Positions 1-41,248 of a DNA stretch of 41,248 nucleotides are shown piece after piece. Source of the stretch: an uncultured Ruminococcus sp. (lineage in GTDB: Bacteria; Bacillota; Clostridia; Oscillospirales; CAG-272). The translations under genes were made by a program, and so were the position numbers. The stretch covers positions 1 to 41,248 of the forward strand of contig CADBQA010000145.1 in NCBI GenBank assembly GCA_902796675.1, read 5' to 3'. Under the pieces are notes generated by a model. It did not search any database. It was given only the letters and a program-made list of their open reading frames with translations, and was not told where the DNA came from. Positions within the stretch are counted from its first letter, which is position 1. Each line of letters begins with the position of its first letter.

Positions 1-1
1 C

Positions 2-2269
2 GCACTGTCTATGCTTTTGGTCGCCGCGATCCTGATGGTCGGTTCGACTTACGCGTGGTTCACGCTGTCAACGGCGCCCGAAGTCAAGGGCATCACGACG
101 AGCATCGGCGCTAACGGCAACCTTGAGATCGCGCTTCTGAATGCTACGAGTTACGCCAGCACGGCTGCTGACCTCGGGATCATTTCCAACGTCGGCGACT
201 CAATGGAAAATACAACGAACTGGACTGTAGATCAGGCCAACCATACTTGGGGTAACCTTGTAGATCTCGGTGTGGCTACATACGGTCTTGCAAACATTAT
301 CCTTCTTCCCGCTGCGCTCAACATCACAAATCCCACTGCCGCAACCGGAACAGCACATACTATTGGCACATCTATTCTGAAAGCTCCCGGATACGGCGGA
401 GACGGCAGAGTTACTGTTGTCAACACCGATACGGTCACCGGTAAAGCTCAGGGCGCTGTGTTCACTCAGGATAACGCTTTCGCGGGCGTACGCGCTATCG
501 GCGTTGCGTCCGAAAGATCGCTTCGTCAGCAGGCATACGTTAATGCAACCGAAGCCCTCGCAGACGCGATTTCCAGCGCTGTTGCTACATCCAGAACTAC
601 CCTGAATGACTACGGCCAGGCGCTTAGTGCAATCATCGTCAGAGCAGCTATGGCTTCAGACCGCAACACTTTGACGTTCTCAGGTGCAGAGCTTTCCACG
701 CTCTCAAACGTTATAAACGGTCTAAATGACGCAAATGCATTTGTGCTTGAAGCAGTCAAGCAGGCTGCTCTAGCCGATCAGCTCGGCGAAGGCGGTGCAA
801 CGCTTGCAGATGACGCCGCTGTCACCGCACTTGTTGATCAGTACAACGCATATACCGAAACTGATATTGCAGGCCTTTCGTTGTCAACAGACGTAGCTGC
901 TGCGTTTGCAAAATATCAGTCGAATAAGACTGCTATTGCAACTGCTCAGGGTCATGTAACAACGGCTTCCACGGGCAGTGAACCTTATCCATACTCCGTT
1001 ATCAGCCCTATTCTCAATGATATTGCAAATGATAATGGTATCGGATTAAGAGCTTCCGGCAGCAGTACTATAGTTTCAATTTATGATACTGAAACGCATC
1101 AGCGCAAAGAAAGAGGCACACTCGAGACCGAACTCGGCGGTATATCTGCTATTGGTTCAGGCATGACCGTAATATTCGGCGAAGGTTCCGGATTGATCTA
1201 TGATCTTGCGAAAGCTGTCGGCAACTTCTCATCGAATTCATTCAATATCTCTGCTTCGGACGTGGGATTTACCGGCCTTTCTTCCAACATCCCCGTTTCC
1301 CTCATGACAAACGCCTCCAGCCCTATTCTTCCCGCGGCGCAGTCTTCGATTAACGGAGCTCCTACAGGCACAGGCGGAACTGCAGCGTACAGTATCAATC
1401 CTTACGGCTACGCTCTTGACTTCGGCGTCAGAACGAACGCAGACGGCGCAAATCTTCTTCTCCAGACGTCAGAAAAGCAGCGTATCTATAACGATCCTAA
1501 TAATCCGTCGACAAATGAGGATACTCTCGGCGAAGGTTCGTATCTTGAGTTCACTGCAACGGCAACGTTTGATGCAACAAAGGTAGCAAGACTTATGGAC
1601 GCTATCCGTATTGTATTTGCGGAACCCACAGCTGACGGATTCAACGTTCTTGCTATCGCAAAAACAGGTACACCGGTTACAACAGGCAACAATGTTAAGG
1701 CTGCTCTTGCGCTTTACGAATATACTCTTGAAGCCAAAGCGGGCGAGGCTCCTGTTCTGACTATCGGCGAAGCGAAGAAAGACACAAACGATAATCCCGA
1801 CTACACGATCGCAGCTCTCACGAAGAATCAGGCGAAGAAGATAACAGTTATTGTTTATCTCGACGGTGATATCGCTGACAATACGTTTGTTGCCAATGCA
1901 CCGACTTCTATGGCAGGCAAGCTGAACCTTCAGTTTACGACCGATAAGGCTCTTGTTCCTATGGAGAACGCGGCTCTTCGCGGAACTCTCAGCGAATCCG
2001 ATCAGGCAAAGGCAAGATTCAAAAGCCTCGTAACGGATCAGTTCAGCCAGGATCAGCTTACTCAAATCGCTACAGATGTAACTAATGGCGCGACTGGTTG
2101 GAAGAGTGCAATTACAACGGCATCAAGATTTATCTTGATAGCTGGAGAGAACGATCTTGATGCAGATCAACTTGTAACTGTGAACGCTGCGCTTGATATA
2201 ATCGAAGATAAAGCGAATGAGATAGAAGCGTGGAAAGAAACGTGGAATGCCGAACATCCCAACCCCTGA
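2..2269 (+). CDS. 5'-truncated large secreted protein with SipW-cognate (TasA/camelysin-class) signal region; putative major fibre/surface subunit (paralog 1)
   Basis: The reading frame is open to the window edge, upstream of the Met at 11. A hydrophobic segment is followed by STYAWFTLS, which resembles the GT-x-A-x-F motif of SipW-dependent signals (TasA has GGGTWAAFND). The protein is rich in A/T/S/G/N. The C-terminal VYLDGD...GKLNLQFTT block is shared with the ORFs at 2464 and 8136. G+C looks lower than in downstream genes. Confidence 0.75.
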   Translation, partial: ALSMLLVAAILMVGSTYAWFTLSTAPEVKGITTSIGANGNLEIALLNATSYASTAADLGIISNVGDSMENTTNWTVDQANHTWGNLVDLGVATYGLANIILLPAALNITNPTAATGTAHTIGTSILKAPGYGGDGRVTVVNTDTVTGKAQGAVFTQDNAFAGVRAIGVASERSLRQQAYVNATEALADAISSAVATSRTTLNDYGQALSAIIVRAAMASDRNTLTFSGAELSTLSNVINGLNDANAFVLEAVKQAALADQLGEGGATLADDAAVTALVDQYNAYTETDIAGLSLSTDVAAAFAKYQSNKTAIATAQGHVTTASTGSEPYPYSVISPILNDIANDNGIGLRASGSSTIVSIYDTETHQRKERGTLETELGGISAIGSGMTVIFGEGSGLIYDLAKAVGNFSSNSFNISASDVGFTGLSSNIPVSLMTNASSPILPAAQSSINGAPTGTGGTAAYSINPYGYALDFGVRTNADGANLLLQTSEKQRIYNDPNNPSTNEDTLGEGSYLEFTATATFDATKVARLMDAIRIVFAEPTADGFNVLAIAKTGTPVTTGNNVKAALALYEYTLEAKAGEAPVLTIGEAKKDTNDNPDYTIAALTKNQAKKITVIVYLDGDIADNTFVANAPTSMAGKLNLQFTTDKALVPMENAALRGTLSESDQAKARFKSLVTDQFSQDQLTQIATDVTNGATGWKSAITTASRFILIAGENDLDADQLVTVNAALDIIEDKANEIEAWKETWNAEHPNP

Positions 2270-2307
2270 TTCACTTTAAGTTTTAGCTTATTTTCTTTCG
2301 ATAAATA

Positions 2308-2390
2308 CCCTCCCGCCCTCGGGCGGGAGGGGTAAATCGAGGCGGTCCGCAGGGCCGACTTTTGCGCGTACCGGGCGTGCGCGCAAAAGT
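2308..2390 (+). terminator. Two strong GC hairpins downstream of gene 1; possible partial terminator or RNA-stabilising element
   Basis: Hairpin 1 is CCCTCCCGCC-CTCG-GGCGGGAGGG (2308-2331). Hairpin 2 is ACTTTTGCGCG...CGCGCAAAAGT (2358-2368 paired with 2380-2390). Neither has an adjacent U-tract; the nearest T-run lies at about 2409-2417. Confidence 0.35.
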
Positions 2391-2435
2391 GGATCCTGCG
2401 ACGGATTCTTATTTTTGAAAACAAGTATACATATA

Positions 2436-2450
2436 CGGTCAAATTGACCG
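2436..2450. promoter_or_regulatory. Perfect 7-1-7 palindrome CGGTCAA-a-TTGACCG just upstream of gene 2; candidate operator or small hairpin
   Basis: Read directly from the sequence. It ends 13 nt before the TTG start at 2464 and abuts the AGAGGA ribosome-binding site. Confidence 0.25.
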
Positions 2451-2463
2451 AGAGGACGGGAAA

Positions 2464-3453
2464 TTGGAAGCAAGCAAAAAAAGACGGCGCAGGACGTTTT
2501 TGTACCTCTGGATCCTGCTCGGACTGCTCGTACTTCTCGTCGCCGCAACTTACACCTGGTTTTCACTTTCGCAAACTCCTCACGTCAACGACATGGCGAT
2601 GTACGTAAACGCGGAGTCGGGCCTTGAGCTCGCTCTCGAGTACGACGCGCCGGATGACGAGTGGGGGCAGAAGATCGATTTTCTCGATATGGTGGACGAC
2701 GACTATCCGCTGAAACCGGCGACGTGGTCGGACGCAAGACAGAGCTTCGCAGCCATCCGTTACGGGCTCGACGGCAGACTCACCGACGAGATAGTCCCGC
2801 TGACGGACGGTATGAACGCAAACAGACGCGACGCCTACGGGTACTACGTAACGGGCGCGTTTTACGCGAGGACGCTGATGCCATGCACCGTGTCGCTCGC
2901 CGAGGCGGTAGAGCTTAACGAAGGTGAAAACGGAGCCGGTACATACGTCATCGGCACGCCTCTTTGGGACGACGAGGAGCTCGTTCACACGGACGGCGGC
3001 AGCGGCGCGGAGTGCGCGGTGAGGATAGGGCTCAGGATCACGCCTGTTGACAAAGACGGGGCGGCGAAGGGCGACACGGAATTCTTCATATACGAGCCGA
3101 ACTGCGACGTTCATATCGAGGACGCCGAGGGATACGTCGACACCCCGAACGTCGACGGGGGCGACACTCTTACGGACCGCGATCATATGATCCTTCAGGA
3201 GGCGTCGACCTGGACCGAGGCGTATCCTGTCAGACACGACGTTACTATAAAAGACCTCGGAAAATTCATTGAAAACAGGACTCTTTTCTCGCTCGAGAGG
3301 GGCGAAATCGTTAAAATAGAGCTTTACGTCTGGCTTGAGGGTCAGGACGTGGACTGCACGAACAGGATCGAGGACGCAAAGATCATGGCGAATCTTCAGT
3401 TCCACACGGACTACAGCGGACAGACGGGGCTCGACATTATACCGAACGATTAA
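2464..3453 (+). CDS. Secreted protein with SipW-cognate signal region (TasA/camelysin-like paralog 2)
   Basis: TTG start 7 nt after AGAGGA. An n-region KKRRRR and a hydrophobic core are followed by ATYTWFSLS. The C-terminal YVWLEGQDVDC...ANLQF block and a FIYEPN block are shared with ORF 8136. Confidence 0.8.
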   Translation: MEASKKRRRRTFLYLWILLGLLVLLVAATYTWFSLSQTPHVNDMAMYVNAESGLELALEYDAPDDEWGQKIDFLDMVDDDYPLKPATWSDARQSFAAIRYGLDGRLTDEIVPLTDGMNANRRDAYGYYVTGAFYARTLMPCTVSLAEAVELNEGENGAGTYVIGTPLWDDEELVHTDGGSGAECAVRIGLRITPVDKDGAAKGDTEFFIYEPNCDVHIEDAEGYVDTPNVDGGDTLTDRDHMILQEASTWTEAYPVRHDVTIKDLGKFIENRTLFSLERGEIVKIELYVWLEGQDVDCTNRIEDAKIMANLQFHTDYSGQTGLDIIPND

Positions 3454-3503
3454 CGGATAGGATCCGTTTTATATGGAAAGCAATAATTGAAGGGAGTAAT
3501 TCC

Positions 3504-4556
3504 ATGAAAAAGAAAAACGCCAGCGTCACTGTCAATGAAGAAGCGACAGCTCCTGAAAAGAAGGAGAAGAAGGGCAGAAAGATAGCGAATATTATCATAA
3601 ACGTTATCCTTGTCATCGCCATCATTATTGCGGCGCTCAGTACTTACATCTCGTTTGTAAGTTCGTCAGGCAACGGTGTGCCGAGCATTTTCGGAATTGA
3701 AATGCTCTCGATACAGACCGATTCAATGGTGCCGACGATAAATCCCGGCGACCTTATCATCGACAAGGAAGTCAAGGACGCGTCGGAGCTCCACACGGGC
3801 GATATCATCACTTATTGGACTGTCATCGACGGCGAGCGCGTGCTCAACACGCACAGAATCGTTGAGATCTACGACGGCGGTAATTATCTTATCTTTGCCA
3901 CGAAGGGTGATAACAACAACACGGAGGACCCGCTGACCGTTCATGAGTCCGAGATCGTCGGCGTATACAGCAGATACAACGCCGAAACGGGTGAGGATGA
4001 AGGCGCGACGAAAATAAAGGGTCTCGGCAAGGTATTCGATTTTCTGCAGACAAGCACGGGATTCCTTCTCGTGGTCGTACTCCCTGTCGCTCTGTTCTTC
4101 CTGTATCACCTCATACAGTTCTTCCGCGTGCTCTTTGAGTATCAGTCCGTTAAGAACAGACTCCGCTTTGAGCAGGAACGCGAGGATGCGGACCGCGCCG
4201 AGCGCGAGGCTGAAAAAGAGGCTGCGGACGACGGTGAAAAGGCGGCTGAGCGCGAAAAACTCGAAGAAGAGCTTCGCGAAAAGCTGAAGAAAGAACTTAT
4301 CGAGAGCGGCGCTATCCCGGCAGAAAAAGCCGAAGAGCAGGCGGCTCCCGAAGAAGCGCCCGCGGAACCCGAAAAAGCGGCACCCACGGAAGAGGAGATC
4401 CGCGCCGAGATAGAGGCGAAGATACGCGCCGAATACGAGGCGAAACTCGCCGCCGCAAAGCAGGACGCCGAGAAGGCGGAAGACGCGGCGGAAAAAACGG
4501 TCGAAGAAGCAACGGACGCCGTATCCGCTGACGCCGAAGAGAAAAAAGAAGATTGA
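3504..4556 (+). CDS. Signal peptidase I, ER/archaeal S26B type (SipW-like), with a long C-terminal Glu/Lys/Ala-rich tail
   Basis: AAGGGAG ribosome-binding site and an N-terminal TM helix. The catalytic Ser lies in TDSMVPT (codon 3723-3725), a His in NTHRIV, and there is a TKGDNN box; together these match the Ser/His SipW-type signature. A second TM (GFLLVVVLPVALFFLY) is followed by a charged tail of about 140 aa. Confidence 0.85.
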   Translation: MKKKNASVTVNEEATAPEKKEKKGRKIANIIINVILVIAIIIAALSTYISFVSSSGNGVPSIFGIEMLSIQTDSMVPTINPGDLIIDKEVKDASELHTGDIITYWTVIDGERVLNTHRIVEIYDGGNYLIFATKGDNNNTEDPLTVHESEIVGVYSRYNAETGEDEGATKIKGLGKVFDFLQTSTGFLLVVVLPVALFFLYHLIQFFRVLFEYQSVKNRLRFEQEREDADRAEREAEKEAADDGEKAAEREKLEEELREKLKKELIESGAIPAEKAEEQAAPEEAPAEPEKAAPTEEEIRAEIEAKIRAEYEAKLAAAKQDAEKAEDAAEKTVEEATDAVSADAEEKKED

Positions 4557-4602
4557 TCCTCTTAAATTAATCACGCCGCGTGCGGCGCTGACGAGGTAGA
4601 TA

Positions 4603-6180
4603 ATGGACCACTTTTTACATTACCTGTTCATGGATCTGGGACGTCTTGTCAAGTCCTTCATCCAGATATTCATATCCTTCTTTGATTTCGTACTGAACCT
4701 GTTCAACTTCAAGGAGCGCTATGAGATCATAAAGAATACGACGAGCGATTTTACGGTCTTCGAGTGGATAATGCTCGTAATAACCGAGATCATATTAGTC
4801 GCTCTCGCGGTATTTCTCCTTTACCTTCTCTTCAAGCTTTTGAAGAAGATCTTCCGTTTCCGCGTTTCCGTAAAGAAATACGACGAGCTCGCAAAGCAGG
4901 TCAAGATCCTGCAGCGCGACCTTCTCCGTGCAAACTATGAGAAGGACCGCCTGCTCCAGATGAAGGCGGCGGAGCTCGGCATTTCCGAGGATGCGCTTAA
5001 GGGAGAAGAGCCCGAAGAAGAGGAAAAGGGAGAGGGCGAGGACTTCGTTCCGCTTCAGAACCGCAACACGATGGAGTCACCTCTTGTCGACCCCGAGGAG
5101 AGCCGTTTCTTCAGACTCACTTCCGTAGACAACTATTACAAGACGGAGTATAAGGCGCCGACGTACGACGATTCGCTCACTCTGCCGGACATTTGCGACA
5201 GGTTCAGAAGATATACCGCTTATTATCTGAAGCTTTATTACGATATCGACATGATGCGCTACTTCATCGCCTCGATGGGTACCGCGCGCATTATCATCCT
5301 TCAGGGTATATCGGGTACCGGTAAAACGTCGCTTCCTTATGCGTTCGGCAAGTTCGTCGGAGTCGACACGACAGTCGTTTCCGTACAGCCGTCCTGGCGT
5401 GAGAGGACCGAGCTTTACGGTTACTACAACGAGTTTACGAGAAAGTATATGGAGACGGACTTCCTTCGCGCCATTTACGAAGCGAACTTTTACCGTGATC
5501 CTCACATCATCATTCTCGACGAGATGAACATCGCGCGCGTTGAGTACTACTTCGCCGAGATGCTCTCCATCCTCGAGCTTCCCCGCAAAGAGGAATGGAA
5601 GGTCGACATCGTAACGGCGATGTGGGAGAACGACCCCGTTCTCATAGAAAACGGCACCGTTCCGATAAGCGACAACATCTGGTTCGTCGGCACCATCAAC
5701 AACGACGACTCGACGTTCGCCGTCGCGGATAAGGTTTACGACCGTGCGATACCGATCGACCTTGACAGCCGCGCCGATCCGTTCGAGTGCGAGCCCGCGG
5801 AGCAGATCACGATCTCAACAGAGCATCTCAACGCTCTGTTCGATCAGGCGAAGCGCGATTATCCTCTCTCGGAAGAGATGATCGACAAGCTCGAAAATAT
5901 GAATATGTATCTTATAAAGAACTTCCGTCTTGCATTCGGTAACCGTATTATGAAGCAGGTAAAGGATTTCGTTCCCTGCTTCGTCGCATGCGGCGGCACC
6001 GAGCTTGAAGCGGTAGACTTTATAATCGCAAAGAAAGTTCTCCGTAAATTCGAGTCTCTCAGCCTCGGATTTATGAAGGACGAGCTCACGAAGTTCAGCG
6101 CGTATCTCGACCGCACGTTCGGCAAGAACAAGATGGTCACGTGTAAGGACTACGTAGAGCTTCTCAAGAAGAACAACTGA
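4603..6180 (+). CDS. Membrane-anchored McrB-family AAA+ (AAA_5) GTPase-like protein lacking a DNA-binding N-domain
   Basis: Walker A GISGTGKT (5305-5328) and Walker B IIILDEMN (Asp-Glu at 5518-5523). DEMNIARVEYYFAEMLSILE and GTINNDDSTFAVADKVYDRA resemble the McrB-family DE(I/M)NRA and (M)NTADRS blocks as I recall them, and the NxxD is retained (5698-5709). The N-terminus has a strongly hydrophobic helix (WIMLVITEIILVALAVFLLYLLF) and a charged coiled-coil-like linker. Confidence 0.8.
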   Translation: MDHFLHYLFMDLGRLVKSFIQIFISFFDFVLNLFNFKERYEIIKNTTSDFTVFEWIMLVITEIILVALAVFLLYLLFKLLKKIFRFRVSVKKYDELAKQVKILQRDLLRANYEKDRLLQMKAAELGISEDALKGEEPEEEEKGEGEDFVPLQNRNTMESPLVDPEESRFFRLTSVDNYYKTEYKAPTYDDSLTLPDICDRFRRYTAYYLKLYYDIDMMRYFIASMGTARIIILQGISGTGKTSLPYAFGKFVGVDTTVVSVQPSWRERTELYGYYNEFTRKYMETDFLRAIYEANFYRDPHIIILDEMNIARVEYYFAEMLSILELPRKEEWKVDIVTAMWENDPVLIENGTVPISDNIWFVGTINNDDSTFAVADKVYDRAIPIDLDSRADPFECEPAEQITISTEHLNALFDQAKRDYPLSEEMIDKLENMNMYLIKNFRLAFGNRIMKQVKDFVPCFVACGGTELEAVDFIIAKKVLRKFESLSLGFMKDELTKFSAYLDRTFGKNKMVTCKDYVELLKKNN

Positions 6181-6269
6181 CATAAACGGGCGACGTCGCG
6201 CCGCGGGACTACGGTCCGGCGGCGTGCGGCGTGACGTCACGGTATGGATTCGTACGGAGGTGTAACGGT

Positions 6270-8111
6270 ATGGCGGAAATAGAAAGGATCCGTTCGGGCG
6301 ACGAGGACAAGTCGCTGATCGACCCTATATATAAAAAGTTCGTCAAGGGAACTCTTCGCGCCATAGGAAGCACCGAGTTTTATGAGTTCTTTATGGACGC
6401 GCTCTCCAAGGCGGACAATGAGTTCCAGTTCTCGAACAGAAAGCTCGAGAAGGTCGTGGATCTGGTGTGGGTCGATACGATAAACGGCGCTCTCGGCGCT
6501 TTTCAGAACATCGTCGGCAACCCGAGAAACGTCATCAAAGAGGAAGAACTCATCGTCAGCATCGCAAACGCGAAGAAGGCGGGACCGGAGACCGTACGTC
6601 ACCTTGCGCAGCACGCGGCGCTCGTCGACGAATATCATGAAGAGACCGGCGATATCCGTCCCGGCAGGCTTATGCAGAGATACCGCGAGGACACGATAGG
6701 CATTTATGAAAACCGTCTCGTCTTCACGGCGATGGAATACGCATACAGATTCGTAAAGATCCGTCACGACGCTCTTTTTGAAGCGATGAGCGACGAGTTC
6801 GGCGCGAAGCTGAAGGTGCGCTCGGATATGGACAGCGCGACGGAACACGTTCATATGGATATGTTCCTGCACATCAAAGAGGTCGACTCCGCGCTTGAAA
6901 CCGACGACAAAAACTCACAGGTGTTCGCTACGATATCGAGGATGTACCGCATTCTCGGCTCGTTTATGAACACCGGATTCGCGCAGCAGTTATCCCAGCT
7001 TCCGCGCATAAAGGGCAAGATCAACATCACGAACGTTCTTAAAAAGAACAAAGATTACCACAAGATACTGGAGCTTTTCAACTTCTTAAAGAATTACGAC
7101 CAGATAGGTTATACTATCAAGGTAACGGAGCAGAATCCGGAGATCAACGAACAGTTCCAGCGCGATATTTACCACAACATACTTTTCAATTACCTTATCC
7201 TCAAGGGTTATCTCGAGAGCGAGGAGGACCGCAAGGTCCCGACGGCTTCAAAGACTCAGCGCAAGATGCTGAAGCCGAAGTTCATCCACGAGATCATCGA
7301 GGAGATAACAGAGGATTACGACCTTCCCGACGTCGAGGTCCGCAAGGTCCTCATCGAGGAGCTCACGAAGGCTCAGCTTATGCAGGAGGAGCGCGAGGAG
7401 CGCCGCCGCCTCGTAGAGGAGCAGGAGCAGAGAAGAAGAGAAGAAAAAGAGCGCGAGCGCGCAGAAAAAGCCGCGGAGCGCGAGAGAATAAAGCAGGAGA
7501 AGGCGGCGGAACGCGAACGTATCCGCCAGGAAAAGGCTGCCGAGCAGGAACGCCTTATGATCGAGCGCACCGAGCGCGAGATAGAGGACAGACGGCGCAG
7601 CATGCTTCTGCGTGAAGAGATCAAACGCTTTACGGACAACCTCGAAGAACAGCTCTTCCGCCGCAGCGATATGGAAAAGGAAAAGGCGGAGGGACTTCTC
7701 GATTACGCGGACGCCGCGGAGATACTTGAGGACGTCGAGAAATTCCAGAAAGAAGAAGCGGACAGAGCGCGTCAGAGAAGACGCGAAGAGCGCGAGAGAC
7801 TCCGCCGCGAGGCGCAGATAGCCGAGCAGAAGGCGAAGGAAGAAGCGGAGCGCGCGCGTATTGCAAAAATAGAAGAAGAAAACAGGTTACGTCACGAACA
7901 GGAGGAGCGGGAGCGCGTGGAATACGAGGCTCTCGTTGCGCACGACAAAGAAGCGCTCGCACCTCTGGAGGCGGAAATAACCGTGTTCTCCGCAGCCCTT
8001 GCCGGGCAGCTTGAGCGCCGCCGTGTACAGGCTGAAAAGGCGAGAGCCGCCGAGGCCGCGCGCGAAGAACGCCGCCGCCTCCGTCAGGCTCAAAAGGTGG
8101 ACGTAAGATAA
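6270..8111 (+). CDS. McrC N-terminal-like (DUF2357-like) protein without recognisable nuclease, fused to a ~240-aa Glu/Arg/Lys-rich helix
   Basis: GGAGG sits 9 nt upstream of the ATG at 6270; the track ORF begins at an upstream GTG at 6231. TIGIYENRLVFTAMEYAY (YENRL at 6705-6719) resembles the T-x-ENR(F/L)(V/L) block of McrC/DUF2357 N-domains. No D...(D/E)xK (DAKY-type) nuclease block was found by eye. From about 7380 onward the sequence is almost pure E/R/K/A/Q, with tandem EKAAERERI(K/R)Q units. Confidence 0.65.
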   Translation: MAEIERIRSGDEDKSLIDPIYKKFVKGTLRAIGSTEFYEFFMDALSKADNEFQFSNRKLEKVVDLVWVDTINGALGAFQNIVGNPRNVIKEEELIVSIANAKKAGPETVRHLAQHAALVDEYHEETGDIRPGRLMQRYREDTIGIYENRLVFTAMEYAYRFVKIRHDALFEAMSDEFGAKLKVRSDMDSATEHVHMDMFLHIKEVDSALETDDKNSQVFATISRMYRILGSFMNTGFAQQLSQLPRIKGKINITNVLKKNKDYHKILELFNFLKNYDQIGYTIKVTEQNPEINEQFQRDIYHNILFNYLILKGYLESEEDRKVPTASKTQRKMLKPKFIHEIIEEITEDYDLPDVEVRKVLIEELTKAQLMQEEREERRRLVEEQEQRRREEKERERAEKAAERERIKQEKAAERERIRQEKAAEQERLMIERTEREIEDRRRSMLLREEIKRFTDNLEEQLFRRSDMEKEKAEGLLDYADAAEILEDVEKFQKEEADRARQRRREERERLRREAQIAEQKAKEEAERARIAKIEEENRLRHEQEERERVEYEALVAHDKEALAPLEAEITVFSAALAGQLERRRVQAEKARAAEAAREERRRLRQAQKVDVR

Positions 8112-8135
8112 TTTTCAAACGGGAGGTGAGCGCCG

Positions 8136-9446
8136 ATGCGGTCAATGAAGAAAATGTCAGCGAAACTTTTCGCCGCCGTCATGACGCTCATCATCGCCAT
8201 TGTGATCGCCGTTTCCGTGACTTACGCGTGGATGACGCTTTCCACAAGTCCGTCGGTAAGCGGAGCGACGATAAAGATCGGGGGAGGTACTAACATCCTC
8301 CTCGCGCCCGACGTGACAAAGACCATGGACGGCGTTACCGTCCATTATCCCGGCGCGTTCACGGATACCCTCACGTTCGATTCGGAAGCGTACGCGTATC
8401 TTTCCGACCTCGCCGGACTTACTCCCGTATCGACTGCCGACGGCGTCAACTGGTTTTTTCCGAAGTATGACGCTGCGACGGGCGAAATAAAGGATTTCGC
8501 TCTGTTTGACGTCGACGACACGCTCTCAAAGGCGAACGTCACGGGAAACCGTTCCGGCGGTTACGTTTACATCGACTTCTGGGCGGTCGCGCCCGGGTCC
8601 GATTACAAGCTTCGCGTTTCGACCGATACCAAGGCGACGAGAGGCTCGGCGGACAGCGAGTTTTACGACGGCTCGTCACTTCTTGAGATACCTTCCGTGG
8701 TTTCAAACGGCGAGGGCGGATGGCGTCTCGGCGAGACGAAGGGAAATATTGACACGGTCGCCCGCGTGGGATTTCTCGTAAATTCGGGAAGCGCCGAGGC
8801 AAAATCGGTAACCGGATACGTATACAGCGCGGACTACGACGCGAGATTCAAAAAGCTCGTCGGCAGATATCAGGAGCCGGGCGACGCCGCGGCTGTAAAC
8901 GCCGACAATAAGTTTACGATATACGAGCCCAACGGCACGAGACATACAGACGGCGAGCAGGGATGCTACCGCGTTACGAATCCCATCGGATACGACGCTC
9001 TCGGCAATGCTTCTCCGTCAGACGTTTCAGACCGTCTCACCGTTCAGAGCGCAAGCGGATGGAAGCGCGGCGCGGGAGAGGGCAGAATGATAGACGAGGT
9101 GTTCTCCGGCGTCGCCGGTGAAAAGACGGAAGACGAAGCGCGCGAAACGCTTAAGGCTTTCATTGAATCGGAATCGATCAACTATATTCAGACCGGCGTC
9201 TTCTTCCGAAGCACAGAGACTCTCATAAACAACGCGGGAGACGACGGATATCTCCCGGCGGCGGAGGTCGAAAATCTCCTGACGTCGGGTGCAACGGACG
9301 ATGTGTATATAACCGAGCTTGAAAAGAACGCGCCGCAAAGGATAAGGATGTTTATCTGGCTCGAGGGTCAGGATGCCGACTGTGTGGCGTCCGGCGCGGG
9401 AGCGACTTATTTCGCGCTTAATCTTGAGCTTGCCGGGGCAAATTGA
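8136..9446 (+). CDS. Secreted protein with SipW-cognate signal region (TasA/camelysin-like paralog 3)
   Basis: GGGAGGTG ribosome-binding site 7 nt upstream. A hydrophobic core is followed by VTYAWMTLS. FTIYEPN and the C-terminal FIWLEGQDADC...LNLEL are shared with ORF 2464. Confidence 0.8.
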   Translation: MRSMKKMSAKLFAAVMTLIIAIVIAVSVTYAWMTLSTSPSVSGATIKIGGGTNILLAPDVTKTMDGVTVHYPGAFTDTLTFDSEAYAYLSDLAGLTPVSTADGVNWFFPKYDAATGEIKDFALFDVDDTLSKANVTGNRSGGYVYIDFWAVAPGSDYKLRVSTDTKATRGSADSEFYDGSSLLEIPSVVSNGEGGWRLGETKGNIDTVARVGFLVNSGSAEAKSVTGYVYSADYDARFKKLVGRYQEPGDAAAVNADNKFTIYEPNGTRHTDGEQGCYRVTNPIGYDALGNASPSDVSDRLTVQSASGWKRGAGEGRMIDEVFSGVAGEKTEDEARETLKAFIESESINYIQTGVFFRSTETLINNAGDDGYLPAAEVENLLTSGATDDVYITELEKNAPQRIRMFIWLEGQDADCVASGAGATYFALNLELAGAN

Positions 9447-10252
9447 TGAAGAAAAAGACGCACGACAGTGAAGCCGGAAAGGGCTCAAAGTCCTTCAAGG
9501 CATACGTTATATCGACCGTCGTACTCGTTCTTGCCGTTCTGCTGTGCGCCATAGTCACGATACAGACGCTCGTTCAGGGGTACGTCAGTATTTTCGGTTA
9601 CAGCGCGTTTCGCGTCGTGACCGGGAGTATGGAGCCGACGATGTCCGTCGGCGCGGTCCTTCTCTCGAAGGACGTCGACATACACGACGTTGCGGTGGGG
9701 GATATTATCTGCTTCCGTTCGAGGGAGTCGAGCCACTACGGGTCGATAGTCACTCACCGCGTGGTTTCGATAACCGCGTCGGAGGACGGCTCGCCGATGC
9801 TCGAGAGCCGCGGCGACGCGAACTATTCGTCCGATCCGTATTTAGTCGAGGAAAACAACCTCATCGGCAAGGTCATCTGGTATACCGGTAAGGAAGGATT
9901 TTTTAACAAGGTACTTTCATTTATGTCTGGTAAAATCGGTTTTCTCGCCGTCATAGTCATTCCCGTTCTCGTAATAGCGGGTCTGATCCTCCACGGCGTC
10001 GGGCGGAACATCCGCGGGGAGCTTGACGACACGCTCGATATGCTCTCAAGGGAAAATAAGAACTCAAATAAGAATGAAAAGAAGAAGGATCCGTCGCCGG
10101 ACGATCCTTTGCCCGGATATAAGTATCTTACAAGAAGAGACTATAACGAGATCTATGAGGCGCTGCGGCGCGAGATTTGGAAGGAACTAAACTGCAATGT
10201 GGAAGCGAATGAGAGAAAAACTGAATATTCGGGGGAAAACTCTCAGGACTGA
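9446..10252 (+). CDS. Signal peptidase I, ER/archaeal S26B type (SipW-like), second copy
   Basis: The ATG at 9446 overlaps the upstream TGA (TGATG); the track start is a TTG at 9443. Motifs present are VTGSMEPT (catalytic Ser), VTHRVV (His) and a RGDAN box, plus N- and C-terminal TM helices and a short Lys/Asn-rich tail. Confidence 0.85.
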   Translation: MKKKTHDSEAGKGSKSFKAYVISTVVLVLAVLLCAIVTIQTLVQGYVSIFGYSAFRVVTGSMEPTMSVGAVLLSKDVDIHDVAVGDIICFRSRESSHYGSIVTHRVVSITASEDGSPMLESRGDANYSSDPYLVEENNLIGKVIWYTGKEGFFNKVLSFMSGKIGFLAVIVIPVLVIAGLILHGVGRNIRGELDDTLDMLSRENKNSNKNEKKKDPSPDDPLPGYKYLTRRDYNEIYEALRREIWKELNCNVEANERKTEYSGENSQD

Positions 10253-12221
10253 CAGGCAGTCGGAAAACGGGAGCGAGGGCGGCGTCTACGACGAAAAGAT
10301 GCGCCGCGTACGCCGCGTTGTAAGGAGCCAGGCTCTCCTTGCGGGCGGCACTCTGCTCGTCGTTGTGATCCTCATATTCGCGATGACCGCGGCATGGTAT
10401 ACGAACGTTTCGAGAACGTCGACGCTGACGTTCAAAGCGGAGTCGTGGGGCTTTGATCCTGACAACATAACTGTCGGGACCGCGGCTATCGGCGCCGCTC
10501 CCGGCAGATCCGGCATCGTACCGATCGAGATCGACAATTCAAAGTCCGCCGACCCTGTGAAAATTTACGTCAATGTGTCGAAAAGCGAAATGTCGGAGGA
10601 ACTCAAGAGAAGGATCTTTTTCTATGCTGATACGTCGGAGGAGATCTCCGGCGAGATGGTGTCGCGCGTTTACGTCGGCGCTCTCCGGGACGGGGCGTAC
10701 GCGTACGATATCCTCCCAGGGCAGAAGCTCGTGATGTCGGATGATTTTTGCAGCGACGTGCCGCTCAAGTGGAGATGGGTCTACGATATGGAAGGCTATT
10801 ATTTCCGCGGAACGGTGAACAACGTCAGCGCGACGGCGGAGGAGTATATAAGACCCGTCGAATACGATCTTGACCGCGCGACCTTTGAAAAGACGAACGG
10901 CGTTCCGACAGGCGCGCCCGTGACGATATACGGCAAGAGCGTAGCTGAATTTCTCGACGACGTCTCCTCCCGCGACGGATACGAGGGAAGGGTCGACGCG
11001 TCCGACGCCCGCGTGATCGGGTCGTCGAGTTATTATCCCGTGAAAGTCGACGAGAACGGCTCGGGGATCTGGCTCTACCTTTGCAGTTACGCGGAGATAG
11101 ATCAGGGTATCAGTTATGACACGAATCTCGGAGAGAATACCGAGTTTGAAGCGAAAATAACCGTAACGGCGGTCAGCGTACCGTCTGAGGTCAAAAACGT
11201 ATCGTCCGCCGCGGAGCTCGCCTCCGCTTTGAACGATCCCGAGGTCAACTCGGTAAAGCTTTCGTCCGATATCGAGATCCCGTCAGCCGTCACGCTGGCG
11301 GCGGGAGCCGACACGACTCTCGACCTCGGCGGGAATAGGATCACCTACACCGGCGGCGAGACGGAGTATTCGATGATAGTCGCCTCTGAAGGCTCAAAGC
11401 TGAACGTCATCGGCGGCGAGATCGCCGGCAACGGAAATTCGAGCGGCGTCGGCGGAACGGTCGACAGCATAGCCGTCGAATCGGTCGGCGCGGAGGTCTC
11501 TCTCTCCGGCGTCACAGTCTCGGGATTCGACACCGCGGTCTGCGTCTCCGATAACGACGGGACCGGCGCGGACTCGATCCTTCGCCTTACGGATTGCGAG
11601 CTCGATATGCAGAACCTCGGCGTTTTCATAAAGGGCAACGGATCGGCGTCCGAGGCGCATACGACGGTTATTATAGACAACTGCAAAATTAACGGCGAAA
11701 CGTACGCCGGTATTTCCGGACAGGGCGCGACTGACCTCTGGGGCGTCGACCTTGTCGTCAGAAACAGCGAAATATCCGGATATTATACGTCCGTATATCT
11801 TCCCGCGCGCGACACAGGCGCGTATATTAAGGACAGCACGTTATCCGGCATCACCGGAATCGTCGTCAAGGGCGGCACGGTCATAATCGACGGCTGCAGC
11901 GTCACGGGAAACGGAGCGCACGTCGCAGCGGCGGCGTCGGGCGGCGGCTGGACCGACACCGGCGACGGCGTCTACGTCGAGGCGGTATACAACTGGAACG
12001 CTGACGTTACGGTAAAGAACAGTACCGTAAACAGCACGTACGCTTACGCTGTCGAGCTCTTTGGAAAGGCGGGCTCCGGCAGCGGAAGGATAGCCCTCGA
12101 GGGCGGTTCATACGCCGGCGGCGCGGGAGGTGCGAACTGGAACAGTATCGGCACATTCACCGTCAAGGGATGCACGTTTAGCGGGAGCGTCCCGGGCGAC
12201 GTGACGAGACTTGACGGGTGA
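10197..12221 (+). CDS. Secreted protein with divergent SipW-type signal region, TasA-like N-domain and C-terminal parallel beta-helix repeats
   Basis: The n-region MRRVRRVVR plus a hydrophobic core is followed by MTAAWYTNVS. APGRSGIVPIEIDNSKSADPVKIYVNVS resembles the PGD...N.G strand of TasA/camelysin. The C-terminal half carries repeated G-x-V/I-x-I/V-x-N/G-S/C turns (for example GGTVIIDGCSVTGNG and VKNSTVNSTYAYAVEL), typical of a right-handed beta-helix. The start is uncertain: ATG 10197 overlaps the previous gene by 56 nt, and the alternative is ATG 10299. Confidence 0.7.
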   Translation: MWKRMREKLNIRGKTLRTDRQSENGSEGGVYDEKMRRVRRVVRSQALLAGGTLLVVVILIFAMTAAWYTNVSRTSTLTFKAESWGFDPDNITVGTAAIGAAPGRSGIVPIEIDNSKSADPVKIYVNVSKSEMSEELKRRIFFYADTSEEISGEMVSRVYVGALRDGAYAYDILPGQKLVMSDDFCSDVPLKWRWVYDMEGYYFRGTVNNVSATAEEYIRPVEYDLDRATFEKTNGVPTGAPVTIYGKSVAEFLDDVSSRDGYEGRVDASDARVIGSSSYYPVKVDENGSGIWLYLCSYAEIDQGISYDTNLGENTEFEAKITVTAVSVPSEVKNVSSAAELASALNDPEVNSVKLSSDIEIPSAVTLAAGADTTLDLGGNRITYTGGETEYSMIVASEGSKLNVIGGEIAGNGNSSGVGGTVDSIAVESVGAEVSLSGVTVSGFDTAVCVSDNDGTGADSILRLTDCELDMQNLGVFIKGNGSASEAHTTVIIDNCKINGETYAGISGQGATDLWGVDLVVRNSEISGYYTSVYLPARDTGAYIKDSTLSGITGIVVKGGTVIIDGCSVTGNGAHVAAAASGGGWTDTGDGVYVEAVYNWNADVTVKNSTVNSTYAYAVELFGKAGSGSGRIALEGGSYAGGAGGANWNSIGTFTVKGCTFSGSVPGDVTRLDG

Positions 12222-12232
12222 CGGGAGGCGGT

Positions 12233-12823
12233 ATGATGAGCAATCTGAAACGTAAGACCGCGCTTCGCCTCACAATATCCGCCGTTATAATCGTTCTGAC
12301 AGCCCTGTGTCTTATCGGCGTGACAGCGGCGCGCATCAGACAGTCGGCAGAGAGCGAAAAAATCAAATTGAAATATTCATTCGCGTCCGACAGCGTCCAC
12401 ATACAGAAAAACGGAAGCTATTCGCCGCCTGACGGATGGAGCGAAGTTTCGGGCGACAAAACGGAGTACGAGCTCTCGTTCGTTCTCTCAAACGCCGCCG
12501 CGGACGACGACGTCGCAAAGTACAGCCAGACGGCGTACGTCGAGGTCTTCGTTACGGAAGGCGCCGGCGACGGCGTGAGCGTGAAACTCGCGGCGGACGG
12601 CAGAACGGTCGAAGGTTCTTACCGCGAAGCGGAAGAAGGTTCCGCGATATATGAGAAGTACGGCGCGGGGCGTGTTTACGGCTTTGTAAATCCCTCGGGC
12701 GACATGTACACATGGGCGATGCCCGCCGGCAGCGCGGTCTTCGTTCCGATGACGCTGACGGTCTCGGGCGAGGCGGCAAACCCCGCGGCGGTGACAGTCA
12801 TCGCGTGCGGCATCCCCTCATAA
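12233..12823 (+). CDS. Small membrane-anchored or secreted protein, unknown function
   Basis: GGGAGG ribosome-binding site at 12223-12228, with ATG at 12233 or 12236 (the track starts at GTG 12218). N-terminal KRK plus a TM helix (ISAVIIVLTALCLIGVTAA). No recognisable domain. Confidence 0.6.
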   Translation: MMSNLKRKTALRLTISAVIIVLTALCLIGVTAARIRQSAESEKIKLKYSFASDSVHIQKNGSYSPPDGWSEVSGDKTEYELSFVLSNAAADDDVAKYSQTAYVEVFVTEGAGDGVSVKLAADGRTVEGSYREAEEGSAIYEKYGAGRVYGFVNPSGDMYTWAMPAGSAVFVPMTLTVSGEAANPAAVTVIACGIPS

Positions 12824-12854
12824 GTCAGCATCTTTTGCCAAAGGAGGCTCACGG

Positions 12855-13916
12855 TTGAAAAAAAGAATAACGCCGTTTGTCCTCGCGGCGGCGATAATAC
12901 TTATTTGTACAACAGTCTTTGCCGTCGGCTTCGCCGGCGCGAGAACAGCCAATACGGATACCTGGACGGGTAAGATCCTTCCCAAGGAGACGCCCGACGC
13001 ATCGAACGTGTCGAGCGATCTTCTGACAAAGAACGGTCAGTCGGTCCTTCTCAGAAACAGGACGGAGGAGTTCAGCGTGCCGATAAAGCTCACGTCGTCC
13101 GACGGCAAAATCAAGGGCACGTTATCAGCAAACTCGGGCAGCGCGCCGGTCAGTCTGTCTCTTTCCGAGACGTCGCTTTCCCTCGCGGACACCGCGTCAA
13201 AAACGGTGACGCTCACCGTGAGCCCGAAGGACGGTTTTGCGGACGCTGAGGGCGTCACGTTCGGCGTCGAGTGGCGCGGTGAGCACGAAACGCTTCGCGC
13301 GTCTTTCTTTATCGACAACAGAACGGAGAGAGCGGAGTACGATTCGGCGACGATAACGGCGCCGGAGGTTTATCTCAAGGGCGAGCCTTTCTATATCACC
13401 GCAAACGTCAGGGCTACTCTTCGGTTTTCGACGGGAGAGGGCGTACAGGGAGCATTTCCCTCCGGTACGAAGTACAAAGGTGAAGACGGCGGCGAGTGTT
13501 ATCTTTACGACGCCGACTATATAACCGCGGAGCTCGGCGAGACGGCGATCGACTTATCGCGCGCCGAGTACAGCGGAACGGTGCGGATAACCTGCGGGTC
13601 CGTTACGAAATCTCTTACGGCGATAAATCCCATAAAGTCATCGTACACTGACAGGATACTGACGATAGTCGGTGACGCGTCCGTCGACCTCGGTCTTCCT
13701 TATACGTGGGAGGGCATCGCGCCGGAGTTTACGATCGAGCGCCTTTCACACGGCGCGTGGGAGAGCGCGGCAGACGTCACGCTCCGCGACATTTCCGGCA
13801 GAGCGCGTCTCACGACGGACGGCGCCGCGGCGGGCACTTACAGGCTGATTATTTCGTGGTCGGCGTCGGGTCACGTCCTGTACGGCGAAGAGATACCTTT
13901 CTTCGTGATACATTGA
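12855..13916 (+). CDS. Membrane-anchored or secreted protein, unknown function (last gene of the operon)
   Basis: TTG start 7 nt after AAGGAGG. N-terminal KKR plus a TM helix (FVLAAAIILICTTVFAVGFAG). Rich in Ser/Thr and probably beta-rich. Followed by an intrinsic terminator. Confidence 0.65.
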   Translation: MKKRITPFVLAAAIILICTTVFAVGFAGARTANTDTWTGKILPKETPDASNVSSDLLTKNGQSVLLRNRTEEFSVPIKLTSSDGKIKGTLSANSGSAPVSLSLSETSLSLADTASKTVTLTVSPKDGFADAEGVTFGVEWRGEHETLRASFFIDNRTERAEYDSATITAPEVYLKGEPFYITANVRATLRFSTGEGVQGAFPSGTKYKGEDGGECYLYDADYITAELGETAIDLSRAEYSGTVRITCGSVTKSLTAINPIKSSYTDRILTIVGDASVDLGLPYTWEGIAPEFTIERLSHGAWESAADVTLRDISGRARLTTDGAAAGTYRLIISWSASGHVLYGEEIPFFVIH

Positions 13917-13950
13917 AAATCGGAGAGCATATCTCCGATTTTTATTTTTC
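13917..13950 (+). terminator. Rho-independent terminator closing the 13.9-kb operon
   Basis: Stem AAATCGGAGA (13917-13926) pairs with TCTCCGATTT (13932-13941). The loop is 5 nt and the stem is followed by TTATTTTTC. Confidence 0.7.
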
Positions 13951-13983
13951 CCGTTTCCGTTTTGTAACAATTTCGGCGGCGTA

Positions 13984-14012
13984 TTGAATTATTCGAGATA
14001 AAATAGTATAAT
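13984..14012 (+). promoter_or_regulatory. Sigma-A-type promoter for the 14060-20070 operon
   Basis: TTGAAT (13984-13989), a 17-nt spacer, then TATAAT (14007-14012). Confidence 0.6.
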
Positions 14013-14059
14013 AAAACGAGATGAGACCGAAAGATCCATATATTTTCCGGAGATAACCG

Positions 14060-15142
14060 ATGAGAATAGAGATGATAGTCATAACCGGCGCTCCGTGCGC
14101 GGGAAAGACGACGGCGCTCGGCGTCGTAAAGCGTGAGATCGAGGCGCTCGGCTGGAAGGTGCTGACCGTCGCCGAGACCGCGACCGAGCTCAAGAACGGC
14201 GGCGTCACTCCGTGGGAGTGCGCCGGTGGCGTTTTTCAGCGGTGCCGTCTTAAACTTCAGCACGAAAAGGAAGAGGCGTACCTTCGGGCTGCGGCGTCCA
14301 TGGACTGTGAGCGCGTGCTTATAGTTTGCGACCGTGGCGCGCTCGATACGAGGTGTTACGTATCCGCCGAACAGTTTGCCGATGCCGCCGCCTCTCTCGG
14401 CGAGAGCGAGACGTCCCTTCGCGACAGATACGGCGCGGTCTTTCACCTCGTCACGGCGGCGAAGGGCGCGCCCGAGGCGTTCGTTACGGGAGAGGGAACG
14501 GTCAGACGCGAGACGCCCGAGGAGGCGGCGGCGTTCGACGAAAAATCTATCGCCGCCTGGTGCGGACATCCCCACCTCAGAATAATCGGTTGCGAGGAGA
14601 ATTTCGAGGATAAAACGGCTCATCTCTTGAAAGAGATAAAAGCGTATCTCGGCGAGCCGGAACCGTATGAGACGGAGCGCAAATTTCTTGTAAAATATCC
14701 CGACATTACAAAACTTGAAGAATATCCGTTTTGCCGCAAGGTCGAGATAGAGCAGACGTACCTTCGCGCCGAGGGCGCGAGGGTCAGACGGCGCGGCGCA
14801 AACGGCGATCATATTTATTTTCACACCGAAAAGCGGGACGCCGGAGGGATAAAGCGTATCGAGGTCGAGGAGAGGATAACGGAAGAGGAGTACCGCCGAT
14901 ACCTTGAAGATGCCGAAGAAGGGCGCGGAACGGTTAAAAAGGACAGGTATTGCATCGTTTATAAAGAAAAATACTTCGAGCTCGACGTCTACCCCGTTTG
15001 GCGCGACCGCGCCCTGCTCGAGATAGAGCTTGCAAGCGAGGACGAGAAGTTCGAGATACCGGATTTTATCGACGTTATAAGAGAAGTGACGACGGAGGAC
15101 GAATATAAAAATTACAATATAGCAAAGCTTTTTGAGGCTTAA
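14060..15142 (+). CDS. P-loop NTPase/kinase-like domain fused to a CYTH (CyaB/thiamine-triphosphatase-like) domain
   Basis: GGAG ribosome-binding site and Walker A GAPCAGKT at the N-terminus. The C-terminal half opens with ETERKFLV, the ExExK signature of CYTH triphosphate tunnel enzymes. Confidence 0.75.
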   Translation: MRIEMIVITGAPCAGKTTALGVVKREIEALGWKVLTVAETATELKNGGVTPWECAGGVFQRCRLKLQHEKEEAYLRAAASMDCERVLIVCDRGALDTRCYVSAEQFADAAASLGESETSLRDRYGAVFHLVTAAKGAPEAFVTGEGTVRRETPEEAAAFDEKSIAAWCGHPHLRIIGCEENFEDKTAHLLKEIKAYLGEPEPYETERKFLVKYPDITKLEEYPFCRKVEIEQTYLRAEGARVRRRGANGDHIYFHTEKRDAGGIKRIEVEERITEEEYRRYLEDAEEGRGTVKKDRYCIVYKEKYFELDVYPVWRDRALLEIELASEDEKFEIPDFIDVIREVTTEDEYKNYNIAKLFEA

Positions 15143-16945
15143 ATGAAAAGATCGTTACGTTTTGCGGCGTCCCTTGCGGCGTCGCTGATACTTGCGCTTC
15201 TCGTCTTTACCTCCGCGGCTGAGGACGGCGTCACGACCGACGGCGAGGCGTACGAAGAAACGGTCGAAACGCCTGAGGCCGTTCGTGACACGGAGGCGCC
15301 TGAGACGGAGGACGCGACCGAAGCAGATGAGACGCCGGAGGCGGACGGGGAAACTACCGCAGAAGACGCGCCTGAGATCATCCTTTACAAGGCGCCCGCT
15401 TCAAACTCGAAATACGTTCTCTCGCCCGAATTCAAAAAGGCGGAGTTCATCGTCGGTTCCTCGTGGACGGCGCTCCCTCATTCCGGCGACGTCGATCATA
15501 TCGAGGGGTTGAGGCTCACGACGGCGTCATCGTCATACCGGCTCGAATATAGGGTCAAGCCGAGAGGATACGACTGGACCTCTTTGCAGAACAGCGGCAA
15601 GTCGGGCAGCGGCGCCGGACTCGCCGGAGTCCCCGTCACGAATATCGAGATAAAGGTTTACAGCAACGTAAAGAGCGGATACGACAAGACGGACTACGTC
15701 GTTATGTACCGCGCGAAGGCGGGCGGCGTCTGGCTCGGCTGGGTCAGCAACGGGACTGAAGATGTCATGACCGCCGTAAAGAGCGAGTTTTCGCTGGGAG
15801 GCGAGCTCGACGTGTCGGCGACGGACGCCGGTTGGGAGTATTACGGCAATATCACGGCGCTTGAGATCATGGTCTTTCAAAAGAGAAATCATACGGCGGG
15901 CTCATCCGCCGTCCTGATCGACGCGCCTTACATAAATCAGTACGCCTCGTCTTTGCCGAACGGGTGCGAATCTGTCAGCGCGGCGATGGCGCTTCAGCAC
16001 GCGGGGCTGAATATCACGGCGGAGAGCTTCGTCAAAAACTATCTGCCTAAGGGCAGCGCGCCCGTATACGGCGTCGGCGCCGACCCGGCGGAGGTGTACG
16101 TCGGCGACCCGCATCTCACGGACGGAGGCGGCTGGGGATGCTACGCGCCCGTAATAGTCAAGGCGCTGAAAAGCGCGACCGCCGGAAAAGGGTATACCGT
16201 GACAAACCTTACCGGGAGCGAGCTATCCGTGCTCTGCCACGACTTTATCGACCGCGGGGTACCGGTCATCGTCTGGGCGACGACCGGCATGACGGGCAAC
16301 GTCAGTTACTCGTGGTGGCAGACGCCCGGCGGCAAGAGCATAAAGTATAACAACAGACTTCACACGCTCCTTCTCGTCGGGTACGATGCTAACTATTACT
16401 ATTTCAACGACCCGATGACGAGGATAGGGAGCGAAAAGTATTTCGCGTACTCAAAGAGCGAGACGGCGACGGCGTACGCGACCCTCGGCAAGGGCGCCGT
16501 CGCGGTTGAAAAAACGTACTGCAAGTCAATAAAGGTGACGTCTCCTCCGGCGCGCACCGTATACGTCGCGGGGGATGAGATAGATCTTACCGGGATCGCG
16601 GCGACGGCGTATTTCAGCGACGGCACGAGCGCGAGGGTGACAAGCCTCACGCCCTCGGAAAGCACGGCGAAACAGGGCGCGACGTCCGTCACGGTGCTTT
16701 ATACGAAGGACGGCGTGACGGTGTCATCGGAGGTCCCTGTAAAGGTTTACGATAAAATCGTCGGCGACGCGAACGGCGATGGCGACGTGACGGCGAAGGA
16801 CGTCCTTCTTTGCAGACGGATCATCGCCGGACTTGAAGATATTTCATCCGCGCTTCTCTCGAACGCGGACTGCAACGGTGACGGCGACGTGACGGCGAAG
16901 GACGTGCTTATAATCAGGCGTATCGTCGTCGGTCTCGACGTATAA
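15143..16945 (+). CDS. Secreted C39-like (papain-fold) cysteine peptidase domain protein with Ig-like domain and C-terminal type I dockerin
   Basis: The ATG directly abuts the upstream TAA. Signal peptide followed by an acidic linker. Candidate catalytic Cys in PNGCESVSAAMAL and His in HTLLLVGYD. An Ig-like segment follows (VTSPPARTVYVAGDEIDLTG). Two dockerin Ca-binding repeats are present: GDANGDGDVTAKDVLLCRRIIAG and DCNGDGDVTAKDVLIIRRIVVG. Confidence 0.7.
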   Translation: MKRSLRFAASLAASLILALLVFTSAAEDGVTTDGEAYEETVETPEAVRDTEAPETEDATEADETPEADGETTAEDAPEIILYKAPASNSKYVLSPEFKKAEFIVGSSWTALPHSGDVDHIEGLRLTTASSSYRLEYRVKPRGYDWTSLQNSGKSGSGAGLAGVPVTNIEIKVYSNVKSGYDKTDYVVMYRAKAGGVWLGWVSNGTEDVMTAVKSEFSLGGELDVSATDAGWEYYGNITALEIMVFQKRNHTAGSSAVLIDAPYINQYASSLPNGCESVSAAMALQHAGLNITAESFVKNYLPKGSAPVYGVGADPAEVYVGDPHLTDGGGWGCYAPVIVKALKSATAGKGYTVTNLTGSELSVLCHDFIDRGVPVIVWATTGMTGNVSYSWWQTPGGKSIKYNNRLHTLLLVGYDANYYYFNDPMTRIGSEKYFAYSKSETATAYATLGKGAVAVEKTYCKSIKVTSPPARTVYVAGDEIDLTGIAATAYFSDGTSARVTSLTPSESTAKQGATSVTVLYTKDGVTVSSEVPVKVYDKIVGDANGDGDVTAKDVLLCRRIIAGLEDISSALLSNADCNGDGDVTAKDVLIIRRIVVGLDV

Positions 16946-16957
16946 AAGGTGTAATAT

Positions 16958-18070
16958 ATGTGGATCGCGATAATCGCGGCGCTCCTTACGGTCAGCGCCT
17001 CGGGTATTCTTTATATCTCGTTCAGAGCGGCGAATTTTTCGTTCGTCAAGCGGCTCTCCGGCGGCAGAAGATGGCTCGGAAGGCTTGCCTGTTTCGTGTT
17101 TTTCTCAGCTCTTCTCGCCGTTTTGTGGCTTACGATGAATATGTGGAACGCACTCGTCTGTATGGTCCACCTCATACTGTTCTGGCTCATCGGCGACATG
17201 ATCGCTCTCATATACCGCAAGGCGGCGTCCCGCCCGAAGAAGAAATACATCGCCGGCGCGGTCTCGGCGGCGCTTTGCGTCCTGTATCTTGCCGTCGGAT
17301 GGTTTCTCGCGCACCACGTCTTTGTGGTGTCGTACCGGTTTGAGAGCGAAAAACTCGACGGGAACGTGAGGATAGTTCAGATAACGGACTCCCACGTCGG
17401 CGCGACATTCCACGCGGACGGATTTCTCGAGCATATAAAAGAGATAAACGAATACAAGCCGGACGCCGTCGTCGTCACCGGAGACTTCGTCGACGACGAC
17501 ACGACGCGCGAGGATATGATAGGAAGCTGCGACGCGCTCGGAGAGCTTGAGACGAAGTACGGAGTCTACTTCATTTACGGCAACCACGATAAGGGTTATT
17601 ACAGCGAGGCGGCGAAGGGCTGGACGAACGCGGAGCTTCGCGAGAGACTTCTTGAAAACGGGGTCATACTTCTCGAGGACTCGTCCGTCCTCGTCGACGG
17701 CAGGTTCTATATCGTCGGGCGGCAGGACCGCTCCGAGGAGCAGCGCGGCTCGTCGAGGCTGACCGCGGGCGAGATAATGGAAGACGTCGACCGCTCGAAG
17801 TTCGTCCTGATGCTCGACCACCAGCCGTACGATTTCGACGCGGAAGCGGAAGCGGGCGCCGACCTTGTCCTTTGCGGACACACCCACGGCGGTCAGTTCA
17901 TACCGATAACGCACGTCGGAGAGTGGACCGGAGAAAACTGCCTGCGTTACGGACACGAGAGAAGAGAGAACACCGATTTCATCGTTTCGTCCGGCATCAG
18001 CAACTGGACTTTCAAATTCAAGACCGGGTGCCACTCGGAGTTCGTCGTAATAGATATTACGGGAAAATGA
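16958..18070 (+). CDS. Membrane-anchored metallophosphoesterase (YkuE-like calcineurin-fold)
   Basis: N-terminal TM helices followed by the motifs ITDSHVG, TGDFVDD, GNHD and GHTHGGQ. Confidence 0.8.
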   Translation: MWIAIIAALLTVSASGILYISFRAANFSFVKRLSGGRRWLGRLACFVFFSALLAVLWLTMNMWNALVCMVHLILFWLIGDMIALIYRKAASRPKKKYIAGAVSAALCVLYLAVGWFLAHHVFVVSYRFESEKLDGNVRIVQITDSHVGATFHADGFLEHIKEINEYKPDAVVVTGDFVDDDTTREDMIGSCDALGELETKYGVYFIYGNHDKGYYSEAAKGWTNAELRERLLENGVILLEDSSVLVDGRFYIVGRQDRSEEQRGSSRLTAGEIMEDVDRSKFVLMLDHQPYDFDAEAEAGADLVLCGHTHGGQFIPITHVGEWTGENCLRYGHERRENTDFIVSSGISNWTFKFKTGCHSEFVVIDITGK

Positions 18071-18092
18071 TCTTGCAAAGGAGGAGGGCGCC

Positions 18093-19364
18093 GTGAGAAA
18101 CTGGATAAAGCTCGACAACGCGGCGAAAATATATCCTCCCGCGGCAAATAAAAAGTGGACGGCGATGTTCCGCCTCTCCGTCACCCTGACGGAGGATGTG
18201 GACCGGGAGACTCTTGAAAGCTCCCTCCGCCGCGCTCTTGTCCGCTTTCCGTCGTTTGCGTGCAGACTGCGGCGCGGGGTCTTTTGGTATTATCTTGAAC
18301 ATATCGACGGCGCGCCGCCGGTGACGGAGGACGTGTACAATCCGCTTCAGAAGCTTAAAACGAGGCAGAACGGGCATTTTATGTTCCGCGTCCTCTACTA
18401 TAAAAACAGGATAGCGTGCGAGTTTTCTCACGCGCTGACGGACGGTCACGGCGGTATGACGTTTCTTCTGTCGCTCGTCGCCGATTATATAAAGACGAAG
18501 TATTCTGAGGACGTCCCGCCTTCCGGCTACGTTCTCTCTCTCGACGGGGATCCGTCGCCGGAGGAGTACGAGGACGCCTTTCTCAAGTACGCCGCGCGAG
18601 AGACTAAGAGCAGAAGCGAGACGCGCTCTTACAACATGACCGGAGAGCCGGTCCCGTTTGACAGAACGCTTTTCGTCTCCGCCGTGGTACCGACGGAGAG
18701 CCTCGTTTCGGCGGCAAAGGAGCGCGGCGTCACGGTCGGGGTCTTCCTCTCGTCGCTCCTTCTTTACAGCTGCTATCTGAAACAGAGGACGGAGCGCGAA
18801 CGGAAGAAAAGACGGCAGGACGTGAAGGTTTCCGTGCCGGTAGACCTTCGCCGCCACTTCGAGAGCCGCACGCTGAGGAACTTTTCGGCGTACGTAAACC
18901 CGTCTATCAGCCCGCGCCTCGGAGAGTATACTTTCGGCGAGATACTCGTTCAGGTGTCGCACTTTATGGGTATGTATCTCAACGAAAAGGAGCTTCGCGC
19001 GCGTTTTTCGCAGAACGTCGCCGCGGAGAGAAACGCCTTCATAAGACCCATTCCGCTGTTTATAAAATCGTTCATACTGAAGATGTTCTATATCTTCCAG
19101 GGCGACCGTTACTTCGCCTCGACGATATCGAATATCGGCAGGGTAGAGCTTCCGGAGGAGGTCGGCAAATACGTCTCGCGCATAGATTTTATGCCCGGGC
19201 GCGCGCTGATACCGAGGACTAACTGCTCCGTCGTCAGCTACGGCGGAAATACTTATATCAACTTTACAAGGACCGTACTCGGATCCGACGTTGAAAAGAC
19301 GTTCTTTACCGAGCTTGTTAAGCTGGGTGTCCCCGTCTTCGTCGAGGGAAACGAGAGGTATTGA
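18093..19364 (+). CDS. Condensation/alcohol-acetyltransferase-like acyltransferase
   Basis: GTG start after AGGAGGAGG. HALTDGHGG matches the HxxxDG active-site motif of the condensation/WS-DGAT/alcohol acetyltransferase superfamily. Confidence 0.6.
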   Translation: MRNWIKLDNAAKIYPPAANKKWTAMFRLSVTLTEDVDRETLESSLRRALVRFPSFACRLRRGVFWYYLEHIDGAPPVTEDVYNPLQKLKTRQNGHFMFRVLYYKNRIACEFSHALTDGHGGMTFLLSLVADYIKTKYSEDVPPSGYVLSLDGDPSPEEYEDAFLKYAARETKSRSETRSYNMTGEPVPFDRTLFVSAVVPTESLVSAAKERGVTVGVFLSSLLLYSCYLKQRTERERKKRRQDVKVSVPVDLRRHFESRTLRNFSAYVNPSISPRLGEYTFGEILVQVSHFMGMYLNEKELRARFSQNVAAERNAFIRPIPLFIKSFILKMFYIFQGDRYFASTISNIGRVELPEEVGKYVSRIDFMPGRALIPRTNCSVVSYGGNTYINFTRTVLGSDVEKTFFTELVKLGVPVFVEGNERY

Positions 19365-19365
19365 T

Positions 19366-20070
19366 ATGTCATACTGCGTACACTGCGGCGTGAAACTCGC
19401 CGATTATGAAACGAAATGCCCGCTTTGCGAGACGCCGGTCGTCGACCCTTCAAGGCCAATCGCCGCGGGTGAGTCGCCTTTCCCGGACAGGCTCCGCGAC
19501 GGCGGCAAAAAAATTAACAAGCACTTCGTCGTGACCGTCGCGTCGATAGTCCTTCTCGTGCCGTTCATCGTCACGACGCTCATCGACGTCATCCTCTCCG
19601 TCGGTATGTCCTGGTCGGCGTACGTCCTCGGCGCGGAGGCGCTCTTCTGGCTCGCCGTCGTACTGCCTTACCAGAGCCGCGGGACGAGCCCCTACCTGTT
19701 CTGTTTTATCGACACCGCCGCGACGGCGCTCTACGTCCTTCTTATCGCGGTGATCGAGCGCGGCAGGGTGTGGTACGTTCCGCTCGCGCTGCCGCTTATC
19801 GCGGCGGCGGGGCTCGAGGTCTGCGTGATGGTCGCCATCCACAGAAGTTCCAAGACAGGGAAGCTAACAAAGACGGGACTTGCGATTTTCTCGATCTCGT
19901 TCTATCCGCTCGTCGTCGACGTCGTCATAGCGCATTACCGGTACGGCTCGTATATGCCGCGCTGGTCGTGGTACGCGACGACCCCGCTCTTCGTCCTCGG
20001 TCTCACCGTCATACTTCTGTCGAAGAGCCGCCGATTCACGAACTGGATAAGAAAGAAAATGTTTATATAA
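19366..20070 (+). CDS. Zinc-ribbon plus multi-pass membrane protein (DUF6320-like)
   Basis: Probable start at MSYCVHCG (ATG 19366, one nt after the upstream stop). A CxxC...CxxC ribbon is followed by about 6 TM helices. Confidence 0.65.
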   Translation: MSYCVHCGVKLADYETKCPLCETPVVDPSRPIAAGESPFPDRLRDGGKKINKHFVVTVASIVLLVPFIVTTLIDVILSVGMSWSAYVLGAEALFWLAVVLPYQSRGTSPYLFCFIDTAATALYVLLIAVIERGRVWYVPLALPLIAAAGLEVCVMVAIHRSSKTGKLTKTGLAIFSISFYPLVVDVVIAHYRYGSYMPRWSWYATTPLFVLGLTVILLSKSRRFTNWIRKKMFI

Positions 20071-20077
20071 CGAAAAT

Positions 20078-20103
20078 GAAAAAAGCCCGCGAGGGCTTTT
20101 TTC
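20078..20103. terminator. Bidirectional rho-independent terminator between convergent operons
   Basis: AAAAAAGCCC-GCGA-GGGCTTTTTT, with A-runs and T-runs on the two sides. Confidence 0.7.
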
Positions 20104-21406
20104 ATTTTACAACGCAGATATATTCTATCCCGTAGTATTTGAACGCTTCGATCTTTTCGCGGTCTATCGCCTCACCCGATACGGCGATCGGTATCGCCGG
20201 CGGGCACGAGACGGAGGGCGACGCCATGACGCGCCCGTCCGCTTCGTCGACCGGTATTACTTCACGCGGCGCGAAGAACGCCTCGCGGGGCGTCATAACG
20301 GCTTCGAGCGGCGACGGGACAGGCGGCGGTGAGTTTATCGCCTCGAGGCGGGGAAGCGCTCTCAGCGCACTCTCAAGGCGCGAGAAGTCCTCTTCCGTGT
20401 TCTCGGGCGAGAACATAAGCGTCACGAGGTCCGGGTCGTGAAACTCGGGGTGGATCTTCTTTGATATCAGGTATTCGGCGACCGCGTCGCCGACGTAGCC
20501 GTAAGGCTTCGTCTTTACCGTCAGCTTCGCGCTCTCGTCGCCGACGAAGATAAATCCGAGGGATGAAAGGCTCTCTTTCAGCGCCTCGACCCTCTCCGAG
20601 AGCGCGGCGTATTTTTCGAAAAACGAGTCGGCGTCACCGTTTATAAGGTCGAGCGAGCGAAGGATCGGGTATGACGGGCTCGTCGTGCCGAAGACCTCCA
20701 TCGTCTCCTTGACGAACGGCGCAAATTCTTTCGCGGCTCCGGCGGAAAGGTGGAGATAGGCGGCGCCCGTCAGCGCGGGAAGCGTCTTGTGCGCCGAGTC
20801 GGCGCACATATCCGCGCCGAGGTCTATCGGGTGGCGCGAGGGTGTGAGAAACTTAAGATACGCGCCATGCGCGTTGTCGACGAGAAGGAGAGTTCCACGC
20901 TCGTGACAGACTCTTGCGATCGGTGCGACGTCGAGCATATTGCCGACGTAGTCGGGGGTCGTGACGTAGACGAAGGCTGCCGGCTCGCCATTCGCGTCGA
21001 GCGTCGTCGCCACGTCGTCAGCCGTCACGGGACAGGAGAGATACGACGCGCCGCGCGGCGTCAGCCACTCGACGTCGAGGTCGAGAAGTATCGCGGCGGA
21101 GAGAAAAGAGACGTGCGCGTTTCGCGCCGCGATAACTCTTTTATTGCCGCCGCGGACGGCGAGAGCCGCCATCGTCTTTATCGCGAGAGACGAACCCTCG
21201 GTCGAATAGTAGGTCGGAAAACCGAAGACCTGTGACGCTGTGCGCTCGCTCTCGGCGACGATGCCGCCGCCCGGGAAGAGGCTTCCCGCGCCGTCGATCT
21301 CCGTTATGTCAAATTTGTACGAGCCTCGGTGTCCCGGCATATGGAAACGGGACGCGCCCGATTTTTCGTAGTTTTCTATGAAGTCCGAAATAGGCGTCGG
21401 ATTCAT
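20102..21406 (-). CDS. PLP-dependent Orn/Lys/Arg decarboxylase-family enzyme
   Basis: The true start is MNPTPISDF (ATG at 21406-21404), in an ATGA overlap with the scfB stop. Motifs HMPGHRG and DSAHKTLP (PLP lysine) are present. The 684-aa track ORF is an artefactual upstream extension. Confidence 0.8.
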   Translation of the reverse strand: MNPTPISDFIENYEKSGASRFHMPGHRGSYKFDITEIDGAGSLFPGGGIVAESERTASQVFGFPTYYSTEGSSLAIKTMAALAVRGGNKRVIAARNAHVSFLSAAILLDLDVEWLTPRGASYLSCPVTADDVATTLDANGEPAAFVYVTTPDYVGNMLDVAPIARVCHERGTLLLVDNAHGAYLKFLTPSRHPIDLGADMCADSAHKTLPALTGAAYLHLSAGAAKEFAPFVKETMEVFGTTSPSYPILRSLDLINGDADSFFEKYAALSERVEALKESLSSLGFIFVGDESAKLTVKTKPYGYVGDAVAEYLISKKIHPEFHDPDLVTLMFSPENTEEDFSRLESALRALPRLEAINSPPPVPSPLEAVMTPREAFFAPREVIPVDEADGRVMASPSVSCPPAIPIAVSGEAIDREKIEAFKYYGIEYICVVK

Positions 21407-22776
21407 ACTTCCTCCTCGCGGGCGACTTCCGCCATTATCGCACATTCCATGCGCTTTTTGAAAAGCTCGCACCCGTATTTGTAAACCCCTCTGACGGAGC
21501 CCGTCGCGTGATAAGCGTTCGCGGCGCATCCGCCCGAGCAGTAGAGCCTCGCCCAGCAGTCGCGGCATTCCTCTCTCGCGTAGACGTTGCAGGAGGCGAA
21601 CTCGTTCTGTATCTCGTGATTTGTGACGCCGTGCCACACGTCGCCGAGACGGAATTTTTCCTCGCCGACGAACTGATGGCAGGGGTAGAGGTCGCCCCAC
21701 GGGGTCACAGCCATATATTCGGTACCGGAGCCGCAGCCCGAGATCCTCTTGTAGACGCAAGGACCGCCCTTCAGGTCTATCATGTAGTGGTAGAAGGTGA
21801 ACGGCTTTCCCTCGCGGCGACGCTTTATGAGAAGGCTTGCCAGCTTTTCGTACTGCTCGAATATTATCGGCATATCCTCTTTTGTCAGCGCGTACGGGTC
21901 GCCCTCGGCGCAGACGACGGGCTCCATCGAGAGCTCCGTGAAGCCGAGGTCGAGCATCGTTTCGATGTCCTTCAGAAAGTCGGGGTTGAGGTGGGTGAAC
22001 GTGCCTCTCATGTAGTAGTTCCTGCCGCCTCTCGCCTCGACGAGACGCTTGAATTTCGGGACTATCCTGTCGTAGCTGCCGCGCCCCGCGTAGTCGACGC
22101 GGAACCTGTCGTGTACCTCGCGCCGTCCGTCGAGACTCAGCACGACGTTGGAGCACTCGCGGTTCGCAAAGTCGATCACGTCGTCGTCGATCAGCATCCC
22201 GTTCGTCGTGAGAGTGAAGCGGAAGTTCTTGCCCGCCTCTTTTTCAACGCTCCGCGCGTAGGCGACGAGACGCTTCACGACGTCGAAGTTCATAAGGGGC
22301 TCTCCGCCGAAAAAGTCGACCTCGAGGTTTCGCCTCGTGCCGGAGTTCTTCACGAGAAAATCGAGCGCGGCGCGCCCCGTCTCAAAGCTCATAAGAGCGC
22401 GCTCGCCGTGAAATTTTCCCTGGCTCGCAAAGCAGTATTCGCAGTTGAGGTTGCAGGTGTGCGCGACGTGGAGGCAGAGCGCCTTGATGACGCCCGACGT
22501 CCTCGCTTTAAGTTCCCCCGCCATGGGAGCGAACGTGTCCGGCGCGAAGAGCTTTCCCTCGTTTTTAAGTTCGGTTATCTCGTCGTAGCACTCGTGGACT
22601 TCTTCCTTCGTCGCGACGTCTTTGTATTTTTCGTATATTTTTTCGGTAACTTCCTCTTTGGAGCCTCCCTCGTAGAGAGAGATCATATCGTACGCCGCGT
22701 CGTCCACCGCGTGAACGGAGCCGGACGCAACGTCGAGCACGATATTCATACCGCCGAGCTTGTACTGATGGATCAT
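21403..22776 (-). CDS. scfB: Radical SAM/SPASM thioether-forming SCIFF peptide maturase
   Basis: Starts MIHQYKLGGMNIVLDV. Radical SAM CNLNCEYC (CxxxCxxC) and C-terminal SPASM cysteine clusters (CGSG...PCHQF and CRDCWARLYCSGGC). Lies immediately downstream of the SCIFF precursor gene. Confidence 0.9.
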   Translation of the reverse strand: MIHQYKLGGMNIVLDVASGSVHAVDDAAYDMISLYEGGSKEEVTEKIYEKYKDVATKEEVHECYDEITELKNEGKLFAPDTFAPMAGELKARTSGVIKALCLHVAHTCNLNCEYCFASQGKFHGERALMSFETGRAALDFLVKNSGTRRNLEVDFFGGEPLMNFDVVKRLVAYARSVEKEAGKNFRFTLTTNGMLIDDDVIDFANRECSNVVLSLDGRREVHDRFRVDYAGRGSYDRIVPKFKRLVEARGGRNYYMRGTFTHLNPDFLKDIETMLDLGFTELSMEPVVCAEGDPYALTKEDMPIIFEQYEKLASLLIKRRREGKPFTFYHYMIDLKGGPCVYKRISGCGSGTEYMAVTPWGDLYPCHQFVGEEKFRLGDVWHGVTNHEIQNEFASCNVYAREECRDCWARLYCSGGCAANAYHATGSVRGVYKYGCELFKKRMECAIMAEVAREEEV

Positions 22777-22835
22777 AACTTGTTCCTCACAGAAATAATG
22801 CCGCCATAGCGGCGGCATTCAAAGAATTTTTATGC

Positions 22836-22991
22836 TTATTTGGATTCTTTCTTTCCGTTCTCGCACTTCTGGTTTGCGATGCCGCAGCTCGTCTTGCAAG
22901 CAGACTGGCAGGAGGTCTGGCATTCGCCGCATCCGCCGTTCTTCGCGCTCTCGCAAAGGTTGCGTGTTTCAATGGTCTTAATATGCTTCAT
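22836..22991 (-). CDS. scfA: SCIFF (six-cysteines-in-forty-five) ranthipeptide precursor
   Basis: 51-aa peptide MKHIKTIETRNLCESAKNGGCGECQTSCQSACKTSCGIANQKCENGKKESK carrying the hallmark GGCGECQTSCQSACKTSC core. GGAGGG ribosome-binding site. The track ORF is extended by 14 codons at its N-terminus. Confidence 0.9.
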   Translation of the reverse strand: MKHIKTIETRNLCESAKNGGCGECQTSCQSACKTSCGIANQKCENGKKESK

Positions 22992-23023
22992 AAGAGTTCC
23001 CTCCGTAGTTTTATTACTATTAT

Positions 23024-23052
23024 AGTATAGCAAATATGACTTGCGTTGTCAA
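23024..23052 (-). promoter_or_regulatory. Sigma-A-type promoter of the scfA-scfB-decarboxylase operon
   Basis: On the minus strand: TTGACA (23052-23047), a 17-nt spacer, then TATACT (23029-23024). Confidence 0.65.
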
Positions 23053-23090
23053 GTGGGAACGTTATTTTATTCCCTCGTCCGCTCCGCGGA

Positions 23091-23207
23091 CATATCGCGT
23101 AGGGCATCGCCCGACATATCGCATTTGCAGGTCAAATATATCGCGCCGCACAGCGGCATATCGCGCGGCGAAGCCGCAATCCCAAGTGAAGGCGGCATAT
23201 CGCGCGG
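23091..23207 (+). repeat. Array of five direct (C/T)ATATCGC repeats in the divergent scfA / cotH-like intergenic region
   Basis: Motif starts at 23091, 23115, 23137, 23157 and 23196, giving spacings of 24, 22, 20 and 39 nt. The last two copies share the 16-mer GCGGCATATCGCGCGG (23153-23168 and 23192-23207). Confidence 0.6.
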
Positions 23208-23249
23208 TTTGTTCATAGATTAAAACTATGTTAATTAATTGCAATTATC

Positions 23250-23279
23250 TTGACCGTAGGCGGGGCGAGGAGTTATAAT
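23250..23279 (+). promoter_or_regulatory. Sigma-A-type promoter for the CotH-dockerin gene
   Basis: TTGACC (23250-23255), an 18-nt spacer, then TATAAT (23274-23279). Confidence 0.55.
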
Positions 23280-23311
23280 ATAAGCAGATAACAAGTCCGG
23301 AGGGCGAAATA

Positions 23312-25468
23312 ATGAAACTTATCAAAAAGATACTCTCGGCATTGATCGCCTTGATATTCGTTATATCAGCCGTGCCCGCTGTCGGAGCCGCGGCGGAGGA
23401 CACGAGATTTTACATAACTCCCGAGGACAACCCCGGTCTCGCTTTTTCCGTAGGCTCTTACGACAAGTCGAGCAGGGAGACGTATCTCTTTATCCCCAAC
23501 ACGGCGGACGCGTCGCGCGTCGTCGTGAGGTATAAGGGGAATTATACGAACGTAACGGGCGCCGCCGTTATCGAGGTCAACACCGCGGAGAAATACTTCG
23601 CCGTCAACGCGACGGAAGAGGCGGTGGTCAAGGCGGGAAGCCGTTATCTCGTGCTGATGCGCTCGTCGATACCTTCGATGAACATAACGCTGAACGAAGG
23701 GGAGAGCCTCGACACGATAAACGCGGACAAGGAAGCGAACATAGGCGCCACCGTTGCCATCGACGGAACGGAGGGCGGCGAGTACGACCTTCCCGCGACG
23801 GCGATACAGATGAAAACGAGAGGAAACACGACCTTCTGGCCCGACAAAAAGCCGTATCAGATAAAGTTCGACAAAAAGACGGACCTTTTCGGTATGGGTA
23901 AGGCTAAAAAGTGGATACTTCTCGCGAACTACTACGACGGAACGATGGTAAGGACGAAGGTCTTCTTCGACCTCGCAAGGGAGATCGGTTTGAACGATAC
24001 GCCAAAGACGGTCTTCGTCGACCTCTACATAGACGGGGATTACAGAGGCGTTTATGAACTGACGGAAAAGATCGAGATAGGCTCGTCGCGCGTCGACCTC
24101 ACGGACGAGAAGGGCGTCATCCTCGAGATGGAGTCAGCGGAGCGCATCAGCTCCGAGACCGATCCGTACTTTACGACGGCTCTTACGAAAAAGCCTTTCG
24201 TATACAAGGATTACGTCACGGATCTTGAGACCGTAAACATCGACACCATCGATCAGGTTTCGGCTGTCAGAAATTTCGTCGAGGGTTATATCAACGAATT
24301 CGAGAGCGCGATCTACGCCGACGTCCCCGACTGGGGGAAGATATCTTCTATGATAGACGTCGACTCTTTCATCCTTTACTACTACCTCAACGAGTACGGC
24401 GAGCAGGTCGACTGCACGCTCGCCAGCACGTATTTTTACATCGACGGCGAGGGCGACGTCCTTCACTGCGGACCTGTCTGGGATTTTGACCGCGTCTGCG
24501 GCTTCAACGACCCCGTGCCGAAGAACACGGATTACTTAAAGAATATCACCTTCAACGTTGATAAGTACCGCGTCGAGTGGTTCAAGGAGCTGTTCCGCAA
24601 CCCCGAGTTCGTAAAGCGCGCAAACGAGCTTTACGGCAAGGTCGTGAAGGCGGCGTTCGATACGGAAAAAGTGAACGCCGAGATCGACAGGCTCCAGGCT
24701 TACCTTATGCCGTCCCTTCTTATGAATCACGTCAAGTGGGTCGTTTTCTACGACAGAACGGCGACCGCGGACGAGAAGACCCAGGACGGCACGGAGGCGG
24801 AACTTGCCTGCATCACGGACAACGTCAAGAGTATCCTCGCCGACAAAAAGGCGTACATGGATACGACGTACGGCGGGCGTTTCCCGACTGTCGCGTACAC
24901 GCCTTACAAGCAGGACGGCTCGGCGGCGAAGACGTACACCGGCGGATGTATGACGTATGACGTCGACTTTGCGGGGCTCGCCGTGAAGCTTTACGACCTT
25001 CCTTGCTCCGGCGGAGTCGAGTACAGCGTAAACGTCGACGGTACTCTTTATACGGCGTCGGACGGGGCTGCCGCGACGGACGCGGCGCACTCGAAGATAA
25101 ACGCGCTGAGCATCAAACTGACGGGCGACGTCGCGGATTATTTTTCCGTTCAGTACAGAGTAAGGATCGGCGACGACAAGTGGAGCCCGTGGGCGTCTGA
25201 CGGCAAGACCGCCGGAAGATCGACGTCGGGCGGAAAATACTACGTCACCGGTCTTCAGGTCAGACTTATTAATACAAAGACTCTCGAGCAGTACTACGTC
25301 GGAGACGTCAACGGAGACGAAAGGCTGACTCTTGACGATCTGCCCGCCATGAAACGGCTTCTTGCAGGCGCGTCCGGCGTCGAAGCGGTCATGGAACGCT
25401 GTGACGTCAACGGCGACGGAAAGATAAACATTGAGGATCTCCCGGCGCTCAAAAAGTTACTCGCTTAA
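23312..25468 (+). CDS. Secreted CotH-family (atypical kinase fold) protein with C-terminal type I dockerin
   Basis: GGAGGG ribosome-binding site and a signal peptide. CotH-like blocks are present (RGNTTFWPDKKPYQIKFDKK, KKWILLANYYDGTMVR, GVYELTEKIE). Dockerin repeats are GDVNGDERLTLDDLPAMKRLLAG and CDVNGDGKINIEDLPALKKLLA. Confidence 0.75.
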   Translation: MKLIKKILSALIALIFVISAVPAVGAAAEDTRFYITPEDNPGLAFSVGSYDKSSRETYLFIPNTADASRVVVRYKGNYTNVTGAAVIEVNTAEKYFAVNATEEAVVKAGSRYLVLMRSSIPSMNITLNEGESLDTINADKEANIGATVAIDGTEGGEYDLPATAIQMKTRGNTTFWPDKKPYQIKFDKKTDLFGMGKAKKWILLANYYDGTMVRTKVFFDLAREIGLNDTPKTVFVDLYIDGDYRGVYELTEKIEIGSSRVDLTDEKGVILEMESAERISSETDPYFTTALTKKPFVYKDYVTDLETVNIDTIDQVSAVRNFVEGYINEFESAIYADVPDWGKISSMIDVDSFILYYYLNEYGEQVDCTLASTYFYIDGEGDVLHCGPVWDFDRVCGFNDPVPKNTDYLKNITFNVDKYRVEWFKELFRNPEFVKRANELYGKVVKAAFDTEKVNAEIDRLQAYLMPSLLMNHVKWVVFYDRTATADEKTQDGTEAELACITDNVKSILADKKAYMDTTYGGRFPTVAYTPYKQDGSAAKTYTGGCMTYDVDFAGLAVKLYDLPCSGGVEYSVNVDGTLYTASDGAAATDAAHSKINALSIKLTGDVADYFSVQYRVRIGDDKWSPWASDGKTAGRSTSGGKYYVTGLQVRLINTKTLEQYYVGDVNGDERLTLDDLPAMKRLLAGASGVEAVMERCDVNGDGKINIEDLPALKKLLA

Positions 25469-25476
25469 AAATATTA

Positions 25477-25501
25477 ACGGCTCTTCAGTTTGAAGAGCCG
25501 T
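25477..25501. terminator. Hairpin ACGGCTCTTCA-GTT-TGAAGAGCCGT, copy 1 of a 25-bp direct repeat
   Basis: 11-bp stem. On the minus strand it is followed by TAATATTTTTAAG, so it could terminate minus-strand transcripts. The identical 25-mer recurs at 25758-25782. Confidence 0.5.
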
Positions 25502-25757
25502 CAGAGCGAAGACAAACTTGGTAGAGCAGCAATGACAGGCAAAAAGGTGAGGCAAGCATAACATCATAAGATGATAACGCTTCACCGAAAATCAAAGAGG
25601 ATGTGGGCTACGGGATAAACCCGTAGCCCACATCCGTCATTGCTTTTCGGCGCTCTCGCCGCTCGACGTATTCATATACGCCTGTCGCGGCGAGATCACC
25701 AAATCTACCTGCGTTTCTCTCACTCTGACTCAGCCTGAAGACTTTGTCTTCAGCCTG
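25502..25757 (+). repeat. Structured intergenic element, copy A (candidate ncRNA or MITE-like repeat)
   Basis: Colinear with the reverse complement of 33621-33860. Shared blocks are GAGCGAAGAC, GCAATGAC...GTCATTGC (a long-range 8-bp helix), a 24-nt loop TCGACGTATTCATATACGCCTGTC closed by a 9-bp stem, and CTGAAGA-N5-TCTTCAG. The direction of transcription is unresolved. Confidence 0.6.
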
Positions 25758-25782
25758 ACGGCTCTTCAGTTTGAAGAGCCGT
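25758..25782. repeat. Hairpin ACGGCTCTTCA-GTT-TGAAGAGCCGT, copy 2 of the 25-bp direct repeat
   Basis: Identical to 25477-25501, including loop orientation. It overlaps the last codons and the stop (25766-25768) of the helicase gene. Confidence 0.6.
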
Positions 25783-28156
25783 TAATGTTCCAGAACTTTT
25801 TAAGGTTCGCCGAAAGCGATCTCGCGTCGCCGACGACGTGGACGTTTTTCCAATGAGAGGGAAGGAGCTTCATTATAGACGGGTCGCGGTATCTGTCGTC
25901 TATCAGCACGACGACGCCGCGGTCACTCTCGTCTCTTATGACTCTGCCCGCCGCCTGGGAGATCTTTATCAGCGCGGGGTAGAGGTAGGCGAACTCAAAG
26001 CCGCCCTCCCTCGTCCTGTCGTAATACTCTTTCAAAATGTTCAGCTTCGACGAGAGGGAAGGAAGACCGATGCCGACGAGGATCGCGCCGATGAGTCTGT
26101 CGTCGGGCAGGTCGATACCTTCCGAGAATATCCCGCCGAGAACGCAGAAGCCGACGAGGGTGTCGCCCTCGTTTTTCTCGAAGAACGACAGAAATTTACG
26201 CCTTGCGTCGAGCGACATCGACGGTTTCTGAACGAGCGCCGAAAAACCCTTCGGCGCTATTGTTTTGAACGCCGAAAAAACGGTGTCAAGGTATTTGTAA
26301 GACGGAAAATAGACTATATAGTGACCGGGCTTTGCCGACGTCGCGGCGACGATCGCCTCGGCGACTTCATACGCGGTGTCGCCGCGTGAGAGGAACTTCG
26401 TGGAAATGCCGTCCACAACCGTGACGGAAAGGTTTTCGGGTGAGTAGGGCGACTCGAGCTCGAGCGTCGCGGCGCCGCGGCACCCCGTGACGTCAAGAAA
26501 ATAGTCCGTCGGCGAGAGCGTGGCGGAAAAGAGGATCGTCGACACGGCGCCGGAGAATACGGCGTCGAGGATCGCCGAAGGGTCGAGGCAGATAACGGAC
26601 GCCGAAAGGCTGTCGCCGTTCATCTCCGCGAAGAATGTGAAATGCTCGTCGAAGAGCTCCGACGCCGTAATAAAGTCAGACGCGGCGCCGGACGCCTCGT
26701 CGGCGAGCGCCGAGACCGCGGCGTCTTCGTCACGCTTCGCTTTTGAGGCGGCGCGGGAGAAAGCGGCGACGGCTTTCACGAGTTTTTCGGGTACGCGGTC
26801 GTCGACGATATATCCCGTCCTCTCGTTTCCGACGACCTCCGCGTCCTCTGAGCATTTGGCGGCGACGGCGTCGAGAGCCTCCGTCATCTTCCCGCAGGCG
26901 GCGATAAGGTCGGCGTCGGGCGAAGCGGAGTCCTTCGCCGTCCGGGCGAGCTTTGCAACGTCAATATTTGAGACAGTTGCCGAAAAAGTTTCTCTCGTGC
27001 GGTCGGGCAGGTTGTGAGCCTCGTCGACGAGAAACGCGTATTTTATCTCGCCCTCGACGAAGTATCTTCTGAATCTGACCCTCGGGTCCGTCGCGTAGTT
27101 GTAGTCGCAGATGACGACCTGACAGTATTCCGAAAGGTCGAGAGAGAGCTCGTAAGGGCAGACGGAGTACTTTTCGGCGGCTTCATAAATCTCCGCCTTT
27201 CCGTAGATACCTCCGCTCCCGAGGAGCTCTTCAAGGGCGGCGTTTCGCCTTGCGGTGTAGTCGCCGTGCTCGCTCCACGAAAGGCGCGGGCAGTCGGGCG
27301 AACAGCGCTCGACGAAAAATTCGTTCTTTTTGTCGTTGGAGGGGCAGATGCGCTCCTTCGCCGAGATCATCACGGCGCGAATGTCCGGCGCGAAGTTCCT
27401 CATGACTTCGACCGCCTTTGCCGCGGCGCGGCCCGTGACCGTCTTCGCGGTCAGATAAAAGACCTTTTCAATGGCGCCGTCGCCTATCGCCTTGACGGCG
27501 GGAAAGAGCGCGGAGACTGTCTTGCCGATACCGGTCGGCGCCGAGACCAGCAGCCTCGATTTTCTCTTAATCGCCCGGTACGCTTCCTTTATGAAATCCT
27601 CCTGCCCCTCGCGGATCGTCTTGTAGGGGAAGGGCATTTTTTTAATATCACTTTTTCCGCGAATGTCGAAATCCTTTTCTACAATCGCAAAAAACGCGGC
27701 TCTCGAGAGGAGGTCGTCGCACGCCGCTTTAGCTGTTTCGGCGTCGATGAAGATATCGAAATTCTTTTCTCCGTTCTCGCCCGAAACCGTCACTTTCAGC
27801 GTAACGCGCGGAATATCCAACTCTCGGCAGACGAGGTGAGCGACGACGTAGCACCTCGCGAGAAACGCGGGGTCGGAATACGGCGTTACGGAGGACGTCA
27901 CTTTTTTGACGCTTTTCTTCATCCAAACCGCCGTCTCGCCGGAGAAGGTGAATATGCCGTCCGGACGGCCTCTTACGATAAATATTTCGCCGCGGAGAAC
28001 CGTTTCGTATGAAAAGTCGCGCGGCGCCGCCTCGTCTCCGTAAGGGGAAACGGACGGCTTGAACGAAACGGATCCCGCTCTGACGCGGCTTTTCGCGAAT
28101 GACGAGAGCGTCTCGGGCGTGAGTACTATCGCGCCGTCTTCAAGCTTGATTTTCAT
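25766..28156 (-). CDS. XPD/Rad3/DinG-family Fe-S DNA helicase with ~190-aa N-terminal extension
   Basis: Probable start at MKIKLEDG (ATG 28156-28154) after AGGAGG. Walker A SAPTGIGKT and DEAH box LVDEAHNL. Cys residues are placed for a 4Fe-4S cluster (RICPSN, ERCSPDCPR, SVCPYE). The C-terminal helicase domain carries QAAGRVIR. Confidence 0.8.
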   Translation of the reverse strand: MKIKLEDGAIVLTPETLSSFAKSRVRAGSVSFKPSVSPYGDEAAPRDFSYETVLRGEIFIVRGRPDGIFTFSGETAVWMKKSVKKVTSSVTPYSDPAFLARCYVVAHLVCRELDIPRVTLKVTVSGENGEKNFDIFIDAETAKAACDDLLSRAAFFAIVEKDFDIRGKSDIKKMPFPYKTIREGQEDFIKEAYRAIKRKSRLLVSAPTGIGKTVSALFPAVKAIGDGAIEKVFYLTAKTVTGRAAAKAVEVMRNFAPDIRAVMISAKERICPSNDKKNEFFVERCSPDCPRLSWSEHGDYTARRNAALEELLGSGGIYGKAEIYEAAEKYSVCPYELSLDLSEYCQVVICDYNYATDPRVRFRRYFVEGEIKYAFLVDEAHNLPDRTRETFSATVSNIDVAKLARTAKDSASPDADLIAACGKMTEALDAVAAKCSEDAEVVGNERTGYIVDDRVPEKLVKAVAAFSRAASKAKRDEDAAVSALADEASGAASDFITASELFDEHFTFFAEMNGDSLSASVICLDPSAILDAVFSGAVSTILFSATLSPTDYFLDVTGCRGAATLELESPYSPENLSVTVVDGISTKFLSRGDTAYEVAEAIVAATSAKPGHYIVYFPSYKYLDTVFSAFKTIAPKGFSALVQKPSMSLDARRKFLSFFEKNEGDTLVGFCVLGGIFSEGIDLPDDRLIGAILVGIGLPSLSSKLNILKEYYDRTREGGFEFAYLYPALIKISQAAGRVIRDESDRGVVVLIDDRYRDPSIMKLLPSHWKNVHVVGDARSLSANLKKFWNINGSSN

Positions 28157-28277
28157 TTTTCCCCTCCTTTCGACGATTTTTCGGGTTAAACATTGTCTCT
28201 TTGTTGACATAAAATAAAAAACGGTGGTATACTATAATAAATTAAGCGCGAAGTCAGCGCGCACAATCGGAGTAATT

Positions 28278-28910
28278 ATGATTCTTGACAAAAAACAGAC
28301 GTCTGTCGCATACAGATGCCCCTCCTGCGGTCAGACCGTAAAGAGTATGATAGGAGCTTTTTCGCTGAGCGGAGATATGCTGAGGCTGAAATGTCCCTGC
28401 GGCGGGAGCGATATGACGATAGAGCGACGCCGCGACAAAAAGATAAGGCTTACGATACCGTGCTTTCTCTGCCCGCGGCCGCACGTCTACACGGTCTCCG
28501 AGAACATCTTCTACGGACGCGAGGCGTTCGCTTACCCGTGCTCGTACACCGGTGTAGATATAGGCTTTTCGGGGGACGCCGAAAACGTCGAAAAGGCGGT
28601 AGAGGAGTCGGACCTCGCGCTCGAGGATATGCTCGGCGACGCCGAATTTGAAGACGTATCCGTAGCGCAGGGCGAGAAGGTCTTCGACGATCCGCAGATA
28701 CTCGATATAATCCTCTTCGTCGTGGGCGACCTCGCCGAGGAAGGCAAGATACACTGCGGCTGTGAGGGGCGCGGCGACTACGAGGTAGGGGTCGAGGGCG
28801 CGGACGTGACGATAAAGTGCAAGAAGTGCGGCAGATCCGTCGCGATCCCCGCGGGAAGCACTCTCGCGGCGAACGCTTTTCTCCATACCGACGAGATAAC
28901 TCTCTGCTGA
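28278..28910 (+). CDS. Cytoplasmic multi-zinc-ribbon protein, unknown function
   Basis: Probable start at MILDKKQ (ATG 28278) after GGAG. CxxC pairs are present: CPSCG...CPCGG and CGCEG...CKKCG. Confidence 0.6.
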   Translation: MILDKKQTSVAYRCPSCGQTVKSMIGAFSLSGDMLRLKCPCGGSDMTIERRRDKKIRLTIPCFLCPRPHVYTVSENIFYGREAFAYPCSYTGVDIGFSGDAENVEKAVEESDLALEDMLGDAEFEDVSVAQGEKVFDDPQILDIILFVVGDLAEEGKIHCGCEGRGDYEVGVEGADVTIKCKKCGRSVAIPAGSTLAANAFLHTDEITLC

Positions 28911-29011
28911 TTCACCAAAAATCCGGCGCGGCATAATATGATATCAGAGCGTCTCGTTTCGCTCTGAAATCAAATGAAAGGACCGCGTCGGCTCTGCCGA
29001 TGCAAAGTAAA

Positions 29012-29140
29012 ATGAACTGTCTTTGCAACCTTTTTGACAACGAGATAGTCTGGCTCATCATCATCGCCCTTCTCGTTCTGAACGCAACCTGCAACGGCTT
29101 CGGTGGCAACCGCTCCTACGGCTGCGGCTGCAACGGCTAA
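29012..29140 (+). CDS. 42-aa Cys/Gly/Asn-rich single-TM micro-protein (not in the supplied ORF track)
   Basis: Translation is MNCLCNLFDNEIVWLIIIALLVLNATCNGFGGNRSYGCGCNG, with stop TAA at 29138-29140. An in-frame alternative ATG lies at 29000. A strong terminator follows. It resembles the tiny Cys/Gly-rich membrane peptides common in Clostridia. The ribosome-binding site is weak. Confidence 0.45.
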   Translation: MNCLCNLFDNEIVWLIIIALLVLNATCNGFGGNRSYGCGCNG

Positions 29141-29159
29141 TTAATAGCACATAGTCTGC

Positions 29160-29191
29160 GGCGCAAATCGTAAGATTTGCGCCGTTTTTTT
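29160..29191 (+). terminator. Rho-independent terminator after the micro-ORF
   Basis: GGCGCAAATC-GTAA-GATTTGCGCC followed by G and TTTTTTT. The T-tract overlaps the stop codon of the convergent dnaC-like gene. Confidence 0.7.
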
Positions 29192-30149
29192 ATCTGTTTT
29201 GGAGTTTCTTTCTTCTTATATCCTCGCCCTTGAAAACGAGGACGTGAAATTCTCCGAAGAGGCGGCTCGTGATCCTGTCGTAATAGAATCTGCGAAGCTC
29301 CTCCGACGTGAGGTTCGAGTTTATTATGGTCGCCTTGCCCGAATTGAGTCTTGTGTTTATGATATTGTAAACGCAGTTCACGGAGAACTGGTTCTGCATT
29401 TCGCACCCGAGGTCGTCGACGACGAGAAGATCGCAATCGAAGTAGGTGTCGGCAAGCTCGTCGTACGTCATAAGGTCGCGGAAACGCTCCGCCTGAAAGT
29501 CGTCGATTATGCGGTCTATCGTGTTGTAAACGACGCGGTATCCGCGGTCGATGACGGTCTTCGCGACGGCTGTCGAAAGGTGTGTCTTTCCGAGACCGCT
29601 CGCGCCGACGAGGAGAAAACTCTTCTGCTCGCCGCCATCGAAGTTTTCGGCGAAATCCTTAAGGGTCCTGAATGCGTGTGCGACCGTCTCTCTCGCTTCG
29701 CCGGAATAGTAAGAAAGATCGAAGTTATCGAAGCTCTGCGTCTTGGCGAGAGACCCGAGACCGGAGTCCTCGAGAGCCGCCGCGGCGACCTCGCGCCGCA
29801 GGCAGTCGCATACCTTCGTCCCGACGTAGCCGGTGTCGCCGCAGACGGGACATTCATATTTTATATCCGTGTAACCCGCGGGGTATCCCGCCGCCTCGAG
29901 AAGGCGTTCGCGCTCGGCGCGTATGGCGTCCGTTTCCGCCCTCAGCGCCGCCATTTTTTCATCGACGTCGACGCCGGACGAGGCTATGGCGAGGATGTTC
30001 ACGGCGGTCGTGCGGAGCTTTTTGTCGATCTCTTTTATCTCCGGAACGGCGGCGTAGACCTCGAGGCACCTCGCCTCTGCGGCGGCTTCAGCCGCGAGTC
30101 TTTTCTTCGAAAATCTCTCAAGCACCTCGGCTGTTTTTCTGTTTCTCAT
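29190..30149 (-). CDS. DnaC/DnaI-like AAA+ replicative helicase loader
   Basis: Walker A GASGLGKTH and Walker B LLVVDDLG. N-terminal zinc motif CPVCGDTGYVGTKVCDC. GGAGG ribosome-binding site. Confidence 0.8.
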   Translation of the reverse strand: MRNRKTAEVLERFSKKRLAAEAAAEARCLEVYAAVPEIKEIDKKLRTTAVNILAIASSGVDVDEKMAALRAETDAIRAERERLLEAAGYPAGYTDIKYECPVCGDTGYVGTKVCDCLRREVAAAALEDSGLGSLAKTQSFDNFDLSYYSGEARETVAHAFRTLKDFAENFDGGEQKSFLLVGASGLGKTHLSTAVAKTVIDRGYRVVYNTIDRIIDDFQAERFRDLMTYDELADTYFDCDLLVVDDLGCEMQNQFSVNCVYNIINTRLNSGKATIINSNLTSEELRRFYYDRITSRLFGEFHVLVFKGEDIRRKKLQNR

Positions 30150-30161
30150 ACCGTACCTCCG

Positions 30162-31193
30162 TCAATCCTTTCCCTCTGATTTTTCTTTGTCCGGATCGCC
30201 GTAAGAGCGCGCCACTGCGGCGTTGAAAAAGTCGTCCGTGTCAAAACTTCCGCCGTAGTAGGATATATCGCTGCTGTTCGGCTTCTTCGCGTATCCGTTC
30301 TTTTTCTTGTGTTCTTCGCGGTTTTTCGCTATCTTCTCCGGCGTGTCAAGCCCCTCGTTGTACCAGTTCTTGATGACGGAGTGCATATATGCGACGCCGG
30401 GCTTTGAGGCGCCCGCGATCGTTGCGTCGAAAGCGAGGTCGATTATGTTGTCCGGTATCTTCCAGGCGAGCCAGCTGTCGATGCAGTCGCGCTCACTCTG
30501 GGAAAATTCGCGGTTGCCGATACCGAAGAGCTTCTTGATCTTTCCTTCGATGCCCTTCGCCGCCTCGCGCCTCTCGTAGTACGCTTCAAGGTCGGAGTAT
30601 TCGGTGATCCCTTCGTTGAAAAGGCGCACCGCGACGGTTTTGATGTATTGAAGAGAAGTGTGTCCGGACGCGGCGCAGTGGGAACAGAGGAGCATTATGT
30701 AGTCCTCTCCGAGCTGAAGATAATCGTTCAGCACGACGATGTCGCCCGCCTCGGTCGAGTTCAGTATATCGCCGAGAATGTCGCAGCACTCGTCGATGAG
30801 GGATTTCAGTTCCGGGCGGGCGCGAAGCTTCCGCTCGACCTCCTCCTCCGTGTAGCGGGGTAGTCTGTCGGAGAGATAGATCCGTTTCTTTTTCTCGTCG
30901 TCTCCCTGCTCCGGCTCGGGCGTCGCCTCAGACTCCTTTGCGGCGGTCTTCGCGCCGCCTTTGAGCCCCACGACTGATATCGCGCCTTTTTCCTTCCAGA
31001 AAATGAGGGCTTCTTTGACCGCGTCTTTCGTGACGCCGCACCCGGCGGCGATCGCCTCCGCGCTCGCGTTCTGTTCGGCGAGGGAGTAGATCAGCACTTT
31101 TAGCTGTTCCGCGCTCGCTTCTTTCAGATTGAGGATGACCTGCGCGTTCGGCAGAGTTATTATTTTATTCCCGAATTTTGGGGTTATCTTCAT
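30162..31193 (-). CDS. DnaD-domain replication initiation / primosome protein
   Basis: A winged-helix-like N-terminus followed by a DnaD-like region (YIMLLCSHCAASGHTSLQYIKTVAVRLFNEGI, then a second repeat). Lies directly upstream of the DnaC-like loader. Confidence 0.65.
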   Translation of the reverse strand: MKITPKFGNKIITLPNAQVILNLKEASAEQLKVLIYSLAEQNASAEAIAAGCGVTKDAVKEALIFWKEKGAISVVGLKGGAKTAAKESEATPEPEQGDDEKKKRIYLSDRLPRYTEEEVERKLRARPELKSLIDECCDILGDILNSTEAGDIVVLNDYLQLGEDYIMLLCSHCAASGHTSLQYIKTVAVRLFNEGITEYSDLEAYYERREAAKGIEGKIKKLFGIGNREFSQSERDCIDSWLAWKIPDNIIDLAFDATIAGASKPGVAYMHSVIKNWYNEGLDTPEKIAKNREEHKKKNGYAKKPNSSDISYYGGSFDTDDFFNAAVARSYGDPDKEKSEGKD

Positions 31194-31469
31194 TTTTGAC
31201 GGCTCCGTAACTTTATTTTACAGATTTTTGTTAAAAGCGGGTGTCTAAATACCGTAAGACAACCGCAGAAGTTTTCTACAGAATATAGAAAAACATATAG
31301 AAAACTCAGCGTTTTACGGGGTTTCGGGATTTAGGCAAGCCGTTTTGCGTACCGCGAAACGGTTTGTTCATTTCGGCACCCGTATTTATTCATAATTTGT
31401 CTATTTCTTTTTAGGTTTTTGTAAATATTTCTTTTTGCTGCGAAAAATGTTATGTTTCGTCGCGTTTTG

Positions 31470-32573
31470 TCAAACTTTGTATATGCCGTCGGCGCCCTTC
31501 AGCCTCGCCGATCTCTCCACCTCGTCCGAGGCGAAGGCGTTGAGATACGAGTTTGCCCTGACGCCCGAAAGATACTCGTAGTACGCCGCCGCTCCTATCA
31601 TCGCGCCGTTGTCGCCGCAAAGAGATACGGGCGGGATGTAAAGCTTCGCGCCGTGCTCTTTTACGACCTTTTCGACAGCGCGCCGCAGATGGCTGTTCGC
31701 CGCGACGCCGCCTGCGACGACGACGTGACGCGCTCCCGTGCGCTCTACCGCCGACGAGAGCTTTGACGAGACGCCGTCCGCGACAGCTTTTGTGAATCCG
31801 GCGGCGAGCGCGGCTCGAAACTCTTCGGGGAGATCAGCTCCGCTCTGTACGCCAAGGCGCTGTTTTTCGGAGTTTATGAGGTTCAGCGCATAGGTCTTAA
31901 GCCCGCTGAACGAAAAGTCGAGGGTGTCGCCCGAGAGCGCCGGAGACGGAAACTTCATATCGTGCGCCTCGTCGCAGTATTTTTCAAAGCCGACTGCGGC
32001 AAGGCGGTCCATCGCCGCGCCGCCCGGGTAGGGCAGCCCCATTATTCTTCCTATTTTGTCGAAAGCCTCTCCCGCCGCGTCGTCGCGCGTCGAACCGATC
32101 TCATTAAAGACTGTCGGCGACGGAACGTCGTAGAGCGACGTGTGCCCGCCGGAGACGATGAGCGCGAGGAACGGCGCCTCGAGCGTGTCGGACGTGAAAT
32201 AAGCCGCAGCGGCGTGACCCTTGATGTGGTCGACGGGGATGAGCGGAACGTCGAGCGAGAGCGCAAGGGATTTCGCAAAACTGACGCCGACGAGAAGAGA
32301 GCCGATAAGCCCCGGCGCGTAGGTAACGCCGACGGCGTCAATATCGCGTACGCCGACGCCGCATGACGAGAGCGCCTCCGCGACGACCTTCGAGACAGCT
32401 TCTATATGAGCGCGGCTCGCGATCTCCGGGACGACGCCACCGTAGAGCGCGTGCGTCGCGATCTGCGAGTATACCGCGTTTGAGAGAATGCGGCGCACTC
32501 CCTCTCCCATTTCGACGACGGCGCAAGCCGTTTCGTCACATGAACTTTCAATCGCAAGAATTATCATTGTCAT
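31470..32573 (-). CDS. tsaD: tRNA N6-adenosine threonylcarbamoyltransferase
   Basis: ILAIESSCDETACAVV at the N-terminus and HIKGH / SGGHTS metal-binding motifs. The start is ambiguous among GTG 32576, ATG 32573 and ATG 32567, and it overlaps the end of rimI. Confidence 0.9.
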   Translation of the reverse strand: MTMIILAIESSCDETACAVVEMGEGVRRILSNAVYSQIATHALYGGVVPEIASRAHIEAVSKVVAEALSSCGVGVRDIDAVGVTYAPGLIGSLLVGVSFAKSLALSLDVPLIPVDHIKGHAAAAYFTSDTLEAPFLALIVSGGHTSLYDVPSPTVFNEIGSTRDDAAGEAFDKIGRIMGLPYPGGAAMDRLAAVGFEKYCDEAHDMKFPSPALSGDTLDFSFSGLKTYALNLINSEKQRLGVQSGADLPEEFRAALAAGFTKAVADGVSSKLSSAVERTGARHVVVAGGVAANSHLRRAVEKVVKEHGAKLYIPPVSLCGDNGAMIGAAAYYEYLSGVRANSYLNAFASDEVERSARLKGADGIYKV

Positions 32574-33024
32574 CACCGCCCGGGAGAAGTTTTACCATGA
32601 TAACGGCGTCCTCCGTCGGGTATTTGTAGTAGTTTTTTCGCCTTCCGGCGACAGTAAAGCCCGTCTTGACGTAGAGCGACGCGGCGGGCGCGTTCGACTC
32701 GCGGACCTCGAGGTATACCGCCCTCGCGCCGCGCTCGGCGCACATCCTCAGCATATCGGAGAGTATTTTCTCTCCGAGTCCGCGCCGCCTGTATTCCGGT
32801 GAGACGGCGACGTTCAGTATTTCGCCCTCGTCGGCGGCGGTGAGCGACATACCGTATCCCACGACCTTCCCGTTTTCAAGAGCGCAGACGGAGTAAACTT
32901 TGTCCGACGTCACCGCCTGACGGATGCTCTCGCGGCTCCACGGAACGGAAAAGGAAGCCTGCTCGATATCTGACATTTCATCGACGTCGCACGTCCGGGA
33001 CGGGCGAAGCAGAAATTCGCTCAT
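32548..33024 (-). CDS. rimI: Ribosomal-protein-alanine N-acetyltransferase (GNAT)
   Basis: Probable start at MSEFLLRP (ATG 33024-33022). GNAT acetyl-CoA motif RRRGLGEKIL. Shows the canonical rimI-tsaD adjacency. Confidence 0.8.
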   Translation of the reverse strand: MSEFLLRPSRTCDVDEMSDIEQASFSVPWSRESIRQAVTSDKVYSVCALENGKVVGYGMSLTAADEGEILNVAVSPEYRRRGLGEKILSDMLRMCAERGARAVYLEVRESNAPAASLYVKTGFTVAGRRKNYYKYPTEDAVIMVKLLPGGDDNDNSCD

Positions 33025-33028
33025 TTTT

Positions 33029-33517
33029 TTAATATCCGAATTTTCCCGAAAGGCTGTCGTCGTTTTCGATCCAGTCCGCAACGTCGTATTCGGTGAAGCG
33101 TTCTTTATCTTCTCTTACTATGACGCGCTCGATACCGGCGTTTATGACCATTCTCTTGCACATCATGCAGGAGCAGGTGTTGGGCATGACCTCGCCCGTC
33201 TTCGGGTCGGTACAGCACATATAGAGCGTGGAGCCTATCATTCTGTCGCGCTCAGCAGCGATTATCGCGTTTGCCTCGGCGTGGACGCTGCGGCACATCT
33301 CGTACCTCTCGCCCCGGGGTATGCCCATCTTGTCCCTCGCGCAGTACGCAAGGTCGTTGCAGTTCTTTCTGCCGCGGGGGGCGCCGTTGTATCCGGTGGA
33401 GACGATGACGTCGTTCTTCACGATTATCGCGCCGAATCTCCTTCTGAGACAAGTGCTTCTTTCGGAGACAGTCTCGGCAATATCGAGATAGTAATTTATC
33501 TTGCTGACGCGTTCCAT
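33029..33517 (-). CDS. dCMP (deoxycytidylate) deaminase, ComEB-like
   Basis: Start at MERVSKINYY (ATG 33517-33515) after AAGGAG. Zinc-binding motifs VHAEANAI and CSCMMC. Confidence 0.85.
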   Translation of the reverse strand: MERVSKINYYLDIAETVSERSTCLRRRFGAIIVKNDVIVSTGYNGAPRGRKNCNDLAYCARDKMGIPRGERYEMCRSVHAEANAIIAAERDRMIGSTLYMCCTDPKTGEVMPNTCSCMMCKRMVINAGIERVIVREDKERFTEYDVADWIENDDSLSGKFGY

Positions 33518-33591
33518 ATAAAGCTCCTTAATTACATAATTATCTATCCTATTATACGACATTGTTTGTGATAAATCAAGACGTATTATAA

Positions 33592-33620
33592 CGAAAAAAG
33601 CGGCACGCTTTGGCGTGCCG
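33592..33620 (-). terminator. Rho-independent terminator at the 3' side (minus strand) of repeat element copy B
   Basis: On the minus strand: CGGCACGC-CAAA-GCGTGCCG followed by CTTTTTTCG. Confidence 0.7.
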
Positions 33621-33860
33621 ACCATCCTGAAGACTTTGTCTTCAGGATGGGGAGAGTGAAGACGCGCAGGTGGATTCGTCGCTTTGCCCCCGACAGGCGT
33701 ATACGAATACGTCGAGGGGGCAAAACGGCGAAAGGCAATGACGGCGGATGCAACGCATCCGCCTCATTTCCTTTTGGTGTACTTTTTTTTTTATGATTTA
33801 GTACGAACATGATTCAAATTTTCCTGTGTCATTGCCGTTCCGGCAAGCTCGTCTTCGCTC
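33621..33860 (-). repeat. Structured intergenic element, copy B (candidate ncRNA or MITE-like repeat)
   Basis: Read on the minus strand it is colinear with copy A (25502-25757, plus strand). The 24-nt loop matches at 23 of 24 positions (33692-33715). Its 9-bp closing stem TTTGCCCCC/GGGGGCAAA differs from the copy A stem at 4 pairs, all compensatory. It is bounded by two minus-strand terminators. Confidence 0.6.
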
Positions 33861-33888
33861 AAAAGCGGCAGGTCGTTCGACCTGCCGC
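33857..33888 (-). terminator. Rho-independent terminator of the pyrR-pyrP operon
   Basis: On the minus strand: GCGGCAGGTC-GAAC-GACCTGCCGC followed by TTTTGAG. Confidence 0.65.
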
Positions 33889-33902
33889 CATAATTCGGAA
33901 GA

Positions 33903-35312
33903 TTATTTGATGAGCTGATTCTCGTTCTCGTCGGGATCTTCGCTCGACGCTTTCTTTTTCGAAAGGATCGCGTTCGTGATGATACCGAGGATGAGAGCGA
34001 CCGCGATGTTCGTGATCTTGATCGGACCGATCTTGAGAGCCATGCCGCCGATACCCGCGATGAAGATCACAGCCGCCGTGAAGAGGTTGCGGTTCTTGTT
34101 GAAGTCGACCTTCTGTACCATCTTGAGACCGGATACCGCGATGAATCCGTAGAGAGTCATGCAGACGCCGCCCATAACGCTCGAGGGGATCGTTGCGAGG
34201 AAGGTCGTGAAGGGAGCTACGAATGCCGCGAGGATCGCGATTATAGCCGTTGCGAGGATCGTGACGACGGATGCGTTTCCGCTGATAGCGACGCAGCCTA
34301 TCGACTCACCGTATGTCGTGTTCGGGCAGCCGCCGAAGAACGCGCCTGCGATGGAGCCTACGCCGTCGCCGAGAAGAGTTCTGTGAAGACCGGGATCTTC
34401 GAGAAGGTCTTTATCGATGATGGAGGAGATGTTCTTGTGGTCTGCGAGGTGTTCCGCGAATACTACGAACGCTACGGGAACGTATGCGACCGCGAGTGTT
34501 GCTATGTATTCGCCGTTGATAGCAGCGAAGCCGCCGTCAAACGCCTTGAGGAACGTGAAGTCGGGGAGCCACTGCATATTGGAGAAGAGACCGAAGTTGA
34601 TTACCTTGAGAGCGTCGTTGTCCGTTGCGTTGCCGATGAGTGTGAATACTGTCGCTACAATGTAGCCTGCCGCGATACCGATGATGAAGGGTATCATCTT
34701 TGTCATCTTCTTGCCGTAAACGGAGCAGAGCATTACTACGCAAAGGGTTACAAGCGCGCATACGAGGGAGACCCAACCTGCGGCGTTCATTTCCCAACCG
34801 TCGCCTGCGACAGCGCCCTTAACAGCGTCGCCGACGGCGTTTCCCGCGAGGGAAAGACCGATGAGCGCGACCGTGGGGCCGATTACGACGGGAGGCATTA
34901 CCTTGTTGATCCATGCGGAACCCGCGAGCTTAACGACTATAGCGATAACAACGTATACGAGACCTGCCATGCAAGCGCCGATGAGGATACCCGCGTAGCC
35001 GCCTGCTACCGACGTTGCGCCGCCGAAGGCTGCGAGCATCGGGCCGATGAACGCGAAGGATGAGCCGAGGAATACGGGGCTGCGGAACTTCGTGAAGAGC
35101 AGATAGACGATTGTGCCGACGCCTGCTCCGAAGAGAGCCGCGGACTGGGACATACCGACTTCGCCGCCCCATTGCGCTATAAGACTTTCGTTGTTGTTGA
35201 TGATTGCGGGTACTGCGATCGTTGCCGCGAGTATCGCGAGCATCTGCTGCAGTGCGAAAACGATGACCTTGCCGAATGAAGGTCTGTCTTTTACGTTGTA
35301 GATGAGTTTCAT
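33903..35312 (-). CDS. pyrP: Uracil/xanthine permease (NCS2 family)
   Basis: About 12-14 TM helices with NCS2-like blocks (FGKVIVFALQQMLA, YGESIG). Lies immediately downstream of pyrR, as in the Bacillus pyr operon. Confidence 0.8.
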   Translation of the reverse strand: MKLIYNVKDRPSFGKVIVFALQQMLAILAATIAVPAIINNNESLIAQWGGEVGMSQSAALFGAGVGTIVYLLFTKFRSPVFLGSSFAFIGPMLAAFGGATSVAGGYAGILIGACMAGLVYVVIAIVVKLAGSAWINKVMPPVVIGPTVALIGLSLAGNAVGDAVKGAVAGDGWEMNAAGWVSLVCALVTLCVVMLCSVYGKKMTKMIPFIIGIAAGYIVATVFTLIGNATDNDALKVINFGLFSNMQWLPDFTFLKAFDGGFAAINGEYIATLAVAYVPVAFVVFAEHLADHKNISSIIDKDLLEDPGLHRTLLGDGVGSIAGAFFGGCPNTTYGESIGCVAISGNASVVTILATAIIAILAAFVAPFTTFLATIPSSVMGGVCMTLYGFIAVSGLKMVQKVDFNKNRNLFTAAVIFIAGIGGMALKIGPIKITNIAVALILGIITNAILSKKKASSEDPDENENQLIK

Positions 35313-35364
35313 TGTTTCTCCTCCGAATAAAAATTTTTCATATTAAAAGGCTCTCGCCTGATAA

Positions 35365-35910
<546 letters not shown>

Positions 35911-35916
35911 TTACAA

Positions 35917-35991
35917 CAAAAAAATCTTGTCGCACACGACAAGACATCAGAACGCAGACATAGCCTGCGGAATTATTTCGAAATCTTGTCG
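35917..35991 (-). promoter_or_regulatory. pyrR leader attenuator: terminator plus competing antiterminator
   Basis: Minus-strand RNA carries the terminator UCUUGUCG-UGUG-CGACAAGA followed by U7 (35944-35918). A second CGACAAGA copy at 35991-35984 can pair with the same UCUUGUCG. A PyrR-binding loop could not be confidently matched by eye. Confidence 0.5.
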
Positions 35992-36025
35992 GCATCACGG
36001 TACCGCTTAAAAATTTTCTGTGATT

Positions 36026-36054
36026 ATATTACCACATCCGGGGCGATTTGTAAA
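36026..36054 (-). promoter_or_regulatory. Sigma-A-type promoter for pyrR
   Basis: On the minus strand: TTTACA (36054-36049), a 17-nt spacer, then TAATAT (36031-36026). Confidence 0.55.
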
Positions 36055-36148
36055 GTGTGATATTCGACAAATTTTCGGTTAATATTCGTGCAAAAAGATG
36101 AATATATTATAAATATCTTGGATTTGAGAGGGCGGCGGGGCACAATAT

Positions 36149-37687
36149 ATGGGCAAAACGAAAATGTTTTTGATGAACGCGCTTCTTCTCTCCGGGGTCA
36201 GCGCGGCGATACGTTTCGTCTCCGTCAGCTTCAACGCTCACGTCGCGCGAAAGGTCGGCGAGGAGTGTATGGGGCTCTTTACCCTCGTCGCGAGCGTATT
36301 CTCGCTCTCGGTCATAATAGCGTCCGCCGGCGCGAACCTCGCCGTTGTGAGGTGCGTCTCGGAAGCCGTCGCGAGATGCGAAAAGGAGGGCGTCGCCCCC
36401 GGAGCAAGACTGAAAAAGATAGTCCGCTCGGCGACACTTTACAGCCTTCTCTTCGGCGTGTCGACGGGGCTTGCGGTCTTCGCCTCGTCCGGATTCATCG
36501 CACGCGAGCTTCTCGGCGACGAAAGATGCCTTCTGTCCCTTCGCGCTTTCGCCGTCAGCCTTCCCGCGATCTCGCTCTCGTCCGCGCTCTCGGGGTATTT
36601 CACCGGTGTCGGCAAGATATACAAGAACGCCGTCTGCACCGTGACCGAGGAGGCGGCGAAGATACTCGTCGTATCGGCGGGGCTCGTTTTTATCGCGCCG
36701 CGAGGGATAGAGTACGCCTGCCTTGCGATAGTCGGCGGCGGCGCCGCGGCGCAGGCGGTATCCCTCGCCGTTTCCTTCTTTTTATATATTACGGACAAAA
36801 AACGCAAGGGCGGGACGTCAGGCGGCTTCGGGGTAAAGAATATCGCCTCGCTCGCGCTCCCCGTCGCGGTCGGCAGCGCCGCGAGAAACGGGCTTATCAC
36901 CGCCGAGCACCTCGCGATACCGAGAGGGCTTAAAAGCTTCGGTCTTACGAACTCCGAGGCGCTCGCCGTCTACGGTGTTTTCTCCGGTATGGTGATGCCC
37001 GTCGTTATGTTCCCGTCCGTCGTTCTCTATTCCTTCGCGGGGCTTCTCGTGCCGGAGCTTGCCGGATGCCGCGCCGTCGGCGACAGACGGCGGATCGCCC
37101 GAATAGAAGAGAAGGTCTTCCGCTCGTCGCTCCTCTTTTCGATCTGCGTCGCGGGCATCCTGATCTCCTTCTCCGACCCGCTCTGCGCAAGGCTCTACGG
37201 CAGCGCCGAAGCCGCCCGGCAAATGAGGCTTATATCCGTTCTTATCCCCATAATGTATCTCGACTCCGCCGTCGACGGAATGTTAAAAGGCCTCGGCGAG
37301 GAGGTCTACTGCATGAGGGTGAACGTCGTCGACTCGCTCCTGTGCCTCGTCCTCGTCTTCATCCTCGTGCCGTCGTACGGGATAGACGGCTTCATTATGC
37401 TGACGATAATCAGCGAGGTCGTGAACGCCGCGCTCAGCGTTATGCGGCTTCTGAAGATCGCGCCGCTCAAGACGGACCTTTTACGGTGGATGGTTTTCCC
37501 CGTGGCGTCGATATGTGCCGCGACCTTCGGCGTAAAGCTGATATCAGACTTCGCTCCGTTACATATATATCTCAAGATCGCCCTCGCCGTCGCCGCGTAC
37601 GGCGCGCTCTGCTTCCTTTCCGGCGCCGTAAACCCTACCGACGCCTCGTGGGCGAAGAACCTTATAAAAAAGCGGCAGGAGGCGTGA
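36149..37687 (+). CDS. MOP-superfamily oligosaccharide/lipid II flippase (SpoVB/MurJ-like)
   Basis: About 14 TM helices. The N-terminus FLMNALLLSGVSAAIRFVSVSFNAHVARKVG is typical of SpoVB-type polysaccharide biosynthesis proteins. Confidence 0.7.
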   Translation: MGKTKMFLMNALLLSGVSAAIRFVSVSFNAHVARKVGEECMGLFTLVASVFSLSVIIASAGANLAVVRCVSEAVARCEKEGVAPGARLKKIVRSATLYSLLFGVSTGLAVFASSGFIARELLGDERCLLSLRAFAVSLPAISLSSALSGYFTGVGKIYKNAVCTVTEEAAKILVVSAGLVFIAPRGIEYACLAIVGGGAAAQAVSLAVSFFLYITDKKRKGGTSGGFGVKNIASLALPVAVGSAARNGLITAEHLAIPRGLKSFGLTNSEALAVYGVFSGMVMPVVMFPSVVLYSFAGLLVPELAGCRAVGDRRRIARIEEKVFRSSLLFSICVAGILISFSDPLCARLYGSAEAARQMRLISVLIPIMYLDSAVDGMLKGLGEEVYCMRVNVVDSLLCLVLVFILVPSYGIDGFIMLTIISEVVNAALSVMRLLKIAPLKTDLLRWMVFPVASICAATFGVKLISDFAPLHIYLKIALAVAAYGALCFLSGAVNPTDASWAKNLIKKRQEA

Positions 37688-37697
37688 CCTCCTGCCG
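37665..37697. terminator. Hairpin between convergent genes (spans the flippase stop codon); terminator mainly for the minus-strand prsA-like gene
   Basis: CGGCAGGAGG-CGTGA-CCTCCTGCCG (37673-37697), preceded by AAAAAA on the plus strand, which reads as a U-tract on the minus strand. Confidence 0.55.
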
Positions 37698-37710
37698 ATT
37701 GATATCATTC

Positions 37711-38868
37711 TTATTCAATATTCGCTTTCACGAAGGTCTCGTCGAACTCGACGCCGAGGGTTTCCTCGTATTCGTCGACCGCCTTCTGGGTGAGCGCGCT
37801 CTCGATCGCGGCGCTGCCGTCGTCGTTGAGCTCGCCGTCGCCGACAAAGTACATTACGTGGTAGCCGTAGGACGACTTGACGATGCCGGTGTCGCCGGGG
37901 ACCCTCGCCTCGTCGTAGAGCCAGTTTTCAAATTCTTCGGTCATCTGTCCGCGGTAGACGTTCTCATAGAGACCGCCGCTCGTGTTTTCTTCTTTGTAGC
38001 CGACGGCGTTACCGCTCTCGTCGTACTCAATGTCGCGGTCGTCGGTGTATTCGTTGGCGAGGGCGGCGAAGTGCTCTTCAGTCGGGTCGGTCAGATACTC
38101 GTCGAGGATGCGTTCGGCTTCCGCGCGGCACTCGTCGTCGGTATCGTACTCGGAGGAGCGGAAGAGGATATGCCTTACGTTCTTCGTATAGTAGTCGTCC
38201 GCGTATTTGCCGGGGTTCGCCTCGCGCTCGGCGGCGATGTCATCCTTGCTTATGGGGTAATCTTCCATAAACGCCTCGACGCCTTTTTTGTAAAGGGAGA
38301 CCTTTTCGTAGTAGGAGCGAACGACCTCTTCGGTCGTTATCCCCAGCGGGTCGCCGACGTAGTCGGAGACGGAGCCGAGGGCGCCTTCGGCGTTGGAGAC
38401 GACCTTTGAAACGCGGTCTTCGACTTCCGCCCTGTCGTCGTCGTCAAGCTCGAGACCTTTTTCCGACGCGTAGTTATAAAGCGCGGCGACCTCGCTCATA
38501 CGCGTCTTTGCGATGCCGTAGAAATAGTCGAAGTACGAGCCGTCGATATACGGGCAGTCCTGGTCCTTCAGCGGCGCGTCGATGTCGAGCCCTTCGCGCT
38601 CAAGGAGCTGGGTCTTGTATTCGTCGCCGAAATAGTATCTGTAATTCGCGGCGAGGGAGAGCGGCAGAGTTCTGAAATACATGTTGAACTCGGCGAACGT
38701 TATCTCGGCGTCGCCCGCTTTTATAACGACGACGTCTCCGTCGACTCTCGCGCCTCTGTTTTCTTTTTCGCTTTCGGTATCCGCGCCGTTTCCGTCACCG
38801 CCGGCGGAGCAGGCGGCAAGTGTGAGGAGCATTACGGCGGAGAGTATTACGGCAAGCAGCTTTTTCAT
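37711..38868 (-). CDS. Lipoprotein peptidyl-prolyl isomerase (PrsA-like parvulin foldase)
   Basis: Lipobox LTLAAC after the signal peptide. Parvulin blocks VRHILF and SSYGYHVMYF. AAGGAAG ribosome-binding site. Confidence 0.75.
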   Translation of the reverse strand: MKKLLAVILSAVMLLTLAACSAGGDGNGADTESEKENRGARVDGDVVVIKAGDAEITFAEFNMYFRTLPLSLAANYRYYFGDEYKTQLLEREGLDIDAPLKDQDCPYIDGSYFDYFYGIAKTRMSEVAALYNYASEKGLELDDDDRAEVEDRVSKVVSNAEGALGSVSDYVGDPLGITTEEVVRSYYEKVSLYKKGVEAFMEDYPISKDDIAAEREANPGKYADDYYTKNVRHILFRSSEYDTDDECRAEAERILDEYLTDPTEEHFAALANEYTDDRDIEYDESGNAVGYKEENTSGGLYENVYRGQMTEEFENWLYDEARVPGDTGIVKSSYGYHVMYFVGDGELNDDGSAAIESALTQKAVDEYEETLGVEFDETFVKANIE

Positions 38869-38894
38869 TTTTTATCTTCCTTAAAATATATTTA

Positions 38895-39446
38895 TTATTT
38901 TTTTCGTCTTCCGCCCCGTCCTATTTTCAGTCTCGGGCGGATCTTCGTAATATAGAAAGAAACCATAAGGGTAAACGCGACGTCAGAGAGGATGAAGAAG
39001 AAGTTGGCGGCGAGGTACGCCACAACGCCGAGGGTCATTCCGACGTCGACGCCGATTATGTAATTCGAAAGTAAAAACCAGCCCGTGAACGCGGCGTTGA
39101 AGAACACTATCTTAAGTATCCACGAGAAGACGGTCGGCAGTTTTTCAAAATAGGATTTCAGCATCGGGTAAACGCCGCCGAACAGTATGAACTCGAGCGC
39201 GATGTCCTTCTTCGGAATAAAGAGGAAGCAGAGCGTTCCGGCGACGAGCCATATCAGCCACGGATAATATCCCCCGATCTCGATCACGGCGACTATCACT
39301 ATCATCGAGCAGAGCACCATGCCGGAGAGGTCGAGCACCTCCGTTACGGACGCGAGGTACATCACGACGAAGCAGAGCGCCGAGATGACGCCGGAGAGGG
39401 CTATCGCCGCGGTGCGGCTGCGGTTGTTTTCAGGCGGGCGCTTCAT
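38895..39446 (-). CDS. Multi-pass membrane protein, unknown function
   Basis: 5-6 hydrophobic helices and a basic C-terminus (RGGRRKK). The ATG lies 3 nt after the upstream stop. Confidence 0.65.
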   Translation of the reverse strand: MKRPPENNRSRTAAIALSGVISALCFVVMYLASVTEVLDLSGMVLCSMIVIVAVIEIGGYYPWLIWLVAGTLCFLFIPKKDIALEFILFGGVYPMLKSYFEKLPTVFSWILKIVFFNAAFTGWFLLSNYIIGVDVGMTLGVVAYLAANFFFILSDVAFTLMVSFYITKIRPRLKIGRGGRRKK

Positions 39447-39449
39447 CTG

Positions 39450-40067
39450 TTACCTTCTGCAGAGGCAGTCGAGACACATAATGAGGCTGCACACGTCGCA
39501 CATATCGCAGTTCTGCCCGTTTGTCGGGGTGTAGTTGTTGTAGGACGTCCCGCCGTAGGAGCGGTACGCGCCCGCGCCGCGAAGACGCTGCTGGAGAGCG
39601 CGGTACTCCGCGTTGTTCGGGTCCATATAGACCGCCTGATCGACGTACTTTTGAGCGTCGAAGGTGTCGTTCCTGCCGACGCAGACGCAGCCCATCAGGA
39701 AGTTCCACTCCGCGCCGCGCTTATCGCTCGAGACGTTGTTGAGTATCGACTCCGCGCCGGAAAAATCGCGGTTGTTTATCTTCTGTCTGACGTCCGCGTA
39801 CTCGCCGGAGCCGGAGTATGACGAGCCGCCGTAGGACGAGTAGCCCGCGGAGCCGGACGAACGGTAAGACGAGCCGGAGGCGCGTTCCTTCTGTATCTGG
39901 TCGTAAGCCTCGTTTATCTCTTTCATTTTTTCCTCGGCGAGGTCGGAGAGAGGGTTGTCCGCGTAGTTGTCGGGATGATATTTCATCGCGAGCGCGCGGT
40001 AAGCCTTTTTGATCTCTTCGTCGGTCGCGTTCGGGGAAACTCCAAGCACCTGATATGGATCTCTCAT
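39450..40067 (-). CDS. J-domain protein with Ser/Gly/Tyr-rich linker and Cys-rich C-terminus
   Basis: DPYQVLGV...[14 protein letters not shown] (HPD motif). C-terminal [24 protein letters not shown] ribosome-binding site. Confidence 0.8.
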
Positions 40068-40092
40068 AATCTTCTTCCTTTTCGATGGAAGG

Positions 40093-41007
40093 TCACAGCG
40101 TGAACTTTACCGGATCTTCCTTCTTTCCTCTTCCGTATAATATGCGCTCCGCCTCGGCGCGTATGCCGAGGGTGAGCACGTTCATAACGACGCCCTTGTA
40201 GGTCGCGATGCCGTCGCCGTCGAGCAGCTCGAACGATGCGGCGGCGCGGTTTGCTTCGATCCCTATCGCCGTGTAAAGCTCGTCGGCGATCTCTTTTTTG
40301 AGGAGGGGACGGCCCGATGAGGCGTCCTCGAACGGTTCATCGTATATCAACGCGAGAGGATTGTATTTTTCGCTTTTTATATCTTCAATTAGGTCGTCCG
40401 CCGCGTCGAAAACGTAGACTATCTTGCCGAGGGCGCGTCCGACGTCCTCGCATATCCGCCTCACGTTCCCTTCGAGCCCGTAGGCGAAGACCTTCGACAG
40501 CGCCTCGGCGGAGGCGTCGGCCGGCGCGTCGAGCGACGCGGTCTTTGCCGCTTCGATCTTCGAGAGAGAGGCGAGGTCGCACTTGACCGCTTCCTCAAGC
40601 TCTCCGACGCGGTCCCTCACCCGACGGACCATAGCGGTGGCGACGGGGGAGAGAAGTCTTGCCTTGAAGCGATCCCCTCCGCGCTCGTCCGCGACGTCGT
40701 CGCGCACCTTTCCGGCGGTCAGCACCGCGGACGCCGCCGCACAGTACTCGAGGACGGAGTTCCGCTTCATGTGAGTCCGTCTCGTGAACGGATGGGCGAC
40801 GCAGCCGCGCCGCTCGAACTCCGCCGGAACGCGCTCTGCCGCCAGACGGAAGATCACGAGAAAGGCGAGGTCGTAGTTCAGCGTCAGCCGCGAGACTTGC
40901 CCCGTCAGGCTCCCCATCGTGCGGCAAAGACCGCAGTACGCGCCGCGGTACGCTTCGTATTCCGCGACCGTCAGCGCGGGGACGTAGGGCTTTACGTATC
41001 CGAACAC
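40093..41007 (-). CDS. DUF5685-family protein
   Basis: GTG start after AAAGGAG. The N-terminus [31 protein letters not shown] is characteristic of DUF5685 as I recall it. Confidence 0.65.
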
Positions 41008-41115
41008 GGCAGGGCTCCTTTCGCATGGCGCAACTAATTATCATTATATATCATAATATAAAAGACCGATAAATGCAAGAGCAAAACCGCTTTTTTTATT
41101 TTTTTGAAAAAGGAC

Positions 41116-41144
41116 TTGACAAGGTTTTTGATTTATGTTATCAT
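41116..41144 (+). promoter_or_regulatory. Sigma-A-type promoter for tRNA-Gly
   Basis: TTGACA (41116-41121), a 17-nt spacer, then TATCAT (41139-41144). Confidence 0.6.
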
Positions 41145-41162
41145 TATTAGGCTAAATTATTC

Positions 41163-41236
41163 GCGAGTGTAGTTCAGTGGTAGAATTCCAGCCTTCCAAG
41201 CTGGTTATGTGGGTTCGATTCCCATCACTCGCTCCA
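41163..41236 (+). tRNA. tRNA-Gly (anticodon UCC), encoded CCA
   Basis: Cloverleaf read by eye. Acceptor stem GCGAGTG/CACTCGC, anticodon stem CCAGC/GCTGG with loop CTTCCAA, T-loop TTCGATT, discriminator T followed by CCA. Confidence 0.9.
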
Positions 41237-41248
41237 TTTTTTTGTGCC

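Follow-up and report, generated by a model that had tools for sequence, protein, structure and literature searches.

The ten co-directional genes at the start of this 41,248-bp contig from gut/rumen Clostridia, all of which is here called the window, are on balance best explained as a typical CoCoPALM system. As such they would form a chromosomal operon, of a kind found in anaerobic Bacillota, whose exported surface paralogs are coupled to a GTPase pair of McrBC descent, anchored in the membrane and devoid of a nuclease. Its most likely function is to process or assemble, with coupling to GTP, a surface fibre that depends on SipW. The association was named by Bell et al. 2024, whose single paragraph on CoCoPALM likewise infers assembly coupled to the GTPase and defers the analysis to a later publication (PMC11090510); no such later analysis was found in the literature. 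The claim of an earlier note on this DNA that no described system has this gene content must therefore be given up, since exactly this association already bears a name.

Organization of the operon

The ten plus-strand open reading frames claimed for positions 1-13,950 are all found (Table 1), and the gaps given for them (194, 50, 46, 89, 24, -1, an overlap or 46, 11 and 31 nt) are reproduced with internal ATG starts. Their number is a lower bound because g1 is cut by the contig edge: it is open at its 5' side, with neither a stop nor a start upstream, and continues past the left end. Relatives carry three to four extra genes upstream and often a giant paralog (~1,100-1,900 aa) downstream. The set was borne out as one conserved operon, and its flanks are housekeeping genes. 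The terminator at its end (fold z = -4.1), which the earlier note had taken for the only convincing one, is real, but the end-only claim is incomplete, since two strong stem-loops lie in the spacer between g1 and g2, with TTATTTTT after the second. This spacer folds at -84.2 kcal/mol (z = -6.1) and its stem-loops matched no Rfam family; they are possibly a partial terminator or an mRNA stabiliser 3' of the first subunit gene.

Table 1. Features of the operon in the window; a slash within a signal marks the cleavage point
Feature	Position	Strand	Description
g1	2/11-2269	+	Large secreted paralog, 5'-truncated; at least 752-755 aa
Stem-loop pair	2308..2408	+	In the 194-nt g1-g2 spacer, both GC-rich; 2308-2331 and about 2345-2400
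g2	2464-3453	+	Secreted paralog, 329 aa; signal VAATYT/WFSLSQ
g3	3504-4556	+	SipW-type signal peptidase I (S26B, Ser/His)
g4	4603-6180	+	Membrane-anchored McrB-like AAA+ NTPase, NxD clade
g5	6231 or 6270-8111	+	McrC-like partner; DUF2357 domain, then long E/R/K-rich coiled coil
g6	8136-9446	+	Secreted paralog, 436 aa; signal VSVTYA/WMTLST
g7	9443/9446-10252	+	Second SipW-type signal peptidase; C-terminal TM segment, short cytoplasmic tail
g8	10197-12221 (start 10299 possible)	+	Secreted protein; signal AMTAA/WYTNVS
g9	12218 or 12233-12823	+	201 aa; N-terminal TM segment, without cleavage motif
g10	12855-13916	+	353 aa; ordinary signal peptide; weakly conserved
Intrinsic terminator	13914..13954	+	At operon end; 13-bp stem (13914-13944), then T run

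The GTPase pair and its linkage to sipW genes

From its N-terminus, the g4 protein runs through two hydrophobic helices (residues 2-46 and 52-83) and a coiled coil (90-125), followed by a disordered acidic linker that leads to the AAA+ domain (194-525) with Walker A GISGTGKTS, Walker B ILDEMN and the signature GTINNDDS; the transmembrane segment and coiled coil are visible in its AF2 model. The N-x-D-[D/E] form of the signature is common to the 150 best representatives, and E. coli McrB was the only match in a PDB sequence search. In g5, whose orthologues start at MAE (position 6270), a DUF2357 domain of about 330 aa with an invariant YENR scores 28-31.6 bits (cut-off 23.3) and is matched by 18/18 orthologues, and the C-terminal region is variable in length and unconserved. 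No PD-(D/E)xK nuclease was found in g5, and no nucleic-acid-binding domain in either protein. By motif and profile, the earlier description of an McrB/McrC-like pair thus stands for g4, as an NxD-clade McrB-like protein, and for the DUF2357 domain of g5, but not for the McrC nuclease, which g5 lacks. Two results count against the best explanation: the Foldseek neighbours of g4 are MCM, RavA, dynein and BrxL, not McrB specifically, and a PDB sequence search with g5 gave no McrC match.

The NTPase was found in at least 588 genomes at species level. Among 70 related loci, the DUF2357 gene comes next after it in 69 and a sipW gene occupies position -1 in 65; sipW lies within three genes in 48/49 loci, a motif-bearing protein is found in 45/49, and 40 of the 49 full loci have a second sipW. 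Of the 35 loci no shorter than 8 kb in a metagenome scan anchored on the signal motif, 30 hold the pair (29 by HMM and L186 by its C-terminal tail); the remaining five are truncated by the end of their contig or contain a subunit gene on its own, and the scan found no complete cluster of subunit and sipW genes of this paralog family without the pair. Gene content and order are conserved, and the coupling of sipW genes with the pair, whose constancy the earlier note had proposed to check, is not accidental.

Alternatively, g4 and g5 could be a defence module (type IV restriction or CoCoNuT-like) that simply sits in, or guards, a surface-protein operon. In favour of this, g4 reaches 146.9 bits with PDC-M26A, a candidate-defence model of PADLOC, and its GTPase domain shares 37-40% identity with AAA+/DUF2357 pairs borne on plasmids, e.g. 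that of Deinococcus p96k. However, g5 has no PADLOC match, a transmembrane anchor replaces the DNA reader, and in all families the pair keeps its place, with sipW on one side and a subunit gene on the other. Because the pair has no nuclease, is about 70% identical across Lachnospiraceae and Oscillospiraceae, unlike fast-evolving defence genes, lies among housekeeping genes and has no full-length relative among the plasmids and phages searched, we favour a non-defence reading, and a defence module is very improbable.

The secreted paralogs and their peptidases

The four N-terminal motifs quoted in the earlier note are present, each following the pattern basic-hydrophobic-T-[Y/A]-[A/T]-W-[F/M/Y], with the g1 signal ending ...MVGSTYA/WFTLSTAPEV, and a six-frame scan of the whole 41 kb found the motif behind a hydrophobic stretch in these four genes only. 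Its [ST][YF]A-W-F-[TS] form recurs in 177 proteins across 82 loci. Their assignment to the SipW-cognate class is supported by an identical ATYAWFT in genuine TasA-family proteins adjoining sipW (L193, L178 and L204). In addition, a Ruminococcus subunit from the same system passes TIGR04088; a TIGR04088 search reported none of the four N-termini of the window, which counts against the fibre explanation.

By profile comparison, g1, g2 and g6 group as paralogs: g1 matches the g2 family (hhalign, 97.3%), the short subunits (98.6%) and the giant downstream paralogs (100%), and g6 matches the g2 family (99.9% across 309 columns). The beta core of g1 is interrupted by an Ala-rich insert and its C-terminus bears a YLDGDxxDN...LNLQF motif; the confident AF2 model of g2 (pLDDT 88.7) combines an N-terminal signal helix with a beta-rich domain. 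According to hhalign, g8 is common to this family in its signal region only; its right-handed beta-helix, pectate-lyase-like "adhesive" domain (PF20585, 27.9 bits; PF13229, 25.3 bits) makes it a candidate adhesin. Comparison places both g9, which shows no significant hhalign link to the subunits and is kept only in closer relatives, and g10 outside the family.

Both peptidases exceed the TIGR02228 cut-off of 51.85 (g3, 84 bits; g7, 89.3 bits) and bear the motifs SM(V/E)PT, THR(I/V)V and GD(N/A)N, in line with the earlier assignment to Ser/His S26B enzymes; they are of the SipW/archaeal type. Against the SipW model NF046067, g3 scores 95.7 bits, under the required 190. It has a second transmembrane segment, its cytoplasmic tail of about 140 aa is rich in E, K and A, and its catalytic S/H/D are conserved. 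The Ser and His columns were compared across 134 sipW-like genes from related loci; all 132 that have a residue there keep both, and the two enzymes of the window are intact at these positions.

Fibre, surface protein or regulated system

The TasA/camelysin label proposed earlier holds for the signal motif but is not supported for the mature domains, which form a separate paralog family: they have no PF12389 match, hhalign of the subunits against a 111-sequence TasA family gave 0.3-3.4% probability, a TasA HMM matched none of 1,025 ORFs from the loci, and TasA is missing from the top 50 Foldseek matches of the g2 model. The top two filament matches of g2 are 7ueg, the TasA-like archaeal bundling pilin AbpA (the best match, weak at E=0.015), and 7pnb, a Sulfolobus thread (E=0.2); nothing reached E<=0.001, and with TM-scores of 0.16-0.36 these matches are not significant. 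Since the best, if weak, matches are archaeal donor-strand filaments, we read the secreted proteins as probably fibre-forming.

A size of 750-1,900 aa is large for pilins and counts against a fibre. The paralogs might instead be wall monomers or sheets, that is, large non-filamentous adhesins or surface-layer proteins with dedicated export and processing, for which the GTPase pair would provide quality control or gating and not a fibre motor. Besides the size of g1 (752 aa) and its relatives (up to about 1,900 aa), this accords with the beta-helix domain of g8, the lack of TasA homology and of significant pilin folds, and the dockerin proteins encoded by carrier organisms, which therefore build elaborate surface assemblies. 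It is nevertheless unlikely: every paralog has a strictly conserved W-F-T-L-S mature N-terminus and a conserved C-terminal strand, as predicted for a donor-strand polymer, the best fold matches are such filaments, and the presence of several paralogs per locus, with an uncleaved membrane-anchored one ("u2") in relatives, recalls pilus operons with their major, minor and anchor subunits.

The pair could also be a cytoplasmic regulator, e.g. in envelope or c-di-GMP sensing, that controls expression or SipW activity while a TasA-like fibre forms by itself outside the cell, with no input of energy. In B. subtilis, SipW has a regulatory role for matrix genes through its C-terminal tail, and g3 likewise has a long cytoplasmic tail; moreover, an HD-GYP/EAL-like gene heads the operon in closer relatives. 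For TasA, polymerisation proceeds through donor-strand exchange and involves no motor (PMC9674648). However, sipW, McrB and McrC genes are strictly adjacent even in distant loci without the HD-GYP gene, the GTPase is membrane anchored and sequence conservation is extreme; thus a structural part of a machine fits better, and a regulator is quite improbable.

Under the preferred CoCoPALM reading, precursors would cross into the membrane via Sec and be tethered by their basic-hydrophobic N-terminus until SipW cleaves after T-Y-A and exposes W-F-T-L-S. The next subunit would take up this strand in the manner of TasA, AbpA and archaeal threads, giving a heteropolymeric fibre of g1, g2 and g6 that bears g8 as adhesin, and u2 may serve as base or anchor in relatives. 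On the cytoplasmic face, a g4 ring with g5 plugged in may be linked by coiled coils to the charged SipW tail, and GTP hydrolysis would gate or drive subunit processing and hand-over.

Comparison with known systems

B. subtilis tapA-sipW-tasA and C. perfringens sipW-bsaA likewise have a dedicated SipW-type peptidase adjoining its substrates, the cleavage-site class T-aromatic-A/x-F (TasA is cut at TWA/AFND) and an expected free N-terminal strand. In contrast, the present locus has mature domains outside the TasA family, two peptidases, both under the cut-off for Bacillus SipW equivalogs, several large paralogs and an obligatory McrBC-derived GTPase pair. Since BsaA export is linked to type IV pilus proteins (PMC11580942), help from a machinery has precedent. 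AbpA (7UEG, PMC9245690) and the Sulfolobus threads (7PNB) are also beta-rich and processed by signal peptidase I, and the AbpA paper leaves the catalyst of strand exchange open (PMC9245690); apart from the weakness of the matches, the locus differs in its bigger subunits and multiple paralogs, whereas the archaeal operons have no known GTPase.

With E. coli McrBC (6HZ4, 6UT6), g4 aligns at both Walker motifs (A and B) and around the signature loop, and g5 has in common the DUF2357 domain by which McrC plugs the ring of McrB and stimulates hydrolysis of GTP (PMC11090510). However, g4 and g5 have neither the DNA-reading N-domain nor the PD-(D/E)xK nuclease, and g4 is membrane anchored with an NxD rather than NxxD signature. 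Type IV pilus and Tad systems offer only an analogy, a cytoplasmic hexameric NTPase coupled across the membrane to polymerising, membrane-tethered precursors processed by a dedicated peptidase; their ATPases are unrelated (PilB/TadA versus AAA+ McrB-like), the locus peptidase cleaves behind the hydrophobic segment instead of in front of it, and the subunits of the locus would shed the hydrophobic helix rather than retain it. From CoCoPALM there is no difference in kind: both have an NxD-clade McrB-like GTPase whose fused N-terminus holds a transmembrane segment and a coiled coil, a neighbouring McrC homologue (DUF2357) that also has a coiled coil, and associated signal-peptidase-family genes, and are abundant in Bacillota. 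The present analysis adds four things to the text of Bell et al.: the family of substrates, the motif at which they are cleaved, the layout with two peptidases and the absence of the nuclease in this clade.

A member of the CoCoPALM kind of GTPase and signal peptidase loci

The ten-gene operon at the left end of the window (g1 to g10, numbered 5' to 3') is a new member of a kind of locus that has been named but is uncharacterised. Bell et al. (eLife 2024, PMC11090510) reported a further large clade of NxD McrB-like GTPases, named it CoCoPALM in a one-paragraph description, and left its analysis to a forthcoming paper. Our literature search found no such follow-up paper or experimental study, and CoCoPALM is absent from the text-form supplementary files of the CoCoNuT paper. 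The window has three of the four defining features: a shortened NxD signature followed by D or E (GTIN-N-D-D-S in the GTPase g4), an adjacent coiled-coil-bearing McrC homologue with a DUF2357 domain (g5), and association with the signal peptidase family (two TIGR02228-positive genes, g3 and g7). The locus therefore belongs to the named kind, and the claim of an earlier note that no described system has this gene content falls. The fourth feature, FtsB homology, is undetected (Pfam found no FtsB or DivIC homology of the g4 N-terminus at E<=0.1), though the same architecture of a transmembrane segment plus a coiled coil is seen in g4 (hydrophobic helix 52-83, helix 90-125). To the published description the present locus and its relatives add the substrate family, a predicted cleavage site between T-Y-A and W-F-T, the two-peptidase layout, an uncleaved membrane-anchored paralog, a beta-helix candidate adhesin, the absence of the nuclease, and cultivable carriers such as Eubacterium ruminantium FB3002 (L079).

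Organization and surroundings of the operon

The gene set and gene order are established, and together with the motifs and the closing terminator they confirm what had been observed from the sequence at first sight. The intergenic distances noted earlier were reproduced with internal ATG starts backed by orthologue alignments, as for g5. Ten co-directional ORFs are indeed present, but upstream of g1 there is neither a stop nor a start codon and, since the window is the entire 41,248-bp contig, the operon is truncated on the left by the contig end. Similarly, the terminal hairpin with its T run stands, but the statement that it is the only one is incomplete: two strong stem-loops also lie in the spacer between g1 and g2, with TTATTTTT directly after the second. 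An Rfam search of this structured spacer matched no family; the stem-loops may terminate transcription in part or stabilise the transcript, and so fix how much of the first subunit is made relative to the others.

In closer relatives the operon opens with a gene for an HD-GYP-like (HD_5) protein with a degenerate EAL domain, and next comes u2, an uncleaved membrane-anchored paralog of the secreted proteins; both would fall outside the window, past its left edge. These two genes hint that c-di-GMP may exert control and that the structure may have its base in the membrane. On the right, the AAA_28 NTPase gene that follows the terminator, to which a nearby promoter-like site belongs, is not kept beside the operon in relatives. 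Further downstream are two dockerin-bearing proteins, so the host is likely a cellulosome-type organism. One related locus, L186, has the usual run of DUF2357, g6, sipW and g8 genes followed by an extra g1, g2 and sipW set, and appears to have been rearranged or in part duplicated.

Coordinates of features in the window and in related loci
Feature	Location	Strand	Description
Operon	window 1-13,950	+	ten ORFs
g1-g2 spacer	window 2270-2463		194 nt; two long GC-rich stem-loops, -84 kcal/mol, fold z = -6.1
g3 cytoplasmic tail	window 4134-4556		g3 residues about 211-350
g4	window 4603-6180		McrB-like GTPase
SRFFRLTSVDNYYKTEY	window about 5095-5150		g4 residues 165-183
g5 start	window 6270		internal ATG, backed by orthologue alignments
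Closing terminator	window 13914-13944	+	13-bp hairpin, then T run
Promoter-like site	window 13984-14012		belongs to the AAA_28 NTPase gene
AAA_28 NTPase	window 14060-15142		first gene past the terminator; C-terminal extension
C39-like peptidase	window 15143-16945		Big_3 and dockerin domains
CotH kinase-like protein	window 23312-25468		dockerin
tRNA-Gly(TCC)	window 41163-41236		right end of contig
HD-GYP-like/EAL gene	L001 478-2905; L002 1264-3700		opens the operon in closer relatives
Rearranged cluster	L186 2435-11474		see text

The GTPase and its partner

g4 carries a Walker A motif (GISGTGKTS), a Walker B motif (ILDEMN) and a signature loop (GTINNDDS). With the g4-family profile, the sole sequence matches in the PDB were to E. 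coli McrB (E = 0.002-0.006), in an alignment spanning all three motifs. The loop reads N-x-D-[D/E], the NxD variant, in the 150 best of 755 strong representatives (KDD 39, NDD 29, RDE 8, QDE 7, and others), and thus the Asp at +2 is invariant among them. The fold by itself cannot place g4 with McrB, since Foldseek with the AF2 model (pLDDT 71.7) returned generic helix-2-insert AAA+ proteins (MCM, RavA, dynein, BrxL), McrB itself not being among them. In this model, hydrophobic helices up to residue 83, which anchor the protein in the membrane, are followed by a helix at 90-125, a disordered acidic linker, and the AAA+ domain; the canonical modified-DNA-binding N-domain of McrB is absent, its place being taken by the hydrophobic helices, coiled coil and linker. 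One segment of g4, SRFFRLTSVDNYYKTEY, does not vary between families, although its AF2 pLDDT is below 50. Because many distant GTPases of the NxD clade begin to align to g4 precisely there, the GTPase module seems to include this segment as a conserved extension at its N-terminal end, possibly a partner-binding motif.

In the next gene product, g5, DUF2357 (the N-terminal domain of McrC) is matched above the gathering score, and all of 18 diverse orthologues match it too; beyond this domain g5 consists of an E/R/K-rich charged coiled coil whose length varies among orthologues. The McrC PD-(D/E)xK nuclease has been lost: no family match to it was found in g5, and no conserved domain follows DUF2357 in the 18 orthologues. 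A PDB profile search gave only coiled-coil noise with full-length g5 and nothing with its N-domain. Hence the McrB/McrC-like pair proposed earlier stands as an NxD McrB-like NTPase with a DUF2357 partner, but g5 is only partly McrC-like and has no nuclease.

Linkage of the pair to the signal peptidase genes

At least 8,000 close homologues of g4 were found, about 70% identical across Lachnospiraceae and Oscillospiraceae, and the NTPase is present in at least 588 species-level genomes. Linkage was counted in NTPase-anchored loci, 70 or 49 depending on the feature. The DUF2357 gene directly follows in 69 of 70 loci and sipW directly precedes in 65 of 70, which upholds the suggested coupling of the pair to the sipW genes; sipW lies at most three genes away in 48 of 49, a second sipW is present in 40 of 49, a u2-like gene in 48 of 49, and at least one protein with the signal motif in 45 of 49. 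In the reverse direction, metagenome contigs were searched for back-translated ATYAWFT, and 93 of 120 stretches contained a member of the subunit family. Among those of at least 8 kb, 30 of 35 have an McrB-like gene, a DUF2357 gene, or both; in the other five, either the contig ends within the cluster (three) or the subunit gene stands alone (two). Thus, as far as one motif and short contigs can show, no complete cluster of subunit and sipW genes of this family was found without the pair, an arrangement that the earlier note had named as evidence against its proposal. L186 had appeared to be such a pair-free cluster and was rejected, its edge ORF being the C-terminal tail of a DUF2357 protein.

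The linkage also bears on whether the pair is a defence module hitch-hiking in the operon. The PADLOC candidate-defence model PDC-M26A scores g4 at 146.9 bits, and the GTPase domain of g4 is 37-40% identical to that of pairs found on plasmids, in which an AAA+ protein of 800 aa accompanies a DUF2357 protein of 705 aa (L205, Deinococcus plasmid p96k); these sequence similarities would fit a common ancestry with defence systems of the CoCoNuT type. A hitch-hiking defence module is nevertheless the least likely explanation, because the nuclease is missing, the pair has a fixed position and is strongly conserved, housekeeping genes flank the operon, and no full-length relatives were found on plasmids or phages. 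A defence island was rejected on the same flanks, missing nuclease, and lack of full-length plasmid or phage relatives.

Signal peptidases and the signal class

Both peptidases pass TIGR02228 (archaeal/ER-type signal peptidase I; cut-off 51.85 bits), g3 with 84 and g7 with 89.3 bits, but fall under the 190-bit cut-off of NF046067, the Bacillus SipW equivalog, with 95.7 and 77.8 bits. They are therefore SipW-like and not orthologues of Bacillus SipW. The catalytic Ser and His are intact in both; of 134 aligned sipW-like genes of related loci, 132 have them and the other two are gapped there, and the Gly-Asp motif is nearly invariant. In addition, g3 has a second transmembrane segment followed by a cytoplasmic E/K/A-rich tail of ~140 residues. 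The tail is highly variable in length among g3 orthologues, whose total lengths range from 184 to 469 aa, and it may be where g3 meets the coiled coils of g4 and g5.

In all six frames of the 41 kb, T-[Y/A]-[A/T]-W-[F/M/Y] preceded by a basic and then a hydrophobic N-terminal stretch is found only in the secreted proteins g1, g2, g6 and g8. Across 177 proteins from 82 loci the consensus is [AS]-[ST]-[YF]-A-W-F-[TS]-L-S-x-x-P-E-V. By analogy with TasA, which is cleaved between TWA and AFND, the cut would come after T-Y-A and leave a mature N-terminus W-F-T. The proteins were also considered as type IV or Tad pilins and rejected, as they have no prepilin motif and the cut would come after the hydrophobic segment, not before it. 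TIGR04088 (cut-off 19 bits) does not report the four N-termini of the window even at E<=10; a homologous Ruminococcus subunit, L047, passes with 19.1 and 22.7 bits. Moreover, true TasA-family proteins in the metagenome loci L193, L178 and L204 (TasA-HMM E 5e-13 to 7e-5) bear an identical ATYAWFT motif, and in L178 and L204 their genes adjoin sipW. Thus the SipW-cognate signal class is probably the right one and common to TasA, whereas the family of the mature fold is not. No McrB-like gene is present in the recovered stretches of these three loci, whose proteins are a natural comparison set for CoCoPALM subunits.

The secreted proteins

By hhalign (97-99.9%), g1, g2 and g6 form a single paralogous family, which also takes in the short subunits (~230-370 aa) of distant loci, the giant proteins encoded downstream in relatives, and the C-terminal half of u2. 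g8 has only the signal region in common with this family and bears a beta-helix or pectate-lyase-like adhesive domain, and g9 and g10 are not related to it. The paralogs share a C-terminus in which (W/Y)-(L/I)-(E/D)-G-x-D-x-D-(C/N) is separated by ~12 residues from a last strand l-N-L-q-F; in g2 (residues 288-316) G293, D295, D297 and C298 are invariant, and the conserved loop before the last strand looks like a metal-binding one.

That the mature proteins are of the TasA/camelysin class, as had been proposed, is not borne out. Peptidase_M73 (PF12389) matches no secreted protein of the operon, and hhalign against a TasA family of 111 sequences, assembled with a TasA query that had been checked against 8AUR, gives 0.3% for g2, 3.4% for g6 and 2.8% for g1; the short subunits reach 40.7%, confined to 35 columns of the signal region. 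The TasA HMM has no match among 1,025 ORFs of the loci, and a PDB profile search with the g2 family gave chance matches only. The AF2 model of g2 (pLDDT 88.7, pTM 0.83) consists of a signal helix and a beta-rich domain, and Foldseek found no significant neighbour for it in the PDB. Its best match is the archaeal bundling pilin AbpA (7UEG), a TasA homologue, at E = 0.015 and probability 0.47, and the second filament match is the Sulfolobus thread (7PNB) at E = 0.2; TasA itself (5OF1 / 8AUR) is absent from the top 50. With structural matches of this strength, one alternative to a fibre is that the locus is an export route for surface proteins that are not filamentous.

A possible function and its relation to known systems

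From the earlier interpretation, the coupling to the pair and probably the signal class survive; membership of the TasA family and the status of an undescribed system do not. The boldest reading, to which we give somewhat less than even probability, is a novel Gram-positive fibre route, in which a membrane-anchored hexameric GTPase of restriction ancestry and a nuclease-less McrC plug would power or time SipW cleavage and strand hand-over. Precursors would be inserted via Sec and cut by SipW after T-Y-A, and the conserved W-F-T-L-S N-terminus would serve as the donor strand within a heteropolymeric fibre that the beta-helix protein tips or decorates. On the cytoplasmic face, g4 would form a ring with g5 in its pore, coiled coils would tie the ring to the SipW tail, and with GTP the ring would gate or drive both the processing of the subunits and their hand-over. 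Alternatively, the GTPase may be purely regulatory, beside a fibre that assembles by itself.

If the motor-driven fibre route is true, it would be widespread in Lachnospiraceae, Oscillospiraceae and Ruminococcus of the rumen and gut, and, if the function is right, hundreds of Clostridia of the gut and rumen, both cultured and uncultured, would have it as their main surface-fibre system. To our knowledge, AAA+ GTPases of the McrB kind are known only from DNA restriction, and here such a GTPase would have taken on the role of a membrane machine that assembles a protein polymer. The route would be a motor-driven counterpart of the "spontaneous" assembly of TasA and AbpA, and it would address the question, posed for TasA/AbpA-type filaments, of what catalyses strand exchange (PMC9245690).

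Follow-up and report, generated by a model that had tools for sequence, protein, structure and literature searches.

The locus described here, found in an uncultured Ruminococcus sp. (CAG-272), is a CoCoPALM locus, a class known since 2024, and codes for a pair of McrBC-derived proteins in which a membrane anchor and a coiled coil have replaced the DNA reader of McrB, and long charged helices the nuclease of McrC. We favor the interpretation, to which we assign a probability of about 0.6, that the pair works in SipW-dependent fiber biogenesis, and not in restriction, as a mechanical module anchored in the membrane and driven by GTP. The window, i.e., the whole stretch of DNA that was analyzed (41,248 nucleotides), corresponds to positions 1-41,248 of contig CADBQA010000145.1 (assembly GCA_902796675.1). 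The pair is part of an operon, conserved in gut Clostridia, that also includes two SipW-type signal peptidases and five to six secreted proteins with SipW-like signals. The operon is tightly spaced, with 24-89 nt gaps or 4-nt overlaps between genes, and its last gene leads into one strong terminator. GC-rich hairpins and a terminator-like site are located at 2308-2408, 3' of the A752 gene. The components are:

11..2269, + strand: secreted protein A752 (N-terminal hydrophobic segment followed by YAWFT, SipW-type-like)
2464..3453, + strand: secreted beta-sandwich protein A329 (TYTWFSLS signal-like N-terminus; C-terminal WLEGQDVDC)
3504..4556, + strand: SipW1, archaeal/ER-type signal peptidase I (TIGR02228 1e-23; SipW model 2.5e-27)
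4603..6180, + strand: McrB-like NxD-branch AAA+ NTPase (CoCoPALM GTPase), 525 aa, by profile, PDB-sequence and hhalign matches
6270..8111, + strand: McrC-like partner (613 aa; free of transmembrane segments), by DUF2357 profile and gene position
8136..9446, + strand: secreted protein A436 (TYAWMTLS signal-like N-terminus; C-terminal WLEGQDADC)
9443..10252, + strand: SipW2, second archaeal/ER-type signal peptidase I (TIGR02228 2.3e-25; synteny)
10197..12221, + strand: secreted beta-helix/pectate-lyase-like adhesin A674 (AAWYT after a hydrophobic segment; synteny)
12218..13916, + strand: A201 (12218-12823) and A353 (12855-13916), two small genes whose products both have a hydrophobic N-terminal segment
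13914..13944, + strand: intrinsic-terminator-like hairpin at the operon end (13 pairs, then a T-run)

Judged by its sequence, the NTPase is a member of the NxD branch of the McrB family. The top match among the NCBIfam models was McrB (3.7e-4), the match to Pfam AAA_5 reached an E-value of 2.9e-4, slightly under the gathering score, and searches against the PDB returned McrB chains only, both with the single sequence as query (6hz4, 6ut6 and 7vsr; 1.3e-4) and with a 35-sequence profile (1.8e-5). At the threshold used for PDB-sequence and AAA+-clade matches (E<=0.01), there were none to MoxR or dynein. The preliminary description had allowed for a protein from such a different clade, unaccompanied by a McrC-type partner; the matches placed the NTPase in no other AAA+ clade, and a partner with a DUF2357 domain is present. 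Comparison of the NTPase profile with E. coli McrB using hhalign gave a probability of 96.9% (E 1.7e-10) across residues 211-384, confirming the AAA_5/McrB core previously read from the motifs GISGTGKT, ILDEMNIA and GTINNDDST. The regions of the protein discussed below are:

4747..4854, + strand: transmembrane segment, residues 49-84, core approximately 55-80 (Kyte-Doolittle scan, peak 2.8)
4864..5097, + strand: short heptad-like helix (residues 88-128), then an acidic linker (residues 131-165), by sequence and composition
5305..5328, + strand: Walker A GISGTGKT, residues 235-242, with G235, G238, G240, K241 and T242 invariant (alignment A3)
5512..5538, + strand: Walker B region ILDEMNIAR, residues 304-312, with D306, N309 and R312 invariant and E307 nearly so
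5698..5709, + strand: signature N366-N-D368-D369, i.e., NxD then D/E, within GTINNDDST (residues 363-371)

The Walker B region lines up with that of E. coli McrB. Neither N366 nor D368 varies in the 35 aligned sequences or the approximately 130 relatives that were scanned, and D, E, Q or G is found at position 369. The earlier reading of this signature as a retained NxxD was therefore mistaken; the motif is NxD followed by D/E, which fits the NxD branch of McrB-type GTPases as defined in PMC11090510 (section 7). Walker A, D306/E307, N366, D368, R381 and the GNR at 446-448 are invariant, E307 nearly so, in relatives that share 34-80% identity.

The DNA-binding N-domain is absent from the NTPase, and its place is taken by the transmembrane segment, the putative coiled coil and the acidic linker, in agreement with the hydrophobic helix and charged coiled-coil-like linker noted before. 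A weaker amphipathic hydrophobic helix (residues 15-35; 4645-4707) lies ahead of the transmembrane segment and a K/R-rich stop-transfer sequence comes after it; the NTPase core would lie on the cytoplasmic side. The transmembrane architecture is kept in the aligned relatives, and in more distant ones two such segments stand out clearly.

The McrC-like protein starts at the ATG at 6270, with GGAGGTG located 8 nt upstream, and the 613-aa form is present in databases. Two regions were delimited:

6375..6779, + strand: DUF2357 (McrC N-terminal, PF09823), residues 36-170 (28.3 bits versus a cut-off of 23.3, E 1.3e-6)
7368..8105, + strand: ER/K-rich helical tail, residues 367-612 (composition and AlphaFold2)

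DUF2357 was detected in 35 of 60 McrC-like homologues (best E 7.9e-10). The YENRLV block (residues 146-151; 6705-6722), pointed out in the preliminary description as McrC/DUF2357-like, consists of positions that are invariant or nearly so in the 60 sequences, and a [YF]EN[RK] block occurs in 87 of the 89 McrC-like ORFs of related loci. A beta-hairpin is predicted at residues 49-63 (6414-6458), a region with invariant N50, F54, S55, N56, R57 and K61. The AlphaFold2 model is of moderate confidence (pLDDT 70, pTM 0.38); Foldseek searches with it returned nothing below E 0.6, neither McrC nor another fold, and a comparison with the E. coli McrC sequence alone, using hhalign, produced no match. For these reasons the McrC assignment is based on the DUF2357 profile and the gene position. 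No nuclease was found by Pfam (60 homologues), PDB profile search or Foldseek, and the earlier failure to recognize a PD-(D/E)xK block by eye was borne out. AlphaFold2 predicted two long helices in the tail, 367-476 and 483-612. Residues 366-613 are 51% E+R+K and 18% hydrophobic, and residues 399-431 (7464-7562) form three 11-residue units, EKAAERERIKQ, EKAAERERIRQ and EKAAEQERLMI; the E/R/K-rich C-terminus with tandem units, first estimated at about 240 aa, thus spans approximately 245 residues. Close relatives keep the length and charge of the tail (median 247 aa, 54% E+R+K), while the more distant ones have longer, leucine-rich coiled coils in its place.

The pair shares with E. coli McrBC (6hz4, 6ut6, 7vsr) the AAA+ core, a downstream partner with a McrC-type N-domain and the gene order. 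However, it has neither the DNA-binding N-domain nor a recognizable PD-(D/E)xK nuclease, which sets it apart from a canonical McrBC type IV restriction system, and it carries NxD instead of NxxD. Moreover, E. coli McrBC is a restriction locus, whereas the pair is predicted to be membrane-anchored and lies in a secretion/fiber operon. Loss of both the DNA-binding domain and the nuclease could be taken as the mark of a decaying, functionless remnant of a restriction system, but this is hardly credible for a family with such invariant motifs and with conserved partner and neighbors. Homologues of the NTPase were found in more than 8000 clusters (90% identity clustering), full length and at approximately 70% identity, and 755 representatives (50% identity clustering) score below 1e-30.

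The comparison with published catalogues that had been proposed led to the CoCoPALM class, within the NxD branch. This class was named by Bell et al. in 2024 (PMC11090510), who independently described the same architecture and the link to signal peptidase genes in one paragraph and a supplementary figure; the literature searched contained no follow-up to it. The idea is consequently less new than the preliminary description implied. The locus has the NxD-type McrB GTPase with a transmembrane and coiled-coil-like N-terminus, the McrC homologue with long helices and the linked signal-peptidase family genes of CoCoPALM. The long helices are those of the McrC-like protein, and the helix at residues 88-128 of the McrB-like protein is short and heptad-like by sequence. 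None of the features examined contradicts the published description.

The genomic neighborhood was surveyed in 106 related loci from genomes and metagenomes (42-75% identity), counting those that could be tested. In 84 of 88 loci (24/24 genome, 60/64 metagenome), a SipW gene immediately precedes the McrB-like gene; in the clear exceptions, L039, L041 and L042, it comes shortly after the McrC-like gene. The McrC-like gene directly follows the McrB-like gene in 92 of 93 (23/23 genome, 69/70 metagenome), and the order SipW, McrB-like, McrC-like persists down to 42% identity. Across 26 genomes, the McrB-like gene ranks first in the operon for conservation, with a median identity of 72%, followed by those for the McrC-like protein (62%), SipW1 (60%) and A329 (54%); the other operon genes range between 24% and 41%.

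These data bear on the proposal that the pair is a defense or abortive-infection module, a membrane-acting or effector-less derivative of McrBC or CoCoNuT that would sense phage attack at the fiber, a likely phage receptor, and shut down the cell or the fiber. McrBC is ancestrally a restriction system, and the NTPase core matches the PADLOC candidate PDC-M26A (2e-43, covering only profile positions 314-454 of 724). Furthermore, its nearest non-membrane relatives have 700-870 aa, a long extension at the N-terminus and no predicted transmembrane segment, which is how Bell et al. (PMC11090510) describe the coiled-coil CoCoNuT GTPases, a group with a predicted defense role. Also in common with CoCoNuTs are the NxD branch, fusions to coiled coils, and McrC homologues, many of which have no active nuclease. 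Nonetheless, CoCoNuTs always have a HEPN or other nuclease nearby, with which their nuclease-less McrC homologues are paired, and no membrane anchor (PMC11090510), and the pair is the opposite on both counts: domain-profile scans, including Pfam, detected no nuclease, HEPN or other effector in the pair or in the operon genes scanned. On this ground, the pair does not qualify as a CoCoNuT; nor does it qualify as PDC-M26, because the McrC-like protein has no PADLOC match at E<=0.1. No mobile-element or defense-island genes were present among the window genes scanned with Pfam, up to approximately 28.9 kb. The cryptic nuclease and the defense-island setting that the preliminary description had considered as possible outcomes were thus not found, and the SipW synteny, fixed in the 106 loci, together with the top conservation of the McrB-like gene, the reverse of the pattern of fast-evolving defense genes, makes a defense function improbable.

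The genes around the pair point to secretion. Beyond its last transmembrane segment, SipW1 continues into an acidic tail of 128 residues that is rich in E, K and A (47% E+R+K, net charge -25). Such tails are general in the related loci, with a median length of 61 aa (112 aa for the close group) and 45% charged residues. There is a 4-nt overlap between the stop of A436 and the start of SipW2. The secreted proteins are candidate fiber or pilin subunits, and the likeness to TasA-like pilins consists of one weak fold match, that of A329 to the archaeal bundling pilin 7ueg, its best PDB fold match (E 0.02, probability 0.08). The AlphaFold2 model of this candidate fiber subunit (pLDDT 87) is all-beta behind an N-terminal helix, and its gene lies directly 5' of SipW1 in related loci. 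A752, whose 5' part is probably missing because the contig stops there, is a candidate for the major subunit; like A329 and A436, it contains no Pfam or NCBIfam family, and most related loci have a paralogue (28-45% identity) in this position. The position of A436 is also kept (25-50% identity), A674 matches Pectate_lyase_5 (2.8e-6) and Beta_helix (1.4e-5) in Pfam, and A201 and A353 are weakly conserved (23-38% identity in related loci). No match to TasA/camelysin or TIGR04088 was obtained for A752, A329, A436 or A674 with Pfam and NCBIfam, including searches with the N-termini alone to E<=10. The xxAWF(T/S) motif of the secreted proteins presumably resembles TasA-type signals.

As in the SipW-TasA system of Bacillus and the SipW-BsaA system of Clostridium perfringens, a dedicated SipW-type peptidase adjoins genes for secreted proteins with an aromatic-rich motif of this type at the end of the signal sequence. 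What sets the operon apart from them is an NTPase, a pair of SipW paralogues whose cytoplasmic tails are long, and the lack of any match to the TasA/camelysin models. Since the known SipW/TasA and BsaA systems operate with no such ATPase (PMC11580942), the need for an energy input is not obvious. This agrees with a view of the pair as a regulatory, quality-control or positioning device and not an assembly engine: an on/off switch for SipW1, a machine for clearance of uncleaved precursors or spent signal peptides, or a means of positioning at the septum or forespore through an FtsB-like anchor. The charged SipW1 tail and the long McrC-like helices suggest cytoplasmic protein-protein docking, and the transmembrane segment with a short coiled coil recalls FtsB, DivIC and FtsL; Bell et al. 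(PMC11090510) term the N-terminal domain of the CoCoPALM GTPase FtsB-homologous. However, that homology was not significant here: with the Pfam models, DivIC/FtsL (FtsL_2) similarity was sub-threshold in three of nine relatives (E 0.02-0.5), and the window NTPase itself matched none of DivIC, FtsB or FtsL. In addition, FtsB has its coiled coil outside the membrane, and the one here would lie in the cytoplasm. The invariant catalytic residues argue for genuine NTP turnover, which would be expected of an engine as much as of a switch and is a weak discriminator. We regard such a device as a tentative alternative, somewhat unlikely but deserving consideration.

The preliminary description had placed a mechanical module for envelope or fiber assembly and a non-canonical defense module side by side. 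The strict synteny in the 106 loci, the NTPase gene being the most conserved and the lack of a nuclease or effector favor the former, in its fiber-assembly version, and leave the latter less favored. In the mechanical module we propose, the NTPase would form a ring beneath the membrane, and the hairpin of the McrC-like protein would plug it and boost GTP hydrolysis, by analogy to McrBC. By way of the coiled coils and the transmembrane helices, nucleotide-driven motion could then reach the neighboring SipW1, which carries a long charged cytoplasmic tail of its own, and the membrane-anchored precursor subunits. This relay may power or gate precursor cleavage and assembly into a surface fiber. 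Such a function would be comparable to that of the type IV pilus ATPase and platform protein (PilB/PilC) or to FtsEX-type mechanotransmission, both of which rely on a cytoplasmic NTPase, hexameric or dimeric, that works via membrane helices on outside substrates, although these belong to protein families unrelated to the pair and the likeness would be one of function.

For the CoCoPALM family, these results add to the published description the location of SipW directly upstream of the McrB-like gene, the long charged cytoplasmic tail of SipW1, a McrC tail that is here of the ER/K type and not leucine-rich, and the finding that no other gene of the operon is as conserved as that of the NTPase.

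The McrB-like gene, which codes for an NTPase of 525 aa, and the McrC-like gene, which codes for its 613-aa partner, lie in a tightly packed array of plus-strand genes that spans positions 11-13944 of the window. Intergenic gaps within the array are 24-89 nt, or the genes overlap by 4 nt.

Components of the gene array (window coordinates)
11-2269, + strand: A752, large, putatively secreted protein; 5' end probably truncated at the contig edge
2464-3453, + strand: A329, protein with signal-like N-terminus and C-terminal motif
3504-4556, + strand: SipW1, SipW-type signal peptidase; TIGR02228 (archaeal/ER-type signal peptidase model), 1e-23
4603-6180, + strand: McrB-like gene
6270-8111, + strand: McrC-like gene
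8136-9446, + strand: A436, protein with signal-like N-terminus and C-terminal motif
9443-10252, + strand: SipW2, SipW-type signal peptidase; TIGR02228 (archaeal/ER-type signal peptidase model), 2e-25
10197-12221, + strand: A674, beta-helix adhesin
12218-13916, + strand: two small genes
13914-13944: strong terminator-like hairpin, end of the array

Between the A752 gene and the remaining operon (2308-2408) there is a perfect GC-rich hairpin (CCCTCCCGCCC...GGGCGGGAGGG) with a terminator-like site, which could be an attenuator or an RNA-stability element that raises expression of the first gene. Elsewhere in the window two proteins carry dockerins, one Peptidase_C39-like with a Big_3 domain (15143-16945) and the other CotH kinase-like (23312-25468); they suggest a cellulosome-producing Clostridial host.

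Full-length homologues of the McrB-like protein were found in more than 8000 sequence clusters (about 70% identity) from MAGs of Clostridia, Lachnospiraceae and Oscillospiraceae, and at 50% clustering 755 representatives scored below 1e-30. The entire order A752-A329-SipW1-McrB-McrC-A436-SipW2-A674 is kept in 26 genome loci, and a profile-based metagenome scan added 80 loci with identities as low as 42%. A SipW gene is located immediately 5' of the McrB-like gene in 84 of 88 testable loci (24/24 from genomes and 60/64 from metagenomes), and the McrC-like gene immediately 3' of it in 92 of 93 (23/23 and 69/70, respectively). The clear exceptions are three loci, L039, L041 and L042, where the SipW gene is found just 3' of the McrC-like gene. 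Across the 26 genomes, the median identity was 72% for the McrB-like protein, 62% for the McrC-like protein, 60% for SipW1, 54% for A329, and 24-41% for SipW2 and the putative secreted or small proteins A752, A436, A674, A201 and A353. The pair is a core, strongly constrained part of a SipW-centred secretion operon. L034 (2795-5002) is the sole related locus with an A752-like gene directly after the McrB-like gene; a McrC-like gene was undetected there, which may reflect loss or an assembly artefact.

The preliminary description had recognized McrB-type motifs in the NTPase (GISGTGKT, ILDEMNIA and GTINNDDST), and all were found where it had placed them. The protein matched Pfam AAA_5 weakly (2.9e-4, slightly below cut-off) and the NCBIfam McrB model at 3.7e-4, while hhalign against E. 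coli McrB aligned residues 211-384 with 96.9% probability (E 1.7e-10). Searches of the PDB returned McrB chains only, with the match rising to 1.8e-5 when a 35-sequence profile was used. A MoxR- or dynein-type AAA_5 assignment was rejected, since no other AAA+ clade was among these matches. Walker A, D306, N366, D368, S370-T371, R381, G446 and R448 are invariant in relatives down to 34% identity, and E307 and N447 are nearly so. Because these catalytic motifs are invariant, the enzyme is very likely active. The signature motif had been read as a retained NxxD. The local N-N-D-D does fit NxxD, but it fits NxD as well, and what the family conserves is NxD: neither the N in position one nor the D in position three varies in the alignment or among about 130 representatives that were scanned, and position four is occupied by D, E, Q or G. 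By the definition of Bell et al. (2024, PMC11090510), for whom the NxD variant is "usually followed by E or D" and marks a major branch of McrB GTPases, the sequence places the protein with the NxD variant.

The N-terminal portion of the NTPase consists of an amphipathic hydrophobic helix (residues 15-35), a clear transmembrane segment (49-84), a short heptad-like helix (approximately 88-128) and an acidic linker (131-165). A K/R-rich stretch follows the transmembrane segment, and by the positive-inside rule the remainder of the protein would be cytoplasmic. A nearly invariant SRFxxLxxVD motif without known counterpart in E. coli McrB (window 5104-5133, residues 168-177) follows the acidic linker and precedes the NTPase core; R168, F169 and L172 are invariant and D176 nearly invariant. 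The NTPase relatives P0134-P0270 display distinct N-terminal architectures, with one transmembrane segment (the type found in the window), two (Walker A GMSGTGKT), three or more (GLSGTGKS, 550-700 aa) or none (700-870 aa). The multi-segment groups are not mentioned in the excerpted text of the paper on coiled-coil nuclease tandems (CoCoNuTs; PMC11090510).

The true start of the McrC-like gene is the ATG at 6270, which is preceded by a GGAGGTG ribosome-binding site, and the 613-aa form is the one present in databases. The product matched DUF2357 with 28.3 bits, above the Pfam cut-off of 23.3, and this domain was detected in 35 of 60 homologues; other families were found in none of the 60. For Bell et al. 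(PMC11090510), DUF2357 is the N-terminal domain of McrC. The YENRLV block (residues 146-151), which had been likened to a block of McrC N-domains, proved invariant or nearly invariant in homologues. An AlphaFold2 model (mean pLDDT 70, pTM 0.38) predicts a mixed alpha/beta N-domain to about residue 315, a disordered stretch (314-366) and two very long helices (367-476 and 483-612). In the modelled N-domain, the invariant residues N50, F54, S55, N56, R57 and K61 would lie along a beta-hairpin (49-63). The tail is 51% E+R+K and 18% hydrophobic, with three 11-residue repeats, a composition closer to that of an ER/K-type helix than to that of a classical coiled coil. Judged from sequence, long helices are the conserved trait of the McrC-like proteins and the ER/K composition is specific to the subgroup of the window, because the 848-aa McrC-like protein of the distant locus L056 has a leucine-rich coiled coil plus an additional C-terminal domain.

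No nuclease was detected in the McrC-like protein by Pfam, PDB profile search or Foldseek. Sequence and profile searches of the PDB yielded no real matches, and Foldseek comparison of the model with the PDB retrieved neither McrC nor a nuclease, with nothing under E 0.6. A cryptic PD-(D/E)xK fold at residues 175-315 was considered and rejected: where that fold would call for three core strands in succession, the model has one two-strand hairpin followed by helices, and no nuclease-fold match was obtained either, at limited sensitivity. The lack of a nuclease is well supported for the plainly helical C-terminal half. It is held less firmly for residues 175-315, because Foldseek also missed McrC structures that have been solved, and the hhalign comparison with E. 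coli McrC came up blank. These results bear out the original observation of a membrane-anchored McrB-type GTPase paired with a McrC-like protein that has a long charged helix in place of a nuclease. The pair derives from McrBC, with a membrane anchor and long helices standing where the two nucleic-acid-handling parts used to be.

Both SipW paralogues (3504-4556 and 9443-10252) have extended charged tails past the last transmembrane segment, which measure 128 aa in SipW1 and about 79 aa in SipW2. That of SipW1, the paralogue adjoining the McrB-like gene, is E/K/A-rich with a net charge of -25, and would share a compartment with the NTPase and the McrC-like helices. Among all pair-adjacent SipW proteins the median tail length is 61 aa, rising to 112 aa within the close group.

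The N-terminal hydrophobic stretches of the neighbouring proteins end in YAWFT (A752), YTWFS (A329), YAWMT (A436) and AAWYT (A674), and A329 and A436 have a common C-terminal WLEGQDxDC. The general forms, an xxAWF(T/S) N-terminus and a W-(L/I/Y)-E-G-x-D-x-x-C C-terminus, occur in the window at 2464-3453 and 8136-9446 and in L056 at 3568-6989 and 12186-13190. Smaller secreted proteins border the L056 pair and show the signal and C-terminal motifs seen in the window neighbours. Regular expressions for the signal and C-terminal motifs gave 56/61 and 47/61 loci with a match in neighbouring ORFs, a count that is too crude to be dependable as it misses tblastn-positive loci. The proteins sharing the C-terminal motif had zero Pfam or NCBIfam family matches, and seem to form a secreted-protein family not yet described. 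TasA/camelysin and SipW-type signal-peptide models matched none of the secreted proteins. A329 was modelled as a confident beta-sandwich (pLDDT 87) whose best PDB fold match is a weak one to an archaeal bundling pilin (E 0.02); PDB sequence and profile searches with it gave no real matches. A674 (10197-12221) joins a SipW-like signal to a pectate-lyase-like right-handed beta-helix adhesin domain, and is a candidate tip or adhesive component. The secreted neighbours are thus far putative fibre proteins.

The kind of system to which the locus belongs is already named in the literature. Bell, Makarova, Wolf and Koonin (eLife 2024, PMC11090510) give the class name CoCoPALM to an extensive clade of NxD GTPases "fused to a domain homologous to FtsB", and defer its analysis to a later paper. 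By its sequence, the window locus has every feature stated there for the class except homology to FtsB. On nine N-terminal fragments, Pfam models for FtsB/DivIC gave no match above threshold, only weaker ones, and the coiled coil of the McrB-like protein would face the cytoplasm, on the other side of the membrane from that of FtsB. In the literature searched, no further paper was found on a CoCoPALM follow-up, PDC-M26 or McrB together with SipW; the only co-mention of McrB and SipW is an E. coli strain genotype, and a broad search on SipW, TasA and gut taxa returned irrelevant papers only. A defence role for the pair, one of the two functions envisaged in the preliminary description, ranks third and seems improbable. 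PADLOC gave a strong match to PDC-M26A, confined to the NTPase core, and no match for the McrC-like partner, which places the locus outside that candidate system.

The other function envisaged, a mechanical module for envelope or fibre assembly, fared better, and the earlier interpretation is partly supported, with the signature motif corrected to NxD. Most likely, the pair has a GTP-driven mechanical function and helps to process or assemble the secreted proteins encoded next to it; we assign a biogenesis role in general a probability of about 0.6, and hold the engine mechanism itself with less certainty. Second comes a role in regulation, quality control or positioning, which is rather unlikely. 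As for the form that a biogenesis role might take, we tentatively propose, as a possibility short of an even chance, that a McrBC-derived GTPase ring was exapted as the cytoplasmic engine of a hitherto unrecognized NTP-powered machine that assembles pili or fibres in Gram-positive gut Clostridia. A McrC that lacks a nuclease and extends long single-helix arms would plug the ring, and force would pass via the GTPase membrane helices to the tailed SipW peptidase and the signal-anchored subunits. Such a machine would stand as a class of pilus biogenesis in its own right, independent of the sortase, type IV and chaperone-usher routes. The CoCoPALM class is directly testable: the operon is well defined, its catalytic residues are clear, and it offers candidates for an activator hairpin and for a docking partner, the latter being the tail of SipW1. 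If the motor proposal is true, very abundant Clostridia of the gut and rumen would have repurposed a restriction-enzyme engine to build a surface structure. This would be a new energy-coupled way of assembling Gram-positive fibres and a clean example of defence machinery taken over for housekeeping.

Follow-up and report, generated by a model that had tools for sequence, protein, structure and literature searches.

The question raised by this locus is what kind of element could occur twice, in inverted orientation, in an otherwise unremarkable stretch of a clostridial genome and preserve an elaborate fold in both places. The window (the whole stretch of 41,248 nucleotides analyzed here) is an ordinary housekeeping region encoding CotH-dockerin, DinG-like helicase, DnaB/DnaI-like, TsaD, RimI, dCMP deaminase, uracil/xanthine permease and PRTase proteins, and the first-pass annotation took the two structured copies of about 250 nt either for a functional RNA or for a DNA element recognized through its structure. 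Here we argue that they are probably a non-autonomous transposable element of the MITE type, non-coding and mobilized in trans, that targets terminator hairpins.

The relationship between the two copies stands as first described. Copies A (25502-25757, plus strand) and B (33621-33860, minus strand) are colinear and inverted with respect to each other, with 79% column identity in a pairwise alignment, and a repeat search recovered them as two inverted pairs, 25634-25718/33660-33744 (85 nt, 78%) and 25504-25550/33814-33860. All eight sequence and structure blocks that had been listed can be read in both copies: 23 of the 24 loop positions agree, and in the 9-bp stem around the loop 4 pairs differ, every one of them compensated. 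Copy A has an A/T-rich segment of 62 nt and a variable hairpin of 16 bp, copy B a segment of 64 nt and a hairpin of 9 bp. One position needed correction, in that block 2 of copy B (GCAATGAC), originally placed at 33742-33735, lies at 33835-33828; the former interval is block 5 of copy B (GTCATTGC), where the plus strand reads GCAATGAC. The 20-nt loop motif, with up to 3 mismatches allowed, has 2 sites in the window, where 0.01 would be expected by chance. The parts of the element are as follows.

25502-25757, plus strand (orientation of the first-pass annotation): long-form copy A of the element (256 nt), with the more stable fold on the minus strand (-138 vs -116 kcal/mol).
33621-33860, minus strand (same orientation): long-form copy B of the element (240 nt), with the more stable fold on the plus strand.
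25502-25516, plus strand: left terminal inverted repeat of copy A, CAGAGCGAAGACAAA, from the sequence and inverted pair I2.
25529-25536, plus strand: 5' strand of helix P1, GCAATGAC, pairing with 25636-25643; invariant in 6/6 long copies.
25599-25635, minus strand: hypervariable 16-bp hairpin of copy A, followed on the minus strand by TCTTTGATTTT; scores as an intrinsic terminator.
25636-25643, plus strand: 3' strand of P1, GTCATTGC, from the copy A sequence, the fold and the six-copy alignment.
25654-25695, unstranded: conserved core, comprising the 9-bp helix P2 (TCTCGCCGC/GCGGCGAGA) around the apical hairpin GACGTAT-TCAT-ATACGCC.
25731-25757, plus strand: terminal 27-nt palindrome, CAGCCTGAAGAC-TTT-GTCTTCAGCCTG, whose arms covary between copies.

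The ends of the element, which the initial description had missed, are discrete. Copy A proper runs from CAGAGCGAAGACAAA to TTTGTCTTCAGCCTG and its ends are inverted repeats of each other (pair I2, 47 nt at 85% identity at the copy A borders when the flanking hairpin is included). The element ends, 5'-CAG...CTG-3', lie inside 15-nt imperfect terminal inverted repeats; the outer arm of the terminal palindrome (25743-25757) is the right terminal inverted repeat of copy A, and the 27-nt palindrome as a whole consists of one inward-facing and one outward-facing copy of the end motif. Beyond the window we found further full-length long forms (L010, L016 and L029) and partial ones (L017 and L024), full-length copies measuring 240-272 nt. 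L016 and L029 carry the pattern CAGNNNGAAGACAAA at either end, and L010 has it on the left with one mismatch on the right; copy A matches it at the left end only, its right end being an imperfect inverted repeat.

Also missed at first was an exact 25-bp direct repeat, ACGGCTCTTCAGTTTGAAGAGCCGT, which brackets copy A (25477-25501 and 25758-25782) and which is itself a perfect hairpin. The hairpins that flank the two copies, together with two hairpins of the window that are occupied by the element in other genomes, are listed below.

25477-25501, unstranded: left duplicated terminator hairpin of copy A, ACGGCTCTTCA-GTT-TGAAGAGCCGT, an exact 25-nt repeat of 25758-25782.
25758-25782, unstranded: right duplicated terminator hairpin of copy A, overlapping the stop codon of the minus-strand DinG-like helicase gene at 25766-28210.
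29158-29185, unstranded: empty target site, a single hairpin GCGGCGCAAATC-GTAA-GATTTGCGCCGT followed by T7; filled in L036.
33596-33620, minus strand: downstream, diverged copy of the permease terminator, CGGCACGC-CAAA-GCGTGCCG-CTTTT, with compensatory stem changes.
33861-33887, minus strand: upstream duplicated permease terminator, CGGCAGGTC-GAAC-GACCTGCCG-CTTTT; a single ortholog is present in L041 and L044.
37673-37697, unstranded: empty target site, a single terminator hairpin between the rotamase and polysaccharide-synthesis genes; filled in the related species L044.

Four comparisons of filled and empty sites support insertion. Copy A lies in the spacer between the convergent CotH-dockerin and DinG-like helicase genes, an arrangement reproduced by an independent assembly (L046), and in two related species whose helicases are 69% identical (L037 and L038) the site is empty, its spacer being 27 nt in L037 and 18 nt in L038 and holding a single orthologous hairpin (AACGGCAGGTC...GACTTGCCGTT and AACGGCAAGC...GCTTGCCGTT, respectively). 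In a conspecific contig with a 98%-identical helicase (L036), a third copy, resembling B, separates a small Cys-rich ORF from the DnaI-like gene and has (G)CGGCGCAAATCGTAAGATTTGCGCCGT on both flanks as a 27-28-bp hairpin duplication; since the window holds a single hairpin there (29158-29185), this is a clean presence/absence polymorphism within the species. The site of copy B, between the permease and dCMP-deaminase genes, is also filled in a 97%-identical strain, while relatives at 88-90% identity (L041 and L044) have one terminator, CGGCAG.CC...GG.CTGCCGCTTTT, and no element; the two differing hairpins that flank copy B are diverged copies of this terminator. Finally, at the site that is empty at 37673-37697, the 3' part of an element adjoins the orthologous rotamase/polysaccharide-synthesis terminator hairpin in L044.

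The same behavior is seen at unrelated loci, where L010 is flanked by a 25-bp duplication of its own terminator hairpin (AAAAATCCCGCGCGGCAGCGCGGGA) and L029 by a 20-bp duplication of its own (AAACCGGCTTGCGCCGGTTT). A duplication of 20-28 bp accompanies 5 long-form copies for which both flanks are available (window A and B, L010, L029 and L036), and a sixth (L044) has a terminator hairpin at its one visible end. The individual lengths, 20, 25, 25, about 27 and 27-28 bp, follow the size of the hairpin; the four target hairpins have their shape in common and not their sequence, and the junctions at the insertion points differ, with no conserved tetranucleotide.

The element does not seem to bring its own mobility functions. 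No transposase or recombinase domain was found among the 20 proteins of the window, and the Pfam families matched most often by the 68 ORFs around 25 family loci are diverse housekeeping families, with no transposase among the 25 commonest of 92. Only one ORF of at least 60 aa touches an element, and it overlaps copy B alone; inspection of the full-length copies by eye revealed no reading frame conserved between them. Because no transposase was found in the window or among these commonest families and no frame is conserved, we consider the element non-autonomous. An autonomous partner with the same ends was not found among the window proteins, in the flanks of the 25 loci (best 25 of 92 families) or on viral contigs, and the family of the transposase is therefore a guess. 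BLAST of copy A against plasmid and phage collections gave no match, and viral contigs yielded one chance match when scanned with the loop motif and none when scanned with the left end.

Being shorter than about 300 bp, non-coding, bounded by terminal inverted repeats, associated with target duplications and empty sites, and present in multiple dispersed copies, the element thus has the features of a MITE; besides the two copies of the window, two more sites in the same syntenic 41 kb are occupied in relatives, and other MAGs and metagenomes hold further copies. The first-pass annotation had itself held that many copies with terminal inverted repeats and target duplications would reveal it as simply a MITE; multiple copies, terminal inverted repeats and target duplications are what we observe, and for this reason its proposal of a novel functional RNA is borne out only in part. 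The helices that were regarded as the hallmark of a functional RNA are real and do covary, but a stand-alone RNA gene is contradicted by the multiple copies, the inverted repeats, the target duplications, the empty sites and the want of promoter-like sites, none of which were found inside copies A or B on either strand. Its alternative suggestion, a DNA element recognized through its structure, is viable and comes close to the explanation that we prefer.

The claim that the element matches no described RNA family also holds, in that neither copy has an Rfam match at the gathering score or, beyond noise, at E values up to 10: the matches near both copies at that level are to miRNA and snoRNA models and reach 10-22 bits vs cut-offs of 37-135, and the only match at the gathering score in the whole window is a tRNA. 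C/D-box and K-turn RNAs, group II domain V, retron msr/msd, the IS110 bridge RNA, the TnpB omega RNA, the dif/Xer site and the rolling-circle sso were likewise dismissed, since the defining motif or neighbor gene is absent or the system in question makes no target duplication.

The fold itself deserves closer attention. Compared with shuffled sequences, copies A and B fold with z = -10.6 and -9.4, respectively, and the consensus of six full-length copies comprises a terminal hairpin, a long closing helix P0, the helix P1, P2 with the apical hairpin, and the hypervariable hairpin. As first proposed from two copies, helices are kept by compensatory change: 25/78 consensus pairs show double-sided changes in the six full-length copies, the hypervariable hairpin having another sequence, with compensation, in every copy, whereas P1 (GCAAUGAC/GUCAUUGC) is invariant in all six. 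Across 16 family members, 92% of the cells of the core alignment pair and 10/20 pairs show double-sided change; the observed score (0.39) was reached by 0/500 shuffles and compares with 0.05-0.11 for register-shifted controls. The third copy in L036 provides an example, its apical stem having changed from CGTAT/ATACG to CGTAG/CTACG. Compensation in the internal helices (P0, P1, P2, apical and variable) implies that the element must fold in single-stranded form, and its fold may serve recognition by the mobilizing enzyme or act in the host transcript.

Folding is moreover not symmetrical between the strands, a third feature that the initial description had missed. The complement of the strand on which the element was first described folds better in 20/21 core units with RNA parameters (mean difference 9 kcal/mol), in 21/21 with DNA parameters and in 5/6 full-length copies, with consensus energies of -93.9 vs -75.1 kcal/mol. 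An invariant A.C mismatch on the described strand becomes a G.U pair on the complement, so that on the minus strand the apical hairpin of copy A is a 7-bp stem with an invariant G.U, and if only pairs predicted on both strands are considered, G.U pairs number 6 vs 3. On the better-folding strand a T-rich tract follows the variable hairpin in 6/6 copies. We regard this asymmetry as evidence of only moderate weight; being consistent between units, it points to a single-stranded (RNA or ssDNA) role, which a plain double-stranded cut-and-paste reaction would not need. Mutation bias would be a poor explanation for it, as the C-to-T changes to be expected on the coding or leading strand would produce the opposite of what is observed. 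A peptide gene on the complementary strand was also discarded, given that the 21-codon frame through the loop in A and B is broken in other members and that the stem changes alter residues, as was a promoter in the A/T-rich segment, where scans were negative and the candidates seen by eye were no more than weak.

When public genomes and metagenomes were scanned with the loop motif, about 30 true loci emerged, all of them from uncultured gut or rumen Clostridia MAGs or metagenomes. Most are short forms of about 100 nt, rod-like imperfect hairpins that have other arm sequences and the same apical stem-loop and that usually begin at the stop codon of the upstream gene; the constancy of the apical motif in this sample is partly a matter of ascertainment, because the motif itself served as bait. 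In tandem arrays of diverged short units (L004, L007 and L021/L026) it is the arms that are conserved and the apical hairpin that varies with compensation (CGTAT/ATACG, CTGTAT/ATACAG, CGTATA/TATGCG). In about 3/4 of the units, by crude ORF calls and counting tandem units that are not independent of each other, the described strand is co-oriented with the gene whose stop codon precedes the unit, a bias that a transposase reading a symmetric palindrome would not produce by itself. The short forms show no obvious target duplication, which counts against a MITE directed at terminators, and the occurrence of one apical motif on elements with widely differing arms and ends is not what a purely end-driven DDE element would predict. 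We nevertheless conclude that the elements constitute a new family of terminator-targeting, hairpin-duplicating miniature elements, which is part of a broader population of rod-like repeats found in gut Clostridia.

How might a whole hairpin become duplicated? In the mechanism that we favor, a transposase encoded elsewhere in the genome would read palindromic terminator hairpins by their shape and not by their sequence, the target probably being extruded as a cruciform or present in single-stranded DNA. The ends of the element would be joined to both strands, at either foot of the hairpin, and repair of the staggered gap would then duplicate the hairpin in its entirety. Staggered joining at the feet with subsequent repair would account for a duplication of 20-28 bp that tracks hairpin size, and cruciform extrusion, by which both feet would come to lie side by side, would account for a duplication length that is neither fixed nor stepped by helical turns. 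The discrete ends, inverted repeats, hairpin duplications, empty sites and covariation and the lack of a nearby transposase are observations; the type of enzyme, the cruciform or staggered-cut step and the reason for the fold are what we infer. Because the element is placed at terminators downstream of genes and a terminator is regenerated on each side, insertion would be nearly harmless, and this would in turn have allowed the family to spread through the housekeeping intergenic regions of gut Clostridia. That insertions are polymorphic within a species indicates that the family is still active.

Conceivably, the conserved core (P2 and its apical hairpin) is cargo in the form of a functional RNA, transcribed within a 3'UTR or as an antisense or insulating transcript, for which mobility would be only the means of spread; this partly overlaps with our explanation, and we rate it as somewhat unlikely. 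Downstream of the core, the better-folding strand has a hairpin and a U-tract, which would make a reverse-facing terminator plus a stable structure capable of shielding or insulating the neighboring gene at its 3' end, and it fits with this that the core and all helices covary, that the strand with the invariant G.U in the apical stem is the one that folds better, that in copies A and B alike the variable hairpin of that strand is scored as an intrinsic terminator (with the T-rich tract in 6/6), and that a unit usually lies directly against the stop codon of an expressed housekeeping gene. In L036, furthermore, the left hairpin copy has lost its T-tract, so that read-through into the element would be expected. 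The better-folding strand, however, is in most cases the antisense strand of the gene immediately upstream, and read-through would therefore by default yield the other strand, and the lack of a promoter-like site in copies A and B and of an Rfam relative also speaks against an RNA cargo, as do the small size of the G.U excess (6 vs 3 pairs) and the fact that palindromic MITEs fold well as RNA with or without a function. A more far-reaching proposal, which we consider distinctly unlikely, is that the core is the recognition or guide module, as folded RNA or ssDNA, of an undescribed structure-directed transposition system that would paste elements at the feet of terminator hairpins; the presence of one apical hairpin (GGCGUAU-ANRA-AUACGUC, with the invariant G.U) in many arm families that are otherwise unrelated would in that case be the mark of a single trans-acting enzyme shared across gut Clostridia.

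Mobilization as ssDNA, with the hairpin read by an HUH Y1 transposase of the REPIN/RAYT or IS200/IS605 type or by an integron-like tyrosine recombinase, would also explain rod-like units of about 100 nt with a conserved hairpin motif and covarying stems, the strand-specific folding that persists with DNA parameters (21/21 units) and the conserved mismatch or wobble in the apical stem. Integron attC sites lie directly after ORF stop codons with the folding strand antisense, and the same is usually true of the units described here. Neither HUH transposition nor attC recombination, though, makes a target duplication, and here it amounts to 20-28 bp; in addition, the insertion points share no conserved tetranucleotide, R'/R'' boxes and a GTAG motif are absent, and no Y1 transposase or integrase occurs near the 25 loci among the 25 commonest of the 92 families of flanking ORFs, all of which makes this mode of transposition highly unlikely. 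Even less probable, to the point that we give it hardly any credence, is that copy A is an invertible DNA switch flipped by a recombinase through the 47-nt inverted repeats at its borders, between the convergent genes. Pair I2 does bracket the copy, and in the 98%-identical strain L036 an A-type element occupies the same site in the opposite orientation, but the junction there departs by one base from what a simple flip would give, and an independent insertion is equally possible. The inverted repeat is composed of the palindromic target duplication and the element's own terminal repeats, the other copies have unrelated flanks, and neither a recombinase among the 20 window proteins nor a promoter inside copy A was detected.

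If the interpretation as a terminator-targeting miniature element is correct, a safe harbor at gene ends would explain how hairpin repeats can accumulate so densely in uncultured Clostridia of the rumen and gut, whose genomes are compact. The elements break assemblies, supply strain-level insertion markers within a species, and add or reshape the terminators and 3'UTRs of housekeeping genes; because their helices covary, they could also pass for novel structured RNAs in comparative screens. An enzyme that reads the shape of a terminator would moreover be of interest with respect to target choice.

Several known systems share some of these properties. Like the present element, bacterial MITEs and palindromic repeats such as Correia, ERIC, BOX and RUP are small and non-coding, exist in multiple copies and have terminal inverted repeats and target duplications; they lie in transcribed intergenic regions and form long hairpins, and BOX elements come in modular and tandem arrangements. 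Their duplications, however, are of 2-9 bp (TA for Correia), and the core of the present element is branched whereas theirs is of the simple rod type. To our knowledge, none of them targets terminator hairpins or carries the apical motif. With the IS1202 subgroup the element shares very long duplications (27-28 bp in IS1202) and a Firmicutes host, but in the IS1202 family the duplication is fixed for each subgroup (5-6, 16-17 or 27-28 bp) and the ends begin 5'-TGT, so that membership fails on the ends CAG...CTG and on duplications of 20-28 bp that vary with the hairpin.

REP and REPIN sequences are abundant extragenic hairpin repeats at the 3' ends of genes, roughly 100-nt rods that are often clustered. 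The element is like them an extragenic, hairpin-forming repeat at gene 3' ends; REPINs differ in having no target duplication, a GTAG-type motif and a linked Y1 transposase gene, none of these three being seen here. Descent from REP/REPIN or IS200/IS605 was rejected in view of the duplications, the differing junctions and the absence of Y1_Tnp from the 25 commonest of the 92 flanking families. An integron attC site was rejected as well, the hairpin bases being CAG.../...CTG or ATTTTTG.../...CAAAAAT and not RYYYAAC...GTTRRRY, and the neighbors being housekeeping genes and not cassettes. Group IIC introns measure 700 nt or more, contain domains V and VI and in most cases a reverse transcriptase gene, and leave their target unduplicated. 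They insert just 3' of terminator stem-loops (PMC1702495). Such an intron does not account for the present copies, which have target duplications and match no group II model at E up to 10.

The only described parallel for duplication of a whole terminator that we know of is IS1630 of Mycoplasma fermentans, a member of the IS30 family. The targets in the original study of IS1630 were reportedly rho-independent terminators. In common with IS1630, the element duplicates whole terminator palindromes of variable length, at targets that share their shape and not their sequence; two secondary sources put the target duplications of IS1630 at a variable 19-26 bp (PMC2853133) and at 16, 23, 25 and 26 bp (PMC3317919). 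An IS30-type gene that would link the two was not found among the 20 window proteins or the best 25 of 92 families near the loci. IS1630 is a 1.4-kb autonomous, transposase-encoding element of a Mollicute with 27-bp inverted repeats, whereas the element described here is 240-272 bp long, non-coding and resident in gut Clostridia, and has 15-nt inverted repeats, a structured core and a terminal palindrome. If our interpretation is true, it would be the first miniature non-autonomous element shown to land on and duplicate terminator hairpins in the manner of IS1630, and it would extend this style of insertion to another phylum-level lineage.

At the CotH/helicase terminator, a conspecific contig (L036, from Logan SRR33322340) carries the same A-type element as the window, at the same site but in reversed orientation. 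The features at this site are:

L036:6395-6431, compared with window 25728-25782: reversed A-type element, opposite orientation
Window 25508-25513 and 25737-25742: GAAGAC (BbsI site), in the element's end motif
Window 25480-25486: GCTCTTC (SapI site), in the copy-A target hairpin

L036 shows 37 nt of the reversed element before the contig ends, and its junction reads ...CCAAGTTTGTCTTCGCTCTG and, across the boundary, CGGCTCTTCAGTTTGAAGAGCCG, one A short of what a simple flip would give. Either the element was inverted in situ between its palindromic flanks, or the reversed copy represents a second, independent insertion. The BbsI and SapI sites are most likely there by coincidence, and could affect cloning of the region.

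The short forms, rod-like repeats that share the element's apical stem-loop, also occur in tandem and beside a related repeat:

L021:1-280, L026:2200-2460, L004:4220-4438 and L007:715-970: tandem short-form arrays, diverged units of 90-150 nt
L003:5890-5990, L006:280-400 and L015:700-780: second, related repeat type beside short forms, MAG RGIG2083
L005:1990-2110 and L003:5590-5700: conserved stretch past the short-form 3' end

The arrays lie immediately behind housekeeping genes, directly after their stop codons; a FakA/DAK2-family gene is one example. Arm sequences are conserved from unit to unit within an array, and the apical hairpin varies, with compensation. In the second repeat type the apical motif is a variant, GCCGTATTTCATATACGGCGG, and CAGAAAATTACGACGATTCTCGCTCCGAATAC comes after it. 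Copies of the short form also agree in the sequence immediately past their 3' end, GGGTGTAATGTTTRATATTATAS.GCGGTAG.TTTGCGG, and TATAAT lies within this stretch on the better-folding strand; the short-form unit may thus extend beyond its mapped length, and might carry a -10-like box.

Three further regions of the window concern its genes:

28990-29139, plus strand: small ORF, ending ...NGFGGNRSYGCGCNG*
11-9446, plus strand: run of large ORFs (752, 329, 350, 525, 626 and 436 aa)
21403-23030 (counterpart L037:8797-10386): radical-SAM maturase gene and adjoining short-ORF region

The empty target site at 29158-29185 is the terminator of the small ORF, which is also kept in L036 and whose product is hydrophobic in its N-terminal half and rich in Cys and Gly in its tail. 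In the large-ORF run, possibly a defence or restriction-like cluster of an uncharacterised kind, the sole Pfam match is DUF2357, in the 626-aa protein; the other five had no Pfam match. Finally, the maturase and its neighbour in the window are probably a SCIFF peptide/maturase pair, since in L037, a syntenic contig of a related species, the neighbour carries a SCIFF peptide annotation (PF13165).
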